Virus record (IMG/VR): IMGVR_UViG_3300015214_000031
Span: 10,694-74,693 of that record
Length of the DNA stretch: 64,000 nucleotides
Reading direction: 5' to 3' (one strand)
Origin: a virus
Taxonomy: Duplodnaviria; Caudoviricetes
Position numbers and translations under genes: made by a program. Below the pieces are notes generated by a model. It was given only the letters and a program-made list of their open reading frames with translations, was not told the origin of the DNA and did not search any database. Shown here piece by piece: positions 1 to 64,000 of the stretch. Numbering within the stretch: position 1 is the first letter of the stretch; each line of letters opens with the position of its first letter.

Positions 1-2
1 TT

Positions 3-137
3 GATGATCCTGATTTTGATGATACCAATGATATTGATTTCTTAAAAAAGGAATATACAAATTCAAAAATATTAGGAGCACAAATGCTCAATGATTTGGA
101 AAAAGAGCTACAAAAATTAAGTGAAGAGGAATATTGA
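3..137 (+). CDS. 3' end of an acidic hypothetical protein (partial, runs off the window edge)
   Basis: Open frame DDPDFDDTNDIDFLKKEY...SEEEY-TGA. Its last codons contain the SD (GAGGA) for the next gene. Confidence 0.55.
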   Translation, partial: DDPDFDDTNDIDFLKKEYTNSKILGAQMLNDLEKELQKLSEEEY

Positions 138-138
138 A

Positions 139-330
139 ATGGGATACAAGACTAAAGAAGACAATATAAGGAAAATCATTGCCGATATTCCTGAACCTCT
201 TCATAGAAAGTTCAAGAATAAGGTAAAGAATCGTAACTTAACAATAAGGAGAGTTATTGAAAATTTAATTTATCAATATAACCAAGGAAAAATTACGCTT
301 GACAAAACATATGAAGACATGGTTGAATAG
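139..330 (+). CDS. Small ribbon-helix-helix-like DNA-binding protein
   Basis: ATG at 139 with SD GAGGA at 126-130 (the track uses GTG at 121). RKIIADIP-EPLHRKFKNKVKNRN-LTIRRVIENLIYQY fits the beta-alpha-alpha RHH pattern. Confidence 0.55.
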   Translation: MGYKTKEDNIRKIIADIPEPLHRKFKNKVKNRNLTIRRVIENLIYQYNQGKITLDKTYEDMVE

Positions 331-339
331 GAACCTTGA

Positions 340-1671
340 ATGGGGGTTAAACCAACAATCAAACTTCCACGATGGAAGGCTTATCTTTATGACCTGATGA
401 ATCGAATCAGGATTTACAGACAAATCAATAATCATAAAATATCTTTCGGATTAGATTCGGGAGATGGTAAGATCATTTGGGATCTTCTTATCCGATTTGG
501 GAAAGGAGGGATATTAAGAAAAACAAGGACATTCATTTTAAATGAATATGTAAAAACCTGTGAAGAAAACATTGCACGATTAACAAAAAAGGAGTATAAA
601 GTTGCAGTCAAGTTGTCAGTCATAAAAAAGTTAAGAGTAGAGGAGCTTATTATGGAAATAAAAGAACTAATCCCTTTTGCAGAAGAAGTGGGGATGAAAA
701 AGGGAGACATTAAAGCATGTGATACAGCAGAGGATTTGGTTAGAGAGATCGTAAGCAGGATTGATTACAATCGTGAATACAGTCCTGCTTTCGGTACTTT
801 CTATAACAATTTGGATGCTCAGAAATATTTTGTATCCAATAAAAGCAAGGAAGAAAAAACTAACACAAAAGAAGAGGAGAAAGAAATGAGCAAGGTGGAT
901 CTGGATGCATTGCGTGATGAAATTGAAGATGCCGATGACAGGGACGAACTTATTGAAATTCTGGACAATGAAGATTATGAAGATCTTTTTGAAGTAAAGA
1001 AATTGAAGAAGGAAAAGAAGTATAAGAAGCTAAAGGCTTTGATGCTTGAAGCTCTTGAAAGTGATGAAAGTGATGACAATGGTGACGAAGAGGAAGATGA
1101 TGGTAATGGAGATGAGAATGGTGAAGTAGAAGCAGCAATTGAAGAAATCAATGCTGCCGAGGATTTGGACGATTTGAAGGGAATACTCAAAGATGAAGAT
1201 TATGAAGATATTTTTGAGGATATTTCCGCAAGAGGCAAAATTAAGTTTGAAACTCTAAAGGCAAAAATGCTTGCTGCATGTGGTGTTGAATCTGAAGAGG
1301 ATGAAGAGGAATTGGAAGTAACTCCAAAGCTTATTAAGGAATTGGTGAAGGCAAAAGATACTGATAAGCTTATGGAGATTGCTAAGGGTCTTGATGTAAA
1401 GATTGGTAAGTTTCAGCAGAGATCACCAAAGAAGATCGGTGAAATTTTGATTGAAAAGCTCTCTGGTGCTGAAGAGAATGAAGAAGAGGTAAAGAAGCCT
1501 AAAAAGGAAAAGAAAGAGAAACCTGCTAAGAAAGAAAAGAAAAAGGATTCCTCTGATTCATTGTATTCCGCTCTTGAAGAAATGGTAGACGAAGACATGG
1601 ATGATAGTGATATCATTAAGAAGGTTAAAAAACTTCTCAAGGTCATTCATGCAGAAAAAGACGATGAATAG
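340..1671 (+). CDS. Highly acidic hypothetical protein with repeated small helical (HeH/Rho-N-like) domains; possible internal start at 886
   Basis: D/E-rich. Two similar units EI..A.D.D.L..IL..EDYED.FE......K....LKA.ML.A. In-frame ATG at 886 preceded by GAGGAG. Confidence 0.6.
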   Translation: MGVKPTIKLPRWKAYLYDLMNRIRIYRQINNHKISFGLDSGDGKIIWDLLIRFGKGGILRKTRTFILNEYVKTCEENIARLTKKEYKVAVKLSVIKKLRVEELIMEIKELIPFAEEVGMKKGDIKACDTAEDLVREIVSRIDYNREYSPAFGTFYNNLDAQKYFVSNKSKEEKTNTKEEEKEMSKVDLDALRDEIEDADDRDELIEILDNEDYEDLFEVKKLKKEKKYKKLKALMLEALESDESDDNGDEEEDDGNGDENGEVEAAIEEINAAEDLDDLKGILKDEDYEDIFEDISARGKIKFETLKAKMLAACGVESEEDEEELEVTPKLIKELVKAKDTDKLMEIAKGLDVKIGKFQQRSPKKIGEILIEKLSGAEENEEEVKKPKKEKKEKPAKKEKKKDSSDSLYSALEEMVDEDMDDSDIIKKVKKLLKVIHAEKDDE

Positions 1672-1693
1672 AATATGATTAACTACTAACTGT

Positions 1694-1727
1694 ATACACC
1701 CCTTTGGAGAAATCTGAAGGGGTGTAT
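1694..1727 (+). terminator. Long stem-loop (GAAA tetraloop) upstream of the polymerase gene; weak terminator or processing signal
   Basis: ATACACCCCTT(1694-1704)/AAGGGGTGTAT(1717-1727), extended by G-U/G-C/A-U pairs to a GAAA loop. Only a short U-tract (CTTTAT) follows. Confidence 0.5.
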
Positions 1728-1747
1728 CTTTATGAAAGGAGAATTAT

Positions 1748-4402
1748 GTGTTTTATTTTCCAGAAGAAAACAAGAGTGAGGAAAAACCAAAAAAGAATAT
1801 AAAAGAATATAATTGTCAGACCTGTGGATTATATAAAAAAGCCCATACACCTAAAATGCAAGTTACCATTGGAAAAGATTACAATGGGTTGGTTATTGTT
1901 TCTGATTATCCAGGAAAAAATGAAGATGAAAAAGGAATACCATTCGTAGGTAAATCAGGAAACCTCCTACGAACAATTGCATTAAAAAACAAAATCAATC
2001 TTGCTAAGAAATCAGCCGTTACTTATGCACTATCCTGTAAACCAGACAGTAAGAAGCCTTCTGAGACATTATTCAAATGTTGTAAATCTTTACTTCATAA
2101 AAGAATAAAACAACTAAAACCCAAACTGATTATTTGTTTAGGTGAACACGCCGCCAATGCAATTATTCGATCAAGAAAAAAACAGGCAATATCAAAACTC
2201 AGAGGGAGATTGATTCCTAACTATGAGTTTGATTGCCTTGTATATATTTCCTTCAGTCCTTCTGAATTATTTTATAAAGATTCAGAGGATAGATTTGATA
2301 AAACCTTGGAAACAAGTTTCCGATGGGATATGGAAAAAATCTTCAAACTTTGGAATACAAAACTTTACAAAAGAAAGGTAGTAAAGAAAACCCTTGAGAA
2401 AAGAAAAATACTAGAAGGAATTCAATTAAAGGAAATAAAAACAAAATCAGAACTGGATAAGGTTATTGAAGAACTATATAAGAATGGATCATTTGCTTTT
2501 GACTATGAAACAACTAATTTAAAACCATATGATGATGACTTTCAAATCTACTCTTGTCAATTTGGAATAAAAGATAAAGCATGGGGGGTATACTTTCCAC
2601 ATTTTAAAGATATCCAATATTTAAAATCAACTATCTACAGGATATTAAGTGACCCTGAAATCAAAAAGTATATCCAGCATGACAAATTTGAAGAAGTTTG
2701 TTCCAGAAGATTATTAGAAAAACCAGGAGAAAGAATACTCCAAAATTCATTCTGTACTATGGTTGCTAATCATATTGTTGAAGCAAAACAAAAATGCTCC
2801 AACTTGAATTTCATGAACTTGGTAAGATTTGGAATTCCTGAGTATGATGAAAAAACACATAACTTTTTAAAACCAAAATCTAAAACGGATAAAGTAAATA
2901 GAATTCATTTGGTAAAACCTGATGATTTGCTTCTTTATGGGAACCTTGATGTAATAACAACTTATAACCAAGGAATTGTTTTAGATAATAATCTTCTTAA
3001 TGAAGGAAAATACAGATGGTGTTATGAATTAGTTCATGATGCCCATTTGAATTTTGCAGATGTTGAAGAAGAGGGATTTCCAGTTAATAAAAAGAAACTA
3101 GATGAATTAGATAAATACATAACTGATTTGATGGACGATCTTATTGAACAAATAGGCAAAATTCCAGAAGTAAGAAGATTTTTAAAGAAAATAGTTAAGG
3201 AGGGCTTCAAAGAAAAGAAAGATGGTCAGGGAGGGTTACTTGGATCATTTTTAAGAAGTCCTAAAGAACTCCAAAAATTTCTTTATGAAGAATTAAAACT
3301 TACTCCTATAAAACAGACTAAAACAGGAAACTCAACCGATCAGGATGTAATTACAGAACATGCAGAAAAAGATAGTGTTTTATTCTGTAAATTACTTGCT
3401 AATCACAGAAAACTTTTTAAGGCAAAAAGCTCATACATTGATAATATAAGAAAAAATTTGAATGATGATGGAAAAGTTCACGGGTCAATAATGGTATTAA
3501 ATGAGACGTTTAGAAGCTCAATTGCAGATCCTCCATTACAAACAGTGCCCAAGCATGGAAGTATTATTGAAAATGTTCCCTGGAAAATCATTAGGGAAAT
3601 ATTTGAATTAGAGGATACTGAATATCTTCTTGGTCAAGTTGATATGTCAGGATGGGAATTGACTGTAGGAGCAGCAGTATCGGGAGATAAGGCTTTCATC
3701 GAAGATGTAAACAATATTGATATCCATGCTTATTGGGCAAAAAGATTATTTGGATTTGATAAAACACTTGAAGAAATAAAGAAACTTTATAAACCATATA
3801 GGCAAATATCTAAAAATGTTTTTGTATTTGCTGGAATGTATGGAGCAATATTTACAAGTATTGCAAGAGACATGAGAACATATGAAGAATATCTTGAATA
3901 TTGTAAAAAGATTTACAGAAAATCAAAAACAAATATGGAATTTATGGATTGGGTTATTCCTTTTTCAGAAAATCATGTTGAAAATTGTCAGAAAGATTTC
4001 TATGGAAAGTATAAAAGACTTCGTGAATGGCAGGATGAAGAAGTTACTCTTTATTATCAAAATAAATATGTAGAACTTCCGATGGGATTTAGAAGACATT
4101 ATCCATTAACAAGAAACGAAATAATTAATACTCCTATTCAGGGAACTAGCTTTTTGATTATTCTTGATTCATTCAATAAAGTCATGACTGAACTTAAAAA
4201 ACGTAAAATGAAATCAAAAGTTATTTTGGAAACACATGATGATATGACATTCAAAGTCTATAAACCTGAAACTTTGGATTTAATTGAAATGGTAGATAAT
4301 ATAATCTTGCACCCACCGTTTGATTTTATGAAGGATTTGAATGTAAAATCAGAGTGGACATTTGGAAGATCATTAAACAAAATGAAAGAAGTTCAATTTT
4401 AA
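1748..4402 (+). CDS. polA: Family A DNA polymerase with N-terminal uracil-DNA-glycosylase-like domain and 3'-5' exonuclease (SPO1 gp31-like architecture)
   Basis: GTG start with SD GAAAGGAG. UDG family-4-like CQTC...DYPGKNEDEKGIPFVGKSGNLL. Exo I FDYETT, Exo III YGNLD. Polymerase motifs RSSIADPPLQTVP, A (QVDMSGWEL), B (RQISKNVFVFAGMYG), C (ETHDD). Confidence 0.93.
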   Translation: MFYFPEENKSEEKPKKNIKEYNCQTCGLYKKAHTPKMQVTIGKDYNGLVIVSDYPGKNEDEKGIPFVGKSGNLLRTIALKNKINLAKKSAVTYALSCKPDSKKPSETLFKCCKSLLHKRIKQLKPKLIICLGEHAANAIIRSRKKQAISKLRGRLIPNYEFDCLVYISFSPSELFYKDSEDRFDKTLETSFRWDMEKIFKLWNTKLYKRKVVKKTLEKRKILEGIQLKEIKTKSELDKVIEELYKNGSFAFDYETTNLKPYDDDFQIYSCQFGIKDKAWGVYFPHFKDIQYLKSTIYRILSDPEIKKYIQHDKFEEVCSRRLLEKPGERILQNSFCTMVANHIVEAKQKCSNLNFMNLVRFGIPEYDEKTHNFLKPKSKTDKVNRIHLVKPDDLLLYGNLDVITTYNQGIVLDNNLLNEGKYRWCYELVHDAHLNFADVEEEGFPVNKKKLDELDKYITDLMDDLIEQIGKIPEVRRFLKKIVKEGFKEKKDGQGGLLGSFLRSPKELQKFLYEELKLTPIKQTKTGNSTDQDVITEHAEKDSVLFCKLLANHRKLFKAKSSYIDNIRKNLNDDGKVHGSIMVLNETFRSSIADPPLQTVPKHGSIIENVPWKIIREIFELEDTEYLLGQVDMSGWELTVGAAVSGDKAFIEDVNNIDIHAYWAKRLFGFDKTLEEIKKLYKPYRQISKNVFVFAGMYGAIFTSIARDMRTYEEYLEYCKKIYRKSKTNMEFMDWVIPFSENHVENCQKDFYGKYKRLREWQDEEVTLYYQNKYVELPMGFRRHYPLTRNEIINTPIQGTSFLIILDSFNKVMTELKKRKMKSKVILETHDDMTFKVYKPETLDLIEMVDNIILHPPFDFMKDLNVKSEWTFGRSLNKMKEVQF

Positions 4403-4415
4403 AGGAGGAATTATT

Positions 4416-4628
4416 ATGGTATTGGTAAATGATAGAGCAAAAAGAGAATATATGGAAGCTATTCAGTCTACATTAAATAAAATTTATGAAAGAGGGGGAA
4501 TGAAAACCAGAATCAAAATAAATGAAGAGAATGGTTTAACTATTGATACAAATCCAGAGGAAAAAGATGAAGCTATTCCAATCATGTTTAAAGTCATGGA
4601 AGAATTTGGATTGAAAGCAAATGGATGA
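4416..4628 (+). CDS. Hypothetical protein
   Basis: SD GGAGG upstream; overlaps the next start. Confidence 0.6.
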   Translation: MVLVNDRAKREYMEAIQSTLNKIYERGGMKTRIKINEENGLTIDTNPEEKDEAIPIMFKVMEEFGLKANG

Positions 4629-5043
4629 AAAAATATTTGTATTTAAAATTCAAGGGAAAGAATATGCCATTTTAGAAATGACCAACGAGGTTTCCATACA
4701 AATACTATCTCTTATAGAGGAAATAAAAAAATCTACAAGTTCTTTAGATGTTTATCTGAAATCGTTGGAAATAATTAAAATGGTTGTATTAAAAATTGAA
4801 AAGGATAATCTTCCACCAAGTTTTTCAATGTTTTCAAATAAAAATATACTTTTAAATATTAATGAACAAGAGCTATTAAAGTGGAGTTCTAAATTAACTA
4901 TCAAAACTGTTCAAATGATTGTTCAACTTGCTTTAGGAAATGAGTTAGAGGAAAACAAAGAATTGGATCTGCTAATATTAGATAAAGAAAGTGATTTCAA
5001 AAGAGATAAAGAAAGTGATTTCAAAAGAAGGTTACTAATATGA
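4621..5043 (+). CDS. Hypothetical protein ending KRRLLI
   Basis: 140-aa ORF; ATGA overlap with the next gene. Confidence 0.6.
   Translation: MDEKIFVFKIQGKEYAILEMTNEVSIQILSLIEEIKKSTSSLDVYLKSLEIIKMVVLKIEKDNLPPSFSMFSNKNILLNINEQELLKWSSKLTIKTVQMIVQLALGNELEENKELDLLILDKESDFKRDKESDFKRRLLI
4981..5028 (+). repeat. Exact 24-bp tandem duplication (DKESDFKR x2)
   Basis: GATAAAGAAAGTGATTTCAAAAGA at 4981-5004 and 5005-5028. Confidence 0.95.
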
Positions 5044-5471
5044 TAGAAGTGATGTTAAGTGAAAATGGGATACATTTTGATTTAATTGGAATTACTAATG
5101 GATATGAAATGAAGTATGAATACCCACAATCTTATTGCACAATTTTTAGTTATGCACCAAAACAATTAATCTTTTGCCTTTATATTTCAAATAATCTTTA
5201 TATAGCAATAAAAGATAAATTGCTTAATTGTTATAATAAGATTATACAACTTAAATTTAGAAGTAATTACTATGAAGGTTTTATTAAAATAATTACAATG
5301 GAAGTACATAATGAAGTCTTTTATTGTGACTGTATTTTAGACAATGCTAAAGAAATTGATAATAAAGATTCTGAGTTATATTTTGGAAATGTAACAGATT
5401 TCAAAATGGACACAAAGAAAGAGAAACCAAAAAAGGAGGAAAAAGTATACAAAAAAAGATTGCTAATATAA
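5040..5471 (+). CDS. Hypothetical protein ending KKRLLI
   Basis: 143-aa ORF coupled to the previous gene. Confidence 0.6.
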   Translation: MIEVMLSENGIHFDLIGITNGYEMKYEYPQSYCTIFSYAPKQLIFCLYISNNLYIAIKDKLLNCYNKIIQLKFRSNYYEGFIKIITMEVHNEVFYCDCILDNAKEIDNKDSELYFGNVTDFKMDTKKEKPKKEEKVYKKRLLI

Positions 5472-5478
5472 TTTTTGC

Positions 5479-5507
5479 TTGACTGACGTAAAGATTTGTA
5501 CTAACAT
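5479..5507 (+). promoter_or_regulatory. Sigma70-like promoter for the AAA ATPase operon
   Basis: TTGACT-N17-TAACAT in the intergenic gap, upstream of SD GAAAGGAG and ATG 5552. Confidence 0.5.
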
Positions 5508-5551
5508 CATACCTAACACAACAAAACCCAACGAATGAAAGGAGAAAAGCA

Positions 5552-6508
5552 ATGGATGTTACAAAGTATCTACGAGCAGGATATCCAATTATCCTCATTG
5601 AAACAATGGAAGTCAAAAGAGCAGTACAGTCTATCATTACATCACCATTCACTATCAATAATAATGGAGAACAAGTAGAAATCAATCCTAAGCTCTACAA
5701 ATGGAATATCTATGATGGTATCTATGGAGAGGAAAACTTTCCTGATATACAAGAACCATTGGGAGCAATTCAAAAAGCTGTTGAGGATTTCAATATCTCT
5801 GTTCTTGTTCTTGAAAACTTTGATTACTTCATTCAACCTGAAAATGAGCTTGCTTTCCCAATATCACAAAGAATCCTTAATGATTTTCAAAAACTGAAAT
5901 CCAATAATGTTTTGCTTTGTATTGTAGGTACAGATCATAAATGTTTGTCCTGCTTGGATAAAGTAATTACAGTATTGGATTTTGATCTTCCTAAAAAGGA
6001 AGAGTTCAGGCAAAAAGCAAAGGAGATGGCAGAGGAAAGAAGTATTGATTACAAAGAGGATACTGCTGATGCTTGTTCTGGATTGGGATTAGAAGAAGGT
6101 GAAAATGCTCTAGCTCTTTCCATTATTGAAAATGATGGTGTAATGGATAAAAGCACTGTAATGAGAATGAAAAGAGAAATGATTAGAAAAACAGGCTTTA
6201 TGGATTTTATGCAACCTGAACCACTGGAAAATATAGGAGGACTTGAAAACGCCATTGAATATATTAATCTAAGAAAAATGGCATGGTCTACACCAGGATT
6301 TCCAAAATTGAATTCTGTATTCCTTATCGGAGTAACAGGATGCGGTAAAACTTTATTTTCCAAAGTCCTCTCTTCCATATTTGATTTTCAATTAATTCTT
6401 TGGGATGTAAACGGATGCAAGGGATCACTTGTAGGTGAAACAGAGAAAAATATGAGGGTATCTACAAAGACAATTGATGCATTTGGTCCATGTATAATTC
6501 TCGTGGAT
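5552..6508 (+). CDS. Ycf46/SpoVK-like AAA+ ATPase, exon 1 (spliced product about 502 aa)
   Basis: N-terminal YLRAGYPIILIET typical of Ycf46-like ATPases. Walker A GVTGCGKT. Ends in the first half of Walker B (CIILVD), where the intron begins. Confidence 0.85.
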
Positions 6509-6818
6509 TAAGATAAAACTTTGTTCACGTTAAACTCTTCTAATTGCTGGAAACTCCTTAGAGCCTGATAAACTACAACATAATCTGAAAAGATAATTGT
6601 GAATGTATAAAAATTATCAGGATTGGACAATCAGCAGCCAAGCACCTAAGATCATTTGATTATGGTGAAGGTTCAGAGATCATCCCAAAAGGGAGTAGAC
6701 TTCAAGTGAAGTCGAAATGGAGAGCAATTGAATACATTGTATTCAATTGAAGATATGATCCGATCTTACTAGAAATAGTAAGAGGAATAACGGAAACGGT
6801 TATTCCGTAACATAGATG
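6509..6818 (+). ncRNA. Group I self-splicing intron (IA-like, no ORF), 310 nt
   Basis: P1 CGUGGAU/GUUCACG with the U.G pair at the 5' splice site. P/Q/R/S elements AATTGCTGGAAAC, AATCAGCAGC, GTTCAGAGATCA, AAGATATGATCC. P3 CTCTTC/GGAGAG. P7 GATCA/TGATC. P9 TCTTACTA-GAAA-TAGTAAGA. Terminal G at 6818. Removal restores LVD|EIEK in frame. Confidence 0.92.
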
Positions 6819-7370
6819 GAAATTGAAAAAATATTTTCTGGTGCTTCTGGAAATGTTCAAGATACAAGTGGGGTAAGTCAGGGAATTCTTGCTCATTGGT
6901 TAACTTGGATGAACGAAACTGAAGGAAAAACGGATAGAATCATTGTAGTAACTGCTAACAGTCTCACTGGAATACCTCCTGAGTTTATTGGAAGATTCGA
7001 TACTGTTTTCTTTGTTGGATTTCCCAATAACCAAGAAAAAAAGCAGATCATTGAAATTATGAATAAACGATATGGGAGTACACTACCCACAAACAATGAA
7101 TTTGTAAATAGCTTGGATAGATGGACCGGAAGAGAGATTGAAAGATTGGCTAGGGAATCTCTTTTTTATAAAATAGAGGATGCAATCAAATATATTCCTC
7201 TTGTAAAAAATACAAAAGAAAAAGAAATTAGAGAAATGGAGAAATTTGCTACTCAAGTAAGACATGCAAGTAAACCAGATGAAAAAAAGGAGGGAAAAAG
7301 GTCAATATTAACTGATTCAGATAAAGAGAAATTCAAGCAAAAACTCAAGATTAAAAAGAAGGAGGATTAA
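6819..7370 (+). CDS. AAA+ ATPase, exon 2
   Basis: Begins EIEK (second half of Walker B). VVTANSLTGIPPEFIGRFD (sensor I/arginine finger); WTGREIE. Confidence 0.85.
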   Translation, partial: EIEKIFSGASGNVQDTSGVSQGILAHWLTWMNETEGKTDRIIVVTANSLTGIPPEFIGRFDTVFFVGFPNNQEKKQIIEIMNKRYGSTLPTNNEFVNSLDRWTGREIERLARESLFYKIEDAIKYIPLVKNTKEKEIREMEKFATQVRHASKPDEKKEGKRSILTDSDKEKFKQKLKIKKKED

Positions 7371-7371
7371 A

Positions 7372-7770
7372 ATGGGATTCACAGAATTTGTACCGCCGGA
7401 AAGATTTACCACAGATCCAAAAGTTTTGATTTCAAAGCAGGGAAAAATAACTTTCAATTCTGCATCCGTAAAGAAATGGGATTTGGATAAATACAACTTT
7501 GTAAAACTTTATTTTGATAAGGAAACAGGAAATCTTGGTTTCAAGTTTTATAAAGCAAACAAAGATGAAGGAGATAAAGGAATAGTTAATTTGAATAAAA
7601 GTAATGGTGTTTATGTATATTCTAAAACATTTCTAGATGCAGCAGGAATTAGTTACAATACAAGATCAGAAATGGATTTTGAATACGACAAGAAACATGA
7701 TATGTTCATTGCTAAAAGAGAACAGAAAAAGCAAAAGAAAATAAAAATCAAGCTAAAGAAGGGAGAATAA
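7372..7770 (+). CDS. Hypothetical beta-rich protein with basic C-terminal tail
   Basis: Starts 1 nt after the ATPase stop with SD GGAGG. Confidence 0.6.
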   Translation: MGFTEFVPPERFTTDPKVLISKQGKITFNSASVKKWDLDKYNFVKLYFDKETGNLGFKFYKANKDEGDKGIVNLNKSNGVYVYSKTFLDAAGISYNTRSEMDFEYDKKHDMFIAKREQKKQKKIKIKLKKGE

Positions 7771-7774
7771 ATTA

Positions 7775-8200
7775 ATGTCCCATATAGTTGAAATGGATAT
7801 TGAGATTAAAGATTTAGAGTGTTTGAAGACTGCTTGTGATGAGCTTGGATTTACCTTCATTGAAGGACAAACAGAATATAAGTGGTTCGGTCAGTGGGTG
7901 GGTGATTCTCCAATGCCTGATGGATTAACTGTTGAAGATTTAGGAAAATGTGACCATGCTATTCAAATACCGGGGTGTGATTATGAAGTTGGAGTGGTTA
8001 AAAAGAAAAAAGGAGTTTATACACTTCAATACGATTATTGGAACTCAGGAGGATTGGAAAAGAAAATAGGAACCAATGCAGGACCAATTAAACAAGAATA
8101 TGCAGCACAGGTAGCAATTAAAGAGGCAAAAAGAAAAGGATATTTAGTGAATAAAACAAAAGATAAAAACAAAATAAAAATAAGGATTACTGTGCCATAA
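7775..8200 (+). CDS. DUF1257/Ycf35-like protein
   Basis: MSHIVEMDIEIKDLECLKTACDELG...YD.W......G......QEYA.....EAKRKGY pattern; lies downstream of a Ycf46-like ATPase. Confidence 0.7.
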   Translation: MSHIVEMDIEIKDLECLKTACDELGFTFIEGQTEYKWFGQWVGDSPMPDGLTVEDLGKCDHAIQIPGCDYEVGVVKKKKGVYTLQYDYWNSGGLEKKIGTNAGPIKQEYAAQVAIKEAKRKGYLVNKTKDKNKIKIRITVP

Positions 8201-8379
8201 TGACAACCAAAGAAATCATAGAGGAACGAATTAATGAAACAAAGGACACGATCTCCAACTTTGAGAAACTAATGGAAAAATACCCAAATGATTTTGTATT
8301 TCAAGAATTACTAAATAGATTAAAACAAACATTGATTCTTTTAGAAATGGAAAAGGAAAAGTATGACAAAAATAATTGA
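8200..8379 (+). CDS. Small helical hypothetical protein (59 aa, below the track cutoff)
   Basis: MTTKEIIEERINETKDTISNFEKLMEKYPNDFVFQELLNRLKQTLILLEMEKEKYDKNN; overlaps both neighbours. Confidence 0.6.
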   Translation: MTTKEIIEERINETKDTISNFEKLMEKYPNDFVFQELLNRLKQTLILLEMEKEKYDKNN

Positions 8380-8566
8380 TGTGATAATTGATGAAAATGG
8401 GGAAGTAAAAATTGAAACCGATGGATTTACTGGAAAATCATGTATTGAAGAAAGTCAATTCATAAAAGACGTAATGGGAGTAGAAAAAGCAAGGCATTTG
8501 AAACCTGTATATTTTTCTACTGAAAAAAATAAAACAAAAAAGAAACACCTTAATATTTGTGGGTAA
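8363..8566 (+). CDS. DUF2997-like protein
   Basis: IDVIIDENGEVKIETDGFTGKSC...KPVYF pattern, co-occurring with DUF1257-like and Ycf46-like genes. Confidence 0.75.
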   Translation: MTKIIDVIIDENGEVKIETDGFTGKSCIEESQFIKDVMGVEKARHLKPVYFSTEKNKTKKKHLNICG

Positions 8567-8578
8567 GGAGTTTCAAAA

Positions 8579-9337
8579 ATGGTAGAATGGAAAGAGAGAA
8601 GAGTAGGGGATTTAGAGGGGATTACAAAACATGAAGTACCAATAGAAGAAAAAATTAAGGAGGAAACAGCTAAACAAGCAAGAATTGAAGAATTTGGTGT
8701 TCGTCACTATATCCCTAAAAATGGGAAGGTTAAATATGAACCTACCAAAATAAGAAGTGGAAAACCAAGGAGGTTAAAATTGGATGAACAATTTGATTAC
8801 ATTGTAAGTAAAATAAATGATAAAGAAATTCAAAATGAATATGGAACATTTTTAACACAAGAAAAAAAGAAACTAGCAAAAATGTGGAGGTTATTTAAAA
8901 CGCTTCCAGGTGAGTTTGTTGATTTTACAGCTATACCAGATGAAATCAATAAATCCAAAGCAGGGAAACAAAGATATTTAAAAATGCTCCAACAAGCAGA
9001 GTTAATAAAATCATACCCTACTGCATTAGGTGATATAGTCTATGCTAAGAATACTGAACTGAAAACAGATGAAGATATTGCTTACATCCTTATTTTGAAC
9101 AACAAGCAAATAAAAGGATGGGGAATGAAAGGAGAAGATAAAATAATGAGTGAAGAAGAAAAGAAACCACAAAGTATCACAAAAGAAATTGCTGATGATC
9201 TTAGAACATATGATGAAGTTAAACAAAACTTTGATGTTTTTGATGAAATGAGAAAAGCATGGGAAGAAAGTAAAAATCAAAGAATAGGAATTTCCTTGAA
9301 GGATTTTATCAGAATGTATGCTATACTAAAACTGTAG
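8579..9337 (+). CDS. Hypothetical protein, possible winged-helix segment
   Basis: 252-aa ORF with SD AAGGAG. The segment ...KAGKQRYLKMLQQAELIKSYP resembles the helix-wing of wHTH proteins. Confidence 0.45.
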   Translation: MVEWKERRVGDLEGITKHEVPIEEKIKEETAKQARIEEFGVRHYIPKNGKVKYEPTKIRSGKPRRLKLDEQFDYIVSKINDKEIQNEYGTFLTQEKKKLAKMWRLFKTLPGEFVDFTAIPDEINKSKAGKQRYLKMLQQAELIKSYPTALGDIVYAKNTELKTDEDIAYILILNNKQIKGWGMKGEDKIMSEEEKKPQSITKEIADDLRTYDEVKQNFDVFDEMRKAWEESKNQRIGISLKDFIRMYAILKL

Positions 9338-9357
9338 CTAACTACTAACAGGGACTT

Positions 9358-9377
9358 GGGGGGATTCATTTCCCCCC
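9358..9377 (+). promoter_or_regulatory. G/C-run hairpin between TAACTACTAAC and the next SD
   Basis: GGGGGGA-TTCATT-TCCCCCC; no U-tract on either strand. Confidence 0.4.
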
Positions 9378-9403
9378 TATAAAAAATGAAAGGAGAATAA
9401 GAA

Positions 9404-10285
9404 ATGTCATATGAAAATACATTTGAAAGTGCATGTTTGGTTGTCGTTACAATTAAAAATTGGAATGCATTTAAAAAGATCCCCAAAGAAAAGCTTTCCC
9501 AATTGGTAAAAAACAAAAAACTTTCTGAAAGAGTGAGAGGAACAAAAGAACTTGTTGACAGGAAGAAACTTGCTGATATCAATAGTGTAATCAATAAAAC
9601 AAGAAACACGGTTAAAGCTTATTCACTTCCATTCCCAATTCCTACTGTTTTTCTTGTTCCAAAACAAAAGATTGAAAAACTTGCTGAAGAAATAAACGAA
9701 TTTAAAGAAGCTTTGAATGATGCAGTAGATGATTTTGCAGAAGACTATGATAAATACATTACAGAAGCAGAAGAAACATTAGGAGAAGAACTTTTTAATG
9801 AAAATGATTTCCCAAAGAATATTAAAGAAAGATTTCAAATTGAAGTAAGATTTATAGAAATGACTGTACCTGGAAAGTTGAAAAAGTTTTCTCCTGAAGT
9901 TTATAAAGAGGAAGAAAGAAAATACAAAGAGATGATGGAGCAAGCAAGGAAGGAAGCTGTTCTATTTCTAAGAGAAGGATTTGCAGAAATCCTGAATAAA
10001 ATGATTGAAACATTAACAGGAAATGATGGTGAACCAAAAAAGATAAGATCTGATGCTGTTCAAAGAATTGATAAGTTCTTTGATGAATTCCTTTCAAAGA
10101 ATATCTTTAAAGATGATGAACTTCAGAACATGATTAAACAGGCAAAAGAAGTGATGATGGGAGTTAATGCAAAAGATCTGAAAAACTCTGAAAAGCTCAG
10201 GCAGTATGTCACCAAGAATATCGAAAAAGTCCAAGAAGAATTGGATAAATCTATAACTACCTACAAGCGTTCACTGTTGATTTAA
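9404..10285 (+). CDS. DUF3150-like coiled-coil protein
   Basis: LVVVTIKNWNA...GTKELVD...YSLPFPIPTVFLVP...F..DY......L.E.FNENDFP matches my recollection of DUF3150-type proteins found near AAA ATPases. Confidence 0.6.
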   Translation: MSYENTFESACLVVVTIKNWNAFKKIPKEKLSQLVKNKKLSERVRGTKELVDRKKLADINSVINKTRNTVKAYSLPFPIPTVFLVPKQKIEKLAEEINEFKEALNDAVDDFAEDYDKYITEAEETLGEELFNENDFPKNIKERFQIEVRFIEMTVPGKLKKFSPEVYKEEERKYKEMMEQARKEAVLFLREGFAEILNKMIETLTGNDGEPKKIRSDAVQRIDKFFDEFLSKNIFKDDELQNMIKQAKEVMMGVNAKDLKNSEKLRQYVTKNIEKVQEELDKSITTYKRSLLI

Positions 10286-10289
10286 GGGG

Positions 10290-10318
10290 TTTACAACTCA
10301 ATGAAACTGATGTAAGAT
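10290..10318 (+). promoter_or_regulatory. Sigma70-like promoter for the recombination genes
   Basis: TTTACA-N17-TAAGAT in the intergenic gap before 10366. Confidence 0.5.
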
Positions 10319-10365
10319 AGACCTTCATTTCTTATGGGGGTCTATCTAAAAAGGATTTTTATATC

Positions 10366-10797
10366 ATGAAACCAAAACTAAAAATCAAGGATGACTATGA
10401 TGATTTTGATCCTGATGAAGCATTGATTATTGACAAAAAGAACTTGGATGAAGAAAATAGATTTCAAGCAAAATTAATGGCTAAATATTCCAGAATATTT
10501 GGAAAAAAGGTAAAAGAAAGATACAATGCTGAATTGAATCTGGACATTGTTAAAGATCAATTAGGAGATGATGTAAAAAAGAATCCTAAAAAATGGGGAA
10601 TAAAGAAAGGAGAAAGAATAACAGAAGCATTGATTTCAAGAGTTATTGTTCGGTCTGAGAGATATCAACAAGCACATAAACGATATGCTAAAGCCTATTC
10701 AGAATATAAAGAATGGGAAGGGTTATTGAAAGCCTGTGAACAACGTGCTTGGTCTTTAAAGTCGTTAGAAAATCTTTGGGAGAAAAACTATTATTAA
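10366..10797 (+). CDS. UvsY-like recombination mediator
   Basis: IDKKNLDEE..FQ...ITEALI...Y......A..L.KACEQR...L..L....YY helical pattern; precedes SSB- and RecA-like genes. Confidence 0.5.
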   Translation: MKPKLKIKDDYDDFDPDEALIIDKKNLDEENRFQAKLMAKYSRIFGKKVKERYNAELNLDIVKDQLGDDVKKNPKKWGIKKGERITEALISRVIVRSERYQQAHKRYAKAYSEYKEWEGLLKACEQRAWSLKSLENLWEKNYY

Positions 10798-10804
10798 TTA
10801 ACAT

Positions 10805-10890
10805 GGGGGCATGGTGGAACTGGCATACACAACGGTTTTAAGCACCGTTGCCTTAGTGGATTGAGGGATCGATTCCCTCTGCCCCCACCA
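10805..10890 (+). tRNA. trnL: tRNA-Leu (anticodon UAA), class II with variable arm, CCA encoded
   Basis: Acceptor GGGGGCA/TGCCCCC + A73 + CCA. D arm GTGGAACTGGCATACAC. Anticodon stem ACGGT/ACCGT with loop TTTAAGC. T stem GAGGG/CCCTC with loop ATCGATT. Confidence 0.9.
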
Positions 10891-10908
10891 AAAAGAAAGG
10901 ATAAGTTT

Positions 10909-12003
10909 ATGAAAATTAAAAAGAACAAAAAAAAGGATAAGAAAAGTAGTGATGATGTAAGGGGATCTTTTAAGAAACGAAAGAAAACCACACTTGAAAA
11001 AACTTATGAGGAAAGAGAAAAGCAATCTTCTTCTAATGGAAATGGTTTGACTATTTTCAATGAAGAAAAAATGGAGGAGTATGGTATTGAAGAAATCAAA
11101 TATACTAAAAAAGGTGAATATTTCTTCAATGCCTTGCCCATTTCAGATGATCCAGATGAACCTTATCATAAGGAAGTCCCTGTTCATTATGGGGTAGGAA
11201 TTGATAACGATCAATTCATCTGTATGAATCTTTATACAAAAGGTGAGGAAAAGTGTTATCGGTGCCTTACTCAAAAGAAAGGCTGGAAATCTTGGAATAG
11301 AAAAGATGGATCGGTAAAAAAGCAATTGGTTTCAATGTATCCAAGTGATCGTTGCTTGTATCTTGTATGGGATGAATCGGCAAGAGCAAAAGGTGAAGAA
11401 CCAGAAGAGAAGATTTATATCTGGAATGCACCAAAGAAGGGTGCTCATGCAAAGATTCAAAATAAAGTAAGAAATAAAAAGACCCAGGAAACTTTGGATA
11501 TTTCCGATGTATCAGATGATGAAGATTCCGAAGGCAGAACCATTTACATGAAAGTTGGAATAAAAGAAGTTGTTGATGAAAATACAAAAGTAAAAAGTGA
11601 ATTTCCTCAATATGATGATTTTGAATTGCATGAAAGAGATGAACCAATTCCAAAGAAAGTTTTAAAACAGTTGCGTCAATTGATTGATGATGCATCAGAA
11701 GAAGGAATGAATGCAATTGAGTTTCTACTTCGTTTCCCTGAACAAGATGAATTGGAAACAGCTATGTCCACAGAAGTTGCAGTAGATACAGAAAATGAAG
11801 ACGAACCGGAAACCAAGGAAGATAAACGAAGAAATAAAAAGAAGATAACCGTTGAAGATGAATTAGAGGACCTTGACACTAAAAAAGAAATAAAACTTTG
11901 GGCAAAAAAGAAAAAGATTTGGGGTGATGTAGTTGATTGGTCAATGGATGTGGATGAAATGAAGGAAGCAATCGTTGAACATTTCAATGATGAAGATGAT
12001 TAA
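10909..12003 (+). CDS. Single-stranded DNA-binding protein-like (phage gp32-type), acidic C-terminus
   Basis: ATG 10909 with SD AAAGGA (the track start at 10861 lies inside the tRNA). VPVHYGVG..FIC......KCYRC; position between UvsY-like and RecA-like genes. Confidence 0.55.
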   Translation: MKIKKNKKKDKKSSDDVRGSFKKRKKTTLEKTYEEREKQSSSNGNGLTIFNEEKMEEYGIEEIKYTKKGEYFFNALPISDDPDEPYHKEVPVHYGVGIDNDQFICMNLYTKGEEKCYRCLTQKKGWKSWNRKDGSVKKQLVSMYPSDRCLYLVWDESARAKGEEPEEKIYIWNAPKKGAHAKIQNKVRNKKTQETLDISDVSDDEDSEGRTIYMKVGIKEVVDENTKVKSEFPQYDDFELHERDEPIPKKVLKQLRQLIDDASEEGMNAIEFLLRFPEQDELETAMSTEVAVDTENEDEPETKEDKRRNKKKITVEDELEDLDTKKEIKLWAKKKKIWGDVVDWSMDVDEMKEAIVEHFNDEDD

Positions 12004-12010
12004 TTAATAA

Positions 12011-12028
12011 GGGGGGAGAAATCCCCCC
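12011..12028 (+). terminator. Stem-loop with GAAA tetraloop between the SSB-like and RecA-like genes
   Basis: GGGGGGA-GAAA-TCCCCCC flanked by A/T-rich sequence. Confidence 0.45.
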
Positions 12029-12084
12029 ATTAATGTAATGACAGAATGAAAATTGTTTTTAAAAATTTTTGCTGGAGCAATAAT

Positions 12085-13305
12085 ATGAAAATAAAGTTAA
12101 ACAGTAAAAAAACAAAAACCCCTAGAGAAAAAGTATTAAAGAAAAGAGAACAAGAGGTTGATGAAGATGATTTTGATCTTGATGATGAAAATATAAACGA
12201 TTTAAGATTCATTTCATCGGTTAGCTACAACACAAATCTTGCTTTGACAGGAGATATAAACAAAGGGCACCCGATAGGTAGAATCATTATTGTTACAGGA
12301 GATTATTCAACAGGAAAAACAGAATACTATTTAGAAATCATAGCAAAGACAATGGCAGAATATCTTGCTAAAGGTAAAAAAATAAAAGTTGTAATTGACG
12401 ATGCTGAATATGCACTTGATGATGATTTTGCAAGAAAGTTAGGTGTTCCTAAGATTATTAAAAAAGAGCCAAAGAAAAAAATACCGGATAAATATGTTGA
12501 ACTTAGAAACTCTGAGTTAATAGAAGACTTTCATGGAAGCATCTATGAAGTCATGGAGGATTATGAAGATTATGATCTAATTCTTTACTGCCTGGATAGT
12601 ATTGATTCATTAAGTGATAGATCTGAAAAAGATCTAATTGAAAAAAATCTTAAAAAACTTAAAAAGAGAGAAGATGGAAATGATGACAACGTAGAAAAAT
12701 TAAAACAAAGTTATGGTGCTCAATTTGCTAAATACATGAGTCAATTATTTAGAAATTTAAGAGCAGATATTAAAAATACAAATACTGTTCTAATTCTTAT
12801 TGCACAATTAAGAGAGGATCTAGGAAATAAAGGTTATCAAAAGAAAACAACAAGCAGAGGAGGAAAGGCACAACGCTTTTATGCTTCACAAATTATTGAA
12901 CTACTTAGAGCAGGTAAACTTTATAAAACTCAAAAAGTAAAAAACACTTCTAAAATTCCATATGGAAGCACAGTTAAAGCTCTGGTCACTAAGAATAAAG
13001 TTTACCCTGAAGGAAGACATACTTATTATGATATTATTCTAAATCCAATAGTAGGGGTAGATAATGTAGGAAGTTTGATTGATTTCTGTACTACCTACAA
13101 GGGATTAGAAAAAAGTGGTAAGGGAAAAATAGAGTGGAATGGTAAATCATTTTCAAGGGATAAATTAAGAGAGGAAATAGGTAAAAATAAAAAGCAATAT
13201 AAAAAACTTTTAAAACTAGCTCAAGACACATGGAATGAAATTGAAGAAGAGGCAAAAATAGACATTAACCCAAAATGGAAATGGCTTGATAACATGGAGG
13301 AGTAG
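12085..13305 (+). CDS. recA: RecA/UvsX-like recombinase
   Basis: Walker A GDYSTGKT; IDDAEYALD; Walker B LYCLDSIDSL; IAQLRED; GGKAQRFYASQIIEL; TKNKV. Likely start MKIKL at 12085 (track 12046). Confidence 0.85.
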   Translation: MKIKLNSKKTKTPREKVLKKREQEVDEDDFDLDDENINDLRFISSVSYNTNLALTGDINKGHPIGRIIIVTGDYSTGKTEYYLEIIAKTMAEYLAKGKKIKVVIDDAEYALDDDFARKLGVPKIIKKEPKKKIPDKYVELRNSELIEDFHGSIYEVMEDYEDYDLILYCLDSIDSLSDRSEKDLIEKNLKKLKKREDGNDDNVEKLKQSYGAQFAKYMSQLFRNLRADIKNTNTVLILIAQLREDLGNKGYQKKTTSRGGKAQRFYASQIIELLRAGKLYKTQKVKNTSKIPYGSTVKALVTKNKVYPEGRHTYYDIILNPIVGVDNVGSLIDFCTTYKGLEKSGKGKIEWNGKSFSRDKLREEIGKNKKQYKKLLKLAQDTWNEIEEEAKIDINPKWKWLDNMEE

Positions 13306-13307
13306 AC

Positions 13308-13610
13308 ATGAATACAAAAACATTTATAAGCATGATTATTTTTATTCTTTTTAGTTTAATTATGTCCATTGCAGCTATCTTCATAGCTCAAATGATTCTT
13401 CCACCAAAAGTACATGCAGAAGAAATAACAATTTATGATCCTCAAACTGGAAATATTATGAAAGGAGAAATTGATTGTGATGGAAAGGGAAGAGTATTCA
13501 ATTCTGATAGTGGTGATTTTATAGAAATTGAAATTAAAGACGATAATACTGCCATTATCCATGATATTCAAACAGACAGCTATTATGAATCAGATATTGG
13601 AGAAGAATAA
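13308..13610 (+). CDS. Small exported/membrane-anchored protein
   Basis: N-terminal hydrophobic helix with an AxA-like cleavage site (VHA-EE), followed by acidic beta-rich repeats. Confidence 0.55.
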   Translation: MNTKTFISMIIFILFSLIMSIAAIFIAQMILPPKVHAEEITIYDPQTGNIMKGEIDCDGKGRVFNSDSGDFIEIEIKDDNTAIIHDIQTDSYYESDIGEE

Positions 13611-14215
13611 TGGCAAAAGGAAAAGGATTTGAATGGGAAATTTGCAGAGCATTGTCCTATAACTGGACTCAAGGAACTATAAATGATGATGTGTTTTGTC
13701 CTACTGATTCTTCAGGAGGGAGAGCAACCAAACGAAGAAAAAAAGGGAAGAAAACAGAATACAAATCAGCAGATATAGGACTTGCTCATCCCATAGGTGA
13801 ACTCTTAATAAAACACTGGTCAATGGAAGCTAAATCAGGATATGTAAAAAAAAGAAAAACAAAAATTGGTGTAACTAAAGATCAATGGAGCATTCTTGAT
13901 TTTTTAGATAGTAAACAGGAAAAGCCTATATTTGAAGAGTTTTGGGATCAGTGTTTGAATGATGCTGATATAACTCAAAGAGAACCAATTTTATTCTTTA
14001 GAAGAAACAATAGAAAAGCTTGTACTGCAATATATAAATCTCTTTTTAATAGATTAAATAATTTTTTTGGAAAACCAAAAATGCAGTATCTAATTTTTTC
14101 TTCTGAATTTGGAGACATTATAATCATGAACTTTAATGAATTTCTTGAATGGTGTCATGATTTGAAATCATTCATAGAATATTTGGAGAAAGGAAATGGG
14201 AAAGAAAAAATATAA
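13610..14215 (+). CDS. Holliday junction resolvase-like PD-(D/E)xK nuclease
   Basis: KGKGFEWEIC...SSGGRAT...ADI...MEAKSG...ILFFRRNNRK. Confidence 0.75.
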   Translation: MAKGKGFEWEICRALSYNWTQGTINDDVFCPTDSSGGRATKRRKKGKKTEYKSADIGLAHPIGELLIKHWSMEAKSGYVKKRKTKIGVTKDQWSILDFLDSKQEKPIFEEFWDQCLNDADITQREPILFFRRNNRKACTAIYKSLFNRLNNFFGKPKMQYLIFSSEFGDIIIMNFNEFLEWCHDLKSFIEYLEKGNGKEKI

Positions 14216-14696
14216 ACTAATCCCTCATTCCAAAAAGAGGTTAAGGCAACCGGATAGGGTTCAAGCGCCTATCGCACCAAAAAGAATAACACAGGCCATG
14301 TTAAATAATGAACTAACTACAGTAAAACGAATGACCAACACAAGATCACTTCTTTATGGTGAAATAGATGAAATTCCTGTAAAGATGATAGTCAGTAAAA
14401 CAACAAAAACAATAAGAACTTTTTTACCTTTAAATTATCAATATAAATATATAAATATAATCGCATATCAAGGAAATGAATACAGGATAACAATTTATCC
14501 AGATTGTTACATGGAATGTTCTGATGCAACCAAAATGACTAAGATTGAAATACGAAGAAAAGAGGGATGGGATCTATGTTGTGTAAAAGAAAGTATATTC
14601 AAATATTTATTTGGAGAAGTATGGAGGAAGTACCAAGAAGAATTTCTTAAAAGGAATACAAACCATGAAACCTCCATTGAAAATAAAGCTGGATAA
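14196..14696 (+). CDS. Hypothetical protein
   Basis: 166-aa ORF overlapping its neighbours. Confidence 0.55.
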   Translation: MGKKKYKLIPHSKKRLRQPDRVQAPIAPKRITQAMLNNELTTVKRMTNTRSLLYGEIDEIPVKMIVSKTTKTIRTFLPLNYQYKYINIIAYQGNEYRITIYPDCYMECSDATKMTKIEIRRKEGWDLCCVKESIFKYLFGEVWRKYQEEFLKRNTNHETSIENKAG

Positions 14697-15252
14697 AGAA
14701 TTTAAAGGGAATGTTTGGGATCTTGTAGGTCTTGTTAATTTAATATGTATTCCTACTAATGGCTGGTATGACAAAAGACAAGTAACAAAACTGACAGAAA
14801 AAGTGTCCAGAGAAGCAGATAAGAAATTTCCAGGACTTAAAAAAGATATAGGATTTACAGTTTCAACCTTTGGAAACTTTGCTCATTTTATAAAAGTTAT
14901 TTATCCAAAAAATTTAGTTTCACACAATATAGACCAATACACAAGACTTGCAATATTCCCTACAAGATCACAATATGTAAAATGTAATAAGAAAAAAATA
15001 AATATAATTATTAGTAAAAGAGATGAATATGAAAAAGATGATCGTGTTCCTGGTTATTATGCAAGTCCTTCTTTAAAACTGATAGAGGAATCCAGTAAGT
15101 TTTTATTAGGACAAGTAGAATGTTTAAAATTAAAAAAAGTAGTCATAGTGAAACCTGAAGACATTGATTGGGAAGATGTAAAAGAAGTGTTTAAAGAAGT
15201 AGGGATATATAATCATCCATCTTTCTATTTTATTAAACACAGGGGGGAGTGA
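14665..15252 (+). CDS. Macrodomain-like protein (degenerate ADP-ribose-binding fold)
   Basis: GNVWD...ICIPTNG...EA.KKFPGL...GN...IFPT...VPGYY....LIEES...WEDVK matches the phage macrodomain family, but the Gly-rich loops are missing. ATG 14665 with SD AAGGA. Confidence 0.6.
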   Translation: MKPPLKIKLDKEFKGNVWDLVGLVNLICIPTNGWYDKRQVTKLTEKVSREADKKFPGLKKDIGFTVSTFGNFAHFIKVIYPKNLVSHNIDQYTRLAIFPTRSQYVKCNKKKINIIISKRDEYEKDDRVPGYYASPSLKLIEESSKFLLGQVECLKLKKVVIVKPEDIDWEDVKEVFKEVGIYNHPSFYFIKHRGE

Positions 15253-15542
15253 TGAAGAATTTTTTAGAATCATTATTTGGATTTTTAGTTGGAGGTAGTA
15301 CAATTTGTTTTTTAATATTTTTATTCAATACAAACAAAATTGGGTTAGCTCTTTTTATGTTTATTGTCGGTAGCATTTGTGGATTTAGTATTACAGGAAT
15401 TATACTTTCAATAGCTATAAATAAAATGGAAAAGAAAGGAAAACTAATTTATGTACCTAAAAGCTTTAATGTTGAAAAATTTTCAGTGCCATATGAAAAA
15501 GTTGAAGATCAAATTTGTAGGTCCAGGTATCAATATCATTAA
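15249..15542 (+). CDS. Small membrane protein (2 TM)
   Basis: Two hydrophobic stretches. Confidence 0.5.
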   Translation: MMKNFLESLFGFLVGGSTICFLIFLFNTNKIGLALFMFIVGSICGFSITGIILSIAINKMEKKGKLIYVPKSFNVEKFSVPYEKVEDQICRSRYQYH

Positions 15543-16521
15543 AGGAGATAGTGAAGCAGGAAAGACTGCACTATTCCGATTTATAAAACTTGTTGTATTT
15601 AACAGACCAACCAATTCAGCAAAGAAGTTCACATCCAGTGGTAAAAAGACATATCGGGGGAAAATAGTTACCACTGAAGGATCTGTTACACGGACCACCA
15701 GAAAATATATAGTAGAAAAAAATGAAAACAAACAAATATTAACTTCTTTTGGAAAAGATGTTCCTGATCCGGTTACAAAAACATTAAATCTAAAACCAAT
15801 TAACTTTCAAAGTCAATTCAATCACAATTACATTATATTTCAAAATGAATCACAGGCAGCAAAGACACTTGAGAAAGCTTTTGGTAATGAAGATCAAGAA
15901 AAGCTAATCAAAGAATTGAAGAAATGGATCAGTGAAGCTAAATCAGATTACAAACACCACTTAAAAAACAAAAAGGAATGTAAAGAAACTATAAAAAGAT
16001 TAAGTAGAATAAAAGAATTTAAAGAAGAAATAGAAGAGATAAGAGAACTAGAAGAGAACATTGAATCCATCGAAAATGAAATGAAAGACATTAGTAAGTT
16101 ATTACAAACTTTAGAAAAGATAGAAAAAGAGAAAATAGATTTGGATTTTATTGAGTATTGTTTTTCAGAATGCAAAGCTATTGAAGAACTTGATAAGAAA
16201 GTAAATGAATGCTCAAACGAATTAAGAAATTTAGGGAATTTAATACACACACTGGAAAATACTGAATCATCCATAAAGCTAGAAAGAATTTCTAACTGGC
16301 TACAAGAATCCCACAGACTTTATTTTCTGGATGAAAAAATAAATAAGTTAGACGATCAAATCAGTAGAATCAAACCATTGATAAAACAACTTGATGAATG
16401 TGAAGATATAAAAGAAATAAAAGTAATGATTGAAAAATGCGAAGAAGAAATTAAAAACACTTTGAATAGAATACCAGAATGCCCATTCATGAACATCTGT
16501 GAAAGGAGAGATAAGAAATGA
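15451..16521 (+). CDS. sbcC: SbcC/Rad50 (gp46-like) N-terminal half
   Basis: LKNFQCH; Walker A GDSEAGKT; Q-loop INFQSQF; long coiled coil ending CPFMNIC. Confidence 0.8.
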   Translation: MYLKALMLKNFQCHMKKLKIKFVGPGINIIKGDSEAGKTALFRFIKLVVFNRPTNSAKKFTSSGKKTYRGKIVTTEGSVTRTTRKYIVEKNENKQILTSFGKDVPDPVTKTLNLKPINFQSQFNHNYIIFQNESQAAKTLEKAFGNEDQEKLIKELKKWISEAKSDYKHHLKNKKECKETIKRLSRIKEFKEEIEEIRELEENIESIENEMKDISKLLQTLEKIEKEKIDLDFIEYCFSECKAIEELDKKVNECSNELRNLGNLIHTLENTESSIKLERISNWLQESHRLYFLDEKINKLDDQISRIKPLIKQLDECEDIKEIKVMIEKCEEEIKNTLNRIPECPFMNICERRDKK

Positions 16522-17471
16522 AAATTATAAACATATCAGATTTGCATATTTATGGGAAAAATCCTATTTGTAGAACAGATGATTTAGTTACTGTTCAATT
16601 TGCAAAACTAGAAGAAGTAGTAAAAGCATCGAATAAATTAGATTGTCCAATAATAATCAATGGAGATATAACAGAAAGTCCCAATGTAGGATATGGAATA
16701 TTCACAACCTTAGCTAATATATTTTTAAAGTGCATCAATGGGGTTTTTTTTGTTTATGGTCAGCATGATCTACTTTGGCACGATTTATCTACTTCTCATT
16801 TAACAGCTACAGGAGCATTAGAAGCAACACAAGCAATTAGAAATATGGATAAATTTTGGGAAGAGTTTGGTAAAAAATTTTCATATGCAAATTGGGGAGA
16901 GGATATAAACTATGTAGGAAATTATTTAATCACACATAAACCCATTGTATCTAAAAACATAATCAATCAATTTGCTTGGTTGAAGCATAATTCAAATACA
17001 GATAAATTTTATATTTTTGAAAAACTAATATCACAATTCAAACTAATGCTCTGTGGAGATTGGCATAGAAGATACATTTATAAAAGTGGTGGAACTTTGT
17101 TGGTGAACCCAGGAGCATTAACAAGAAGAGAAGCAAACCAAGATAGCTTGGATACCTTTCCTTCTTATGTAGTAATTGATTTAGATACCTTAGAATATAA
17201 AATAACTCCATTGAAATGTGCTAAACCAGCAGGGGAGATTATCTCTGACAGTCATTTGGAAATGGCTAAAATGAAAAAAGAAGTAGGGGTGGATGTATCA
17301 CAATTTGTAAAGGCAATAGAACTTGGAGAATCGGGGGAATCCAAGCTTATCCATTTTTTACTGAGGGCGATAAAGTCTGGTGAAATAGACAAGGAAATAT
17401 CAGAAGTTTTAAAAAAGTTAATCAGTAAAGTATCCGATGAAAAACTTGACTATGAACATTTGGAGAAATAA
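16518..17471 (+). CDS. sbcD: SbcD/Mre11 (gp47-like) metallophosphoesterase nuclease
   Basis: SDLH, NGDI, GQHD, ITH, GDWHR, NPGAL.R motifs. Confidence 0.88.
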   Translation: MKIINISDLHIYGKNPICRTDDLVTVQFAKLEEVVKASNKLDCPIIINGDITESPNVGYGIFTTLANIFLKCINGVFFVYGQHDLLWHDLSTSHLTATGALEATQAIRNMDKFWEEFGKKFSYANWGEDINYVGNYLITHKPIVSKNIINQFAWLKHNSNTDKFYIFEKLISQFKLMLCGDWHRRYIYKSGGTLLVNPGALTRREANQDSLDTFPSYVVIDLDTLEYKITPLKCAKPAGEIISDSHLEMAKMKKEVGVDVSQFVKAIELGESGESKLIHFLLRAIKSGEIDKEISEVLKKLISKVSDEKLDYEHLEK

Positions 17472-17711
17472 ATGGAAAGATTACAAAGTTTAACAAAAAG
17501 ATTGGAAAGGCTAAAAGAAAAAGAACAGGAACGAATAGCATTGAAAAAAGTAACTCAAGATCAGCTTAAAGAAAGATATGGATGCTCTACTAAAAAGGAA
17601 GCTGATAAATATTTTTTAAAATTAAAAAAGAAAAGAGAAAAACTAAATGATGAAAAAGAAAAGAGATTAAATAACTTAGAAAAAGAAATGAAAGATGAGG
17701 GAATTTTATGA
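17472..17711 (+). CDS. Small coiled-coil protein (possible third piece of SbcC)
   Basis: 79-aa heptad-rich ORF between SbcD and the SbcC C-terminal half. Confidence 0.55.
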   Translation: MERLQSLTKRLERLKEKEQERIALKKVTQDQLKERYGCSTKKEADKYFLKLKKKREKLNDEKEKRLNNLEKEMKDEGIL

Positions 17712-18280
17712 ACTCTGATAAACTTTACAAAATAATATGTGAAAGAGAAACTGAATATGATCTTGCTAAAAAGAAATTGAAAACAACACGAATAGAATTA
17801 GGCAAATTAAAAAAGAAACTATCAGCATATGAAAAGACAAAAGCTACCATTCTTCTTTTTGCAGCTAGAGCTAAAGAGGAAACTAAAAAGTATATTGAGA
17901 ATACAATAACACTTGCACTTGAAATTGTATTTGGCAAGGAATACAAAGCAGTCCTTGAAGTAAAAGACCAAGAAGTCAAGTTTCTGGTTGACAAAGGTGG
18001 GATTCTGTTAGAACCTAGAGAAGAACAGACTTCCGGGGGTTTGGTTGACATATACAATTTAGCATTACAAATAACATCACATAAACTAGAACCAAATACA
18101 GAACCAGTTTTCTTTTTAGATCAACCTTGTGACAATTTAGATCACAAAAGAAAACCATTGGCAGCAAAATTTATTAAAACAATAACTAAAGATTTGAATC
18201 TCCAAATGAACATAATAACTCATGAAGAAGAATTCATAAAAATTGGTGATAATGTAATTACATTAGGAGAAAAAGAATGA
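17708..18280 (+). CDS. sbcC: SbcC/Rad50 C-terminal half
   Basis: Coiled coil, signature TSGG, Walker B FFLDQP (E to Q), D-loop NLD, H-loop ITH. Confidence 0.8.
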   Translation: MNSDKLYKIICERETEYDLAKKKLKTTRIELGKLKKKLSAYEKTKATILLFAARAKEETKKYIENTITLALEIVFGKEYKAVLEVKDQEVKFLVDKGGILLEPREEQTSGGLVDIYNLALQITSHKLEPNTEPVFFLDQPCDNLDHKRKPLAAKFIKTITKDLNLQMNIITHEEEFIKIGDNVITLGEKE

Positions 18281-18876
18281 CTTGTGTTATAGGAATGATT
18301 GATAATGGAAACATTTATATGGGAGCAGATTCAGCAGGAACAAATGGTCGGTTTCAACAAAGAATAAGGGTAGATGAAAAAGTATTCATAAAAGATGAAA
18401 TGATTTTTGGATTCACTTCTTCATTTAGAATGGGTCAACTTCTTAGATATCAATTAAATATTCCAGAACATTCTCAGAAAAAAAATTTAATGACTTACAT
18501 GAATACTGATTTTATTGAAGCTGTTAGAAAATGTTTAAAAGATTATGGTTATGCTTCTATTGACAAAAATCAAGATTATGGTGGGACTTTTTTAGTGGGA
18601 TATAAAAGTAATTTGTTTAGAATTGAAAGTGATTTTCAAGTTGGTATTTCTAAATACCCATATGAAGCATGTGGCTGTGGTGAAGATTTTGCATTAGGCT
18701 GTATTTATGGAATAACAAGAAATCAATACAAAATGGAAAATGGTATTTTGATTAAAAAAGATATAAACTTAACCCCTAAACAAATTATAAAAATTGGATT
18801 AAGAGCATCATATAAATTTTCAGCAGGAGTAAAACCACCTTTTAAAATTTTAACATTAAAAGGAGAAAAAGAATGA
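18277..18876 (+). CDS. HslV/proteasome-beta-like Ntn-hydrolase peptidase
   Basis: M-T-C-V-I-G (Thr1 nucleophile after Met removal), GADS, conserved K (DEKVF), GCGEDFALG. Confidence 0.7.
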   Translation: MTCVIGMIDNGNIYMGADSAGTNGRFQQRIRVDEKVFIKDEMIFGFTSSFRMGQLLRYQLNIPEHSQKKNLMTYMNTDFIEAVRKCLKDYGYASIDKNQDYGGTFLVGYKSNLFRIESDFQVGISKYPYEACGCGEDFALGCIYGITRNQYKMENGILIKKDINLTPKQIIKIGLRASYKFSAGVKPPFKILTLKGEKE

Positions 18877-19052
18877 TAATGTCAAATGACAAACCTGTAA
18901 TTGAATTAAAAGATTATTATTTTTGCACTGAATGCATGACTCATTACAGAAAAATACTTTATCCTAATAAAAAATGTCCTGTCGATGGTCATGATTTAAA
19001 AGAAGTTGGAACAATGGAACAAATGAAAAAGAGAGGAATTGTTAATAAGTAA
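18873..19052 (+). CDS. Small zinc-ribbon protein (59 aa, below the track cutoff)
   Basis: CTEC...CPVDG; SD AAGGAG upstream. Confidence 0.6.
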   Translation: MIMSNDKPVIELKDYYFCTECMTHYRKILYPNKKCPVDGHDLKEVGTMEQMKKRGIVNK

Positions 19053-19067
19053 CAAGGAGAAAAATTA

Positions 19068-19850
19068 GTGGGGAAAACAAAGTATTTTTTAACAGATGAA
19101 AGAAAAGAATTAATAAAAAAGTATTATGATGAAGGAAAAAATAAATTTTGGATCTCACAGTTAAAAAAAGATTATCCTAATTTGTTCGGAGATTGGCCTA
19201 ACGGTATATTAACAAAAAGAACTAGATCAGAAGGAATTATAAGTAAAAGAAATACAGATTGGAATAAAGACAATAGAAAAGAATTGATTATAGAAGCATA
19301 CGCAACACAAAGATTTCCAGGACAATATTTAAAAAGCTTACCACAATTTAGAGGTGTAAGTAGACGAAGTATTTTTCATCAAGCAGCAAAGTTGGGACTG
19401 CATTCTTCAGTATTGTGGAGTGAAACAGAAAAGAAAATTGTTTATAAATATGCAGGAGTAAAACCAGTAAGAGTTATATCTAACATTCTAAAAACCAAAG
19501 GATTTCAAAGATCGGAAGGGAGTGTTGCTCATTACATAAATACCATGTTAAAAACATCTACAAGACCTGATACTTATTCATTGGATATGGTAGCAATTGG
19601 ATTTAAATGTAATAAAAAAACTGTATTAAGGTGGATAAAGTCAGGACTTATCAAAGCAAAGAAACTGGAAAGTGGTCATTGGGAAGTAACACCATTGGCA
19701 ATAGCAAGATTCATCATCCATCACCCATTTGAATTAAACGGAAGGAGTAAACCTGACATTCCCTGGTTGGTTTCATTAATACTGGAATTTAAGAATCAAT
19801 TGGCTGAAGAAGATAGAAGACGTAAAGGTTGGAAAGACATTATAGGATAA
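19068..19850 (+). CDS. Multi-HTH DNA-binding protein (C-terminal MerR/excisionase-like HTH)
   Basis: YSLDMVAIGFKCNKKTVLRWIKSGLIKAKKLESGHWEV; upstream W-S-E-T-E Myb-like repeats. Confidence 0.6.
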   Translation: MGKTKYFLTDERKELIKKYYDEGKNKFWISQLKKDYPNLFGDWPNGILTKRTRSEGIISKRNTDWNKDNRKELIIEAYATQRFPGQYLKSLPQFRGVSRRSIFHQAAKLGLHSSVLWSETEKKIVYKYAGVKPVRVISNILKTKGFQRSEGSVAHYINTMLKTSTRPDTYSLDMVAIGFKCNKKTVLRWIKSGLIKAKKLESGHWEVTPLAIARFIIHHPFELNGRSKPDIPWLVSLILEFKNQLAEEDRRRKGWKDIIG

Positions 19851-19862
19851 AGGAGAATAAAA

Positions 19863-20033
19863 ATGAATATCTATAAAATAATCACATTTGATGGATACAA
19901 TTCAATACAATATATCATAGAAGGCTATGATTTAATTCAAGCAATTACTACTAATTATGTTATTATTCAAAGTCAAATAATTAAAGCTGAATTAATTGGA
20001 AGTAAAAATATTCAAAATCTTGCATCTTATTAA
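19863..20033 (+). CDS. Hypothetical protein (56 aa)
   Basis: SD AAGGAG upstream; open frame MNIYKIITFDG...LASY. Confidence 0.5.
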   Translation: MNIYKIITFDGYNSIQYIIEGYDLIQAITTNYVIIQSQIIKAELIGSKNIQNLASY

Positions 20034-20047
20034 TAGGAGAATAAAAA

Positions 20048-20479
20048 ATGGAAGAAAATATTTTTAAAGCAGATAAAAAAGAAGAAAATCAACCAATCAT
20101 GCTTTCTATAGATCAAATTCCTACTGAAATGCTTTCAATGTTAATTGATTCTGCACTATCTGAATTTGCTAAAAGGGCAAAGGAGGATCTTGATAATTCA
20201 CCAAATAAATATTTCAGACTATTAGGGTGGAGATTTTTTTCAGACAAAGTGGAACAGCATTATTGGGATTATGTAAGACCTCAATATGAAGATAATCCAG
20301 AAGATGACTTTCATGAATGGTCTGTAGACGAAACTTTTTCACATCTAAAAGGATACATTCAACGATTCAAAACTAATGCAAGAGGAGAAGATGAACGTAA
20401 GTTGGATATTATTAAAGTTGGAATGTTTGCCAGTATGCTTTATTGGAAATTGATAAAGGAAGAAGAAAATGAGTCTTAA
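20048..20479 (+). CDS. Hypothetical helical protein, possibly nucleotide pyrophosphatase-like
   Basis: QYED.PEDD...W......HL..YI.RF..N.RGE.E...D.IKV pattern; lies next to the dCMP deaminase. The family call is tentative. Confidence 0.35.
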   Translation: MEENIFKADKKEENQPIMLSIDQIPTEMLSMLIDSALSEFAKRAKEDLDNSPNKYFRLLGWRFFSDKVEQHYWDYVRPQYEDNPEDDFHEWSVDETFSHLKGYIQRFKTNARGEDERKLDIIKVGMFASMLYWKLIKEEENES

Positions 20480-21008
20480 AGATTGGGATGACTATTTTTA
20501 TAATATAGCAAAACAGGTAGCATCTAATTCAAAGTGTCTTTCCAGAAAATTTGGAGCAGTGCTTGTAAGAGATAAAAGTATCATCTCTACTGGATACAAT
20601 GGACCAGCTAGAGGAGTCCCACATTGTAGTGAACGATATGAAAAAGATAGTTATCTTAAAACATATATTAAAGCAAGTGATTTAGAAATTCCAAAAGATA
20701 AAAACATATGCCCTAGGCACCATTTAGAATTTAAAAGTGGGGAAGGATTAAATCTTTGCATTGCCTCTCATGCAGAAGTAAATTGTATAAATAATGCTGC
20801 CAGAAATGGACATATTACTTTAGGATGCTCTCTTTATCTGGTAGGAAAAGCACTTCCCTGTAAAAATTGTTTGAATGAAATAATCAATGCAGGAATAATT
20901 GAATTGATTGTTGATACTGACAAATATTATGATGAACAAAGTTATTATATACTTTCAAACAGTGGATTAATTACACGAAGATATCTTTTTAACTTTGAAA
21001 AGGATTAA
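20469..21008 (+). CDS. dCMP deaminase
   Basis: CLSRKFGAVLV, STGYNG, HAE, PCKNC zinc/catalytic motifs. Confidence 0.9.
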   Translation: MSLKDWDDYFYNIAKQVASNSKCLSRKFGAVLVRDKSIISTGYNGPARGVPHCSERYEKDSYLKTYIKASDLEIPKDKNICPRHHLEFKSGEGLNLCIASHAEVNCINNAARNGHITLGCSLYLVGKALPCKNCLNEIINAGIIELIVDTDKYYDEQSYYILSNSGLITRRYLFNFEKD

Positions 21009-21011
21009 ATT

Positions 21012-21353
21012 ATGGACGTAAGTAAACTATCATCCAAACCAGTTTCAGGTAAACATGGTGAAAAAAGAAGTATTAGAGAAATTCAATTTGATACAAAGCT
21101 CATTAAAATTTTAGGATTGGGTTTGCATCTTTGTAGATCGGAAAGAAGAAAGGTAGCTAAAAAATATAAGGTTGATTGGAAGGTTTATCTAATGATGGAT
21201 ATGGAAATCAGAAGACGAAAAGCATTAGGGCTAAATCTTGAAACTGGAAAACCAAATATAACTGAGAAAGATAAAAAAGAAATTATAGAAAAAGCAGAGG
21301 AAATAAATAATGAGCTTCTTTTCCAGCAACAAAAAGCTGAAGGTATATTGTGA
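21012..21353 (+). CDS. Hypothetical basic protein
   Basis: 113-aa ORF. Confidence 0.55.
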   Translation: MDVSKLSSKPVSGKHGEKRSIREIQFDTKLIKILGLGLHLCRSERRKVAKKYKVDWKVYLMMDMEIRRRKALGLNLETGKPNITEKDKKEIIEKAEEINNELLFQQQKAEGIL

Positions 21354-21768
21354 AAGATCATTTAGAGCAAATTGTGTAAATTTATTTGTATGGATAGATG
21401 ATGAAAAAAGAGTATATGAAACAGGAAAAATCTCTATTGTGAAGGATGTTATAACAGAAGAAATTCCAGAGTCTACAACAATAGCAACTGAAAATTATTT
21501 TGGAATGACAAGTGAATCAGCACAGGACTTATTAGATGAACTTTGTAGAATAGGATTCAAGCCCACTTTTGAACAAGACAGAGAGGGTCTTGTAAAAACA
21601 CTCCATAAAGAAATTGAAAAAAGAGATGAAATAATTAAAAAGCTAATGGAAGAATTTGTATACAAAAAGAGAGAACCAGATCAAAAAGAAAAATTAATTG
21701 AAAAACTCATGGATCAATTTGTTATCAAAGATGAACAACTAAAATTTAAAAGGAGTATATTAGCATGA
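21310..21768 (+). CDS. Hypothetical protein ending KRSILA
   Basis: 152-aa ORF with a coiled-coil C-terminus; ATGA overlap with the next gene. Confidence 0.55.
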   Translation: MSFFSSNKKLKVYCERSFRANCVNLFVWIDDEKRVYETGKISIVKDVITEEIPESTTIATENYFGMTSESAQDLLDELCRIGFKPTFEQDREGLVKTLHKEIEKRDEIIKKLMEEFVYKKREPDQKEKLIEKLMDQFVIKDEQLKFKRSILA

Positions 21769-21962
21769 GTGAAAAATTCTTATACGGTTTCCAATGCTCC
21801 AAATGTAAAGAAGTTGGTCAATTTGTTATTCAAGATCACGAACCAGATCTTTCTAAAGCTATGCCTTGTAAATATAAAAGATGTATTGGTTTTCCAATGA
21901 AAATTTACAAAGTTCCTAATTATAAGGATAAAATAAAAAAGAAAGAAATGAATATTGATTAG
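21765..21962 (+). CDS. Small zinc-ribbon protein
   Basis: FQCSKC...PCKYKRC. Confidence 0.55.
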   Translation: MSEKFLYGFQCSKCKEVGQFVIQDHEPDLSKAMPCKYKRCIGFPMKIYKVPNYKDKIKKKEMNID

Positions 21963-21973
21963 GATTAAATAAA

Positions 21974-22825
21974 ATGAAAACCTTATTAGTAGACAGTAAG
22001 TTTCTTCTTTATAGAAGTTTAAATGCAAAAATAAATCTAACTCATAATGAAATAAAAACAAGTTGTTACTATTTGTTTTTTAATTCACTACAATCTGTAG
22101 CAAACAAAATGAAAGTTGATAATACTATTTTAATGTGGGATAGTAATTATAGTTATAGAAGAGAAATTTATCCAGAATATAAAAGAAAAGACAAACAAAA
22201 GAATAAGGTAGTTGAAGAACAAATCAAGATGATTGAATTGGAATATGCAGGGATAAAACATACCATGAAGAATCTAGGCTTTGCCTCTTTTAATAGAAGG
22301 GGGTATGAAGCTGATGATTTATTTGCACTTTACACTAGACAGCATAATGATATTTGTGTTATTCTTACCAGAGATGATGATTTATTACAACTCCTAGATG
22401 CCAAAAGGGTTATTATCTATAACCCAATGAAAAAGAAAAAGATTACAGAAAAGTGGTTCAAAAAAGAATATGGAATAGAGGTAAAAGATTGGCCTTTATT
22501 CAAAGCCATTTGTGGTTGTAAATCAGACAATGTAAAAGGTGTTCCAGGTATTGCTAATGGAAGAACATTACAGTATCTAAAAAAAGAAGCAAGTGATAAG
22601 ATCAATAAAAAGATTTCTGAGCATAAAAAACTGATTGAATTCAATTTGAAACTAGTCACACTACCATTTAAACAAGAAGATTCAAATAAAAATCTTTTTC
22701 TTAGAAAAAAGAAAACAAATTTGAAAATGGATAAATTCATATCTCTTTGTCAGATTCTTGGATTCCGTTCCTTTTTAGAAAACCTAAACCGATTTGAAGT
22801 CTTTAGGGATAAAGACCATGCGTGA
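21974..22825 (+). CDS. 5'-3' exonuclease / flap endonuclease (T4 RNase H, T5 D15-like)
   Basis: LLVDS, WD, YRREIYPEYK, YEADD, TRDDDLLQL, GCKSDNVKGVPGI (H3TH). Confidence 0.9.
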   Translation: MKTLLVDSKFLLYRSLNAKINLTHNEIKTSCYYLFFNSLQSVANKMKVDNTILMWDSNYSYRREIYPEYKRKDKQKNKVVEEQIKMIELEYAGIKHTMKNLGFASFNRRGYEADDLFALYTRQHNDICVILTRDDDLLQLLDAKRVIIYNPMKKKKITEKWFKKEYGIEVKDWPLFKAICGCKSDNVKGVPGIANGRTLQYLKKEASDKINKKISEHKKLIEFNLKLVTLPFKQEDSNKNLFLRKKKTNLKMDKFISLCQILGFRSFLENLNRFEVFRDKDHA

Positions 22826-24224
22826 ACTTCCTGAAGTCCTAAGTTTCAATCCTAATTTTCTAAATCATATTCTACTAAACCTTATAACCAACACGGAATT
22901 TTCCAAAACAGTAATCTCTGTGTTGAATGAGCACATTGATATTTTTAAAACAAAAGAAAGAAAGTTTCTATTTAAATTAGTAAGAGATTATATTTTAGAA
23001 TTCAAGGAAGCACCACAGGATCATTTTTATGATATTTTCAAATCAGAAGAATCAAGACTTTCCAAAAAAGAATACAAAAGAGCTATGGAAGTAATCAGGT
23101 CGTTAAAGGATCTGAATCATTCCAATCCTGAATTCATTATCAATCGTTTAAGAGATGCCATAGCCCATTTTGAATTTGAAGAATCATTAGTCAATGCTGC
23201 AAGACTCCATAAAGCAGGAAACATGGAAGAAGCAAAAGCATTAATAATGAAAGCAATGCGGAAACCGGAAGAGATAAAAAGATCATATTATAATTTTTTT
23301 GAAGATACAAGTTATGTTGAAGACCGAATGAGAGGACCAGTATATGATGCAAAGACACTAGTTGAACCATTGGATGATTTAATAGGAGGAATGAATAAAG
23401 GATGGTTAATATTCGTACTAGGACCAACGAAAGGAGGCAAAACAAGATGGCTTATTGAATTGACCATTGCTTTTGCATTGCAAGGATTGAATGTTTTATT
23501 CATTTCTTTGGAAATGGGAAAGAAAGATATTGATAAAGCATTCGATCAGGCCATTGGCTTTCTTGGTGATAAACCAAATGAAGTTATTGAAACAATGAAA
23601 TATGTAAAAGGTCAATGGTGTAAAGTTAAAATGGAAGTCCCAACCATCTATGATTTAGACAAAGTTGCAAAAGCAAGAAAAGCAATAAAGAAGATGGGAG
23701 GATTAATTTACATATCAGATCAGACAGGAGGAAAATTCAATTGTAATGACACTGAATTTTTAATGGATAAAATTGAAGAGGAGGAGGGAATTATATTTGA
23801 TGCTGTAGTGACTGATTATTTATTTGAAATGGGTCCAACTGAACCAGGACAATCAACAAAGGAAAGGTTAACTTCTAATACATCCGGTGAAAAAAGAATT
23901 GCACAGGAAAGAAATGTTATAAAAGTAAATGCTCACCAAGGAAATAGAAAGGCACTAAGAGCAAAAACATTTCAATCGGATATGATTGCTGAAGATATTA
24001 ACATTATTTTTAAATCAGATTTAATTCTAGCCATTTGTCAAACAGAAAAAGAAGAGGAATTGAATCAATATAGAATGTTTGTTGGTGAATATAGACATGG
24101 ACCTAAACATGGTTCCGTTCCTCTGGTTAGGGATTTATCAAGAGGACAAATTGCATTGGGTAGAGGAAAAGACATAAAGCTGGAAGACAACAAAAAAGAT
24201 GCAGAGGAAGGAGTAGATTTCTAA
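22818..24224 (+). CDS. dnaB: Replicative DnaB-like (SF4) helicase
   Basis: Walker A GPTKGGKT, ISLEM, VVTDY, AHQ, AED, YRHGP. ATG 22818 with SD AGGGA. Confidence 0.8.
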   Translation: MRELPEVLSFNPNFLNHILLNLITNTEFSKTVISVLNEHIDIFKTKERKFLFKLVRDYILEFKEAPQDHFYDIFKSEESRLSKKEYKRAMEVIRSLKDLNHSNPEFIINRLRDAIAHFEFEESLVNAARLHKAGNMEEAKALIMKAMRKPEEIKRSYYNFFEDTSYVEDRMRGPVYDAKTLVEPLDDLIGGMNKGWLIFVLGPTKGGKTRWLIELTIAFALQGLNVLFISLEMGKKDIDKAFDQAIGFLGDKPNEVIETMKYVKGQWCKVKMEVPTIYDLDKVAKARKAIKKMGGLIYISDQTGGKFNCNDTEFLMDKIEEEEGIIFDAVVTDYLFEMGPTEPGQSTKERLTSNTSGEKRIAQERNVIKVNAHQGNRKALRAKTFQSDMIAEDINIIFKSDLILAICQTEKEEELNQYRMFVGEYRHGPKHGSVPLVRDLSRGQIALGRGKDIKLEDNKKDAEEGVDF

Positions 24225-24415
24225 TGAGTGAGGGAGGATATGAGATTCCAAAAAGTTCAGTTCCTATAATGACTAAATTTTTTAATAGAGAAATCAAGTG
24301 TAGAGATTGTGATGAAGTAGCTACATTCATTGTAGCCTCTAAAATAGATGGGTCAGATATATTTTGTTGTCCATTTCATTTTATCTCTATTTTAGAAGAA
24401 AATCAAAAGGAGTAA
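24224..24415 (+). CDS. Small Cys-containing hypothetical protein
   Basis: CRDC...CCPFH. Confidence 0.5.
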   Translation: MSEGGYEIPKSSVPIMTKFFNREIKCRDCDEVATFIVASKIDGSDIFCCPFHFISILEENQKE

Positions 24416-24419
24416 ATAA

Positions 24420-24632
24420 ATGGCAGACTCCATGTTTACATTCCCATTTGGAAAACATAAAGATGAAGATATTGAAGATGTACCTACAAGTTATCTTCAA
24501 TGGTTGGTTGGTGAAGATTGGTTTAGAACCCAGTATCCAAAAGGATATAAATCAGTCTTATCTGAGTTGAAGTACAGAAAAGATTTTGATTCAGAAGAGG
24601 ATAACGAAGATAAAAATTGGAATAGGAGATAA
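24420..24632 (+). CDS. DUF3820/QSregVF_b-like small protein
   Basis: FPFGKHKDEDIEDVPTSYLQWL matches the (M/F)PFGKxKG..I..VP..YL.W motif. Confidence 0.75.
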   Translation: MADSMFTFPFGKHKDEDIEDVPTSYLQWLVGEDWFRTQYPKGYKSVLSELKYRKDFDSEEDNEDKNWNRR

Positions 24633-24637
24633 AAACT

Positions 24638-24769
24638 ATGCTCACTTTGATATTTCATTATATATCAGCAAAATATAAATATGAAAATGATATGTTATTT
24701 TGGGTTTTTATAGTAATAGACTTTACTTTAATTAACTACCTCTTTAAGTTTTTAGATAAGATAATATAA
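24638..24769 (+). CDS. Small hydrophobic peptide (43 aa)
   Basis: SD AGGAG upstream; MLTLIFHY...MLFWVFIVIDFTLINYLFKFLDKII. Confidence 0.4.
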   Translation: MLTLIFHYISAKYKYENDMLFWVFIVIDFTLINYLFKFLDKII

Positions 24770-24778
24770 GGATTAATC

Positions 24779-26161
24779 ATGATTCAAATCATCGTTCAAG
24801 ATGCATCTTGGTGCAAAGTAATGAAGCATCCCGATCATTGGGATACTGTTTGGGATATACTTTCTTATACTCAATGGGAAAAAAATAGAATCGATGGAAG
24901 AAATGAAAAGGTAAAACGATCTTTCTTTGATCGTAGAGGAGGGAAATTTGGTACAGGGTTACTTCCATATTTAAAAAAACATTTGGATATGAAAGGAGAA
25001 AAATATAAAATAAAAAACAAATCAGACCCATACAGTTTAGAAGTAAAAAAAACTGTAAAATTTAAAAATATTTCCTTTGAAGATTACCAAAAAAGAATTT
25101 TAAATATTCTAAATAAAGAACACAGAACTGGAATTTTTCAAGCTCCAACAGGATCAGGAAAAAGTATCATCACAGCAGGTATCATTGAAAAGCTGAATAG
25201 ACCTGCTACAATCATTGTGGTTCCAAGAACCACCATTGCCAAGGGAATGCGTAATGCATTACAAAAAACATTAAACCAACCTATAGGAATGATTGGTCAG
25301 AATATATTTGAACCTGAATATATTACAGTTGTACTTTATCAATCACTACAAAATCTTAATCTTAAATCATTAAACAAAACATTAGAAGCAGTCATTATTG
25401 ATGAGGCCCATCTTGCTCCTATTAAAATAAAAGAAATACTAGAGCATCTTCCAGATGTTTATTATAGATTTGGATTGACTGCTACAGCCATAACCAAGGA
25501 TGATAGAAAAAACTGGTTGGCAGTCACTTCTCAATTAGGAAAAGTTCTAACCAAAGTGGATGATGAAGAAGCCAAATCAAGAGTAACAGACGTTGATGCT
25601 TACATGGCTAAAATAAAACTAAAGCAAACTCAAGACGATTATAACGATATATTCAAACATGATATTATTTTGAATAAACAATTTAATGAATTGTTGATTC
25701 ACCTAGCTGATACTGCATTGGATATAAAAGAAAATTGCCTTCTTCTTGTAGATCACTATGAACAAGCAAAATTACTTAAAAGCATTGCTAAAAAAAGGAT
25801 TGCCAAAGACCTACAACCTGTTGTAGTATATAGTAAAACTCCTGGTCATGTTCAAGACAAATTAATAAAAGATTTAAGCAATTCAAAAGTTAAATTTGTT
25901 ATAGCTACACCTGTTTGGGGGGTCGGTACTGATATTCCTGGTGTTGAAAGCATTGTTCTTGGATCTGCTAGAAAGAAAAAATCTACAACATTACAAAAAA
26001 TAGGTAGGGGGAGAAGACGAACCAATAAAAAGGGAAATCTATTACTTCTTGATGTTTACATTGATATGGGGTTGAAAGACAGATTTTTCCAAAAATACTC
26101 AATTAAAAGAATGGATTTATATACTAAAAATGGTTGGTTCAGGGGGTTCTTAGATGACTAA
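24779..26161 (+). CDS. SF2 DEAH helicase (UvsW/T5 D10-like)
   Basis: APTGSGKS, DEAH, GLTATA, GTDIPG, QKIGRGRR. Confidence 0.88.
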   Translation: MIQIIVQDASWCKVMKHPDHWDTVWDILSYTQWEKNRIDGRNEKVKRSFFDRRGGKFGTGLLPYLKKHLDMKGEKYKIKNKSDPYSLEVKKTVKFKNISFEDYQKRILNILNKEHRTGIFQAPTGSGKSIITAGIIEKLNRPATIIVVPRTTIAKGMRNALQKTLNQPIGMIGQNIFEPEYITVVLYQSLQNLNLKSLNKTLEAVIIDEAHLAPIKIKEILEHLPDVYYRFGLTATAITKDDRKNWLAVTSQLGKVLTKVDDEEAKSRVTDVDAYMAKIKLKQTQDDYNDIFKHDIILNKQFNELLIHLADTALDIKENCLLLVDHYEQAKLLKSIAKKRIAKDLQPVVVYSKTPGHVQDKLIKDLSNSKVKFVIATPVWGVGTDIPGVESIVLGSARKKKSTTLQKIGRGRRRTNKKGNLLLLDVYIDMGLKDRFFQKYSIKRMDLYTKNGWFRGFLDD

Positions 26162-26175
26162 AGGGGGCTTTTTTT

Positions 26176-27159
26176 ATGGAAATAAAAGATCCAAACAATC
26201 CACTTGTAATGCAAGCTGTAGACAACTTTGATCTTTTTGAATTTCTTGATTCAGAAGAAGTTGATTATTCAACCGATACAAAAAATGTTGGATCTGGTTG
26301 GGTTGGAATCAGTCCTTGTCCGTCCTGTAGTGATACATCCTATCATTTTGGATTGAACATTGAAAGAAAGACAGGACATTGTTGGGTATGTGGTTTCACA
26401 TGCAGTCCCATAAAATTCATTTCACTCATTAAAGGTATTTCATATAAAGATGCAATTCAATATGTACTGGATGAGGCAAACATAGGGGAAGAAGATTTAG
26501 AATATCAAATATTGAATATACTTAATTATAAAGAACCTGAAGAAAGCAAAAAAGTAGAAAAGAAAATAGTCCTACCCGATTGCACTGAAATAACTTCCAA
26601 AATGATTAAGCACAATCCAGCCATTCATAATTTTTTTAAAGCAAGAAAACTAAATAAAAATCATGTTACAGAGTATAAATTAAAAATTGCTCTGTCAGGA
26701 TGGGAAAGAGGAAAATTGGTTATTCCTATTCGATATAGAAAAAGAACTGTTGCATATCAGATACGATCATTCACCAATAGATTCTTTAAGAATGAAGGAC
26801 CAATTAAACATTATCTTTACAGAATGGATAGAGTAAAGAAAAACAAAAGAGTTCTTATTGTTGAAGGATGGACAGATTATGTCATAACTTATGACTTTCT
26901 TCAAAAATTCAACCTTACTGAATATGCTGTTACTACTGGATTCAGTAAGATTATTACGGATGAACAGATTTCTCTTTTAATGAAAAAGAATCCTAAAGAG
27001 GTTATTTCACTACTTGATTATGATGCTTGGGATCAATATCATGAATTAACACATCGGCTCCACTGTGATAGTTCTGTATTGATTCCTCCTAGAAACAAAG
27101 ATCCAGGAGGGATGACAGAATGGGAGTTCTTGAAAATGTTTTCGATGGGAATGAAATGA
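26176..27159 (+). CDS. dnaG: DNA primase (zinc-binding + TOPRIM)
   Basis: CPSC...CWVC zinc finger; IVEGWTD; LDYDA; KDPG. Confidence 0.85.
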   Translation: MEIKDPNNPLVMQAVDNFDLFEFLDSEEVDYSTDTKNVGSGWVGISPCPSCSDTSYHFGLNIERKTGHCWVCGFTCSPIKFISLIKGISYKDAIQYVLDEANIGEEDLEYQILNILNYKEPEESKKVEKKIVLPDCTEITSKMIKHNPAIHNFFKARKLNKNHVTEYKLKIALSGWERGKLVIPIRYRKRTVAYQIRSFTNRFFKNEGPIKHYLYRMDRVKKNKRVLIVEGWTDYVITYDFLQKFNLTEYAVTTGFSKIITDEQISLLMKKNPKEVISLLDYDAWDQYHELTHRLHCDSSVLIPPRNKDPGGMTEWEFLKMFSMGMK

Positions 27160-27422
27160 ATAAAAAATTGTATTATCCAAAACCTTTACCTTATAAAAAA
27201 GAAGTTGTTTCAATTGAAGAAATTGAAAAATTAAGAAAAATAGATTGTGTTTTTTATTCCAACTGTTTAGATCATGCTGTTGTTTTCAATTATAAAAACT
27301 TTCATTGTAAAGAATGTAATGACTACATTAGAGATCCAGATTACATTCAAGATGCTTTTCTATCAAGTGACAGTAAAAAATGTATGCGTGTAATTCAAAA
27401 AATTCTTGCTGAAGAGGAGTAA
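27156..27422 (+). CDS. Small Cys-rich metal-binding protein
   Basis: DCVFYSNCLDHA...FHCKEC. Likely start MNKK at 27156 (ATGA-type overlap). Confidence 0.55.
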   Translation: MNKKLYYPKPLPYKKEVVSIEEIEKLRKIDCVFYSNCLDHAVVFNYKNFHCKECNDYIRDPDYIQDAFLSSDSKKCMRVIQKILAEEE

Positions 27423-27427
27423 ATACA

Positions 27428-28003
27428 GTGGATGATTATTTTAAAAAGTATATACTAAACAATAATGATGTTTATAATCTTTTTGTTGAATTGGAAGGGA
27501 AAAAAAATGAAGTCTATAATGATTCAGGTGGTTTTCCAACTATAGGTATAGGACACAAATTAACTCAAAGTGAATTGACTTCAGGAAAAATATACATAGG
27601 AAATGACTCAGTAGAATATGACATTAGACTTTCTGATAATGAAATTGATAGACTATTCTGGCAAGATTTAGAAATTCATTATTATAATATAAAACAATAT
27701 GTTTTTGTGAAACTGAATCCAAATGAGATGATTGCTTTAATCTCATTTTGCTATAATATTGGAATTAATGCTTTTAAAAATAGCACATTACTAAAACTCC
27801 TCAACCAATCTCACTATAATGAAGTTCCAGACCAAATGAGAAGATGGAAATATTGTAAAGGTGAAATCATTCAAGGATTAATCAATAGAAGAGAAAAAGA
27901 AATAGCTATTTGGAATAAAGAGTATAAAAATTATAAACTTGATAAACTTCTAAAAATTAAATCTCTCATTGAGGAATTAATCAATGAAGAAGCATCATTG
28001 TAA
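27428..28003 (+). CDS. GH24 phage lysozyme (endolysin)
   Basis: LEG....VYNDSGGFPTIGIGH catalytic E-D-T motif; ALISFCYNIG; GLINRREKE. Confidence 0.9.
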   Translation: MDDYFKKYILNNNDVYNLFVELEGKKNEVYNDSGGFPTIGIGHKLTQSELTSGKIYIGNDSVEYDIRLSDNEIDRLFWQDLEIHYYNIKQYVFVKLNPNEMIALISFCYNIGINAFKNSTLLKLLNQSHYNEVPDQMRRWKYCKGEIIQGLINRREKEIAIWNKEYKNYKLDKLLKIKSLIEELINEEASL

Positions 28004-28151
28004 ATGTAAGCACTCAAAACCTTGGAAAACTTTAAAATCTGAATTTCTAGGAATAAGATTTAAAGCCTATTGGCATCAGTGCGAACTTTGTGGAAGAAGA
28101 TTTATAAAAAGTATTGCTAAAGAGAAGGTGATAGACAAACATGGTATATGA
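27984..28151 (+). CDS. Small zinc-ribbon protein (55 aa)
   Basis: MKKHHCKCKH...HQCELCGRRF; overlaps the lysozyme stop and the next start. Confidence 0.5.
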   Translation: MKKHHCKCKHSKPWKTLKSEFLGIRFKAYWHQCELCGRRFIKSIAKEKVIDKHGI

Positions 28152-28347
28152 AAAGTCACAAGCTTGGTTTCTTCAACTTATAAAAACCCCAAAAGAAGAA
28201 AGACAAAAACAAAAAGAAGAGTTACTTAATAAAATAAAATTTTATGAGCTTCAACTTTTCAATTATGATTTGATTGATACTATAGAAACCATGAAAAATG
28301 AATTAGAAGATTGTTACAATTTAATTAAGCAATCTGAAGCTGAATAG
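28141..28347 (+). CDS. Hypothetical protein
   Basis: 68-aa ORF, last gene of the + arm. Confidence 0.55.
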   Translation: MVYEKSQAWFLQLIKTPKEERQKQKEELLNKIKFYELQLFNYDLIDTIETMKNELEDCYNLIKQSEAE

Positions 28348-28350
28348 GTC

Positions 28351-28384
28351 AGGGGTACTCTTTTTTGGAGTACCCCTTTTTTTA
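28351..28384. terminator. Rho-independent terminator at the convergence of the two arms
   Basis: AGGGGTACTC/GAGTACCCCT perfect 10-bp stem followed by a T7 run on the + strand. Confidence 0.85.
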
Positions 28385-28747
28385 TGGTGTGATATTTAAA
28401 TTGTTTCCTAGTAAAAGTTTTACAAATGATGTTGCTACTGCCGCTGTGATTGCCCCACCAATTATCTGCAACAAGACAGCCGCAAGTAAAAAAATTCCAG
28501 CCCATTTCATTATCTTATTTTCAATAGTTCTAATTCTTATTTCATGATCGTACAATGTTTTATTTAAATTATCAATCACATCTTTTCTAAACTCTTTTTT
28601 AAAATCTACAAAACATTCTTTTAACTCTTCAAGCAAAACATTCTTTACTTCCGCTACTTGAGATTTAAATTCTAACTGAATCATTTCCACAGTTATATCA
28701 TGGATAAAACATTTCTTTTCATCTTTATCTTTATGTTCATTTGCCAC
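28382..28747 (-). CDS. Coiled-coil protein with C-terminal TM segment (lysis-associated?)
   Basis: HEIRIRTIENKIMKWAGIFLLAAVLLQIIGG. Confidence 0.5.
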   Translation of the reverse strand: MANEHKDKDEKKCFIHDITVEMIQLEFKSQVAEVKNVLLEELKECFVDFKKEFRKDVIDNLNKTLYDHEIRIRTIENKIMKWAGIFLLAAVLLQIIGGAITAAVATSFVKLLLGNNLNITP

Positions 28748-28784
28748 CAGTTATCTCCCCCATCAAAATCAGAAAATTTAACTT

Positions 28785-28976
28785 TTATTTTTCAGGAAGG
28801 TCGGGAAGAGAAAGTAACTTTTCAGCATCTCTAAGCATTTCATCTGGAAGTATAGGCTTATATTCTGGATTATTCCAATTCTCTGCCATATCCTTAACTA
28901 GAAAGTATAATCCAGAAACTAAACTAAGAGATAATCTAACCATATCTACATCATTTTCATTCACTCCCATTTTCAA
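28785..28976 (-). CDS. Hypothetical protein
   Basis: 63-aa ORF overlapping the lipoprotein gene end. Confidence 0.5.
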   Translation of the reverse strand: MKMGVNENDVDMVRLSLSLVSGLYFLVKDMAENWNNPEYKPILPDEMLRDAEKLLSLPDLPEK

Positions 28977-29391
28977 CTCCTCCTAAGCCATATTGAATAA
29001 AAAGATCGGTAGCATCATAAATCAATTTATTTACCTGTTCTTCAGTAAGTTTAAATTTAATGGGCATAACACCTGTATTTACCCATTCATTAACCAATTT
29101 ATTATAGTCAACCAACTTGTATTTCAAATCATTCAAAACAGGATTAACCTTAGTAATTACAAATTCTTTTTCATCAGGTGTTCCATAATCTGTATAAAAC
29201 TTTGCTTTATTATAAAGTCTAATATAAGCCTTAGTTAAATCTTTACCAACGTAACCTGCTTTGTCTGCTTGAGACAGATTGGGATCATTCATATAACCAG
29301 GATTCATTGAAGCACAACTTGTAAAAAAGCACAGCACAGTTAAGATAAACAAAAGTGATACAGTTCCTTTTAATTGCGCCTTTGTCACCAT
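28957..29391 (-). CDS. Lipoprotein (possible spanin-type lysis component)
   Basis: Signal peptide with lipobox-like FTSC; SD AGGAGG. Confidence 0.55.
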   Translation of the reverse strand: MVTKAQLKGTVSLLFILTVLCFFTSCASMNPGYMNDPNLSQADKAGYVGKDLTKAYIRLYNKAKFYTDYGTPDEKEFVITKVNPVLNDLKYKLVDYNKLVNEWVNTGVMPIKFKLTEEQVNKLIYDATDLFIQYGLGGVENGSE

Positions 29392-29451
29392 ACTTTCCTC
29401 CTGTTTAAACTAGCTACAAGCATCCCACACGACTTGGTTTTCTAATTGAAC

Positions 29452-29673
29452 TTATGATTTGTCGTTTTTATTTTCCAAACTTTTTCTTGTAGCATCCACT
29501 TTTCTTCCTAAACCAACAAGACCCATACCGGCAGAAATAAGAAGCCATCCAAATTCCTGCTGCCCCTGATACATTTTAAGACAACCCATAACTACCAACA
29601 TACATGCCGCAAGCCAAGTAACAAATCCCTGCATTCCAACTTTGTCTCTAATAAAGTTAATAATACTACCCAT
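29452..29673 (-). CDS. Holin-like protein (2 TM, basic C-terminus)
   Basis: Two TM helices then GRKVDATRKS... Confidence 0.55.
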   Translation of the reverse strand: MGSIINFIRDKVGMQGFVTWLAACMLVVMGCLKMYQGQQEFGWLLISAGMGLVGLGRKVDATRKSLENKNDKS

Positions 29674-30499
29674 AAATTTCCTCCAAGTATTTTTTCAAAT
29701 CATCAGGATTAAAATTATTAATATCTACTTTTTTAATTTCCATTGGAATATATCTTTCAAAATCCCAAACTTTCTTCAACCCAATACATCTATCATAACC
29801 TAAAATAGAACCTGCAAGATAAAATGGTCCAGAATCAATACCAATAAAAGAACTACATTCTGTAATTTTTTCTATTATTCTTTCAAGATTTGGATCTTCA
29901 AATCGTAAAGATGCACCAAACTTTAAAAATTTCATCCCATTTTCATCATACTGATTAAAAGATGTATTATGAATTTCAAATGGATCTAAACCAAAATCTT
30001 CAATTGTATTCCATATATTTTCAGCAAGTTCTAAATCAGGACTTTTGTTTTTCTGATTGGTATTACCGAAAAAATGAACTCCCACTTCATTAGAAGCATA
30101 ATCTATTGAATCATATCTTTGAAATGGTTTCCATTCAAAATCTTTCAATCCAACAACCAATTCATTACAAAGATAGGGTTTGCTTCTATTCATATACTTA
30201 CCAAATGGCTCTACATACCTTATTCTAAAAATAAAAGTATAAAGATCAATTAAAGGTCTAAAATTTTGAGGAAGACTAAATATTTTCTCAGGCCAAATTG
30301 CATTTAATTTTCTATGAGCATTCGTTCCAATACAAAATTTCCAATGGGGGTATGTCTCCATCAATTTTTGAAATATAGGTAGAAAATTAATTAAATCCCC
30401 CAATCCATGATTAAAAATCAACATAACATTTCCAGGTTCACCCTCATAGGAATCAAGATAATCACATATTTTCTTATCAGGAAATTCAACAACGTACAT
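29666..30499 (-). CDS. GT9-like (heptosyltransferase-type, GT-B) glycosyltransferase
   Basis: HGLGDLINFLP; FIGIDSGPFYLA. Confidence 0.7.
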   Translation of the reverse strand: MYVVEFPDKKICDYLDSYEGEPGNVMLIFNHGLGDLINFLPIFQKLMETYPHWKFCIGTNAHRKLNAIWPEKIFSLPQNFRPLIDLYTFIFRIRYVEPFGKYMNRSKPYLCNELVVGLKDFEWKPFQRYDSIDYASNEVGVHFFGNTNQKNKSPDLELAENIWNTIEDFGLDPFEIHNTSFNQYDENGMKFLKFGASLRFEDPNLERIIEKITECSSFIGIDSGPFYLAGSILGYDRCIGLKKVWDFERYIPMEIKKVDINNFNPDDLKKYLEEIYG

Positions 30500-30502
30500 T
30501 TT

Positions 30503-31222
30503 TTATTCCTTATCAGCAGAAAGAAAAGATTTAATAACACTTTTAGCTTTTTTCAATGAATGACCAGCAATGCAAAATCTATTATCAACACAAACTTGAT
30601 CTTCAGCCACTATACAAAAATCAGCTTTACTTAGAATATCGTCAACAAGAAAAACATTATTGTAAATAACTACTGGATTATTTTTAGTAAGATTCACAAT
30701 CTCAGCACAGATTATTTTATTCCCAAATAAGCAGCATTTATAATTTAAAGAATAAATATAATCGACAAGGGAGGCAGAACCTTTTACATCATTTGATTCT
30801 GTTATTTGAAATGCCACAAAAGGATGTAAAGCATAATAACGAACAGGAGCACTAACATTGGCAATAGGTCTGTTTTGTAAGACCAAGTTAGGAAATCCCA
30901 CAACTTGCTCGTTACATTCTTCAGTATTATAGACCTCTCCAACATCAAAGACATAATCATATTTTTTTAATGTTTCTCTATTCAAACTAGAAAAAAGAAT
31001 AGAGTTTCCAGAGACTAAATGTTTGTCATAGACAATATACAGTGATACAATCTTTACATTTTTATAAACTTTTTGTAATGGTTCAATTAATGGGTTAAAT
31101 GTTTCCAAGCTAACATCATTTGGAAATAGAAACAGAACAGAAGAACCACTTTTAGCTTCCATCAAATGATGATAAATTTTTTTGTTTTTAAATTGATTAA
31201 TTCTTATCATTTCCAACCTCAA
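30503..31222 (-). CDS. Degenerate GT9-like protein
   Basis: Weak GT-B-like pattern (LLVDDILSKADFCIVAED); lacks the GLGD and DSG motifs. Confidence 0.35.
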   Translation of the reverse strand: MRLEMIRINQFKNKKIYHHLMEAKSGSSVLFLFPNDVSLETFNPLIEPLQKVYKNVKIVSLYIVYDKHLVSGNSILFSSLNRETLKKYDYVFDVGEVYNTEECNEQVVGFPNLVLQNRPIANVSAPVRYYALHPFVAFQITESNDVKGSASLVDYIYSLNYKCCLFGNKIICAEIVNLTKNNPVVIYNNVFLVDDILSKADFCIVAEDQVCVDNRFCIAGHSLKKAKSVIKSFLSADKE

Positions 31223-32786
31223 TTATTTTATTTAGAATTTCACCAGAATTGATTTCAACACATACTACACCATGAGGAAGGACTTTATCAAATTTTCGCA
31301 ACCCCTCCAATCCAATGCATTTTTCAGGTCCAAGAATAGACATTGCAAGGTACAAAGGACCGGAATCGACACCAACAAACAAAGAGCAAGTTGCTATTTC
31401 TTCACACATTTTCTTTAAATTTGGAAATTCAAATCGTAATGTTTCTTCTTTAGAAATAAAAGAGGGTTGTTCTATAACATTTAAGTGTTCAATAGGAATC
31501 ATTTGTATCTCAAATGGAATAAAGCCATTCATTTTCAATGAATCCCATAATTTTTCTGCTATGTCCATCGGAACATTTTTTTCTTTTCCTTTTGAATACC
31601 CAAAAAAGTGCACTCCTACTTTTTTTTCTACTTTATTACCTTTTACATTTAATTTGTAAGGTTTCCATTCAAAACTATCCAAACCAATTTCCATCTTATT
31701 ACAAAGATGGGGTTTTGAAATAGTATCAGCATCTTCAATGCCTAATTTTTTGTAATATTCAATTGTAGTTAGGTTTCTTGGGGCATCTGGATACTGAATA
31801 TTACACATTATATCAAATTCATCACCATACTTTCCGTATGGTGCATCTATAATCCTAACTTTTGGATGTAGATACTTAAAATTTCTATCGGGGGTACATC
31901 CAATATACAAATCCCATTTTTCAAATCGCTTAACCAGTTCTTCAAATATAGGAAGAAACAATATAAAATCACCCAATCCATGATTAAACAAGATACAACA
32001 TTTACCTGATTCATACTTTGTTAAAAAATCACATACCTTCTCTTCATAACAACTATGAACTATTCTCATCATTTTATTTTTCTCCCATTCAAATTTATCA
32101 ACTTTTCCTTTAAAATAATCTCTTCCACCAAACAGTTTTCGATGATCTGAGGGTTTACAGTAAGTACCCACAACTCCAATATGCATACTTCTTGGAATAA
32201 CAGGACTCATAACTTTTAAATTGTACTTCTTAATAACAGACCGTATTGACCAATCCCAACCAATTCCACCTATTTTCATTTCTTTAGAAATCAAATCATT
32301 AAACCAATAAGGCTTTAACCATTTTTCCCATGATTCTTTTGTAAAAGCCATTCCAATAGCTACAAAATTATCCCATTCTAACACTGAATATATTTTAGAA
32401 AAATCAATGTTGAGGTAGTGATAAAAGCTACAATGAATGTGCCTGACAGGATCATGATTAAGTAAAAAGAAATCAGCAAATCTAAGAGCGTCATTTGACA
32501 AAATAGAATCGTCTTCCAAATAAACATTAAATTGGCTGTCATCTTTGAAAAGTCTATCCAAAACTTCATAAGGATTTCTCCTTACACCAAGTTTTCTAGG
32601 ATTAACCATTATCTCGGTATCTATAAAATCAATGGATTCACACAAGTAAACATTTTTATCATTCCCAGGTTCCAATGCACAATATAGCTTATCATATCCA
32701 TAAATATCATTTTTTGATAAGCTATCTATTACTTTTTCAAGATAGTGGGGTCTATTATTGGCAGTTATTGAGATTGTCTTTTTCAT
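31197..32786 (-). CDS. Two-domain glycosyltransferase: N-terminal GT-A fold + C-terminal GT9-like domain
   Basis: NRPHYL, YLEDD, WDW, RSMHIG in the N-half; HGLGDFILFLP and FVGVDSGPLYLA in the C-half. Confidence 0.7.
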   Translation of the reverse strand: MKKTISITANNRPHYLEKVIDSLSKNDIYGYDKLYCALEPGNDKNVYLCESIDFIDTEIMVNPRKLGVRRNPYEVLDRLFKDDSQFNVYLEDDSILSNDALRFADFFLLNHDPVRHIHCSFYHYLNIDFSKIYSVLEWDNFVAIGMAFTKESWEKWLKPYWFNDLISKEMKIGGIGWDWSIRSVIKKYNLKVMSPVIPRSMHIGVVGTYCKPSDHRKLFGGRDYFKGKVDKFEWEKNKMMRIVHSCYEEKVCDFLTKYESGKCCILFNHGLGDFILFLPIFEELVKRFEKWDLYIGCTPDRNFKYLHPKVRIIDAPYGKYGDEFDIMCNIQYPDAPRNLTTIEYYKKLGIEDADTISKPHLCNKMEIGLDSFEWKPYKLNVKGNKVEKKVGVHFFGYSKGKEKNVPMDIAEKLWDSLKMNGFIPFEIQMIPIEHLNVIEQPSFISKEETLRFEFPNLKKMCEEIATCSLFVGVDSGPLYLAMSILGPEKCIGLEGLRKFDKVLPHGVVCVEINSGEILNKIIEVGNDKN

Positions 32787-33349
32787 TTTAAAGTAGCAAC
32801 CAATACATCATCTTTAAAAATTACATTCTCATCAGAACCAGTTTCATAAAAAATGTTATACTCTGGATTAATAGCTAAAAGTAATCTTCTTACTTCTTTT
32901 TCTGTAATATAATCCATATTAATTTTACCAAAATCTCTTTTATCATCTATCAATATTGTATGTGTTTTGATTGAATGATTTTTAATTGTTAACAACTCAC
33001 TTATCAACGAAGTAAAGCTTCTTCCTTTTGCTGTTTTATATTCACCAATGGAAGGATCGTTTCCACTTCCAGAATAATGTGCATCCAACCAAAATGTAAT
33101 AGGTTCTTTTATATATTTTATCATTTCCCAAAGAACAACTTCTGATTCTCCATGATAAAGAAAAATATTTTTAACATTATGGAATCTACTGCATACCTTT
33201 CTATAATTATCAATATCAAGTTCTACACTAGAAATATTTTTAAATCCTGCTTTTAAAGCATAATTCACACCGTCACCTGCAAAAGTTCCAGTTTCTACAA
33301 ACCAATTATTCATATATTTTTTAAATAGCATTTCTGAATTAACAGGCAT
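32783..33349 (-). CDS. Class I SAM-dependent methyltransferase-like protein
   Basis: FVETGTFAGDG, SVEL, GES, FWLDAH, ILIDD. Confidence 0.65.
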   Translation of the reverse strand: MPVNSEMLFKKYMNNWFVETGTFAGDGVNYALKAGFKNISSVELDIDNYRKVCSRFHNVKNIFLYHGESEVVLWEMIKYIKEPITFWLDAHYSGSGNDPSIGEYKTAKGRSFTSLISELLTIKNHSIKTHTILIDDKRDFGKINMDYITEKEVRRLLLAINPEYNIFYETGSDENVIFKDDVLVATLK

Positions 33350-33358
33350 TATTATCTC

Positions 33359-34048
33359 CTAGAAAAGATGTTTGATCTCTGTACTTATTAATTTATCTTT
33401 TATGTATAAACCATATTTAAACTTAAAGTTGTTTCTCCTTTCAGCATATTGATTGGTAAACATATGCTCACCAAAATAAGGATTGTTTTCAAATTTACCT
33501 GATTTTGCTTCATGACATTTTTTTATATGATTAAACATATTTTCTTTCGTTAAAGTATTGAACACTTTGAACATTCTATTTATATCCGGTTCCAAATCAA
33601 ACTCATAAATCACTTTTCCAAATTCAGAAATAAAATTTGTTTTTAATCTTTCATATTTAATTGGAACAATGTCCATATGAAAATATTTATTATAGTGCTT
33701 CTTTAAATAACCAATATATAAATCAATGAAATTTTTTATTTCCTTTCCATATTTGAATTTCATTCTTTTCATTTCACTTGAGTAATATGAATATATAACA
33801 TCAACTGGATCTCTATAAAGATAAATTATTGTTTTTTTTCCTTTTACAGTTAAATCAGAATAAACATCATGATCCCCTTCCCACATGGGAATATCACTTA
33901 TTTTATCATGAAAATAATTATGAAAAGGATATAAATAACTATTGAATCTTGGTTGTCTAAAATAAGCTTCCATTAACGCATTTAACCAATGATTTCCACT
34001 TCTAGGAAATCCAATAACTAATGGTAATTCACTTCTACTTTTTCTCAT
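33359..34048 (-). CDS. PAPS-dependent sulfotransferase-like protein
   Basis: 5'-PSB loop GFPRSGNHW; 3'-PB motif YRDPVDVIYS; IKYERL. Confidence 0.75.
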   Translation of the reverse strand: MRKSRSELPLVIGFPRSGNHWLNALMEAYFRQPRFNSYLYPFHNYFHDKISDIPMWEGDHDVYSDLTVKGKKTIIYLYRDPVDVIYSYYSSEMKRMKFKYGKEIKNFIDLYIGYLKKHYNKYFHMDIVPIKYERLKTNFISEFGKVIYEFDLEPDINRMFKVFNTLTKENMFNHIKKCHEAKSGKFENNPYFGEHMFTNQYAERRNNFKFKYGLYIKDKLISTEIKHLF

Positions 34049-34872
34049 TATACCTTTCCATCAAGATGTTCCATTATAGCTTCATATACCCTTTCAGAAA
34101 AATCTCTACAATATTCCTGGGAAAGTACATAATTTTCCTCAGCATACTTTAATTTTCTATAATAATCATTTTCAGTAAGACAATTACAAAGTCCAATAAT
34201 ATGCTTTACATCCTCTACAATGAACATCCCTTTTATATTAAAAAATTTATCTATATTCGGAGCACCCACATAAATAGGTATCGTTTTAGTTTGAAAGCAG
34301 TCCATTAACTTTTCTGTAAAATAATTATTGTAACATGAATTTTCTATTGCAATATGAAACATGGAATCAAACATCACAATCTTTTCATGTGGTTCTGGTC
34401 CCAACTCAGGGTTATCAAAAATATTTGCCATTGGATTATGTGAGCTGTTCCAAAATTCAATGGGTACTTCTGTTATTTCTTTTTGTCTATTCCAAAGTTT
34501 TTGCCTCATATAATGATTTGCAGTCATATTTTTAGAAGTACAAAACGTACTCACTTTAAATTTTTTATTTTCAACTTTTGAAATATCAGATTCTCTTATC
34601 CAAGTCATACCACACAAAAACATTTTTCCATTATCTACTACTTTTAGAATATTTTCATCCCATGTAAGAATCAAATCAAAATAAGGAGCAAGCTCTACTA
34701 CTTTCTTATTGCTCATTCTAGTATTTTCAGGTTCGTTAGAAATATTAAGTACATTAACAACATAGGGATTTTTAGGTCTATCAGCATGAACATTATAAAT
34801 ATCAACCTGAACAGGAAATTGAAGAATATCTTGTCTTAACCAATGGGCAAAATAAATATTTGCAGTAATCAT
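34048..34872 (-). CDS. GT10-like (alpha-1,3-fucosyltransferase-type) glycosyltransferase
   Basis: FHIAIENS...NYFTEKLMDCF...IPIYVGAPNI. Confidence 0.75.
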   Translation of the reverse strand: MITANIYFAHWLRQDILQFPVQVDIYNVHADRPKNPYVVNVLNISNEPENTRMSNKKVVELAPYFDLILTWDENILKVVDNGKMFLCGMTWIRESDISKVENKKFKVSTFCTSKNMTANHYMRQKLWNRQKEITEVPIEFWNSSHNPMANIFDNPELGPEPHEKIVMFDSMFHIAIENSCYNNYFTEKLMDCFQTKTIPIYVGAPNIDKFFNIKGMFIVEDVKHIIGLCNCLTENDYYRKLKYAEENYVLSQEYCRDFSERVYEAIMEHLDGKV

Positions 34873-35795
34873 CTTAGTTTCCCCATAAAAGAATCATAAT
34901 AATCATTGATCCAAATGAGTTCCATAGGATTTAAAACATACTCTAAAACTTTATAAATATAATTCCAATTATTTATCTCATATCCCGGCCTCATACAATG
35001 AGCTTCAACATATTTGGATAGATCTCTATCATCCCAATATGATCTATCCAAACGATCTATAGGAAGATATTCAGGAATCCCTTTGCACTTAGGATAAAAT
35101 GCAGGATTATTGAATATTTCCCTATCAATCATTTGACAATCACTATAATTGGAGTACCTTATTATTTTATTATAAAACAAAACTTCATCATAACCCCACT
35201 GAACTTCTTTTCTTGAATTTCTTCTTAATCCAAATTTAAGTAATCTATTGATTGCTAAATAAATATTTTCTTTATCCCATATTCCCATTACCTTTCGCCA
35301 TGTACTAATATTCATTCCAATATAGCAAACGGGATATCTTTTATGATTATATCCATTAGCATAAAAAAGATGAATAGGCTTTTCCATATCCTGCTGAAAA
35401 AACCAATCTCTTTTCATTGGGATCATATCAACATCACTTGTAAGACAATAAGTTTTATCATCTGAAATAATACAAGGAGAGCAAAACCTTGAAACTTGTG
35501 CAACAACTCCTAAGTTATAGCCATCAAAAGCTGGATTACTATGAATTCTATCTGAATTCAAAAAAACCACATCAGCACCAGCTTCCAATGTTTTCTTTAA
35601 AATAAATGAATTAACCTTATTTGAATACCAACCACTATCACCAACTATAAAAACAATAGGATGATAATTAAATTTAGACCAAACATATGAAGCTATAGGA
35701 GAGAAAAAAGAATAAAAAAGGTTATTGTCAGTAGAAAAAATAACTTTTCTATCAAAAATCATGCCTCTGGTATTTTCGATATAATCATATACCAT
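34869..35795 (-). CDS. Putative GT-A glycosyltransferase
   Basis: DxD motif TSDVDMIP; WGYDE; located inside the glycan cluster. Confidence 0.45.
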   Translation of the reverse strand: MVYDYIENTRGMIFDRKVIFSTDNNLFYSFFSPIASYVWSKFNYHPIVFIVGDSGWYSNKVNSFILKKTLEAGADVVFLNSDRIHSNPAFDGYNLGVVAQVSRFCSPCIISDDKTYCLTSDVDMIPMKRDWFFQQDMEKPIHLFYANGYNHKRYPVCYIGMNISTWRKVMGIWDKENIYLAINRLLKFGLRRNSRKEVQWGYDEVLFYNKIIRYSNYSDCQMIDREIFNNPAFYPKCKGIPEYLPIDRLDRSYWDDRDLSKYVEAHCMRPGYEINNWNYIYKVLEYVLNPMELIWINDYYDSFMGKLR

Positions 35796-36395
35796 TTATT
35801 TACACCTTTTCCAATTTTCCCATACCCAAGAATATTGATATGTAAGTTCATGAGTTTGTGAAAGTCTTTCTTGAATCTTATTTCTTCTTTCGTATGCCCT
35901 ATTAACAAATCTATGAAATTGGACTTGAATATTTTTAAACATCCTCTGAAGATCATTATCCAAAATAGCTTCAAGTATTTCAAATTCACATCCCTCTACG
36001 TTTATTTTAATTAGATCTACCGTTACAATATTTAGACTAACTACAACATCTACAATGGATTTAATTTCAATTTGTTCAGCTTTACTTCCTGTCAAATAAA
36101 TACTGGACGAATCGTCATTTATAAAAATCAAATCCTGTCTGTTATTACATCCAAGACCAAAGTTGAAAATATTAATATTATCATAATCACATAATTCATT
36201 TGTTACATTACAAAAATACTTTTTTACAGGCTCAAAGCCAAATATTCTGCATCCATATTCTTTATGTATTTTTTTGGTAAATTCCCCATTGTAAACTCCA
36301 AGATCCATAACTACTGAATTTGCATTTAAATCATAATCATACCTCAGTTTTTCTGCTTTATCCTGAAACCATTTATTGAATTCCGGCTTTTCCAT
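35796..36395 (-). CDS. FkbM-family methyltransferase
   Basis: VMDLGVYNGEF, FEPV, LIKINVEGCEFEIL, QVQFH. Confidence 0.85.
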   Translation of the reverse strand: MEKPEFNKWFQDKAEKLRYDYDLNANSVVMDLGVYNGEFTKKIHKEYGCRIFGFEPVKKYFCNVTNELCDYDNINIFNFGLGCNNRQDLIFINDDSSSIYLTGSKAEQIEIKSIVDVVVSLNIVTVDLIKINVEGCEFEILEAILDNDLQRMFKNIQVQFHRFVNRAYERRNKIQERLSQTHELTYQYSWVWENWKRCK

Positions 36396-36397
36396 TT

Positions 36398-37150
36398 TTA
36401 TACCCTAAAAATAAATTCACACGGTTGTTGCGGTGATGCCCCTTTGTAACTATTTAATATTTTATAGTGATTTCCAGGCATAAAATTAACATCTTGAAAA
36501 CCTGTCTTTCCATTAATGACAGGACTATATGTTATAGGATTTCCTAAAATGCTTGCCCATAAAGAAAATGTAGAATTTGCCCTAAAAAGAATATCAGCAT
36601 TCATCAATGTAAAAAAATCAGGAAGGAAATCAAACTTGCAATCCTGTGCTATATACGGATTATCATCCGATACCCAAATAACATTATCAATATCAAATCC
36701 ATAATATTCTATTGCTCTTATATAAGATCTTTGAGTAATGCAGCAGTAAATATCAATGTACTTGGATACATAGTCTCCTCTTCTAATATGAGCAGCAACA
36801 TAAAAAGGTTTTAATTTAGGAAACATATCTATCCATTCATCTTTAAACTGTAACCACTTTTTTATCTTGGACATAGAAAGAATATCAAAACAATCTTGAA
36901 ATTGAAAGTATCCAAACAGATCTATATTCACTTCCCCCCAAGGAACAATATCTAACTCAGTTTTTCTTTTTAAAAATTTAATAGGGGGGTGGTCTATATT
37001 TTTAAAAATTTTTCTACCTATCCAATCAGCAGGGATTTCCAAAACAGCATCATGAGTCTCAGCATAAGCTCTAGCAAAGCAATATTGAAAAAGTTGATTA
37101 GCCCACCTTCCAAACTTTCCTAAGCAACTGCATTGTATTATTCTGCTCAT
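36398..37150 (-). CDS. GT11-like (alpha-1,2-fucosyltransferase-type) glycosyltransferase
   Basis: GRWANQLFQY, HIRRGDY, SDD, NSTFSLWA. Confidence 0.85.
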   Translation of the reverse strand: MSRIIQCSCLGKFGRWANQLFQYCFARAYAETHDAVLEIPADWIGRKIFKNIDHPPIKFLKRKTELDIVPWGEVNIDLFGYFQFQDCFDILSMSKIKKWLQFKDEWIDMFPKLKPFYVAAHIRRGDYVSKYIDIYCCITQRSYIRAIEYYGFDIDNVIWVSDDNPYIAQDCKFDFLPDFFTLMNADILFRANSTFSLWASILGNPITYSPVINGKTGFQDVNFMPGNHYKILNSYKGASPQQPCEFIFRV

Positions 37151-37154
37151 AGTT

Positions 37155-37733
37155 TCACATCCTAGCTATCCAAATGTTTCCTTCTCTAATTTCAAAACCA
37201 TTGGGAAAAAATCCATTTTTATCTAATTCATCTACTGCTGCTTTTACATCATTCCCATTACTATCATTTAAATAATAATCATGTCCTGCCAATACCATTC
37301 CTTTTTTTACTTTAGATGCCCAAGAAACTATATCCCTATTTACATTAAAAGCATCATGGTCAGCATCAATAAAAACAAAATCCAGTGAATTATCATTGAA
37401 CATTTTTGCTGCCAAATGTGATTCTCTTTTTATATCTACTATATAGTCCCTAACTCCATTCCTGTTTAAAATAAAATTATAAATCTCATAAATATATGGT
37501 TGCTCTGGAAGAGTTGAAGATTTCCAATCCTCCCAAACATCTACAGCCCATACCCTAAAATCTTTTTTCCCTGCTTTAATCATCTCTCTTACTAAATATG
37601 AAATAGAAAATCCCTTAAAAACCCCAACCTCTACAGCAGTAAAAATATTTGGATCATATGCCACTTCTTTATAAAATTTCTCAAATGTAAACCAATTATT
37701 AGTATAAAGATGTGATTTTATATTAAATTTCAT
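37155..37733 (-). CDS. Class I SAM methyltransferase (Methyltransf_24-like)
   Basis: VEVGVFKG, AVDVW, FVFIDADH, AGHDY. Confidence 0.8.
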   Translation of the reverse strand: MKFNIKSHLYTNNWFTFEKFYKEVAYDPNIFTAVEVGVFKGFSISYLVREMIKAGKKDFRVWAVDVWEDWKSSTLPEQPYIYEIYNFILNRNGVRDYIVDIKRESHLAAKMFNDNSLDFVFIDADHDAFNVNRDIVSWASKVKKGMVLAGHDYYLNDSNGNDVKAAVDELDKNGFFPNGFEIREGNIWIARM

Positions 37734-38800
37734 TTAATCTCCATCAACTCCAATGTCTGTCTCAACTCATTAATATCAATGTTCATATTTTTTTCTCCAT
37801 CAGAGTACCAGTAATCGCCTTCTTCAATACAATCCCCCTTGCCTATCAAATAATAAAGATCCAACTCACAAGAATCACCAAGCAACCAATAACAAAGTCC
37901 TAAATAAGTGGGGGAGAACAACTCAAGAATTTTTGTTCCTTTTTTACAAAAAACAATATTGGAAAGTCCAGCACCATGAGGAGCAATAACAACTTCAGCC
38001 TCAGAAAAGTATTTAATCTGATCTTTAACTGTCATCTCTTCACATTTAAGAATTTCAAACTTATAATCCTTTAAACAGGAAATTACTTCCTCTTCGTTTT
38101 CAATTGATCTACTTCCTGATCTTGAAACGTAAAGTCTTCTTCCTTTATCATTTGACAAATAATCTTTAAATAATTTTTTAAGGTAAAAAGATGAAATTTT
38201 ATTTGGATTGACACCATACCCAATAGGAGAAATAACATGAAGATCATGAATCATTAATTCATGATATCGTGTCATTGGAAGAATAGAAGAAGAATGAACA
38301 TTCAAAAGATCAAATATTTCTCGTATAAATCTTTTGTTATAATCATTACAAACAATTCTCTGAAAAGAGATTCCCAAATCAATCGCCAAAGCAAGTTTAG
38401 GAAGAGATGTATGAAGAAAATGAAAATAATTCCAACCTCCCCATTTCTGACAAATATACAAACAGGGTTCTTCTACAGGATAATAACTATCTCTAAAACC
38501 AAGGGATTCATTCCAAAAAGGAGAAATATCAGTAAGAATTATGTTATTTTCAGTTCTTATACAGGCACCATCCACACCATTTCTATCAAAGCAAGAAATA
38601 TTAATATCTTGTAATCTTGCAGTAAATACTTTATTAGATTCTTGTAATCTCTTTGATTCATAAATATTTTTATACTTATTATTTATTGATTTGGGAATTT
38701 CAAGAGAATAATCATAACCAGTAAAAATTACTTTGTAATCTTGAACTTGTTTTCTTGATGAAAGAATGTATTCATAGGTTTCCATCTGTTTCATATCCAC
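37730..38800 (-). CDS. GT61/DUF563-like glycosyltransferase
   Basis: NYFHFL...LPKL, LYVSRS..RSIENEEE, IAPHGAGLSNIVF. Confidence 0.8.
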   Translation of the reverse strand: MDMKQMETYEYILSSRKQVQDYKVIFTGYDYSLEIPKSINNKYKNIYESKRLQESNKVFTARLQDINISCFDRNGVDGACIRTENNIILTDISPFWNESLGFRDSYYPVEEPCLYICQKWGGWNYFHFLHTSLPKLALAIDLGISFQRIVCNDYNKRFIREIFDLLNVHSSSILPMTRYHELMIHDLHVISPIGYGVNPNKISSFYLKKLFKDYLSNDKGRRLYVSRSGSRSIENEEEVISCLKDYKFEILKCEEMTVKDQIKYFSEAEVVIAPHGAGLSNIVFCKKGTKILELFSPTYLGLCYWLLGDSCELDLYYLIGKGDCIEEGDYWYSDGEKNMNIDINELRQTLELMEIK

Positions 38801-39441
38801 CCCTTTTTAGCCAATTCACCCAATGCAAGAGGCATAGCTTTTTGATTTAAATGAATATTATCCATGTAATAGCTTAAATCCGTTCCCATGTAACTATCAA
38901 CAAGATCATAAAAAAGAGTAAAAAATTTAAACCCAAACTCTTTACTCTTTTGTTCTAGGAAAACATTAAAAGTTAATGTTATTTGATTTCTTTCCAACAT
39001 ATCACCAGTAATAGGACAATCTCTTGAAGAACACGATTGGGGAAGTTTCGTACTTGGAATTGGACCCCAAACACCAAAACTAATATTTGAAAAATTATAC
39101 ATTAAATCAAGTAGACCATCTACATATCTTTCTACACATTTATATACATTATGAGCTTGAGAATAACCTCTTCTTACATTTTTACCAATATGATAACGAC
39201 AATCAATTTCACCAAAAGAAAATAAAACTTTATCTTCAGGCAAAATTAAAGGGAGAATATATAAAATCTTCTCCCTTGCCTTATATGTTGTATTTTCTTT
39301 CAAAAGATTGAAAGCAATTGGTGCTCCAATTCTATAAACACTAAATTGATTATTGATCCCACAATAAGGAGGGTATTCTGGTACTATTTCATTTTTGCCT
39401 ATAAAAAAAGAAACATGAGAATCACCTATTACATGAATCAT
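38791..39441 (-). CDS. SGNH/GDSL-fold acyl-esterase/transferase-like protein
   Basis: IGDSH (block I), GEIDCR, DNIH (DxxH). Confidence 0.65.
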   Translation of the reverse strand: MIHVIGDSHVSFFIGKNEIVPEYPPYCGINNQFSVYRIGAPIAFNLLKENTTYKAREKILYILPLILPEDKVLFSFGEIDCRYHIGKNVRRGYSQAHNVYKCVERYVDGLLDLMYNFSNISFGVWGPIPSTKLPQSCSSRDCPITGDMLERNQITLTFNVFLEQKSKEFGFKFFTLFYDLVDSYMGTDLSYYMDNIHLNQKAMPLALGELAKKGWI

Positions 39442-39452
39442 CTCTTTTTACC

Positions 39453-40073
39453 TTACAAATCAATTAAACTTCCTTGGCTTCTATTATGATTAAAAGGACT
39501 AGGTTCTACAAAACAGAAATTAAAACAGTTACAAAGAAACAAATCAATGGGAAGACCATTATAATTATGATCCTGTAACCTTGAAATATTTTCTTTACCT
39601 ATAAAATAAGCCAATGTTCCCAAACATCTTCTTGGACTAGTATTATCTTTAGCAAAAAAAGCATTTAATTTATTTTCTTCATCAAAAAGTTCTTTATTGA
39701 ATATTTTATAATTTGGTTCTCTAGAATGAACAGAAACAATTTCATATGAAGAAAGAAGTGAAGAAGCCGATATACAAATATCCAACCAATCAGGACGATT
39801 AGGTTCCGCATCATCCTCTAAAACTAGAATATTTTTTTTCTTTGCAAGGTTCAATGCGTTTTTATGTCCTTCAAGACAACGGTGCTGCCCAATGTGTTGA
39901 TGCATATGCACCACTAAACCTTTATAAATTGGATTCGGTTGCCATCTAGGAGGAAGATCAAAATCAGGAGTATAATATATTTTATAAGGAACATCCTCAA
40001 GATAAGGAAGAATAATAGGTTTCCTATGCTTATTTGCTATAACTACAATATCAAAATCAAGCTTTTTCTTCAT
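39453..40073 (-). CDS. GT25-like glycosyltransferase
   Basis: CLEGHK, LVLEDDA, GTLAYFI, PIDLFL. Confidence 0.6.
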   Translation of the reverse strand: MKKKLDFDIVVIANKHRKPIILPYLEDVPYKIYYTPDFDLPPRWQPNPIYKGLVVHMHQHIGQHRCLEGHKNALNLAKKKNILVLEDDAEPNRPDWLDICISASSLLSSYEIVSVHSREPNYKIFNKELFDEENKLNAFFAKDNTSPRRCLGTLAYFIGKENISRLQDHNYNGLPIDLFLCNCFNFCFVEPSPFNHNRSQGSLIDL

Positions 40074-40177
40074 TCAAATATACCTCCTCTTTTGTTATAT
40101 TTTTAATTAAATAAGATCTTAACTTTCTACATCCAAGAATAAATTCACAAAATAAACAAGTTTCTTTAATCCCACTC

Positions 40178-41038
40178 TCATTGTTCATATTTAAGCACAC
40201 TCTTTACTACCTCCATCGGTTGAATCATTAGCATACATTTAGGATATTGAATATTTCCCCCAATTAAATTAGTACAATCTTTTCTTTGTTTTTTCCAACA
40301 ACCATTTAACTTGCAACACTCAATCATTCCTATTGTATGAAGATATTGGTGAATTGGATAATGCTCATACCTTGGATCTTCCCTACCACCCCCAATCACA
40401 ACACAAGGTTTTTTAAATGCTGCCATTACATGCATTAAAAAAGAAACAGGAGAAATAGCACCATCTGCATGATAACACAAAGACAAAAAATCCCTTAAAT
40501 TCTCTGTCTTTCCTACTAAATTTTTAATACTTGTAAATTTTGGATGTATATGTCTGTCACTTCCAACCTGAATTAACTGAATCCCCCTTTTATTTAATTC
40601 TTTAAATATTTCTTCCCAATAAAAAACAGGATATGCTTTAAGCGGTATATCAATTTTAATCCCACAATTCACAATCCAGAATCTACCAGATATATCATAC
40701 TTTTGCAAGCATTTTTCCCTATCTTTTTCCTCTTCAGTAAGAAAAATTTCAGGATAAATATCATGCTGTAAAAAATCAGTATTTAAATTATCATTTAATA
40801 TATTAAACAAAACTTGAGAATAATGACTAATACCATCTCTATAAGAAATAATATTGTCATGTGTTATTCTAATTACACTGTTACTTTGAACTGAATTATT
40901 AATATTTGGATTATTTTCCAAAATTTCAGGGTAAAAACTTTTAACATTAAACTTAAAATCAGAAAAATATTTTATAACAGATGTAAGTACAACCAAATCA
41001 CCAGGAGCAAATAAAAATTTAATAACAAAATCATCCAT
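40178..41038 (-). CDS. GT9-like glycosyltransferase
   Basis: APGDLVVLT, ILENNPNI, KAYP..YW, NLVGKT, HVMAAFKKPCVVIGGG. Confidence 0.75.
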   Translation of the reverse strand: MDDFVIKFLFAPGDLVVLTSVIKYFSDFKFNVKSFYPEILENNPNINNSVQSNSVIRITHDNIISYRDGISHYSQVLFNILNDNLNTDFLQHDIYPEIFLTEEEKDREKCLQKYDISGRFWIVNCGIKIDIPLKAYPVFYWEEIFKELNKRGIQLIQVGSDRHIHPKFTSIKNLVGKTENLRDFLSLCYHADGAISPVSFLMHVMAAFKKPCVVIGGGREDPRYEHYPIHQYLHTIGMIECCKLNGCWKKQRKDCTNLIGGNIQYPKCMLMIQPMEVVKSVLKYEQ

Positions 41039-41048
41039 AATTTATTTC

Positions 41049-41549
41049 CTATACTGCCGCCATCAATCCGTTGTTAATCAAAAGATTTCTAATAGCATCC
41101 ACAGCCGTCTTTAATTCAGTCACGTCAGCAGCAGGACTTGCAATCAATGACTGTTGATACAATTTAACTATAGAACCATTTTCTGTTTTAAAATGAGGAC
41201 AACAATTTCCTGCCGCTTGATCGTTTGCATATTGCACATAAGAATCAGCACTAGGAGTAGCAGGAGCAGCAACATTGGATTGATAATTAGCTTTCACATT
41301 GGTATGAATAGTTTCCCATGCAGCAGCACCACGAACCTTCAAAACATGATTAGTCAAATCCCTCCACAGACAACCCTCTGTCAATGTAATATCAGGATAA
41401 TCATGAAAAACATCACCCGGTTCAACCGTATTTGCCCAACATCTAAAGCCATCATCAATCATATCAAAATTAGCATTCAATGGAGTATCAAAACGAAGAG
41501 TTTGGTACGCGGGTTTTTCAATATTAAAATAAGTTGTATAGTCAGCCAT
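41049..41549 (-). CDS. Short tail fibre/baseplate-associated protein
   Basis: N-terminal YTTYFNIEKP......LNANFDMID motif typical of fibre anchor segments. Confidence 0.5.
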   Translation of the reverse strand: MADYTTYFNIEKPAYQTLRFDTPLNANFDMIDDGFRCWANTVEPGDVFHDYPDITLTEGCLWRDLTNHVLKVRGAAAWETIHTNVKANYQSNVAAPATPSADSYVQYANDQAAGNCCPHFKTENGSIVKLYQQSLIASPAADVTELKTAVDAIRNLLINNGLMAAV

Positions 41550-41560
41550 TTTTATTCTCC

Positions 41561-42076
41561 TTATACATCTTGACCAGTAATAGTATAAGTTACATTAATC
41601 ACATCGTCATCTACCACAACCCTAGCAACAGCAACATTTGAAACACACCACAAAATTCCAGTTTGACCTCCTTTAGTTGCAATGGAAACCAAAAAAGCAC
41701 CATAAACTGAACCACTACTATTTATAGTAAATTCGGCAGGATTTGCAGAATTAGTAATTATTTTAGATGATGCTCCTGCTTCTTGCCATTGAACCCTTGT
41801 CGCCTCATCATAGTCAGTAAACTCTGTAAATCCATTATTAATATTAGCTGAAGTCCAAGCTTTATTTACCGCTTCATTCGATCCTTTTAATCCTATATAC
41901 CAATTTAGATTTACAGAATCACCTGAAAAATACACCCCAAGCATATCAGTAATTGCTTCATCCATAATATCATTAAATACAAAATCACACCATTTAAGCC
42001 TTCCTTTTGAATCATAACATTTAAATTGAAACAAACCTTTTAAATTCTTTAAAGAATTAATACTTTTAAAATTCAT
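41561..42076 (-). CDS. Virion structural/fibre adaptor protein, paralogue of 61927-62472
   Basis: Shared YDEATR, ITNSAN.A.FTIN, YGA.LV, NVTYT. Confidence 0.6.
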   Translation of the reverse strand: MNFKSINSLKNLKGLFQFKCYDSKGRLKWCDFVFNDIMDEAITDMLGVYFSGDSVNLNWYIGLKGSNEAVNKAWTSANINNGFTEFTDYDEATRVQWQEAGASSKIITNSANPAEFTINSSGSVYGAFLVSIATKGGQTGILWCVSNVAVARVVVDDDVINVTYTITGQDV

Positions 42077-42095
42077 TCAAATACTCCTCCTTTTA

Positions 42096-43154
42096 TCAAA
42101 CATCCAGTATAAATGGTAATGATAAATTTCCATTTATATCCACTTGATAAATAAAAAATGCTAAATGTTCTTGAAAAACACCATTATCAGAAATATTTTG
42201 GTTATATGAGTAAATCCATTGAATTATATCTGGATCTTCTTTATCAGGTATATCTATATATTCTGAATAAACAGGATCACCATAATCTGAACCAGACATC
42301 ATTTCTATTTCAGTAATAATTAAATAAATTGCATCTCCTCCATTTTGAGTTACGTTAATTCTATAATAACGATATGAATTCCCATTAACAAAATAATATT
42401 CATACCATGTATTAACTCCTAAAGAAGCATTATTAACTGTATGAAGAATAAACCAATCAGTTCCATTATAAGAGCCTTCAAATGTCCATGTTTTAGGATT
42501 ATATCTGGTACTTCCAGAAGTATAAATTCTGTATCTATTAATTATTTTTTCATTTCCCTCACCAAAATCTTGTCCTATCCAACCATGATTTATATATCCC
42601 CCATCCCAACAATACCAAGATTGAGTAGCGTTACCACCAAATAAATTATCAAAAGCAGATTTATAAAGAGGGTTTTCATTTCCAATACTATATATTGGAT
42701 TAGTTAAATCTGCTAAACCATCACCCCTAATTAATGGATGGACTTTAACAAGATACTTATCAATATCTGATAAACTACCTCCTCCGTAACCCAAACCCCC
42801 ACCATATTGTTCCCCACCATAGGCACAAAAAGGGATTTTAGTCCTTCCTCTCCATGAGAAAACAAAATCACCTAATAAAATATTTTCATTAACTGATACT
42901 TTTTCTTCAAAAGAAAAATTTATATATACTTTACAACCTAAAGTTTCCTCCAATCCAACCAATTCAGCAAATAAAGTATCAAATTCAAAAGTTGTAGCTA
43001 ATATACCACTAAAAAGAATAGATTCTGAAAAAATCAAATCATTAGAAGAAGCATCAGAAAAATCAAAACTAATTGAATCTCCTGATACTGGAACATATCC
43101 AGAAGTTTGAAAATTAAAATTTATTGCATCTGAACTAGGTGGAATATAAGCCAT
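42096..43154 (-). CDS. Tail-tip accessory protein with F5/8 type C (discoidin)-like carbohydrate-binding domain
   Basis: WIGQDFG...INRYRIY...PKTWTFEGS.NGTDW...YRYYRINVT...EIEM. The flanks resemble the C-terminus of 47556-50120. Confidence 0.65.
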   Translation of the reverse strand: MAYIPPSSDAINFNFQTSGYVPVSGDSISFDFSDASSNDLIFSESILFSGILATTFEFDTLFAELVGLEETLGCKVYINFSFEEKVSVNENILLGDFVFSWRGRTKIPFCAYGGEQYGGGLGYGGGSLSDIDKYLVKVHPLIRGDGLADLTNPIYSIGNENPLYKSAFDNLFGGNATQSWYCWDGGYINHGWIGQDFGEGNEKIINRYRIYTSGSTRYNPKTWTFEGSYNGTDWFILHTVNNASLGVNTWYEYYFVNGNSYRYYRINVTQNGGDAIYLIITEIEMMSGSDYGDPVYSEYIDIPDKEDPDIIQWIYSYNQNISDNGVFQEHLAFFIYQVDINGNLSLPFILDV

Positions 43155-43169
43155 TTTAAACTTCCCATT

Positions 43170-44072
43170 TTACAATACTGATAATCTATCATAAATTAAA
43201 GCATTGTAATCGTTAGCATCACCCTCATCATCCAATGCTACAACATAATACTCAATAGTATTGTCCGGAACTTGTAAAGAAAATGCTCCTGTTAACACAT
43301 CCGAAGTGGTAGAAGCTATTAATTCTCCCGTTGATCTAGCATATACTCTTACCGTTCTTGAAACAGGAAGTCCTTCTTCATAAACATAACCAGACAAATA
43401 ATAAATATCACTAGAAACAACTAAATTACGAAAATGCTCAGTGGCAATTGCATTATAATTACTAGTATGAAACTCAACAATTAAATAATCATCAAGTACA
43501 TCAAATACCGTAGAGGTCACCAACCAATTCACGGTTGCAATTGTTGTTACTTCATCTAATGTTTTTAAAGTTGCTTCCAATACCATTGTAGAAGGATCAA
43601 AATCAATAAAACATTTATAATAAAGTGTTTCATCCACATCCATTGAAACACTTGCTCTTGTAGTACAATAATAAGACCCACCCGCAGTAGTACCATCACC
43701 AATTATTTCTAACTTTGTTCTATCTGTTGTATTTCCCCCACTATGATCTCCAAAACTCACACCCAAACATAAATTTGTAACTCCGCCATAATAAGTTGTA
43801 TCCCTAAGTGCTGTCGCACTTCTAAATCTTATAGAACCGGGAGGAGGGGATGAATTTTTGTTTTTATGTCCCATCCATTCTAAAACAATAGAAAATGGTG
43901 CATTTTTATTAATCAACCCACTATCGGTATAAGCAGCGGCACCTGTCCAACTTGTGTCAGTATTCAATTGAAGTTCATTATTTACAGAAACCGTAGCCCC
44001 CCTCACCACAACAGAACTCCAACCAGAAGGTAAAGTAATTCCAGTAAAACTCTCATTTAATATTACAGCCAT
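43170..44072 (-). CDS. Tail fibre-like protein: lectin/LamG-like domain + C-terminal adaptor
   Basis: C-terminal PVSRTVRVYARSTG.L..TTSD..TG.F....YYVVALDD...YNALIYDRL seen in siphophage fibre genes. Confidence 0.5.
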   Translation of the reverse strand: MAVILNESFTGITLPSGWSSVVVRGATVSVNNELQLNTDTSWTGAAAYTDSGLINKNAPFSIVLEWMGHKNKNSSPPPGSIRFRSATALRDTTYYGGVTNLCLGVSFGDHSGGNTTDRTKLEIIGDGTTAGGSYYCTTRASVSMDVDETLYYKCFIDFDPSTMVLEATLKTLDEVTTIATVNWLVTSTVFDVLDDYLIVEFHTSNYNAIATEHFRNLVVSSDIYYLSGYVYEEGLPVSRTVRVYARSTGELIASTTSDVLTGAFSLQVPDNTIEYYVVALDDEGDANDYNALIYDRLSVL

Positions 44073-44082
44073 TTAAAATCCT

Positions 44083-47000
44083 TTATATTAAATTCCATTT
44101 AACTGACCCAGGTTTTAGTGGTAAATATTTATATCCAACAATCTGCAAGCTTGCTGTTGGAGAAGAAGATCCATCTGCATAAACTTTATATGAATTCACC
44201 GACACAGCTTTTATATATAATGTTTTACCTACATCTACTTTCTCAAATGAAATATAGTATAATTCAGAATTATGAAAAACACAAAATTTATCATTAGAAT
44301 GAGCAGATTCTTGAGTGTCATTATATCCTCTTTCACAATTCAAAAATTTATGATTAATTACATCAATTCCAGAATAATATATTTCCTCACTTTCAATCCA
44401 AAATGTTCCAGAAGAAGGAAAAGAATCGTATAAAGTAGAATCATCATAACTAATTTCTGTTTCATCAATAGATATATCTGTAACAAGTTGAACACTTGCT
44501 GTTGGCACATGAGATTGACCACTTGTTTCCCATACATCATTTTCATTCCAACGATAATAAATTTCTGCACCAACCCAAAATTGGGCATCTTCATCAGGTT
44601 TTTTAAAAGTAATATAAACTTTATTTAAATACGAATCTTCAAATAATTCAAGTCGTTCTACTTGACCTGGATTATTAAATTTATATTCATCTTTAAAAAA
44701 ATATGATACTTGCTTATCAACTGAATAATCATGAAAAACATGTGGATTATACTCTACAAAATCTAACTTTGTTTCATAATCTTCCAACTCTTCCATTGTA
44801 ACCACACGAAATAGTTTAGCTTGCCAATTCATAATTGGATTTGTTATTCCAACTATATCGCCCTCACATAATGCTAAACCCAATATATCCGTCATATATG
44901 AACACTGATATTCAGTGTAAGTATCATAATCACTTAAAAATTGACACATTCGTCTAGCCTGAGAATTTCTTTTTATTCCTGTCATAGAAAAAAACAGTTC
45001 TCTAATTTCATCTGTCTGCATAATATCAAAATGATCTTCATATTCAATAACATCTGTTCGATAACCATCTTCACGATTAATATATTCAACTCTTATTTTA
45101 TTATGTTTTTCCTGAGCACTTCTTTTTGAATATTGAAAACTATTTTTCTTAACATTGTCTTTAGTTAAAACAACATTTGATCCTTGAGGAATTACCTGTG
45201 AAAAATCTTCATAAACTTCCAAATAAGTGGAAGTTTGATTTATTATTATAAACTCTATAGGATCATCTGGATTATCATCCTCTGAACCATAACCCCAATC
45301 CCCATAGGGTTTAGATCCATAAGTACCCATAATTTGTACCGTACCAGTATCACCATTCCAATAATCATCAGGATAGGAACTAAAATCAATATAAATTCTA
45401 TTTAAATAATCAGAATCATAATCATTAGTAACAAAATTAGCTGTATCATATCCTAAATAGATTACTGGTGTTTCATTATTTTTTTGAATTTTTACTTTTA
45501 TCTTTCCATCACAATAATAAAGAAATCCTCTACAAGTTTGTAAAATTTCATTAACTATGTCATAACCTTTTTTTCTCTGATCGAAAGCTTCTGAATAAGC
45601 AAAACGAGCTTCTAGTTCTTCAGTTTCAAAAATTTTCACTTCTTCCTGACAATAAAGATATTCAGTTCTCCATGTTCCAGTGGTATAAGGTGATCCATCA
45701 AATAAATCAGTTGAAATTCCCATTCCATAACGATCATTTGTCATAAAATCATAACAAACCTCTATTGGATTTGCATCTGCACCCAATCCATTAAAATAAT
45801 TCAAATATTCAAACCAAGTGCTTGATGGATGGTATAATTCTACATCCATTACACAGCCACATAATCTATTTTTATATATTTCGTATGTATTAGATCCCCA
45901 ATAACCTTGACCTGGAACTGGTAATAACTCAAGATCATCAGTAGAACCTACCCTCCATTTATAAACATACCTAGAATAAGTATTTGGACTTGCACCACCA
46001 GGATTAACCACTGTAGTACATACAAATAAAACACCAGATTCATAACGACAGCAAACGCTGCTTACTTCAGATAATGTAAAGGAATGATTTGCTTTTGTAA
46101 CCAATTCAATGCTACTAAAAGCCTCATCTATTTTATAAATATTGATATCTCTATAACTATTAGATCTTGTAACAACATAATAAAAATTATCTATTTTTAT
46201 TGCTTCCATCGGCGCTTCATTTGAAAAATCAAATGACAATTCTGCTATTTTTCCCGTTGCACCAGAATAACCCAATTTATAAGTAGAAACATGAGATACA
46301 GCATCATAATAAGTAATACGCCACATTTTGGTGTAATAAAAATTATTATCTCCTGAATTAAAATTTCCTAAAGGACAATAATCATACCAATCCTCATCTA
46401 TATAATCTTCATAACTTGGTGATCCTAACATATTTATAGGAATAGTATATAACCTATCCCAAGTACCATTATAAGCTCTTAATCTCAATAGAAAATTAAA
46501 ACCATCACATCTTAACCATTTGTATATATTTCCAGTAGAAACATGCCATTCCTCCATATCCAAACCATGATGTTCTACATGAACACCATTAATATGAAAT
46601 ACAACAGAATTTGGATATGTATAAGTTCCGGTAGTAAAATATAATATTGCAAAATAACCCAAATCAGGGGCCATTGTAACTACATTTCCATATGGAGTAT
46701 AATTCCAAGAAGTATCTATATTCCATGTCTCTTCAATAGGATCTACATCATAAAGATAAATGACACCACTTTTAGTTAAAATCCATTTCAATTTTTGAAC
46801 AGTTAATGTATCATCTATAAAACCCTTAATTGGAATGTAATTAGAATAATTAACAATATCGAGTAGTTCTCCTATTTGAACCCAATCATCATATATCTCC
46901 TGACCATAAGCCAATATTCCAGCTACTTCAGCAGAAACAGTTGGAACTTGATTTATTCTTCCTAATGAACCAGAAAAAAACAAATATGCTGTATTTCTCC

Positions 47001-47544
47001 AAGGTATAGCACTTGCACTTCCTAATTCAGATAACACACTTACATCAATAGACTGATCTGAAGAACCTAAATATTGCTCATATGAAAAAAAATTTATTTT
47101 ATCAATAATGGAATTATCATCTTCAAAAATATCTAAAAATCCTAAAATTTCACCTTCAGAAAATCCAATAGCAAAATCTGCATTATAACTATAGCTTTCA
47201 AATTGATCTCCTCCCATTCCTTTTCCACCAGTATAATTTTCACTAACAGAAACATTTCCAATATAAATTAAAGTTCCTGCATATTTATTTGTTCCATAAC
47301 AAATGGGAACAGGAGCATTTCTTGTAAAATTATTATATTGAAGTTCTTCTGGCTCAGGTTTAGGTGCTTTTTTAGGATTAAAAAGAGAATAAAGCCAAAA
47401 ACCAAAAGAAACAACAGCCATAAATGCTTGAGCGTAACCACCATATCCACCACCAGAACTTCCACCATAAGTATTGATTCCAATACCGGCATCCATTCCA
47501 TAGCCACCAGCATAACCTCCCCCACCACCAGAACCACCTGCCAT
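44083..47544 (-). CDS. Central tail tip / host-specificity protein (lambda J-like), copy 2, with an approx. 375-aa insertion
   Basis: PVPICYG, FSEGEI, DANPI.V.YDF.TN.RYG, NKIRVEY.NR.D.Y, GD+VGIT; collinear with 47556-50120. Confidence 0.75.
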   Translation of the reverse strand: MAGGSGGGGGYAGGYGMDAGIGINTYGGSSGGGYGGYAQAFMAVVSFGFWLYSLFNPKKAPKPEPEELQYNNFTRNAPVPICYGTNKYAGTLIYIGNVSVSENYTGGKGMGGDQFESYSYNADFAIGFSEGEILGFLDIFEDDNSIIDKINFFSYEQYLGSSDQSIDVSVLSELGSASAIPWRNTAYLFFSGSLGRINQVPTVSAEVAGILAYGQEIYDDWVQIGELLDIVNYSNYIPIKGFIDDTLTVQKLKWILTKSGVIYLYDVDPIEETWNIDTSWNYTPYGNVVTMAPDLGYFAILYFTTGTYTYPNSVVFHINGVHVEHHGLDMEEWHVSTGNIYKWLRCDGFNFLLRLRAYNGTWDRLYTIPINMLGSPSYEDYIDEDWYDYCPLGNFNSGDNNFYYTKMWRITYYDAVSHVSTYKLGYSGATGKIAELSFDFSNEAPMEAIKIDNFYYVVTRSNSYRDINIYKIDEAFSSIELVTKANHSFTLSEVSSVCCRYESGVLFVCTTVVNPGGASPNTYSRYVYKWRVGSTDDLELLPVPGQGYWGSNTYEIYKNRLCGCVMDVELYHPSSTWFEYLNYFNGLGADANPIEVCYDFMTNDRYGMGISTDLFDGSPYTTGTWRTEYLYCQEEVKIFETEELEARFAYSEAFDQRKKGYDIVNEILQTCRGFLYYCDGKIKVKIQKNNETPVIYLGYDTANFVTNDYDSDYLNRIYIDFSSYPDDYWNGDTGTVQIMGTYGSKPYGDWGYGSEDDNPDDPIEFIIINQTSTYLEVYEDFSQVIPQGSNVVLTKDNVKKNSFQYSKRSAQEKHNKIRVEYINREDGYRTDVIEYEDHFDIMQTDEIRELFFSMTGIKRNSQARRMCQFLSDYDTYTEYQCSYMTDILGLALCEGDIVGITNPIMNWQAKLFRVVTMEELEDYETKLDFVEYNPHVFHDYSVDKQVSYFFKDEYKFNNPGQVERLELFEDSYLNKVYITFKKPDEDAQFWVGAEIYYRWNENDVWETSGQSHVPTASVQLVTDISIDETEISYDDSTLYDSFPSSGTFWIESEEIYYSGIDVINHKFLNCERGYNDTQESAHSNDKFCVFHNSELYYISFEKVDVGKTLYIKAVSVNSYKVYADGSSSPTASLQIVGYKYLPLKPGSVKWNLI

Positions 47545-47555
47545 TTTAAACTTCC

Positions 47556-50120
47556 TTATAAATTAGTTATTAAAGTTGCAGGAAGAGACTCAATAGACCA
47601 TGAGTTTTTCTGATAAATTTTAAAAATTAAATCCTCATTATATGAGCCATTATCAGAAATATTATTAGCAGAAGTATACGTGTACGTTTCTGTAGAAGTA
47701 TCAGTTATTTCATATTCTCTCAATAATGATTCTGTTGCTTGGTCATAAATTCTTACTACATAACTTTCAACTCCCTCTAATACACCACCACCATAGCCTG
47801 AACCACCACCATAAATATATCCATAACCTTTATTTATTCCATCCGTTGTTTTTCTCCATGTTAAAACGGCATCTTCACTTGCACTTAAAGAAGTTCCACT
47901 TTTTTGACTATTCAACTCTAAAGTAGAAACCCTATTTGGACGATAATACAACCCATTAACAACAATTGAATCACTAGGAGCAAGGCTATGATCTGATTGC
48001 ATATTATAAATATTAACTGAATAAGCTTTAAAAGAAAGAGTCATTCCTATTTCTTCATCCAAATAATTATAAGATGGGGTATAAGTTTGTCTCAATACAC
48101 AATACTGTGTAGCTAAATGGGAAGAAGGTAAAGTATCATTGTAACCTCTAATACATCCTGTAAATTGGCAAGCAACATCATCAATTCCAGAATAATATAT
48201 TTCTTCATCTTCTAACCAAAAAGATCCTACCGATGGAAACGAATCATACAAAGTGGAATCATCATATCCAATTACAGTATCAGAATTAGTTATTGCTCCA
48301 CTCAGCTTCACACTAGGAGAAATTGTGTTAAATCTATCTAAATATTCCCAATCAGAGCCAATCCCTTTTTGAATATAAATTAAAGCACCGATCCAATAAG
48401 GATTATCATCAGGACGTTTAAAAGTAATCATTATTTTTTTATTTAAACTGTCTTCAAAAACCATCAATCTTTCAGTAGAATCTGGTTTAGCATAAGGATT
48501 GGGCACACTGAAACTTTCGGTAGGAATAATAGGATTTGCATTATCATGATAAACTGAAGGAACATATTCTATACAGGAAACTTTTACTTCATAATTTTCC
48601 ATTTCTTCTAATGAAATAACTCTAAACAATTTTGCTGCCCAAGCAGGTCTAGCATGAGTTATTCCAATAATATCTCCAACAGTAAGAAAATAACCTAGAA
48701 TATCCGTTTGAAAATCACATAAATAATTAATATTAATAGAGCTATCTAAAAAGAAACAAGCCATTCGTGCAGCTTGGGATTTTCTTTTTATTCCTGTCAT
48801 ACTAATTGTTTGTTCTCTAATCTCTTCCGTATCATTTATATCAAATGTATCATCTATTTCTACAAAATCTTGCCTATAAGAATCATCACGATTCAAAAAT
48901 TCAACACGAATCCTATTGCTTCTATCTCTTACAGAACGATATGAGTAATTAAATGTTCCTTTTGCAATATTTTCCTTTTTTATAAAAAATGAATCACCTA
49001 TGTTTGGAGCAAAAGAAAGATTTTCATCCAAATCAATATATGTTGAGGTTTGATCTGTAACTACAAACATATAAGAAACAGATCCAATAGTTATCCATCC
49101 AATATCACCAATCCAATAATCATCCACATAGGATGAAAAATCTGCATAAATTCTACTCACTGTTGAATTACTATTTACAGTAAAATCAATTTTATGGCTA
49201 TCTGCAAAATAAAGAACAGGTGATTCAGAATTATTTCCTATTCTTATTTTTAATTTTCCTTCAGAAAGATAAATAAAACCTCTACAAGTTTGTAAAACAT
49301 CTGTTATAAGATCATAACCTTTTAATCTGTTGGTGAACGAATTTGAATATCTAAATCTTGGTTCAGTACCACCATTCCCATCACTCACCGTTACATCACA
49401 ATAATCTGCTGCTGTTTTCCAAGATCCTGTAGTGGTAGGAGAACCATCAATTAAATCCGTTGAAACCCCTATTCCGTACCTTTTATTGGTTAAAAAATCA
49501 TAAACTACCTTTATTGGATTTGCATCATACTCACCTGTTTCAGTAAGTAAACCATTTAACTCACATGAATAAGTCGGTAATGAATTTGTTGTTCCTATTT
49601 TACCACTAACATATGCATATGCAGTATATATCCAAGGAATTGCAGGAGCATCGGAACCTGATAAATTTTCTAGAACATTTGAATTTATAGTTTGTATAGA
49701 AGTCCCAAGATAAGTAGTAATATCAATTTCCATTGTGTCATCATCATCTATTTCATCCAATGTTTTATCATTTATAAAATGTTTAACAAAAGCTTTTACT
49801 TCTCCTTCTGATAATGCACAGCAAAACTCAGCATAATACATTGCTGAATAAGAAGGATTTTTCTTATCTCCTACATTTTCCATTTCTACACTATTATCAC
49901 CAATCCAAATTACACCACCATAAACTTTACACTGACCATAAACAATTGGAACAGGATAATTTCTAACATAGGAATTACATCCTAAATCTCCTAAAGGTGG
50001 AGGATCAGGAGGATCAGGAGGATCTAACCAAAGACCAATCATTCCTCCAATGGAAGCTCCAGCCGCACCACCAACCACATAACCAATAACTGAACCAATT
50101 GCCATGCCAGGACTAGCCAT
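47556..50120 (-). CDS. Central tail tip / host-specificity protein (lambda J-like), copy 1
   Basis: Follows M/L/K-like genes; PVPIVYG, LSEGEV, DANPI, NRIRVEF, GDIIGITH. Confidence 0.8.
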   Translation of the reverse strand: MASPGMAIGSVIGYVVGGAAGASIGGMIGLWLDPPDPPDPPPLGDLGCNSYVRNYPVPIVYGQCKVYGGVIWIGDNSVEMENVGDKKNPSYSAMYYAEFCCALSEGEVKAFVKHFINDKTLDEIDDDDTMEIDITTYLGTSIQTINSNVLENLSGSDAPAIPWIYTAYAYVSGKIGTTNSLPTYSCELNGLLTETGEYDANPIKVVYDFLTNKRYGIGVSTDLIDGSPTTTGSWKTAADYCDVTVSDGNGGTEPRFRYSNSFTNRLKGYDLITDVLQTCRGFIYLSEGKLKIRIGNNSESPVLYFADSHKIDFTVNSNSTVSRIYADFSSYVDDYWIGDIGWITIGSVSYMFVVTDQTSTYIDLDENLSFAPNIGDSFFIKKENIAKGTFNYSYRSVRDRSNRIRVEFLNRDDSYRQDFVEIDDTFDINDTEEIREQTISMTGIKRKSQAARMACFFLDSSININYLCDFQTDILGYFLTVGDIIGITHARPAWAAKLFRVISLEEMENYEVKVSCIEYVPSVYHDNANPIIPTESFSVPNPYAKPDSTERLMVFEDSLNKKIMITFKRPDDNPYWIGALIYIQKGIGSDWEYLDRFNTISPSVKLSGAITNSDTVIGYDDSTLYDSFPSVGSFWLEDEEIYYSGIDDVACQFTGCIRGYNDTLPSSHLATQYCVLRQTYTPSYNYLDEEIGMTLSFKAYSVNIYNMQSDHSLAPSDSIVVNGLYYRPNRVSTLELNSQKSGTSLSASEDAVLTWRKTTDGINKGYGYIYGGGSGYGGGVLEGVESYVVRIYDQATESLLREYEITDTSTETYTYTSANNISDNGSYNEDLIFKIYQKNSWSIESLPATLITNL

Positions 50121-50560
50121 TATGATTTAAATCCTTTATAAACTAAAAATTTATAAAATTTCTTATTCCAATATCTATGATCTAAACTGTCCGGTCTTAC
50201 TTTCTTTCCAGATGGTGCGTGAATGAAACTTCTATTTCCTATGTAAATGCCGCCATGAGTAATCATTTCTTCATCAAAGCATTTAAAAACAACTAAATCA
50301 CCCTTTTTAGGATTATCTGTAAAATCAAAATATTTTAATAATCCATCCAAATATCTCTGTTTATCAGCAAACCAGAACCAATTCACTTCATACTTTTTAC
50401 CATCACCTTGAGGAAGATTTATTCCAGCACGATAATAAGCAAGCCAGCAGCAACCTTTACAATCCAATCCCCCTCTGGTCACTCCCATATGTCTAAACGG
50501 AATACCTATTAATTTTTTAGCTTCCGTTACAATTCTTTCTCTTTGTTCTTCCTCACTCAT
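50120..50560 (-). CDS. NlpC/P60 tail assembly protein (lambda K-like)
   Basis: GIPFRH.G....GLDC, GDLVVF, HGGIY, FIHA. Confidence 0.85.
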   Translation of the reverse strand: MSEEEQRERIVTEAKKLIGIPFRHMGVTRGGLDCKGCCWLAYYRAGINLPQGDGKKYEVNWFWFADKQRYLDGLLKYFDFTDNPKKGDLVVFKCFDEEMITHGGIYIGNRSFIHAPSGKKVRPDSLDHRYWNKKFYKFLVYKGFKS

Positions 50561-50628
50561 TTAATTAAAACTCCAAAAAACACAATCGAATAAAGATGTA
50601 AAATAAAAACCAACATAAGTACCTAAAA

Positions 50629-51462
50629 TCATATGACAGGTTGGATCGGAACATGAGGAAATCCACCATATGATAAGTAATTATCAAAATCATCCTGACA
50701 AGCAGTGGGATTCTTCTTACAAATCTTTTGAACAGTAAAAGTAGTACCTTCATCTGGTGTATTAGAAAGAGGAATCCGTAAAGTCACAGAAGAACTTGTA
50801 GAACTTATTATTGGTCGTACTTCCCCCTCTAAAGTTCCAGAAGTTATTTCTACATAACCAGGAACAAAATAATCTGAATCATAACCACCATCCGTAAAAT
50901 TTAATACAGTTGTAGAAGATCCAGCCAAAGTAGTTAAAGATGCATCATAATCTCCCAATATCATCCCACAATAAGCATCACCAAATGTCCAATTACAACC
51001 TACTTGAAATATTCTTCTTGGATACTCTCTTTCAAATATTGGAAATGGTTTAACCTGAATATTTACCCAATGATCGTCACCACTAGGAGCATCCATGTAA
51101 CCGTCAAAAACAGTAATCATATTTGAAGCATTTGTTAAAAACCCATGAAAAACAATTCCTAAAATGCATCTTTTTCTATTAAATGCACCTGAAGCAATTA
51201 ATGTTCTAAAAGATAAATCAACATTGTCAAGAGAAATGGTCAATTCTTGAAGAATAGTCCCTTCCTCTGATTTTATTCCTGTTCGTTTAACTGCTAAAGC
51301 TGTATAAACTTGACCTGCAAAAGTTATATCTTGAGTATTGGCTACATAAAAATGAGAAGGATCTGTATAAGGAGATTCTAAATATAACTTTGCTATTTGA
51401 TAAGGTCTTGTATATAATTTATACAATTCTGGCTTAATAGCATCAGCAATGTTTCGTGACAT
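50629..51462 (-). CDS. Tail tip protein (lambda L / DUF2163-like)
   Basis: C-terminal Cys cluster C.W..G...C...C.K....C...F.N...YGGFP. Confidence 0.8.
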   Translation of the reverse strand: MSRNIADAIKPELYKLYTRPYQIAKLYLESPYTDPSHFYVANTQDITFAGQVYTALAVKRTGIKSEEGTILQELTISLDNVDLSFRTLIASGAFNRKRCILGIVFHGFLTNASNMITVFDGYMDAPSGDDHWVNIQVKPFPIFEREYPRRIFQVGCNWTFGDAYCGMILGDYDASLTTLAGSSTTVLNFTDGGYDSDYFVPGYVEITSGTLEGEVRPIISSTSSSVTLRIPLSNTPDEGTTFTVQKICKKNPTACQDDFDNYLSYGGFPHVPIQPVI

Positions 51463-51474
51463 TCTATCAATTCC

Positions 51475-51822
51475 TTATGCAAATTGTTCTTCAAAAACAA
51501 TGGTGATTTCCCAAATATTGTTCATAATGCACACTTCAGAATAAGACTCATAAGCAACATAATATGAAGAATCATCACTTATATAACTAGGAACACTTGT
51601 CCAATTGAAGGGAGTTCCTTGACCATATTGACCTTTATAATGAGCAAGGAGTAAATCCCTTTCTGTTTTACTTTGTCCTCTAAAATAAAGTGTCCAAGTT
51701 CGTTTAGGATCTGTAGTTACAATTCTTCTTTTCTTTTTAAAACCCTCCATCTCAGTTGTCAGTACATTATACTGAGGAGTTCCAGGTTCTACTCTATGAG
51801 GAACATAAGCAAAATCTGCCAT
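51475..51822 (-). CDS. Distal tail protein (lambda M-like)
   Basis: Follows the TMP; KRTWTL.F...YKGQYGQ..PFNW. Confidence 0.7.
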   Translation of the reverse strand: MADFAYVPHRVEPGTPQYNVLTTEMEGFKKKRRIVTTDPKRTWTLYFRGQSKTERDLLLAHYKGQYGQGTPFNWTSVPSYISDDSSYYVAYESYSEVCIMNNIWEITIVFEEQFA

Positions 51823-51833
51823 TTTTTATTCCT

Positions 51834-54800
51834 TTAATAAGCATTGCGGATATCTCTTCTAATTGCCTTATTATTTTTTAATGCCTTTCCAATCATTCCT
51901 TCTAAAACATTTGAATTTTTCATAAGAAATTGAGTACCAGATTGAGTATCTATTGCCTGAAGATTAACATTTAAATGAATATTTGTTTGAGGCTCAACTT
52001 GTCCATTGTTTTTTCCATATTTAGATTTTGGCATGAACATCTCATCTTCTTTTTCCGCAAAGGAATAAGATGTTCCTGATTTCAAACCAACACCAAAAAC
52101 AGGTTCTTTTAAAACACCACCCTCAGCAAAGCCTTTTCCTCCACTACCACCACTACTACCAAACATACTAAAAAGAGATCCTAGTATTCCCATTCCACCG
52201 CCCCCACCACTACTACCGGAAAACATTCCAGAAAGACTAGAAAGAATGGTATCTAATCCAGTAGTGAGTGAAGAAAGGACGGTACTAAATCCTGTTTTTA
52301 AATGACCAAAAACCCCTGTAAATCCAGTTGAAAGTTTATCCCAAACCCCTCTTACTCCATTATTAAGATTAGCTGTAACTTTATCTGTCATTTGATTAAT
52401 AGGTTCGGTTAATGCTCCTTGAGACATCAAACTTCGAATATTTGTAACAGTAACAGGAAGAGGACTGGTACTGGATATTCCAGAAAGAGATCCTTGATCT
52501 AAACCACCATTTCCAAATATCTTCTGTGAAAGATCTGTCCCAATTTTCAAAGGATTCAATCTTCCACCCATAATTCCCTGAAATCCAAATATGCTATTCT
52601 GATTTCCTCCTGCACCATTCATCTGATCGAAAAGAGGCTGAATCAAGTTTCTTTTAATAAATGCTTCCATAACTTGTTTTGAAATAGATTCAAACAGATC
52701 TATTACTTTCTGCTTCCAACCCTTCATTTCAAAAAGAATGTCAGTAAGAGAAGATGAAATTGAATCAACCCATCCATCAGACATATCTTTCAAATCTTTA
52801 AAGAAAGGTTGCATTACTTCCTGTTTATGCTTTTCAGTCATTATTTCAAATAATTTTAATTGCCTCTCCCAATTAGCAATCATTGGTTTGTAATATTCTT
52901 CAGTTCTTGAATCTGCTGCCATTGCTAATTTAGCTTCTTCAATCTTTTTCTTAATCTCAGTAGCAAAATTATCATATGCAGCTTGTAGTCTTATCAACTC
53001 TGCTTGTTGCCTATCAGAAAAAACAATTGATTCACTAAGATAATCAGCTTCAATATCTCTTAATTGTGTGTATGCTTCAGATACTTTTTTAGTATAATTT
53101 AATTTTACCTTTTCCAATTCAGTCTGTTTTGCTTTAGGAATCAAACCAGAAAGTTCTTTTGCCTTACCCTTACTGATTTCCCCACTTTGAGCCATCTTAT
53201 CTATTTTTCTTTTTAAATCATCAAATCTTTCTTCAACTTTTTGAATATCTGAAAGTTCAAGACCAAGAATCTGTCTTCTCAAATCCAATTCATTATCTGC
53301 AATTTTCTGTTCCAATTCCATTTTTTGATTGGCATACCATTTCTTTGCTGCCAACTGTAATTCATCATAATGCTCAGCAATTACATGATTCTTTTTAGCA
53401 GCATCAGCTATATCTCTTAAATAATTTTTATATTGATTCTCTAATTTAGTAAAAGGATCTAAACCACCTAATCTATCCAACCAATCCAAATATTCATTTT
53501 GAAGCTCTTGAAGAGTTTTCTTAGCTTTACTAGCTGCATCAACATAACCATCAACTGTTTTCTTTACATTTTCTTCACTAATAGCTTCTAATTGATCTTT
53601 TTTATTTTGAGTCTGAACAAGCAATTCAAGCACTCTTTTAGCTTGTTCTTGCTGTTCTTTTGTAAGCTTGTGACCTGTCATTCCTCCCGGCTGTTGAGCA
53701 ACATTTCTTTTTGTTTCTTCGATTGTTATTTGCATTCCCATTGCAAGATCTGAATACTCTTGCCTTACAACTTTTACAATTCCTAAAATTTCATCCTTAA
53801 AACCTTTTGCAAGAGATACAAATTTACTTCCTACCTGAACAAATGAAGTTTCAACATCATTTTTTGTGACTGTAAGAGTAGTTTTTATTCCATCAGAAGC
53901 AGTATCAAAAGCTCCTACAATGTCATCTGCAAACAATATGGATTTTTTAGAAGTATTATTTACCATCTTAACAACTTGAGTATCTACATTACTAACCATC
54001 CTTTTTAATTCTTCTTCATTTGCTTTTATCTCAGCAGTCAGTCTTTCTCTTGCAGCTTGTGCTTGATTTTTAAGTGCTTCAACTTCTTCTATTCTTTTAT
54101 CTTTTTTACTTTTAGATTTTTCCTGCATTTCCTCCATTTTAGCCAAAACATCTAATGCAGCTTTAGATCCTTCTACAGAATCCAGAAGAGATCGTGCTTT
54201 TCCATCCAAAGCATCTTTTGCATTACCAAAAGCTTTGTCTAAATCTTTAGCAACTTTATTAGCTTCTTTTATTCTATCACCAAAAGTAGTAAAAGGATCT
54301 ACAACATAGTCACCTATTTTTTTCATGGAATTTCCAATAGCATCAACAGCATTTTCCATTCCAGAAAAATCACCCTTTAAACCTCTAATCAAACCAACAA
54401 AAGACATAAAAGCTATATTTAAAGTTTCAGCTAAAACACCTACTATTCCAACTACTGTTCTTACAGTCAATTCTAAAACTGCAAATAATTCAATTATAAA
54501 TTTTACTGTAACACCAAAATTACTCAATTCCTCTTTTCCAGATGAAAATAATTCAAAAATACTTCTAAAAGAATTCATTAAAGTATCACCAATACTAACA
54601 ATAACTTTAAAAACATCCAAAAGAGGATTCATAATTGTCCTACCTAATGAATAGGCAAGCTCAAACACAACTTTTAGTGTTTTTGCAATATTTTGTCCCA
54701 ACTCAGTTAACTTTTCACCTGGAACACCAAGCATATCTACAAACTTTTTAATTCCCTGAGCAACTTTAAGAGTCAAATCCTCCAATCCAATTAATTTTAT

Positions 54801-57530
54801 ATATTTCCACATTTCTTTAAGTCTATTAACTTGAACACCAAATTCCTGTGAAATTTTCTTATTCACTACATTGAAGGATTCAAGCATATCTGACAAGCCA
54901 ACAAGAACAGATTTACCTTCTTTCTTCCAAGCTTCCATCTGTTTCTTGATGTCTATTCCTTGCATTTTAAATGCCATTGCAACCGAATCTGTTACTCGTT
55001 GTCTTCCCTGAATCAATGCCATAATTTCCTGGCGCATCTGAACACCAGCATTTGCCATACCTTCCGTCATGACTTTAACAGCAGTTGCAAGGGTAGCAAT
55101 TCTTTTTACATCATCATTTGTTTTTGGAAATATTCCAGCTTGAGCAAAACTTCTTGTAACCATCATCATATCTTCAAGAGATGCATAAGTTTGTGCTGCT
55201 TGAGCTTGCAACTTCATCATCAAATCTCTTGAAAAGTTATAAATTGTATCAAAACTATTTTGAAAAGATTGTCCCATGCTCATTCCTATAGTTGCAGCAA
55301 GAGCATAGGTAGCCTTTCTAAACTCATCAATTTCTTTTAAAGCAGATATAAAATATCTTTTTATTCCCTCTATTGTTCTAAAAATAAGATAAGCAACAGC
55401 AGCAACTTGCCATCTTAAATTCCTAAAACCACCCATCACATAAGAAAAAAATCCTTGAGAATTTCTTGCGAACTGATTATTGACTTTATTAACAGATTTA
55501 ATTGCATATCCTGTTACTTCTGTGCTATAATTTCTAAATTTATTCTGAAGTTGTTCCAATTTTGAAATTTGAGCGGAAACATCAACTCCTTTAATTTTTC
55601 TAAGCTCTCTTAGTATTCGTATAGTTTCTTTTATTTTTTCACCTAATGCTGTAAATTCATCTCTATCTCGTAAAATTGAATCTTTTATTATTCTTGACTG
55701 ATTTAAATTTTCTTGACCCCATTTTTTAGCAGTAACAATTAATTCCTCATACTTTTTTCTCATTCTCTCAACTATTTGAGCCATTTGATCTTCTGCCGGT
55801 CCTCCCGCTTTTCCAAAAACACCAGCAGTAGCACTTGCTTGATTTACTCTCCTGACCAAATCAGCTTGATCTACAAGCTGTTTATTTATTGATTCAATTT
55901 CTGTTCTTTTAGAAGATACAACTTTACTAATCCTGTCTGCATATGCAGTATAAATTGAAGCTCTTTGAGCATTTTCTTCTTCTGCTGCTTTTCTTCTATA
56001 TCCAGCCTCCATTTGTTCAAGCTTAGTCAATTCCTTCTCACTTCGAGATATATTACTAATCATCCTCTCATGTGATCTTTCCATTTCTTTAAAAGCTTGA
56101 ACACCAATTTTTGCATTTTCAAGAGTATCAACTTTTAAATTATCAAGGGTATTTGCACTTTCATTATAAATACCTTTCAATCTTTGAAACAATTCAATTT
56201 GCTGTTGCAGCAATGGTGCTGATTTTGAAAGAGGACCGGACATATCCAATTTACTTGAAAGATTAAAAAGATTATTTAATTCTTTTTCAAATTCCTTTAT
56301 TCCAGTTAATGATTCCTGCATTCCTTGAATTTTACCCAAAGATTGAATATGACCGGCTTTACCCATCTGTTGCATCAAGCCAATCATTTCTTTCATTTGA
56401 TTAATATCAATTCCCAATTCATTTCTATATTTGACAAATTGCTGAATCAATTGCTCTGTACTGACACCGCCAGTAGAAGAAAGTTTAGAAAGACTATCCA
56501 CTAAATTAGAAATCAAACTTCTCATGGTGGTAATTCTTGCTTCAGCAGTTCCTTTCGATCCCAAGAATTGATCTGTAATATCACCGGAAAGAGAAGCTAA
56601 TTGCTGTGGTCTTTCAGCAGAAAATTTTGAAAATTGTTCCTGAAGAGATCTTATTTTAACCTGTGATTGCTCTATTTTATTTTCAATAAGCCTTAAATAT
56701 TTTTCAGATTTTACATAATTATCACGAGCAATCTCCTGACTTTGGAGACTTGTTGCTCTTTCCATTGCAATTCTAGCATTATCAAAGGCTTTCTGAGCAT
56801 TCAACCTTTGTTTATTTAAATCTTCTGTATCTTTTAAAGTAGATTGTAAAATCTGTCTTAATCTGTTTCCCTCATCTTTTGTTTCAAATGCTTTTTTAAC
56901 ATCACCTTGAAGAGTTCCAGTAGATTGTGATAGCCTGTGAATATCAGCAATAGCACTTTCACACGTTTTAGAAATCGTCACAGCAGCAAGTGATCCAGAT
57001 TTTGCAATGGAAGAAATTGTTTGAACACTTACTCTTGAAAGTTCCTCATTAAATTTATTTTCTAATTGTTTTGCTTCACCAACAATCCTATCTCTTTTAC
57101 TTGTAATAGCAGCAATGGCACTTTCTTTAAAAGCAGGAGAAAGATTTTTACTTGATTCTATTTTTAACCTTTTTGATTCAGCATCCCTCATTGCTTGATT
57201 AACTTTTACTATTTCGTTTTCTAACCCTTTAAGCCTTGCCATTGCTCCACTAGCAAGGCTTCCAATATCAGATTGAACACTTTTAACAACACCTTTTATT
57301 GATTCAACACCTTTTCTTGTTGAATCAACCATACCAGTAGACATAGCACTAATATTGGAATTTACAGTTCTACTTAAATTTGTAAATCCCTTTCCCATGT
57401 CGGCACTAATTGTATTCAGCCGTTTCAAAGTATTGTGGTATTGATTCGTCATTGTTTTCAATGACGATGTAAACTCATCAACACCTAAACTAAATTCAAG
57501 TTTTTCTTCCAAAACATGAGAATCGTTCAT
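51834..57530 (-). CDS. Tape measure protein
   Basis: 1898 aa, helical/coiled-coil, Gly-rich C-terminal segment; lies between the chaperones and the tip genes. Confidence 0.9.
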   Translation of the reverse strand: MNDSHVLEEKLEFSLGVDEFTSSLKTMTNQYHNTLKRLNTISADMGKGFTNLSRTVNSNISAMSTGMVDSTRKGVESIKGVVKSVQSDIGSLASGAMARLKGLENEIVKVNQAMRDAESKRLKIESSKNLSPAFKESAIAAITSKRDRIVGEAKQLENKFNEELSRVSVQTISSIAKSGSLAAVTISKTCESAIADIHRLSQSTGTLQGDVKKAFETKDEGNRLRQILQSTLKDTEDLNKQRLNAQKAFDNARIAMERATSLQSQEIARDNYVKSEKYLRLIENKIEQSQVKIRSLQEQFSKFSAERPQQLASLSGDITDQFLGSKGTAEARITTMRSLISNLVDSLSKLSSTGGVSTEQLIQQFVKYRNELGIDINQMKEMIGLMQQMGKAGHIQSLGKIQGMQESLTGIKEFEKELNNLFNLSSKLDMSGPLSKSAPLLQQQIELFQRLKGIYNESANTLDNLKVDTLENAKIGVQAFKEMERSHERMISNISRSEKELTKLEQMEAGYRRKAAEEENAQRASIYTAYADRISKVVSSKRTEIESINKQLVDQADLVRRVNQASATAGVFGKAGGPAEDQMAQIVERMRKKYEELIVTAKKWGQENLNQSRIIKDSILRDRDEFTALGEKIKETIRILRELRKIKGVDVSAQISKLEQLQNKFRNYSTEVTGYAIKSVNKVNNQFARNSQGFFSYVMGGFRNLRWQVAAVAYLIFRTIEGIKRYFISALKEIDEFRKATYALAATIGMSMGQSFQNSFDTIYNFSRDLMMKLQAQAAQTYASLEDMMMVTRSFAQAGIFPKTNDDVKRIATLATAVKVMTEGMANAGVQMRQEIMALIQGRQRVTDSVAMAFKMQGIDIKKQMEAWKKEGKSVLVGLSDMLESFNVVNKKISQEFGVQVNRLKEMWKYIKLIGLEDLTLKVAQGIKKFVDMLGVPGEKLTELGQNIAKTLKVVFELAYSLGRTIMNPLLDVFKVIVSIGDTLMNSFRSIFELFSSGKEELSNFGVTVKFIIELFAVLELTVRTVVGIVGVLAETLNIAFMSFVGLIRGLKGDFSGMENAVDAIGNSMKKIGDYVVDPFTTFGDRIKEANKVAKDLDKAFGNAKDALDGKARSLLDSVEGSKAALDVLAKMEEMQEKSKSKKDKRIEEVEALKNQAQAARERLTAEIKANEEELKRMVSNVDTQVVKMVNNTSKKSILFADDIVGAFDTASDGIKTTLTVTKNDVETSFVQVGSKFVSLAKGFKDEILGIVKVVRQEYSDLAMGMQITIEETKRNVAQQPGGMTGHKLTKEQQEQAKRVLELLVQTQNKKDQLEAISEENVKKTVDGYVDAASKAKKTLQELQNEYLDWLDRLGGLDPFTKLENQYKNYLRDIADAAKKNHVIAEHYDELQLAAKKWYANQKMELEQKIADNELDLRRQILGLELSDIQKVEERFDDLKRKIDKMAQSGEISKGKAKELSGLIPKAKQTELEKVKLNYTKKVSEAYTQLRDIEADYLSESIVFSDRQQAELIRLQAAYDNFATEIKKKIEEAKLAMAADSRTEEYYKPMIANWERQLKLFEIMTEKHKQEVMQPFFKDLKDMSDGWVDSISSSLTDILFEMKGWKQKVIDLFESISKQVMEAFIKRNLIQPLFDQMNGAGGNQNSIFGFQGIMGGRLNPLKIGTDLSQKIFGNGGLDQGSLSGISSTSPLPVTVTNIRSLMSQGALTEPINQMTDKVTANLNNGVRGVWDKLSTGFTGVFGHLKTGFSTVLSSLTTGLDTILSSLSGMFSGSSGGGGGMGILGSLFSMFGSSGGSGGKGFAEGGVLKEPVFGVGLKSGTSYSFAEKEDEMFMPKSKYGKNNGQVEPQTNIHLNVNLQAIDTQSGTQFLMKNSNVLEGMIGKALKNNKAIRRDIRNAY

Positions 57531-57536
57531 TTTGTT

Positions 57537-57846
57537 TTACCTTTTATATTTCATTAATCTTTCTTTCCAATCTGGATCTTTCTTTGCTTTCAATTGCTCC
57601 TTAACTTTATATTTACCCATAAGTTGATCGTAAGTTTTTCTCAAATTTTTAACATGCTTCTCATTACCTAAAAAAGCCGCATTTCCATCAGAAATCATCA
57701 TCATTCGATAACTGATTTCCTCAAGTTCAGCGGCTTTTCTAATAATCAAATATTTATCAATGGGCATTCCCTCTAAGTCACGAAATGTTATCCCTCCTGA
57801 TGAAATTCTGCATATTTGGATCTTCTCTCTAACTTCATCTACGATT
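57537..57846 (-). CDS. Tail assembly chaperone GT, -1 frame segment
   Basis: The -1 frame is open from the slippery A8 run (KKIVDEVREKIQICRISSGGITFRDLEGMPIDKY...) to the stop at 57537. Confidence 0.75.
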
Positions 57847-58297
57847 TTTTTTCCTGGTCTATCTCACCAACAACAATCTGATTTACTTTTTCAAATATTT
57901 TCGTGACCAATTTAGTAGACCATGTTTTTTCCAATTCACTCTTTTCTACACTTTCAAGATTTCCCTCTTCATTATATTTCTCAAGACCAGAAGCAATAAT
58001 GAAATTCATTTGAAAATCAAAAATATCTTCCATGTCCTTAGCAAGTTCTTCAGGAATCTCCTGCTTATTCTCTTCCAATTCCTTCAGCTTTTTATCATTT
58101 TCTTTTGCCTTGTTTGTTATTTCTCTTCCCATAGCAATCAATCTTTTTGCTACAAAAGGAGAAATAGGACCAATATAATATTTGTTTTTAAAATAGGTAA
58201 ATTCAAAAGGTTGCCCAAGTTCCGAAAAATCTTCAATACCAACCCTAACCAATTCACTCATAATCAACCTCCATAACCAAGAAAAAAATATCACCAT
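57839..58297 (-). CDS. Tail assembly chaperone G
   Basis: Between the tail tube gene and the TMP; ends at the slippery site. Confidence 0.75.
   Translation of the reverse strand: MVIFFSWLWRLIMSELVRVGIEDFSELGQPFEFTYFKNKYYIGPISPFVAKRLIAMGREITNKAKENDKKLKELEENKQEIPEELAKDMEDIFDFQMNFIIASGLEKYNEEGNLESVEKSELEKTWSTKLVTKIFEKVNQIVVGEIDQEKKS
57845..57854 (-). other. Programmed -1 ribosomal frameshift site
   Basis: Minus strand CAG GAA AAA AAA TCG TAG (A AAA AAA heptamer), two codons before the stop of gene G. Confidence 0.75.
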
Positions 58298-58323
58298 GTA
58301 AACAACTATAATCTTATTTAAAT

Positions 58324-58356
58324 TAAGAGTAGGTGAAGTACAAACACCTACTCTTA
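58324..58356 (-). terminator. Stem-loop downstream of the major tail protein gene
   Basis: TAAGAGTAGGTG/CACCTACTCTTA perfect 12-bp stem. Confidence 0.65.
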
Positions 58357-58386
58357 TAAATTAAAAATCAACTTCCTACACTATAC

Positions 58387-58896
58387 TTAGGAACTAAATC
58401 CACCTAGCCGAAACAATTGGTCCCCAACTGCACGAGTATCATCTATAAGACCAACAAACTTACAGCTAAATACTCGCTGAGTATCAGCCGTAAAAGCAAT
58501 TTCAACTGCCTCACCAATATTAGGTGCAGCTTTGTAAATCTGATAAACCTCAGAACCATCAGTAGGTTCCAAAACAAGTTCACCAGTAACAATATCGCCA
58601 CCAACCGGCCTACCAAATTCCAAATGATCTGTTTTATCCAAATAAGTAGAAAACAAAATCTTTACGTTTGAAAAAACATTTTCTGTCATATTAACTGTTA
58701 CTTCAATACGAATTCCAGCATCTTTCACTTTCAGCGGAATTTCACCGTATTGATCCGATTTCAACTCATAAACATTCTGAGTGATGCTGACAGTAACACC
58801 CCCGTAGGTGTGCCCAACATGAACCCCTTCCCAATACACATAACAAGGTCCGAGTTCAATATTGTCAGAATCAAAAGCAAGTGCATAAAGTGCCAT
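58387..58896 (-). CDS. Major tail (tube) protein
   Basis: IELGPC.VYW....VGHTYGGVTV; position upstream of the chaperones and TMP. Confidence 0.75.
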   Translation of the reverse strand: MALYALAFDSDNIELGPCYVYWEGVHVGHTYGGVTVSITQNVYELKSDQYGEIPLKVKDAGIRIEVTVNMTENVFSNVKILFSTYLDKTDHLEFGRPVGGDIVTGELVLEPTDGSEVYQIYKAAPNIGEAVEIAFTADTQRVFSCKFVGLIDDTRAVGDQLFRLGGFSS

Positions 58897-58908
58897 TAAT
58901 ATAGCCTC

Positions 58909-59142
58909 CTAAATTGTTGTAACGGAGTTACAATCTCTGCATTTAAAATCAATTCCCATTCGCCCCTGTTTGAATTTTTCTCCGTCAACATAACCAACAA
59001 TGGAGTTGCAAGGTTCATTCTCTTTTTTCCAGAGTTTTCTACCGCACATTTTACAGTATCCCTCTGAATGAATGTCCTTACAATGGTCACATGATTTAAT
59101 AATACCCTTGCAAACAATTCTAACCTTACTATATTTATACAT
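58909..59142 (-). CDS. Small multi-Cys zinc-ribbon protein
   Basis: ATG 59142 with SD GAGG; CDHC, CKMC, C..., CRDC. Confidence 0.6.
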   Translation of the reverse strand: MYKYSKVRIVCKGIIKSCDHCKDIHSEGYCKMCGRKLWKKENEPCNSIVGYVDGEKFKQGRMGIDFKCRDCNSVTTI

Positions 59143-59169
59143 ATTCACCCTCATCATCAACACTTTGAA

Positions 59170-59199
59170 AGTATAAAATAGATAGAAAGGAAAACGCAA
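59170..59199 (-). promoter_or_regulatory. Sigma70-like promoter internal to the tail operon
   Basis: TTGCGT-N17-TATACT on the minus strand (coordinates approximate to within 1 nt). Confidence 0.6.
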
Positions 59200-59217
59200 C
59201 TTTTAGCAAAAAATTTA

Positions 59218-59682
59218 TTATTCTACAAAAGCTGTTCGTGAGAATACTTCTTTCAACAAAAGGGAAACATTTCTAACATACAGTGGTTTCGTGGGTGATC
59301 CCTGATTAACTCCATCCATGACCCCATTATTCTTTACAGTAAGAACCCTCCAATTAGTTGTAGAAAATCCTGAGTTATGCTCATCTGCTTTAAAAAGCTT
59401 TAACAATCTTTCAGCTATTTGATTAGCTAATGTTTTATTTAAAGCTACTATTTGAAAATAATAATAAATATTTCCACGTTGACTATAAAATGAGGATTGA
59501 TAAGGAGTAGGAACTTGATTATTTCTATAGAAAATAGCAGCAGGAAGAGTTGATCCAAAACTCACTGGAATTGGAGGTTCCCATTGATATACTCTAGGAT
59601 CATTAACACTGTATCCTGTATATCCAGCTATGGTTGCATCGGCTTTTATTTCATCAATTATATATTTATCTATTTCAAGCAT
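59218..59682 (-). CDS. Tail terminator/completion protein
   Basis: Position after the gp10-like gene; RVY...P....LPA....FQI.A....A..IA...L pattern. Confidence 0.6.
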   Translation of the reverse strand: MLEIDKYIIDEIKADATIAGYTGYSVNDPRVYQWEPPIPVSFGSTLPAAIFYRNNQVPTPYQSSFYSQRGNIYYYFQIVALNKTLANQIAERLLKLFKADEHNSGFSTTNWRVLTVKNNGVMDGVNQGSPTKPLYVRNVSLLLKEVFSRTAFVE

Positions 59683-60379
59683 TGTGTTTGCTCACATAAA
59701 TTCTGAAGTAGATAGGAACTTTCCGTTTCATGGTTTTTTCAATGTCAGATCTTAAATCTTTACTCAAATTCTTTCTAAATTCTTCAACAGCTTCTTTCAT
59801 ACTAGGACCAAGAAAAGGTCTTGGAGCAATCAAACCTCCATCGCTTCCATGTTCTAAAATATTTGCATATTCTGCAATAGAAGTTCTTTTTCCTTTTTCT
59901 TCATCCACAATAACAACATCAAAAAGTTCTACCATTTCACCTGTATCTGGATTTCTTCTTTTATATTCTTTCACCATTCTTACGGTTGGATATTTTCCAC
60001 CTTCAGCCATTGACCAAACACCAATTGTCACTGAAAGATCTGAAGTCATTCTATATTCAATAGCATTTCTTAAACTAAAACTAAAAGAAGCTGGAAATTC
60101 ACTTTCATCACTTGAAGTATGGGTAGCAAGAATATTACCACTTTTATCTACATAAGTATAAGTTCTACCTGATCCAGTAGTATTAGAGATATTCTTTCTT
60201 GCTTTATCTACTGCTTTTTTTCCCAATTCATGAAGATGTTTTTTTACATTCCTTTCAGTGACATCAATTAATTTTTTAACTCTATTATCAAGCCACTTCT
60301 CTAATGCATTCCTTTTCTTTAAAACAGCTCCTATGGAAGCTCTAGCTTTAGCAAAATCATCTTTGTATCCAGCAGACAT
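59675..60379 (-). CDS. HK97 gp10-like neck/tail completion protein
   Basis: PA......LRNAI, YA.ILEHG....APRPFL.P. Confidence 0.7.
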   Translation of the reverse strand: MSAGYKDDFAKARASIGAVLKKRNALEKWLDNRVKKLIDVTERNVKKHLHELGKKAVDKARKNISNTTGSGRTYTYVDKSGNILATHTSSDESEFPASFSFSLRNAIEYRMTSDLSVTIGVWSMAEGGKYPTVRMVKEYKRRNPDTGEMVELFDVVIVDEEKGKRTSIAEYANILEHGSDGGLIAPRPFLGPSMKEAVEEFRKNLSKDLRSDIEKTMKRKVPIYFRIYVSKHNA

Positions 60380-60380
60380 T

Positions 60381-60551
60381 TTATTTTTTTACCTTAATGT
60401 TAGTTATTTCAAATTCATAATCATTATCAATAATAATTCTGTATTTTGCTAAAACTTTTACATCATCCAAACAAAGTGCTTTCATAATTATTGGTGGAAA
60501 ATCCAATTCAGGATAATTAATTGATTTATAAAAAACTTCAAATGCAATCAT
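60381..60551 (-). CDS. Hypothetical protein
   Basis: Likely ATG at 60551 overlapping the upstream TGA. Confidence 0.4.
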   Translation of the reverse strand: MIAFEVFYKSINYPELDFPPIIMKALCLDDVKVLAKYRIIIDNDYEFEITNIKVKK

Positions 60552-60919
60552 CCTTCTTCTATTGAAAGAAGACATAATTTATGATTTTTCTTTCCTGTAG
60601 TTGCTCTATGAACAGGATTCACTGAAACAACATACAGTGTTGAAGGATCAAATTCACTACAAACTATTTTATCTCCAACTTTTACATCTTGATCTTTTTT
60701 AAAGTTTCCAAGATAAAGATTTTTAATATCCCAACCTTCAACATTCAAATTAAATTTAGAAGAAGTGATTACATATTTGTTAATGTAACATTTTACAGAG
60801 CTATACAATGGGTCATCACCATCATCAGGAGAAAAATTTCCATAATCATCTCCTGAAGCTTCCGTGATAGTTTCTCTGTAAATATCACACACCATTTTTA
60901 ACATTGAATTAATACTCAT
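60548..60919 (-). CDS. Head closure/head-tail adaptor protein
   Basis: D.YGN......SVKCY...DVKVGD+I...V..V pattern; position after the connector. Confidence 0.6.
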   Translation of the reverse strand: MSINSMLKMVCDIYRETITEASGDDYGNFSPDDGDDPLYSSVKCYINKYVITSSKFNLNVEGWDIKNLYLGNFKKDQDVKVGDKIVCSEFDPSTLYVVSVNPVHRATTGKKNHKLCLLSIEEG

Positions 60920-61572
60920 GCGAAACTATGCCTTTTAAATCTCATAAGATTATGAAAAACAAAGGGAGATATACTCAAAAATTTTGAAAGTTTATTTGGA
61001 TCTGCTTTAATATATTTGTAATTATCCAACTGTTCTGAAATCATTTCACTGTCTGATTCAACATCTGAATCATATATCTTTTTTGTTATCAAATATTGTA
61101 GATTTTGTAATTCTTGATATTTTCTATGACTTGAATTGTAACCACCATTCCATGCTACTTTAACATTCTGATAATAACCAGGATCAAAACCATATTCATA
61201 AACAAGTTTTCCAGATTCCTTATAAATAAAATATCCTTCATTATCATCATAATCGGATGCAGCAGAGATAGTATCATCTGAAATTATAAGTGTAGTTATA
61301 GAATTCACAGGGTATGTTGGAAACCAGAAAACAGTGCCATTCGGAGGATCAAAAATTGAATATTGTTGATCGTAATCATTTGATTCAGAATCATATGTAT
61401 AATCTCTAGCTTTTAAATTTCTTCCACAAATCTCTTCCATCATTACTGTTACAAAGTTAATAATATTTACCAATCTAAATCTTTCATCCTCATTGGAAAC
61501 TTCAGATTGATAAAGCATTTCAAAAAATGCAATATCTATAAAAGAATTTAAAGTGACTGTTAAATTTGACAT
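60916..61572 (-). CDS. Head-tail connector (gp6/gp15-like)
   Basis: MEEICGR.L...Y, YPVNSIT, V.WNGGY, SEQLDNY.Y. Confidence 0.65.
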   Translation of the reverse strand: MSNLTVTLNSFIDIAFFEMLYQSEVSNEDERFRLVNIINFVTVMMEEICGRNLKARDYTYDSESNDYDQQYSIFDPPNGTVFWFPTYPVNSITTLIISDDTISAASDYDDNEGYFIYKESGKLVYEYGFDPGYYQNVKVAWNGGYNSSHRKYQELQNLQYLITKKIYDSDVESDSEMISEQLDNYKYIKADPNKLSKFLSISPFVFHNLMRFKRHSFA

Positions 61573-61581
61573 TTCACCCTC

Positions 61582-61908
61582 TTATGTTATCTGAGATTGA
61601 TTTAAAACTTTATAAGTATAAGATTCATTTTTCTTTTCACCACCTACATAAGTTGATTTTACAGTCACTCTTCGTTCCTCATAAGCATTGTAAGAATTAA
61701 TAATGGCATTATCAGCAGAAGCCAATGTAATCTCAATTGAAGTGCTCAAGTCATCAATGCTTGTCTCTTCTTTTACTTCCTGCTTATTTGTTTCACAATA
61801 AATTGAGTAAGTAGCAGAAACAGGACTAACTGAATTTCCATCCTTGTCATAAAAAGAAACAACCAAATAAGCAGTATCTTTTTCATCTACAACTTTTGAT
61901 AATGCCAT
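61582..61908 (-). CDS. Ig-like virion structural protein
   Basis: Beta-strand-rich E..TAYL.VSF.D.DG..V.P.SATY.I pattern. Confidence 0.45.
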   Translation of the reverse strand: MALSKVVDEKDTAYLVVSFYDKDGNSVSPVSATYSIYCETNKQEVKEETSIDDLSTSIEITLASADNAIINSYNAYEERRVTVKSTYVGGEKKNESYTYKVLNQSQIT

Positions 61909-61926
61909 TTTATAAACTCCTATTTA

Positions 61927-62472
61927 TTAAGCACCGTCATCAGCAGCAGAAACAGTATAAGTAACATTCAATGTATCACCAGATTCTACATTCTTACTGG
62001 AAGAAAACAGTGCCGAACAAAGGAGAACACCACCACCAGCAGTATCTCCTTTTGTATTCACATTTACCAATGCGGCACCGTAAATGGTTTTGGTTGCATT
62101 AATTGTAAATGCAGCTTTATTTGCCGAATTAGTAATAGATTGACCAGAACTTGCTGCTTCATTATATTCAGGTCTTGTAGCCTCATCATATGCAGTTGAT
62201 TCTGTATAACCAGGGACAGCATAAGTATGAGTTGCCAAAGGGGTAGTATTTGATTCAAAAATAGCAACATACCAAGTTGCAGACGCATCATTATGAAGAG
62301 TAGAATCAAGAATCTTATCCAAACCCTGATTTGTTACAAGATTCTCTGCCAGTTCAACCCATTTCAAATTTCCTTCTTTGTCAAAGCATTCTACAATAAA
62401 CTTTCCACCAACTACAAAACTGGATTTTACTTTAAATAATTTCTTTAAAATATTTTCAATGATTTTTTGCAT
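61927..62472 (-). CDS. Virion structural/fibre adaptor protein, paralogue of 41561-42076
   Basis: G.F...C.D..G.LKW...NLVT..G, YDEATR, ITNSAN.A.FTIN, GDTLNVTYT. Confidence 0.6.
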   Translation of the reverse strand: MQKIIENILKKLFKVKSSFVVGGKFIVECFDKEGNLKWVELAENLVTNQGLDKILDSTLHNDASATWYVAIFESNTTPLATHTYAVPGYTESTAYDEATRPEYNEAASSGQSITNSANKAAFTINATKTIYGAALVNVNTKGDTAGGGVLLCSALFSSSKNVESGDTLNVTYTVSAADDGA

Positions 62473-62483
62473 CTTTCATTCTC

Positions 62484-63998
62484 CTAATTCAAATGAAATG
62501 TAGTTGTTCTTTTTTTCAAAGTAAACGTAATTTTCCTTGATTTTAAAGTAAATGTCATTTTAACAGCAGGATTAGCTCCCTCTTGAGTGACACTGACAGC
62601 AACGGTTTCACTTAATCTCATTCCATCAATAGCAGTAACAGAAAGATTAGCAACCAAAGATAAAATATCTGAAAATGAAAATTGATCTGAAACTATTATA
62701 TTAAAATCCATATCTGTTTTAACTTGATCGGAAACAATGAGATTATCCAATATGGATTTAAAAGAAGATAGTAAATAAGTTGATGAATCAGACATATTTA
62801 TATTATCAGAAGAATTTCCTAAAAATACATTGGAAAGTGAAGTAGAATCAGATAAAACTATTGATTCTAAACAACCAATAATAAAGTTCCCTATTATAGA
62901 AAGAGAGTCTGATACCTTAATTCCATCTAGTATTGAAACATACAGATTAAAAACAATAGAATTTAAATCACCAATATTGATTGTATCTGAAAGAATTGGA
63001 ACTAAAGTTTGAAAAGGACCAGTATAATCATTCAATTTAAAAGTGTCTGATCCATCAGCTTCAATATCAGATCCAGTAGTTGTTCTATCTTCTAAAATAA
63101 TTCCATCGGTAATCTGTAAAAGAAAATTAATTAAAACAGAATTATTATCCGAAACATTAATACTGTCTATTAAAGAAAGTTGATAATCAACAGTTGATGC
63201 AGAAGAATCACTTAGATTAATAATTTCGGAAGAGTTAACTTCCAAACTTACAATTAAATCGTTAGAATCAGAAATACCAAAGCCATCAGACAGAGATTTT
63301 AAAATATTCAAAATCCTTGTTATATTATCAGAAAAAACTACACCATCAGAAGCAGAAGGATAAAAATAAATTTGTGTAGATGGAACATCAGAAAATTTTG
63401 ATCCATCCAATACGGTAGCCATCAGTACAGCATTTCTTGTTGCAGAATCTCCTATTTTAAATCCATCAGAAATTGAAGATATTAAAACAGTAGATATGTT
63501 AGAAGAATCACTCAAATTAAACGAATCAGATGCAACTAAGTTTAAAATTTGATTAGAAATAGAACTATCAGTTAATGTAATTCCTTCAGAAAGAAGCTTT
63601 AAAATATTTGTAATCTTTGTATTAGAATCTGAAAAATTAAAACCATCTGAAATTAATGCTTCAATTAATTTACCTATTAATGAAGAATCAGATAGATTTA
63701 ATATTTCATTAAGAATTGAATTTAAAACTGCTATTTTAGTATTAGTATCACCTATACTAATACCATCAGTTACAGTAGCCTCAACCGTCGTCCCGCCCGC
63801 CGCCAGCGGCCCGGCTTCAAAATTATCGAATGACCCGCTGGTATCGAGGGCAAGTGCAACAAATCCCTGGTACGTATTTGCGGCTCCATCCGATATGGTA
63901 GCCTCGTCAAGATATGACCAGCTCCCGGATATCTCCTCGTAGACCGTTACCAGGTCATCGGCGTCTATTGTAATCTTGATCCGTCTGTCAACGACTCC
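62484..63998 (-). CDS. Long fibre-like protein with about 20 degenerate 20-aa repeats and an N-terminal globular (lectin-like?) domain; 5'-partial
   Basis: The frame stays open from 63998 to 62484 (the track's TTG at 63515 is internal). Repeat xx[DE]xhxh[SG]Dxxxxxxhxxx; Ser/Asp-rich. Confidence 0.75.
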   Translation of the reverse strand, partial: GVVDRRIKITIDADDLVTVYEEISGSWSYLDEATISDGAANTYQGFVALALDTSGSFDNFEAGPLAAGGTTVEATVTDGISIGDTNTKIAVLNSILNEILNLSDSSLIGKLIEALISDGFNFSDSNTKITNILKLLSEGITLTDSSISNQILNLVASDSFNLSDSSNISTVLISSISDGFKIGDSATRNAVLMATVLDGSKFSDVPSTQIYFYPSASDGVVFSDNITRILNILKSLSDGFGISDSNDLIVSLEVNSSEIINLSDSSASTVDYQLSLIDSINVSDNNSVLINFLLQITDGIILEDRTTTGSDIEADGSDTFKLNDYTGPFQTLVPILSDTINIGDLNSIVFNLYVSILDGIKVSDSLSIIGNFIIGCLESIVLSDSTSLSNVFLGNSSDNINMSDSSTYLLSSFKSILDNLIVSDQVKTDMDFNIIVSDQFSFSDILSLVANLSVTAIDGMRLSETVAVSVTQEGANPAVKMTFTLKSRKITFTLKKRTTTFHLN

Positions 63999-64000
63999 CT

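Follow-up and report, generated by a model that had tools for sequence, protein, structure and literature searches.

Group I introns of phages typically interrupt genes for polymerases, ribonucleotide reductases and terminases (PMC3984707). A survey of the Bastillevirinae has added other target genes and has noted that covariance models under-represent some intron groups; the same source summarises a model of phage–phage competition for introns that carry HNH endonucleases (PMC11878797). [quoted passage not shown] We analysed a 64,000-nucleotide stretch of phage DNA (the window; positions 10,694 to 74,693 of the IMG/VR record IMGVR_UViG_3300015214_000031), in which positions 6509-6818 hold a complete group I intron of 310 nt without an ORF. 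The intron, the two exons and the downstream genes described below all lie on the plus strand. The RNA family of the element, its structure with covariation, a junction set by homology, relatives at the same site and a patchy distribution on the ATPase tree were established by computation.

The intron shares with those of T4 (td, nrdB and nrdD), Twort (orf142) and SPO1/SP82 (DNA polymerase), all of the phage IA type, the family RF00028 and the hairpins P7.1 and P7.2, which separate P7 from the 3' strand of P3. With these introns it further shares GNRA loops on P9 and P9.1, the U.G pair in P1, the omega-G, an early in-frame stop and insertion into a conserved phage gene at a catalytic motif. 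It differs from them in having neither P2 nor an ORF, in reading GAUCA/UGAUC in P7 and not GACUA/UAGUC, and in its host gene, which encodes a Ycf46-like AAA+ ATPase and is none of the nucleotide-metabolism, polymerase, lysin, terminase or structural genes. For the intron core (6531-6726), 241 GenBank phage records gave matches of 70-80% identity, among them phages of Staphylococcus, Bacillus, Lactococcus and Vibrio and the PhiPA3 intron region. The closest of these DNA matches are unannotated; one lies within the gene for a major capsid protein, and others are in RNA polymerase genes of jumbo phages and elsewhere. The element type, a selfish group I intron, is already known, and the host gene is what is new relative to the published lists. 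A literature search of incomplete coverage returned no phage ATPase of the Ycf46-like or AAA+ kind with a group I intron, which is weak evidence of novelty. The first-pass annotation of the window had called the host gene unusual; this is true by comparison with the targets named in reviews (PMC3984707), but not within IMG/VR, where the ATPase genes of two further phages are interrupted by an intron at this position.

Detection of the intron and of its same-site relatives

The Infernal search with the Rfam family Intron_gpI (RF00028), which the first-pass annotation had suggested as a check, gave 82.1 bits (E 2e-21) against a gathering score of 50 bits when positions 6400-6920 were searched alone, with the full model (1-253) spanning 6480-6782. 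The same single Intron_gpI match was recovered when the entire 74,693-base virus record was searched. Whole-window Rfam scans, at the gathering threshold and at E <= 0.01, returned tRNA only and no Intron_gpI. Since the short stretch and the whole record both gave the match at 82 bits, the misses in the whole-window scans reflect a filter effect and not absence. The match needed the 521-base stretch or the record-wide search, and cmscan with the long query was blind to it. For AT-rich phage DNA, a long query without an Rfam match is therefore not evidence of absence, and as two standard Infernal scans of the whole window failed to show an intron of 82 bits, counts of such introns in AT-rich phage metagenomes are probably too low. 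The covariance model put P1 on an exon hairpin and ended at 6782, in P9; the ends of the intron at 6509 and 6818 were set by the P1 and P10 pairings and by protein homology, and not by the model. The minimum free energy (MFE) fold had an energy of -89.3 kcal/mol (z = -4.95 relative to shuffled sequences). The identical 319-aa product of the first exon is on record from three contigs, one of them of 101 kb, which speaks against a single faulty assembly as the source of the interruption. Judged from sequence, 6509-6818 is very probably a functional group I intron of the phage IA type that splices itself.

With a single exon-1 protein as query no viral relatives were found, whereas an alignment query succeeded: a profile of 18 intron-less homologues led to 21 IMG/VR loci. 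Two of the 21 are split at the same point as the window gene, between the D and E codons of the Walker B motif, and both come from one sample. The first, L010 (IMGVR_UViG_3300025012_000049, a 96.3-kb record, 98% complete), has an ORF-less intron of 297 nt at 3952-4248 (Rfam 89.2 bits). The second, L011 (IMGVR_UViG_3300025012_000067, a 74.9-kb record), has an intron of 935 nt at 3955-4889 (48.8 bits) with a 195-aa ORF (4265-4852) in the P8 loop. The ORF encodes an HNH endonuclease (PF01844, 31 bits with a cut-off of 21.4; PHROG HNH families, E 8e-12), and its 3' end, about the last 15 codons, runs through P8', J8/7, P7' and P9 of the ribozyme. Two zinc-ribbon-like motifs, C-x2-C-x9-11-GLC-x2-CY, flank the HNH core of this protein. 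The introns of L010 and L011 resemble the window intron in the identical insertion point, in 75% intron identity and in the same set of helices. They differ from it in a canonical P7, in the absence of P6b and in their ATPases, which are about 45% identical to that of the window and belong to another clade, and L011 differs also in its endonuclease gene.

Structure and covariation of the intron

For the analysis of covariation the three same-site introns were aligned after removal of the L011 ORF, and a hand-drawn structure was scored. Compensatory changes, in which both sides had changed and were still paired, were found in 30 of the 88 pairs, and 6 more pairs had changed by way of a wobble; a non-canonical combination occurred in only 6. 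RNAalifold independently recovered P1, P3-P6, P7.1, P7.2, P8, P9 and P9.1. Every element of the group I core that the first-pass annotation had read from the letters was found again at its position.

The 5' strand of P1 is formed by the last seven bases of exon 1 (CGUGGAU, 6502-6508) and pairs in the MFE fold with GUUCACG (6523-6529), with a U6508.G6523 wobble at the 5' splice site. Three of its seven pairs are compensated among the three introns, and the 3' strand covaries with the exons. The internal guide sequence (6517-6529) consists of this P1 part and of a P10 part, AACUUU (6517-6522), which pairs with GAAAUU at the start of exon 2 (6819-6824). The exon strands of P1 read CGUGGAU in the window and GAUCGAU and ACUGGAU in the two relatives, and each is matched by its own guide. 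In P10 the exon sequences GAAAUU, GAGGUG and GAGAUU face the guides AACUUU, AACCUU and AAUCUU, which track the exon differences; 5/6 positions pair in the window, 6/6 in L011 and 5/6 in L010, with compensated changes. We take guides tuned in this way to differing host exons as an argument that selection maintains splicing in each copy. The exon hairpin that the covariance model took for P1, GUCCAUG/CGUGGAU (6486-6508), was rejected, as it would place the splice site inside exon 1, includes two pairs that are non-canonical and is missing from both L010 and L011. This unconserved hairpin, in which the last seven bases of exon 1 are paired in competition with P1, is probably fortuitous.

The intron opens with an in-frame UAA stop, and no plus-strand ORF of 40 aa or more was found within 6509-6818. 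P2 is absent between P1 and P3. In the RNAalifold consensus of the three introns, P3 (6535-6540 with 6719-6724) is followed by a P4-P5-P5a/b/c domain (6545-6636) and by P6/P6a/P6b (6637-6672). The former comprises P4 (6545-6550 with 6631-6636), P5 (6555-6557 with 6625-6627), P5a (6564-6571 with 6614-6621; 5 of 8 pairs compensated) and P5c (6583-6594; 4 of 4 compensated) with a GAAA loop at 6587-6590. The latter comprises P6 (6637-6639 with 6670-6672), P6a (6643-6646 with 6664-6667) and the P6b hairpin (6650-6661). J6/7 and the 5' strand of P7 read UCA-G-A(bulge)-GAUCA (6673-6682), and in P7 the stretch G-A(bulge)-GAUCA (6676-6682) pairs with UGAUCC (6756-6761); the G-C pair of this helix is expected to bind guanosine. 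The two signature hairpins of subgroup IA follow, P7.1 (6683-6694), seen in the MFE fold and in the consensus, and P7.2 (6698-6713), with two compensated pairs. P8 is an 11-bp hairpin closed by a 3-nt loop (6725-6749), again in the three-intron consensus, and is joined by J8/7 (6750-6755) to the 3' strand of P7. P9 (6765-6782) has a GAAA loop, as has P9.1 (6784-6806), which also contains a bulged purine. A 12-nt tail with the omega-G at its last position (6818) precedes GAA, and 32 nt of P9.1 and the tail are identical in L010.

The remark of the first-pass annotation that P7 reads GAUCA/UGAUC proved correct. Compared with GACUA/UAGUC in L010 and L011, the two middle pairs are exchanged, both in a compensated manner, and the bulged A and the G-binding G-C pair are unaltered. 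A 24-nt P4-P5 motif of the window intron was found in at least 118 IMG/VR stretches, in 89 of which the 5' strand of P7 was recognisable; it read GACUA in 80 of these 89 and GAUCA, with a matching UGAUC, in two (L059 and L073). By this comparison the P7 of the window is a rare but recurrent compensated variant that is predicted to keep the fold. P7.1 and P7.2 are placed as in subgroup IA, whereas the P7 sequence typical of the subgroup, GACUA/UAGUC, is replaced in the window intron; from its architecture we assign the intron provisionally to a phage IA2-like subgroup. At four other loci (L064, L133, L130 and L134) two or three introns of this core family lie within 1-2 kb, with three in L064 at 4502-5444, which suggests multiply interrupted genes.

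The splice junction and the interrupted ATPase

Exon 1 (5552-6508, 319 codons) encodes an N-domain and the Walker A motif GVTGCGKT and ends in CIILVD with the Walker B Asp. Exon 2 (6819-7370, 183 codons and a stop) starts with EIEK, which contains the Walker B Glu, and continues with sensor 1, a GRFD arginine region and a C-terminal lid. Homologues of the exon-1 protein are 36-49% identical to it. On the Pfam AAA profile (PF00004) exon 1 covers positions 1-64 (32.4 bits) and exon 2 positions 65-130 (20.3 bits, which for exon 2 scored alone is just below the cut-off of 21.2), and on PHROG 8638 they cover positions 24-371 and 372-546, so that the exons abut exactly on two independent profiles. 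When 6508 is joined to 6819, an open frame of 502 aa with ILVD^EIEK results (^ marks the junction), and the spliced Walker B motif aligns without gaps to 26 homologues (for example VLVDEIEK and ILIDEIEK). GAT^GAA is the only junction at which the 5' site follows a U, the 3' site follows a G and D and E are adjacent. The same junction and a product of about 502 aa had been proposed by the first-pass annotation, and both agree with the gap-free alignment and with the two abutting profiles. Comparison with intron-less alleles, also proposed there, found D and E adjacent in all 96 of them.

The tail reads AUAG^AUG^GAA, with two Gs that are both in frame and both preceded by a purine-rich stretch. 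Splicing at G6815 instead of G6818 would give ...ILVD-M-EIEK..., a protein of 503 aa with an extra residue within the Walker B motif, at a place where neither the 26 aligned homologues nor the 96 intron-less alleles have a gap between D and E. Moreover, P10 pairs the guide with GAAAUU starting from 6819, and in L010 and L011 the homologous G is the only candidate. We regard use of G6815 as extremely unlikely and prefer G6818, on protein homology, as the predicted 3' splice site.

The predicted product is a classic-clade AAA+ (Ycf46-like) ATPase, for which a search with the family profile gave the D2 domains of the VCP/Cdc48 type as the nearest solved structures (E 1e-43). Downstream of the ATPase gene lie genes for DUF1257 (7775-8200; PF06868, 26.2 bits) and DUF2997 (8363-8566; PF11211, 36.1 bits), both above the cut-off, and an ATPase followed by these two constitutes a Ycf46-like module. 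The ATPase family is large, as at least 540 relatives were confirmed among the first 600 metagenome candidates. The best 80 metagenome loci were all intron-less, although the ranking favours continuous matches and the number thus has little bearing on intron frequency. Homologues in GenBank phages are only distant (for example Corndog gp96 and Rhizobium phage L338C, 24-32% identity). Just past the ATPase/DUF module the window contains a single tRNA-Leu(UAA), whose variable arm is long (10805-10890), and upstream of the window, in the early region of the same record, a gene for a pyrimidine-dimer DNA glycosylase (PF03013) lies beside a gene with a NADAR domain (PF08719; L227, 7116-8047).

The steps that we propose for the window intron are those of the standard group I splicing pathway. 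In the pre-mRNA the last seven bases of exon 1 and the internal guide would form P1 with its U6508.G6523 pair, and an exogenous guanosine, held by the G-C pair of P7, would attack after U6508. The guide would then hold exon 2 by P10 while the omega-G at 6818 occupies the G site, and ligation as GAU^GAA would restore the Walker B Asp-Glu of the 502-aa ATPase. As the intron starts with an in-frame UAA, unspliced RNA would yield only the 319-aa fragment. The earlier claim that splicing gates ATPase production holds in this trivial sense, but we found no evidence of regulation. All three introns have an in-frame stop within 0-7 codons of their 5' splice site, which would suit a regulatory intron whose splicing efficiency (set by the GTP level, Mg2+ or ribosomes stopping at UAA) times or limits ATPase synthesis; early in-frame stops are, however, a general feature of phage introns. 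Furthermore, 96 of the 99 fetched alleles have no intron, so the module works without one. Although the idea of phage introns as a 'molecular on-switch' has been discussed (PMC11878797), we consider such a role very unlikely here.

ORF calling divides the gene into 5552-6511 (319 aa, ending in CIILVD and a stop) and 6816-7370 (184 aa, starting M-EIEK); the final three bases of the intron are an in-frame ATG. These calls could be taken at face value if the ribozyme were dead and the gene truly split, its Walker A fragment and its 184-aa fragment either assembling non-covalently or being the remains of a pseudogene. Several observations make this highly improbable. No Shine-Dalgarno sequence precedes 6816, and the ATG is not conserved, being TTG in L010 and AAG in L011. 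The ribozyme core, the U.G pair, the omega-G and the G-binding pair are all intact, and the complementarity of P1 and P10 to the exons of each host implies selection for splicing. Both exons, in addition, retain all residues that are invariant in the family. The gene should accordingly be annotated as one 502-aa ATPase, whereas public protein collections and gene callers carry the 319-aa and 184-aa fragments.

Distribution, mobility and the ATPase gene as a target

In a maximum likelihood tree of 27 ATPases the window protein grouped with three intron-less homologues (P0007-P0009; support 100/98), and L010 and L011 fell in a separate clade (100/100) among intron-less alleles and an intein-bearing one. 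Between the window and L010/L011 the exons share 56% of their nucleotides and 45% of their amino acids, and the introns are 75% identical; the higher identity of the introns is partly expected from the constraints on a ribozyme and is no proof of recent transfer. A search for co-conversion tracts showed that close to the junction the exon identity between the window and L011 rises to 70%, compared with 56% overall, but this stretch is in any case the best-conserved motif. Among the 96 intron-less alleles no DNA of the region is more conserved than the insertion site, GAT^GAAATYGAAAAA, which reads GAT^GAAATTGAAAAA in an intron-less allele of the L002 type. The existence of an HNH-bearing member, the patchy tree, the intron identity and the conserved site together fit a spread by homing into this stretch of the phage ATPase gene, with the endonuclease gene later lost, or absent, although the patchy tree could also stem from repeated precise loss.

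The absence of a homing endonuclease from the window, noted in the first-pass annotation, was borne out. No HNH, GIY-YIG, LAGLIDADG or VSR domain was detected by Pfam among the 66 further ORFs of the window (one of the lists holding the best 25 families, down to E 8e-5), and none of these families was found among the 10 ORFs of the upstream 10.7 kb. A tblastn search of the 74.7-kb record with the L011 HNH protein or the intein gave a best E of 0.087 and no remnant of the L011 HNH gene. These negative results cover 74.7 kb of a record estimated by CheckV to be about 69% complete. The earlier suggestion that the intron is either stranded or mobilised in trans can be sharpened through L011, with its HNH gene in P8 at the same site: the window intron appears to belong, as a member devoid of a homing endonuclease, to a mobile family that targets conserved Walker B DNA. 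As the copy in the window has no endonuclease gene it would be unable to move by itself, and we propose that it persists because it splices.

Collaborative homing of ORF-less introns with free-standing endonucleases has been described (PMC3984707), and mobility in trans would be compatible with the main explanation, differing from it only in the present-day spread of this copy. A free-standing endonuclease, or one from a co-infecting phage of the L011 type, would cut the intron-less Walker B sequence, and the ORF-less intron would be copied during repair. The occurrence of the HNH-bearing same-site intron in the same sample as the ORF-less L010 and the patchy distribution on the ATPase tree both point in this direction, and a free-standing endonuclease could sit in the unsequenced third of the genome. 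Set against this, the sequenced 74.7 kb hold no endonuclease family and the flanks of the window allele differ from those of L011, and we consider present-day mobility of this copy in trans unlikely.

The Walker B intron is one of two kinds of element found in this ATPase family. Three homologues (P0001, P0003 and L012, the last at L012:1405-3726) contain an HNH intein of about 285 aa (PF14890 and PF13392) within the Walker A motif, which reads G-x-P-G-C...HN^(C/T/S)GKS, and in no fetched allele did intron and intein occur together. The window intron is like the inteins of ATPases in being a selfish element in an ATP-site motif, and unlike them in being an RNA intron, at Walker B, and not an element that splices as protein. 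In the record that contains L012 (G003, IMGVR_UViG_3300031965_000030) a 70-bit group I intron splits a family A DNA polymerase at the motif ...SSTNPNF^..QNFPK (L024:1501-1865).

These elements can be compared with the HNH introns known from phage competition, namely that of the PhiPA3 RNA polymerase gene, directed against PhiKZ, and that of SPO1 with I-HmuI; L011 resembles them in its HNH ORF, the 3' end of which overlaps the ribozyme core. The window copy differs from them in having no endonuclease and would be at most a protected (immune) allele, not an aggressor. It is conceivable, though rather unlikely, that the Ycf46-like ATPase gene is a contested locus at which Walker B introns, with or without HNH, and Walker A HNH inteins serve as weapons and immunity alleles between co-infecting relatives, the ORF-less intron of the window being kept as a resistance allele that destroys the cleavage site. 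If this were so, a phage of the L011 type or one bearing the intein would cut the essential ATPase gene of rivals that have no intron and so inactivate it, in the way that PhiPA3 acts on PhiKZ.

With the predicted endonuclease-less member of a mobile intron family described here, the phage Ycf46-like AAA+ ATPase is added to the genes colonised by group I introns, from the published lists of which it is absent. The presence of inteins at Walker A and of introns at Walker B is indirect evidence that this ATPase is conserved in, and important for, these phages.

Follow-up and report, generated by a model that had tools for sequence, protein, structure and literature searches.

An uncultured tailed siphovirus with a genome of roughly 100 kb carries a 14-gene cassette that probably builds a decorated glycan late in infection. 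The observation of the cassette itself is confirmed. We tentatively propose that it is a phage-borne, membrane-independent glycan assembly line, co-transcribed with the late virion genes, with a virion surface protein as the most likely acceptor. The window analysed here is a stretch of 64,000 nucleotides from a record of 74.7 kb, which is 69% complete, and absences from it prove little.

Position and layout of the cassette

In the ORF listing the minus strand between 41038 and 29666 carries exactly 14 ORFs, in full agreement with the initial annotation, which had described co-directional and mostly tightly coupled ORFs between tail-fibre genes and a holin-like gene. Adjacent ORFs overlap by up to 26 nt or are separated by at most 11 nt, with a 104-nt gap (40074-40177) as the sole exception. 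The genes on the 5' side encode two J-like tail-tip proteins and a tail protein of galactose-binding-like type; small fibre-like ORFs also lie there, one of which (171 aa) is a paralogue of 61927-62472; the holin-like gene follows on the other side.

41049..42076, minus strand: two small fibre-like virion ORFs, 171 aa (phrog_8123) and 166 aa, by PHROG matches; candidate neighbours or acceptors
28351..29673, minus strand: end of the gene run, by hydropathy and sequences
29452-29673, minus strand: holin-like gene, 73 aa, one strong hydrophobic segment
28957-29391, minus strand: lipoprotein, lipobox-like signal
28382-28747, minus strand: C-terminally anchored protein, by hydropathy and sequence

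The cassette belongs to a gene run that spans at least 35 kb and whose interior shows no convincing terminator and a terminator count not above chance. The only strong terminator of the run is convergent (28351-28377; 11-bp stem and T-run). From gene order we infer that the cassette is transcribed late.

Glycosyltransferases

The cassette reads as follows, in order from 41038.

40178..41038, minus strand: GT9 glycosyltransferase, 286 aa, family A7 (Pfam PF01075, 3.5e-7, 30.2 bits, cut-off 22)
39453..40073, minus strand: GT25-like GT-A glycosyltransferase, 206 aa (Atlas only)
38791..39441, minus strand: SGNH/GDSL-like esterase or acyltransferase, 216 aa (Pfam Lipase_GDSL, E 0.081, below cut-off; N-terminal GDS motif)
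37730..38800, minus strand: GT61 glycosyltransferase, 356 aa (Pfam PF04577, 1.2e-27)
37155..37733, minus strand: class I SAM methyltransferase (Methyltransf_24), 192 aa (Pfam, 1.1e-15)
36398..37150, minus strand: GT11-like (alpha-1,2-fucosyltransferase-like) glycosyltransferase, 250 aa (phrog_2644 'glycosyltransferase', 7e-13; Pfam GT11, E 0.018, below cut-off)
35796..36395, minus strand: FkbM-family SAM methyltransferase, 199 aa (Pfam PF05050, 1.1e-9; phrog_8156)
34869..35795, minus strand: GT-A fold, GT8-like glycosyltransferase, 308 aa (Atlas only)
34048..34872, minus strand: GT10 fucosyltransferase-like glycosyltransferase, 274 aa (Pfam PF00852, 1.4e-8, 35 bits, cut-off 23.9)
33359..34048, minus strand: PAPS-type sulfotransferase, 229 aa (Pfam Sulfotransfer_1, 1.2e-8; Sulfotransfer_3, 2.8e-6)
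32783..33349, minus strand: 188-aa protein, possibly a third Rossmann-type methyltransferase (motif-I-like match only)
31197..32786, minus strand: two-domain glycosyltransferase, 529 aa (Pfam MGAT2, 4.5e-5, 23.2 bits, cut-off 27; GT9, 0.058; both below cut-off)
30503..31222, minus strand: degenerate A3 GT9-like copy, 239 aa (hhalign A10 versus A3, 95% probability, E 2.4e-8)
29666..30499, minus strand: stand-alone GT9-like protein, family A3, 277 aa (36% identical to residues 248-514 of 31197, 6e-52)

Eight or nine of the encoded domains are glycosyltransferases: GT9, two GT9-like, GT25-like, GT61, GT11-like, GT8-like, GT10 and an MGAT2-like GT-A domain. Pfam places six ORFs above cut-off (40178, 37730, 37155, 35796, 34048 and 33359) and the others below it or only indirectly; the family calls made initially were almost correct, with weaker support for the GT11-, GT25-, GT8- and SGNH-like proteins, both GT9-like paralogues and the degenerate copy.

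The GT9 gene 40178 comes first in the island; it is conserved throughout the lineage of this phage, with relatives on 106 IMG/VR contigs. In its family the N-terminal G13-D14 and a C-terminal Cys cluster are invariant, and the family profile matches WaaF (1psw, 2.5e-9), GT9 protein 3tov (5e-4) and TibC (0.02). The GT61 protein 37730 gives PDB sequence matches to POMGNT2 and EOGT at about 1e-3 and has eleven metagenomic homologues at 38-47% identity. By tblastn, 36398 is 25-29% identical to cyanophage genes annotated as GT11; its orthologues in the related loci L001 and L005 reach 53-58%, and that of the GT10 gene in L001 53%.

Two further transferases, previously noted as a GT25 and a 'DxD protein', could be located at 39453 and 34869, respectively. 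The former has no Pfam or PHROG match, yet scores 0.96 (Atlas features) to a 372-member viral cluster, 52% of whose members carry PF01755, and a structure TM of 0.75 to a GT25 cluster; orthologues in L001 and L007 are 57-64% identical. The latter, without a Pfam match, looks GT8-like: its nearest Atlas clusters are viral, the structure TM reaches 0.63 with LPS 3-alpha-galactosyltransferase (GT8) and 0.65 with FkbM-bearing proteins of giant viruses, and its L001 orthologue is 44% identical.

These resemblances bear on a different reading, which we consider possible but rather unlikely, namely that the soluble transferases modify lipid A-core (LOS-type) or some other host glycan carried on a lipid, working on the cytoplasmic side of the inner membrane, and that the host flips and exports the product. 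That WaaF is the closest solved structure to the GT9 family speaks for such envelope remodelling, as does the best match of 34869, an LPS 3-alpha-galactosyltransferase cluster. GT9 heptosyltransferase-like, GT25, GT8, GT10 and GT11 are the enzyme families responsible for the cores of LPS/LOS and for outer chains of the Lewis type, and cyanophage GT11 homologues are usually discussed as surface modifiers. Against it, heptose-containing LPS in the host would be an assumption, and pattern scans of 185,579 prokaryote species found the A3 family in no cellular genome.

The A3 domains close the cassette. In 31197 an N-terminal MGAT2/GnT-I-like GT-A domain, whose homologues carry PF03071/PF05060, is fused to a C-terminal A3 domain (residues 239-529) that is 50% identical to stand-alone proteins of about 295 aa; both halves are separate genes in the phage represented by L001 and L091. 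The degenerate copy noted before is indeed 30503, in which the hhalign alignment shows the HGLGD columns replaced and the catalytic motif lost; a search of 1.84 billion representatives yielded only 8 relatives. The last gene, 29666, is paralogous to 31197 over the latter's C-terminal half, and its family keeps HGLGD and G-x-D-S-G-P invariant, with weak PF01075 matches in 5 of 17 members (best E 0.023). Since the single match in a pattern scan of 185,579 prokaryote species was a phage contig of the same lineage, the A3 transferase looks phage-specific.

Decorating enzymes

Two to three SAM methyltransferases, a PAPS-type sulfotransferase and an SGNH-like enzyme make up the decoration set. The SGNH-like protein (N-terminus MIHVIGDSH) occupies a variable slot, with an orthologue in L005 (47%) and an FkbM-like ORF in its place in L001. 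The slot of 37155 varies as well, holding Methyltransf_12 and FkbM genes in L001 and a different 1.6-kb insert in L005. FkbM protein 35796 has an orthologue in L001, and the L001 ORF at the position of 33359 shares only the P-loop-like motif FPRSGNH.

Three methyltransferases had been claimed. Two are assigned by Pfam (37155, 35796), and 32783 is a putative third, by a motif-I-like match. This protein has no family match; its FVETGTFxG motif aligns with FkbM motif I at only E 0.002 and 14% probability (hhalign), and its AF2 single-sequence model is poor, with alternating beta/alpha elements. The L001 orthologue is 53% identical. The descriptions of the glycan as 'branched' and 'acylated' are guesses.

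Solubility, missing genes and the acceptor

As predicted, no cassette ORF has a convincing membrane segment. The maximal Kyte-Doolittle mean over 19 residues stays below 2 throughout, and the highest value falls on the N-terminal Rossmann strand of 40178. The 74.7-kb record (69% complete) contains no polytopic membrane protein, in keeping with the reported lack of a flippase-type gene, and no sugar-nucleotide (donor-synthesis) gene, PAPS gene, integrase or ThyA-like gene. Families, solubility and position agree with a soluble multi-enzyme set for glycan assembly and decoration inside the late virion gene run.

Envelope remodelling is compatible with these absences: its enzymes need no membrane segment, and missing membrane proteins do not exclude an LPS-core target, because the host could flip the product. 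The lipobox-like lipoprotein and a lysozyme-type endolysin fit a Gram-negative host. An altered surface could, for example, keep progeny or competing phages off infected cells and debris. However, the genes end the late virion and lysis run rather than standing among early or lysogeny genes, the 74.7 kb show no integrase, and surface conversion just ahead of lysis would be of limited value.

Phage glycosyltransferases are known to modify hmC or hmU with a single sugar or a few (Pyle 2024, as cited in PMC12619734), and the glycan could be built on hydroxymethylated bases of the phage genome, an alternative raised initially. We regard it as highly improbable: the 74.7 kb (69% of the genome) hold no ThyA-like hydroxymethylase, and the genes sit in the late structural run, distant from the replication module. 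Moreover, we know of no DNA role for sulfotransferases or the GT61, GT10 and GT11 families.

The sequences of the neighbouring virion proteins lend no support to the earlier proposal that such proteins are the acceptor. The virion proteins of the window lack a Ser/Thr-rich tract or tail, the richest 20-residue window (10 S/T) being in the tape measure. When four cassette proteins were compared with 50,697 cultured phage records, none matched a mycobacteriophage and three of the four matched nothing whatever.

The soluble enzymes and the lack of a Ser/Thr-tract acceptor would also suit another cytoplasmic glycoconjugate, such as a glycosylated protein of the host, a glycosylated non-structural protein of the phage, a small-molecule glycoside, or an oligosaccharide that serves as a store or decoy and is freed at lysis. 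Distant relatives with non-GT cargo between the same flanking genes point the same way, as the function may not be tied to the virion. We consider this unlikely, as position and conservation beside fibre genes favour a link to virion or adsorption, and we know of no phage precedent.

Conservation and island structure

A synteny survey of related phages, suggested in the initial annotation, found the cassette in the same place in one of them (L001/L091), with gene order kept at 34-58% identity. Decoration differs there, with extra Methyltransf_12 and FkbM genes, no SGNH gene and a divergent sulfotransferase-like ORF. Small fibre-like ORFs are conserved beside the GT9 gene in L104-L109, and in five further lineage members (L105-L109) this gene lies immediately 3' of them. 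In 12 IMG/VR loci (L091-L102) the A3 gene is the last late gene, convergent on primase; 29666 is a marker of the lineage that closes the late run.

In more distant relatives two conserved GT9-type genes flank other cargo, consisting of unknown tandem paralogues and tail-fibre-like ORFs. Gene order kept with exchanged decoration, together with replaced cargo between the GT9-type genes, shows the cassette to be a swappable island ending the tail module; given this non-GT cargo, the island may not always concern glycans. What appears to be new here is the conserved order with swapped decorating enzymes, and the GT9-type pair bracketing replaceable cargo.

Comparison with known systems

Mycobacteriophages (Che8, Corndog, Myrna) glycosylate capsid and tail-tube subunits with their own glycosyltransferases (Freeman et al. 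2023, Cell Host Microbe 31:1216, through the accounts in PMC12619734 and PMC12363180). These accounts describe 1-4 GT genes in actinobacteriophages and glycans on the C-termini of both subunits, forming a coat that shields the particle. Shared are phage-encoded soluble glycosyltransferases among or after the virion genes of a siphovirus. Corndog-type phages also have an O-methyltransferase. The cassette differs in its 14 genes, its families (GT9, GT61, GT10, GT11-like, GT25-like, GT8-like), the sulfotransferase and the SGNH-like enzyme.

In chloroviruses and mimiviruses, soluble enzymes of the virus itself produce the methylated glycans of capsid or fibrils, as outlined in PMC9614988 and PMC7826918; examples described are PBCV-1 A064R and A111/114R and the Megavirinae fibril clusters (also PMC10117803). 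Common to both are virus-encoded, host-independent cytoplasmic multi-enzyme synthesis, sugar methylation, multidomain proteins of GT or GT+MT type and gene sets that differ by clade. GT/FkbM and GT25 clusters of Nucleocytoviricota are among the structural neighbours that the Atlas gives for 34869 and 39453. Giant viruses, in contrast, have eukaryotic hosts, genomes between 300 kb and 1.2 Mb in size and, in many cases, sugar-nucleotide pathways of their own, while this roughly 100-kb bacterial siphovirus shows no donor-synthesis genes in 74.7 kb.

The same family mix is found in LPS/LOS core and Lewis sets (WaaC/WaaF GT9, LgtB/Lic2A-type GT25, WaaI/J-type GT8, Helicobacter FutA GT10 and FutC GT11), whose enzymes are likewise soluble or peripheral and work one after another on the cytoplasmic side. 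The cassette differs in being phage-borne in a late virion run, in its added GT61, MGAT2-like, sulfotransferase and methyltransferase genes, in lacking Kdo or lipid A genes, and in its A3 family.

BAHT enzymes (bacterial autotransporter heptosyltransferases: TibC, AAH; PMC4358343) share the GT-B heptosyltransferase-type core and act on protein in the cytoplasm without a lipid carrier, a likeness we propose for the phage GT9. Three conserved C-terminal cysteines of the phage family align (HMMER) with three of the four TibC iron-finger cysteines (Cys342, 358 and 370). The match is weak (E 0.02; 286 versus 406 aa), and the phage protein begins directly at the catalytic G-D motif, which leaves no room for the N-terminal beta-barrel of BAHT. 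A C-terminal Cys cluster is common among ordinary LPS GT9 enzymes too, so this feature does not tell the two types apart.

Seroconversion modules of the gtrABC or oac type are also phage genes near the tail-fibre end that alter a glycan. These are morons of temperate phages and rely on a flippase and on polytopic membrane transferases that work in the periplasm, unlike the present phage with neither polytopic membrane proteins nor an integrase in 74.7 kb.

A proposed virion glycan

Several observations argue for a virion acceptor: the enzyme families and their solubility, tight coupling, the position directly after J-like and fibre-like genes, conserved place and order in L001/L091, the GT9 gene beside fibre-like ORFs in L105-L109, the A3 gene as the last late gene in twelve loci, tail-fibre-like ORFs between the two GT9-type genes of relatives, the phage-specific look of A3, the lack of integrase, polytopic membrane protein or ThyA-like gene in 74.7 kb, and the viral precedents, with giant-virus GT/FkbM proteins among the structural neighbours of 34869 and 39453. 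Against it stand the missing Ser/Thr-tract acceptor and mycobacteriophage match (four proteins searched), a family mix equally typical of LPS/LOS core and Lewis-antigen synthesis, a GT9 profile nearer to WaaF, a heptosyltransferase for LPS, than to TibC, one for protein, the 69% completeness, a late timing read from gene order, and the non-GT cargo of distant relatives.

Under the proposed virion reading, sugars would be added singly to the acceptor on the cytoplasmic side from host-made activated donors, likely GDP-fucose, UDP-sugars and ADP-heptose or similar, followed by methylation, sulfation and perhaps (de)acylation of the glycan. The acceptor would most likely be a virion surface protein made simultaneously, with the distal tail fibre proteins encoded beside the island or a head-module protein with Ser/Asp 20-residue repeats as candidates. 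The outcome would be a variable glycan coat on the particle, making the cassette in effect a viral 'serotype' island.

Enzymes of the cassette

Positions 41038 to 29666, between fibre-like ORFs and a holin-like gene, are filled by exactly 14 minus-strand ORFs (named here by start coordinate), as the initial annotation had it. Its enzyme list was also essentially right, with two labels shifted: GT25 now falls on ORF 39453 and the 'DxD protein' on ORF 34869.

Cassette ORFs, from the fibre-like ORFs towards the holin-like gene
40178-41038, minus strand: GT9 (PF01075, 30.2 bits against a cut-off of 22, E 3.5e-7)
39453-40073, minus strand: GT25-like (PF01755) by the ESM Atlas only (feature score 0.96, structure TM 0.75 to GT25-bearing viral clusters)
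38791-39441, minus strand: SGNH-like (PF00657, 13.5 bits, below the cut-off of 23.6, E 0.081; GDS motif at residues 6-8)
37730-38800, minus strand: GT61 (PF04577, 97.2 bits against a cut-off of 27, E 1.2e-27)
37155, minus strand: Methyltransf_24, above the Pfam curated cut-off
36398-37150, minus strand: GT11-like (PF01531, 14.7 bits, below the cut-off of 23.9)
35796, minus strand: FkbM, above the Pfam curated cut-off
34869, minus strand: GT-A protein resembling GT8, placed by the ESM Atlas only
34048-34872, minus strand: GT10 (PF00852, 35 bits against a cut-off of 23.9)
33359-34048, minus strand: sulfotransferase (PF00685, Sulfotransfer_1, 35.1 bits against a cut-off of 22)
32783, minus strand: possibly a methyltransferase, the sole hint being a motif-I-like FVETGTFxG
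31197-32786, minus strand: 529-aa two-part ORF with an N-terminal MGAT2/GnT-I-like GT-A part (4.5e-5, below cut-off) and a GT9-like C-terminal half
30503, minus strand: degenerate copy of A3, the GT9-like family of the next entry (HGLGD lost; hhalign 95%)
29666-30499, minus strand: A3 GT9-like protein, paralogous to the C-terminal half of 31197 (36%, 6e-52)

GT9 enzymes are marked by an N-terminal G-D catalytic motif (Asp13 in WaaC) and a nucleotide-sugar motif in the C-lobe, D-S/T-G...H-x-A-A. In A7, the family of GT9 40178, G13 and D14 are invariant, the conserved H203, A206 and A207 align to WaaF 'DSGLMHVAAAL', and the family profile matches WaaF (1psw, 2.5e-9) and the GT9 protein 3tov (5e-4). 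The sulfotransferase carries its 5'-phosphosulfate-binding loop, FPRSGNHW, at residues 14-21. ORF 36398 matches phrog_2644 'glycosyltransferase' (7e-13) and, by tblastn, cyanophage genes annotated as GT11 (E 3e-7), and homologues of the N-terminal part of 31197 carry PF03071/PF05060. ORF 39453 has no Pfam match and was placed by feature and structure comparison, and we treat its putative GT25-like identity as a lead; its Atlas clusters and those of 34869 are virus-dominated, with some members from giant viruses, fused to FkbM. An NCBIfam search of the cassette added nothing beyond GT9.

The A3 family comprises 29666, the C-terminal half of 31197 and metagenomic proteins of ~295 aa. Its invariant HGLGD and GxDSGP motifs are reminiscent of GT9, and 5 of its 17 members show weak PF01075 matches (best E 0.023); hhalign gives a probability of 2.8% between A3 and A7, the aligned region being the sugar-nucleotide motif. 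PDB profile searches with A3 and with A5 and A6, two further protein families of the relatives, returned nothing useful. For the degenerate copy 30503, a search of 1.84 billion representatives yielded only eight relatives, and single-sequence structure models are poor for it (pLDDT 35) and for 32783 (pLDDT 47).

Going by the enzyme families, the cassette can fairly safely be read as a set of sequentially acting soluble transferases that build a decorated oligosaccharide. The proposed lack of membrane segments was borne out, as every cassette protein lacks a convincing hydrophobic segment. The same applies to the lack of a flippase-type gene: none of the ORFs of 60 aa or more in the record (74.7 kb, 69% complete) exceeds two hydrophobic 19-residue segments. 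The cassette is thus not a gtrABC-type seroconversion module, which has a GtrA flippase and a polytopic membrane glycosyltransferase, neither of them present in this record. Epimerase, NTP_transferase, SIS_2 and APS-kinase family genes, an integrase and a ThyA-like gene (PF00303) are likewise absent from it; these absences are provisional because the record is incomplete. As far as is visible, the enzymes would draw sugar nucleotides, SAM and PAPS from host pools.

Genomic setting

The source record, a single IMG/VR virus record of which the window covers bases 10694-74693, is linear, 74,693 bp long and 69% complete by CheckV, with ~30% GC throughout, cassette included. A 101,224-bp contig encodes proteins identical to the GT61 and GT9 of the window, so the true genome is probably ~100 kb. 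Cultured phages offer no close relative, DNA polymerase identity being at most 23% to any of them, and a megablast comparison of the cassette with 50,697 phage records found nothing similar. The sole tRNA of the window is a tRNA-Leu (anticodon TAA; 10805-10890, plus strand).

Gene modules around the cassette
Plus strand: replication module with family-A DNA polymerase, UvsX-like recombinase, DnaB-like helicase, second helicase and primase
27428-28003, plus strand: lysozyme-type endolysin, last gene of the replication module
Within 28382-29673, minus strand: lysis region with a 73-aa holin-like protein, a 144-aa lipoprotein (signal ...LCFFTSC) and a 121-aa C-terminally anchored protein with a single membrane anchor
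Minus strand: cassette-proximal part of the siphovirus virion module, with two J-like tip proteins (854 and 1153 aa), then a galactose-binding-like tail protein and small fibre-like ORFs
Minus strand: remaining part of the siphovirus virion module, with head-tail adaptor, Neck1-type tail-completion protein, Ig-domain protein, 1898-aa tape measure and tail assembly protein
62484-63998, minus strand, open at the contig end: 20-residue-repeat protein, ~19 tandem copies with two S-D motifs each

The ORFs of the cassette are as tightly coupled as first described, with junctions of 1-26 nt overlap or 0-11 nt gap and a single exception of 104 nt, and the last of them overlaps the holin-like gene by 8 nt. 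From gene order, the cassette is predicted to belong to a late gene run that spans at least 35 kb. Shuffled sequence contains promoter-like and terminator-like sites at least as often; a single terminator is strong (28351-28377, 11-bp stem and T-run), and it lies where the two gene arrays converge. In the lysis region, 28382-29673 on the minus strand, no canonical spanin pair was recognised among the ORFs, and the lipoprotein signal LCFFTSC is what we take to be a Bacteroidota-style lipobox.

A related phage with the same backbone and other decorations

Single-sequence scans of IMG/VR with the J-like protein and GT61 matched nothing, and the relatives came from alignment-based scans. The GT61 alignment led to one contig (recorded as L001, L086 and L104) that, together with L091 from the same sample, represents one related phage. 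Synteny, which had been proposed as a check, is retained there: the end of the tape measure, the tail assembly protein, two J-like proteins and fibre-like ORFs precede a cassette of GT9, GT25-like, GT61, GT11-like, FkbM, GT8-like, GT10, a 32783-like ORF, GT-A and A3. Cassette proteins of the two phages are 34-58% identical in amino-acid sequence.

The differences lie in particular slots. The related phage has an FkbM-like ORF in place of the SGNH gene of the window and a Methyltransf_12 plus a second FkbM gene in place of Methyltransf_24, while the ORF at the position of the sulfotransferase has only the FPRSGNH loop in common with it. GT-A and A3 are separate genes there, with a single A3 copy. 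Between GT61 and the GT11-like gene, a 4.3-kb fragment (L005) differs from both phages and so adds a third variant of that slot. The sugar-adding backbone is thus kept, and the decorating enzymes vary.

A separate observation concerns the fibre-like ORF 41049-41549 (minus strand) and a shorter ORF of the related phage (L001:6754-7152). Their first ~80 residues (MADYTTYFNIEKP...LNANFDMID) are 60% identical and the remainder is different, a pattern that resembles an N-terminal module for anchoring the fibre, to which different distal parts have been joined.

A bracketed island in the wider lineage

Searching IMG/VR with the A3 alignment yielded 12 loci on contigs of up to 108 kb. A3 is the final gene of the late array in all 12, convergent on the primase/helicase module, and in several of them a 40178-type GT9 lies 1-8 kb upstream. 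No recognisable glycan enzymes were found among the genes between the two in these distant relatives: 3 of the 65 ORFs match a glycosyltransferase family (GT9), and Laminin_G_3, DUF4915 and tail Collar have one match each. The cargo consists instead of tandem ~340-aa paralogues (phrog_6368/phrog_2448), a ~280-aa family next to A3 and tail-fibre-like ORFs; neither the ~340-aa paralogues nor the ~280-aa family occurs in the window. By this comparison, the cassette is one cargo type of a replaceable island at the distal-tail end of the virion module, with a conserved GT9-type gene at each end. A 40178-type GT9 is more widely distributed, in IMG/VR contigs of many sizes that number at least 106; of these, L104 alone shares the glycosyltransferase and methyltransferase cargo.

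Several further features deserve mention in their own right. Upstream of A3, eight relatives (L092, L094, L096, L097 and L100-L103) carry arrays of two to four of the ~340-aa paralogues, which have no Pfam or PDB match. Together with the ~280-aa family, which has one weak DUF4915 match, these arrays occupy the island that holds glycosyltransferase and methyltransferase genes in the window. In 14 of 80 loci (L140, L143, L147, L165-L168, L170, L172, L176, L180-L182 and others) a 40178-type GT9 lies 4-10 kb from homologues of a Ycf46-like AAA ATPase; these are unrelated, often much larger phage contigs, and the ATPase of the window is at 5552-6511 / 6816-7370.

A pattern scan for A3 across 185,579 prokaryote species gave a single match, an 18-kb contig (L103, JAHWGK010000044.1) in a 'Thermoplasmata archaeon' MAG. 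With 31% GC and A5, A6, A3, primase and helicases in the same order, it is a phage contig of this lineage and probably wrongly binned. Thermoplasmata were rejected as host on the grounds that the contig belongs to this phage lineage and that the phage encodes a lipoprotein and an endolysin of lysozyme type.

What the glycan is built on

We favour a virion protein as acceptor, a reading that we would place a little short of probable. The cassette is co-oriented and coupled with virion and lysis genes. In the L001-type phage the GT9 gene comes immediately after the small fibre-like ORFs; four further members of the lineage have it downstream of these ORFs, at a distance of up to ~3-4 kb. Relatives also carry fibre-like genes inside the island. 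The apparent phage specificity of A3 and the lack of a detected integrase point the same way, as do precedents in mycobacteriophages (Freeman 2023, via PMC12619734, PMC12363180) and giant viruses (PMC9614988, PMC7826918, PMC10117803). Other observations speak against a virion acceptor: no Ser/Thr-rich tract or tail was found in the virion proteins of the window, and the four cassette proteins compared with 50,697 phage records by tblastn showed no similarity to mycobacteriophages, and so no sequence link to the transferases of Che8, Corndog or Myrna.

The 20-residue-repeat protein at 62484-63998 may be a head or neck fibre and, speculatively, a candidate glycan acceptor. Its unit, [LIV]SDGxx[LIVF]SDSxxxxxxxLxxx, gives autocorrelation peaks at 20 and 40; the protein contains 24% Ser+Thr (16% Ser, with 10% Asp), a lectin-like stretch before the repeats and TFTLK repeats at its end. 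It matches phrog_12240 (unknown function) and nothing in cultured phages. A major capsid protein was considered for 62484-63515 and rejected in favour of the repeat protein. Two minus-strand ORFs, 61927-62472 in the head module and 41561-42076 just before the cassette, are paralogues (phrog_8123, with a weak 'head protein' match to phrog_240), and a further copy lies upstream of GT9 in L104 and L106-L109.

The same enzymes could act on a lipid-linked glycan of the host, which we consider possible but doubtful. The mix of families is typical of LPS/LOS core and Lewis-antigen synthesis, making LPS/LOS core synthesis the nearest system by family content, and the GT9 profile is nearer to the LPS heptosyltransferase WaaF than to the protein heptosyltransferase TibC. 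Both points count against a virion acceptor. BAHT protein heptosyltransferases (TibC/AAH) have an N-terminal beta-barrel of ~97 residues ahead of the catalytic domain (PMC4358343), which is absent from GT9 40178, a protein of 286 aa with its catalytic G-D motif at residues 13-14. TibC also has a four-cysteine iron finger (Cys339, 342, 358 and 370); GT9 40178 has conserved C241, C242, C247, C255 and C268, of which HMMER weakly aligns three to Cys342, 358 and 370 (E 0.02). We did not take these cysteines as discriminating evidence for protein heptosylation, given the weak match and the missing barrel. Similar Cys clusters probably also occur in ordinary LPS GT9 enzymes, a further reason not to count them.

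Some other cytoplasmic glycoconjugate is an improbable product. Glycosylation of DNA, also considered at the outset, is very improbable indeed, as the ThyA-like enzyme that would form hydroxymethylpyrimidine is absent from the record (69% complete). Functionally, the cassette is nearest to mycobacteriophage virion glycosylation and to chlorovirus or mimivirus capsid or fibril glycosylation. A full-text literature search found no paper describing a phage with this enzyme combination.

Implications

That viruses can make their own glycan coats has been established in giant viruses and, from 2023 on, in a few mycobacteriophages, whose coats weaken recognition by antibodies. If an environmental siphovirus of Gram-negative type makes a much more elaborate methylated and sulfated glycan with 14 enzymes of its own, glycosylation of particles would be more widespread and more varied among phages than is known, with a bearing on adsorption, defence evasion, particle stability and the immunology of phage therapy. 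It would also provide glycobiology with a compact set of soluble transferases independent of lipid carriers. Should the target be host LPS, late-expressed surface remodelling would be unusual too in a phage without an integrase in its sequenced part.

What stands out is the size of the cassette, its sulfotransferase and the bracketed-island architecture; two conserved GT9-type genes around replaceable cargo offer a practical means of searching other phages for such islands. Taken furthest, the locus might be a 'viral serotype locus', a hypervariable island in which two GT9-type anchors are conserved and the cargo is swapped between relatives as in O-antigen loci. The cargo of this phage would then assemble a glycan of fucose/heptose type, methylated and sulfated, in the cytoplasm and straight onto the fibre proteins of the virion. 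We think this full version rather unlikely. If true, no bacterial virus before it would have had a sulfated glycan coat, and the LPS heptosyltransferase family would have a branch that acts on proteins, as a counterpart to the autotransporter heptosyltransferases.
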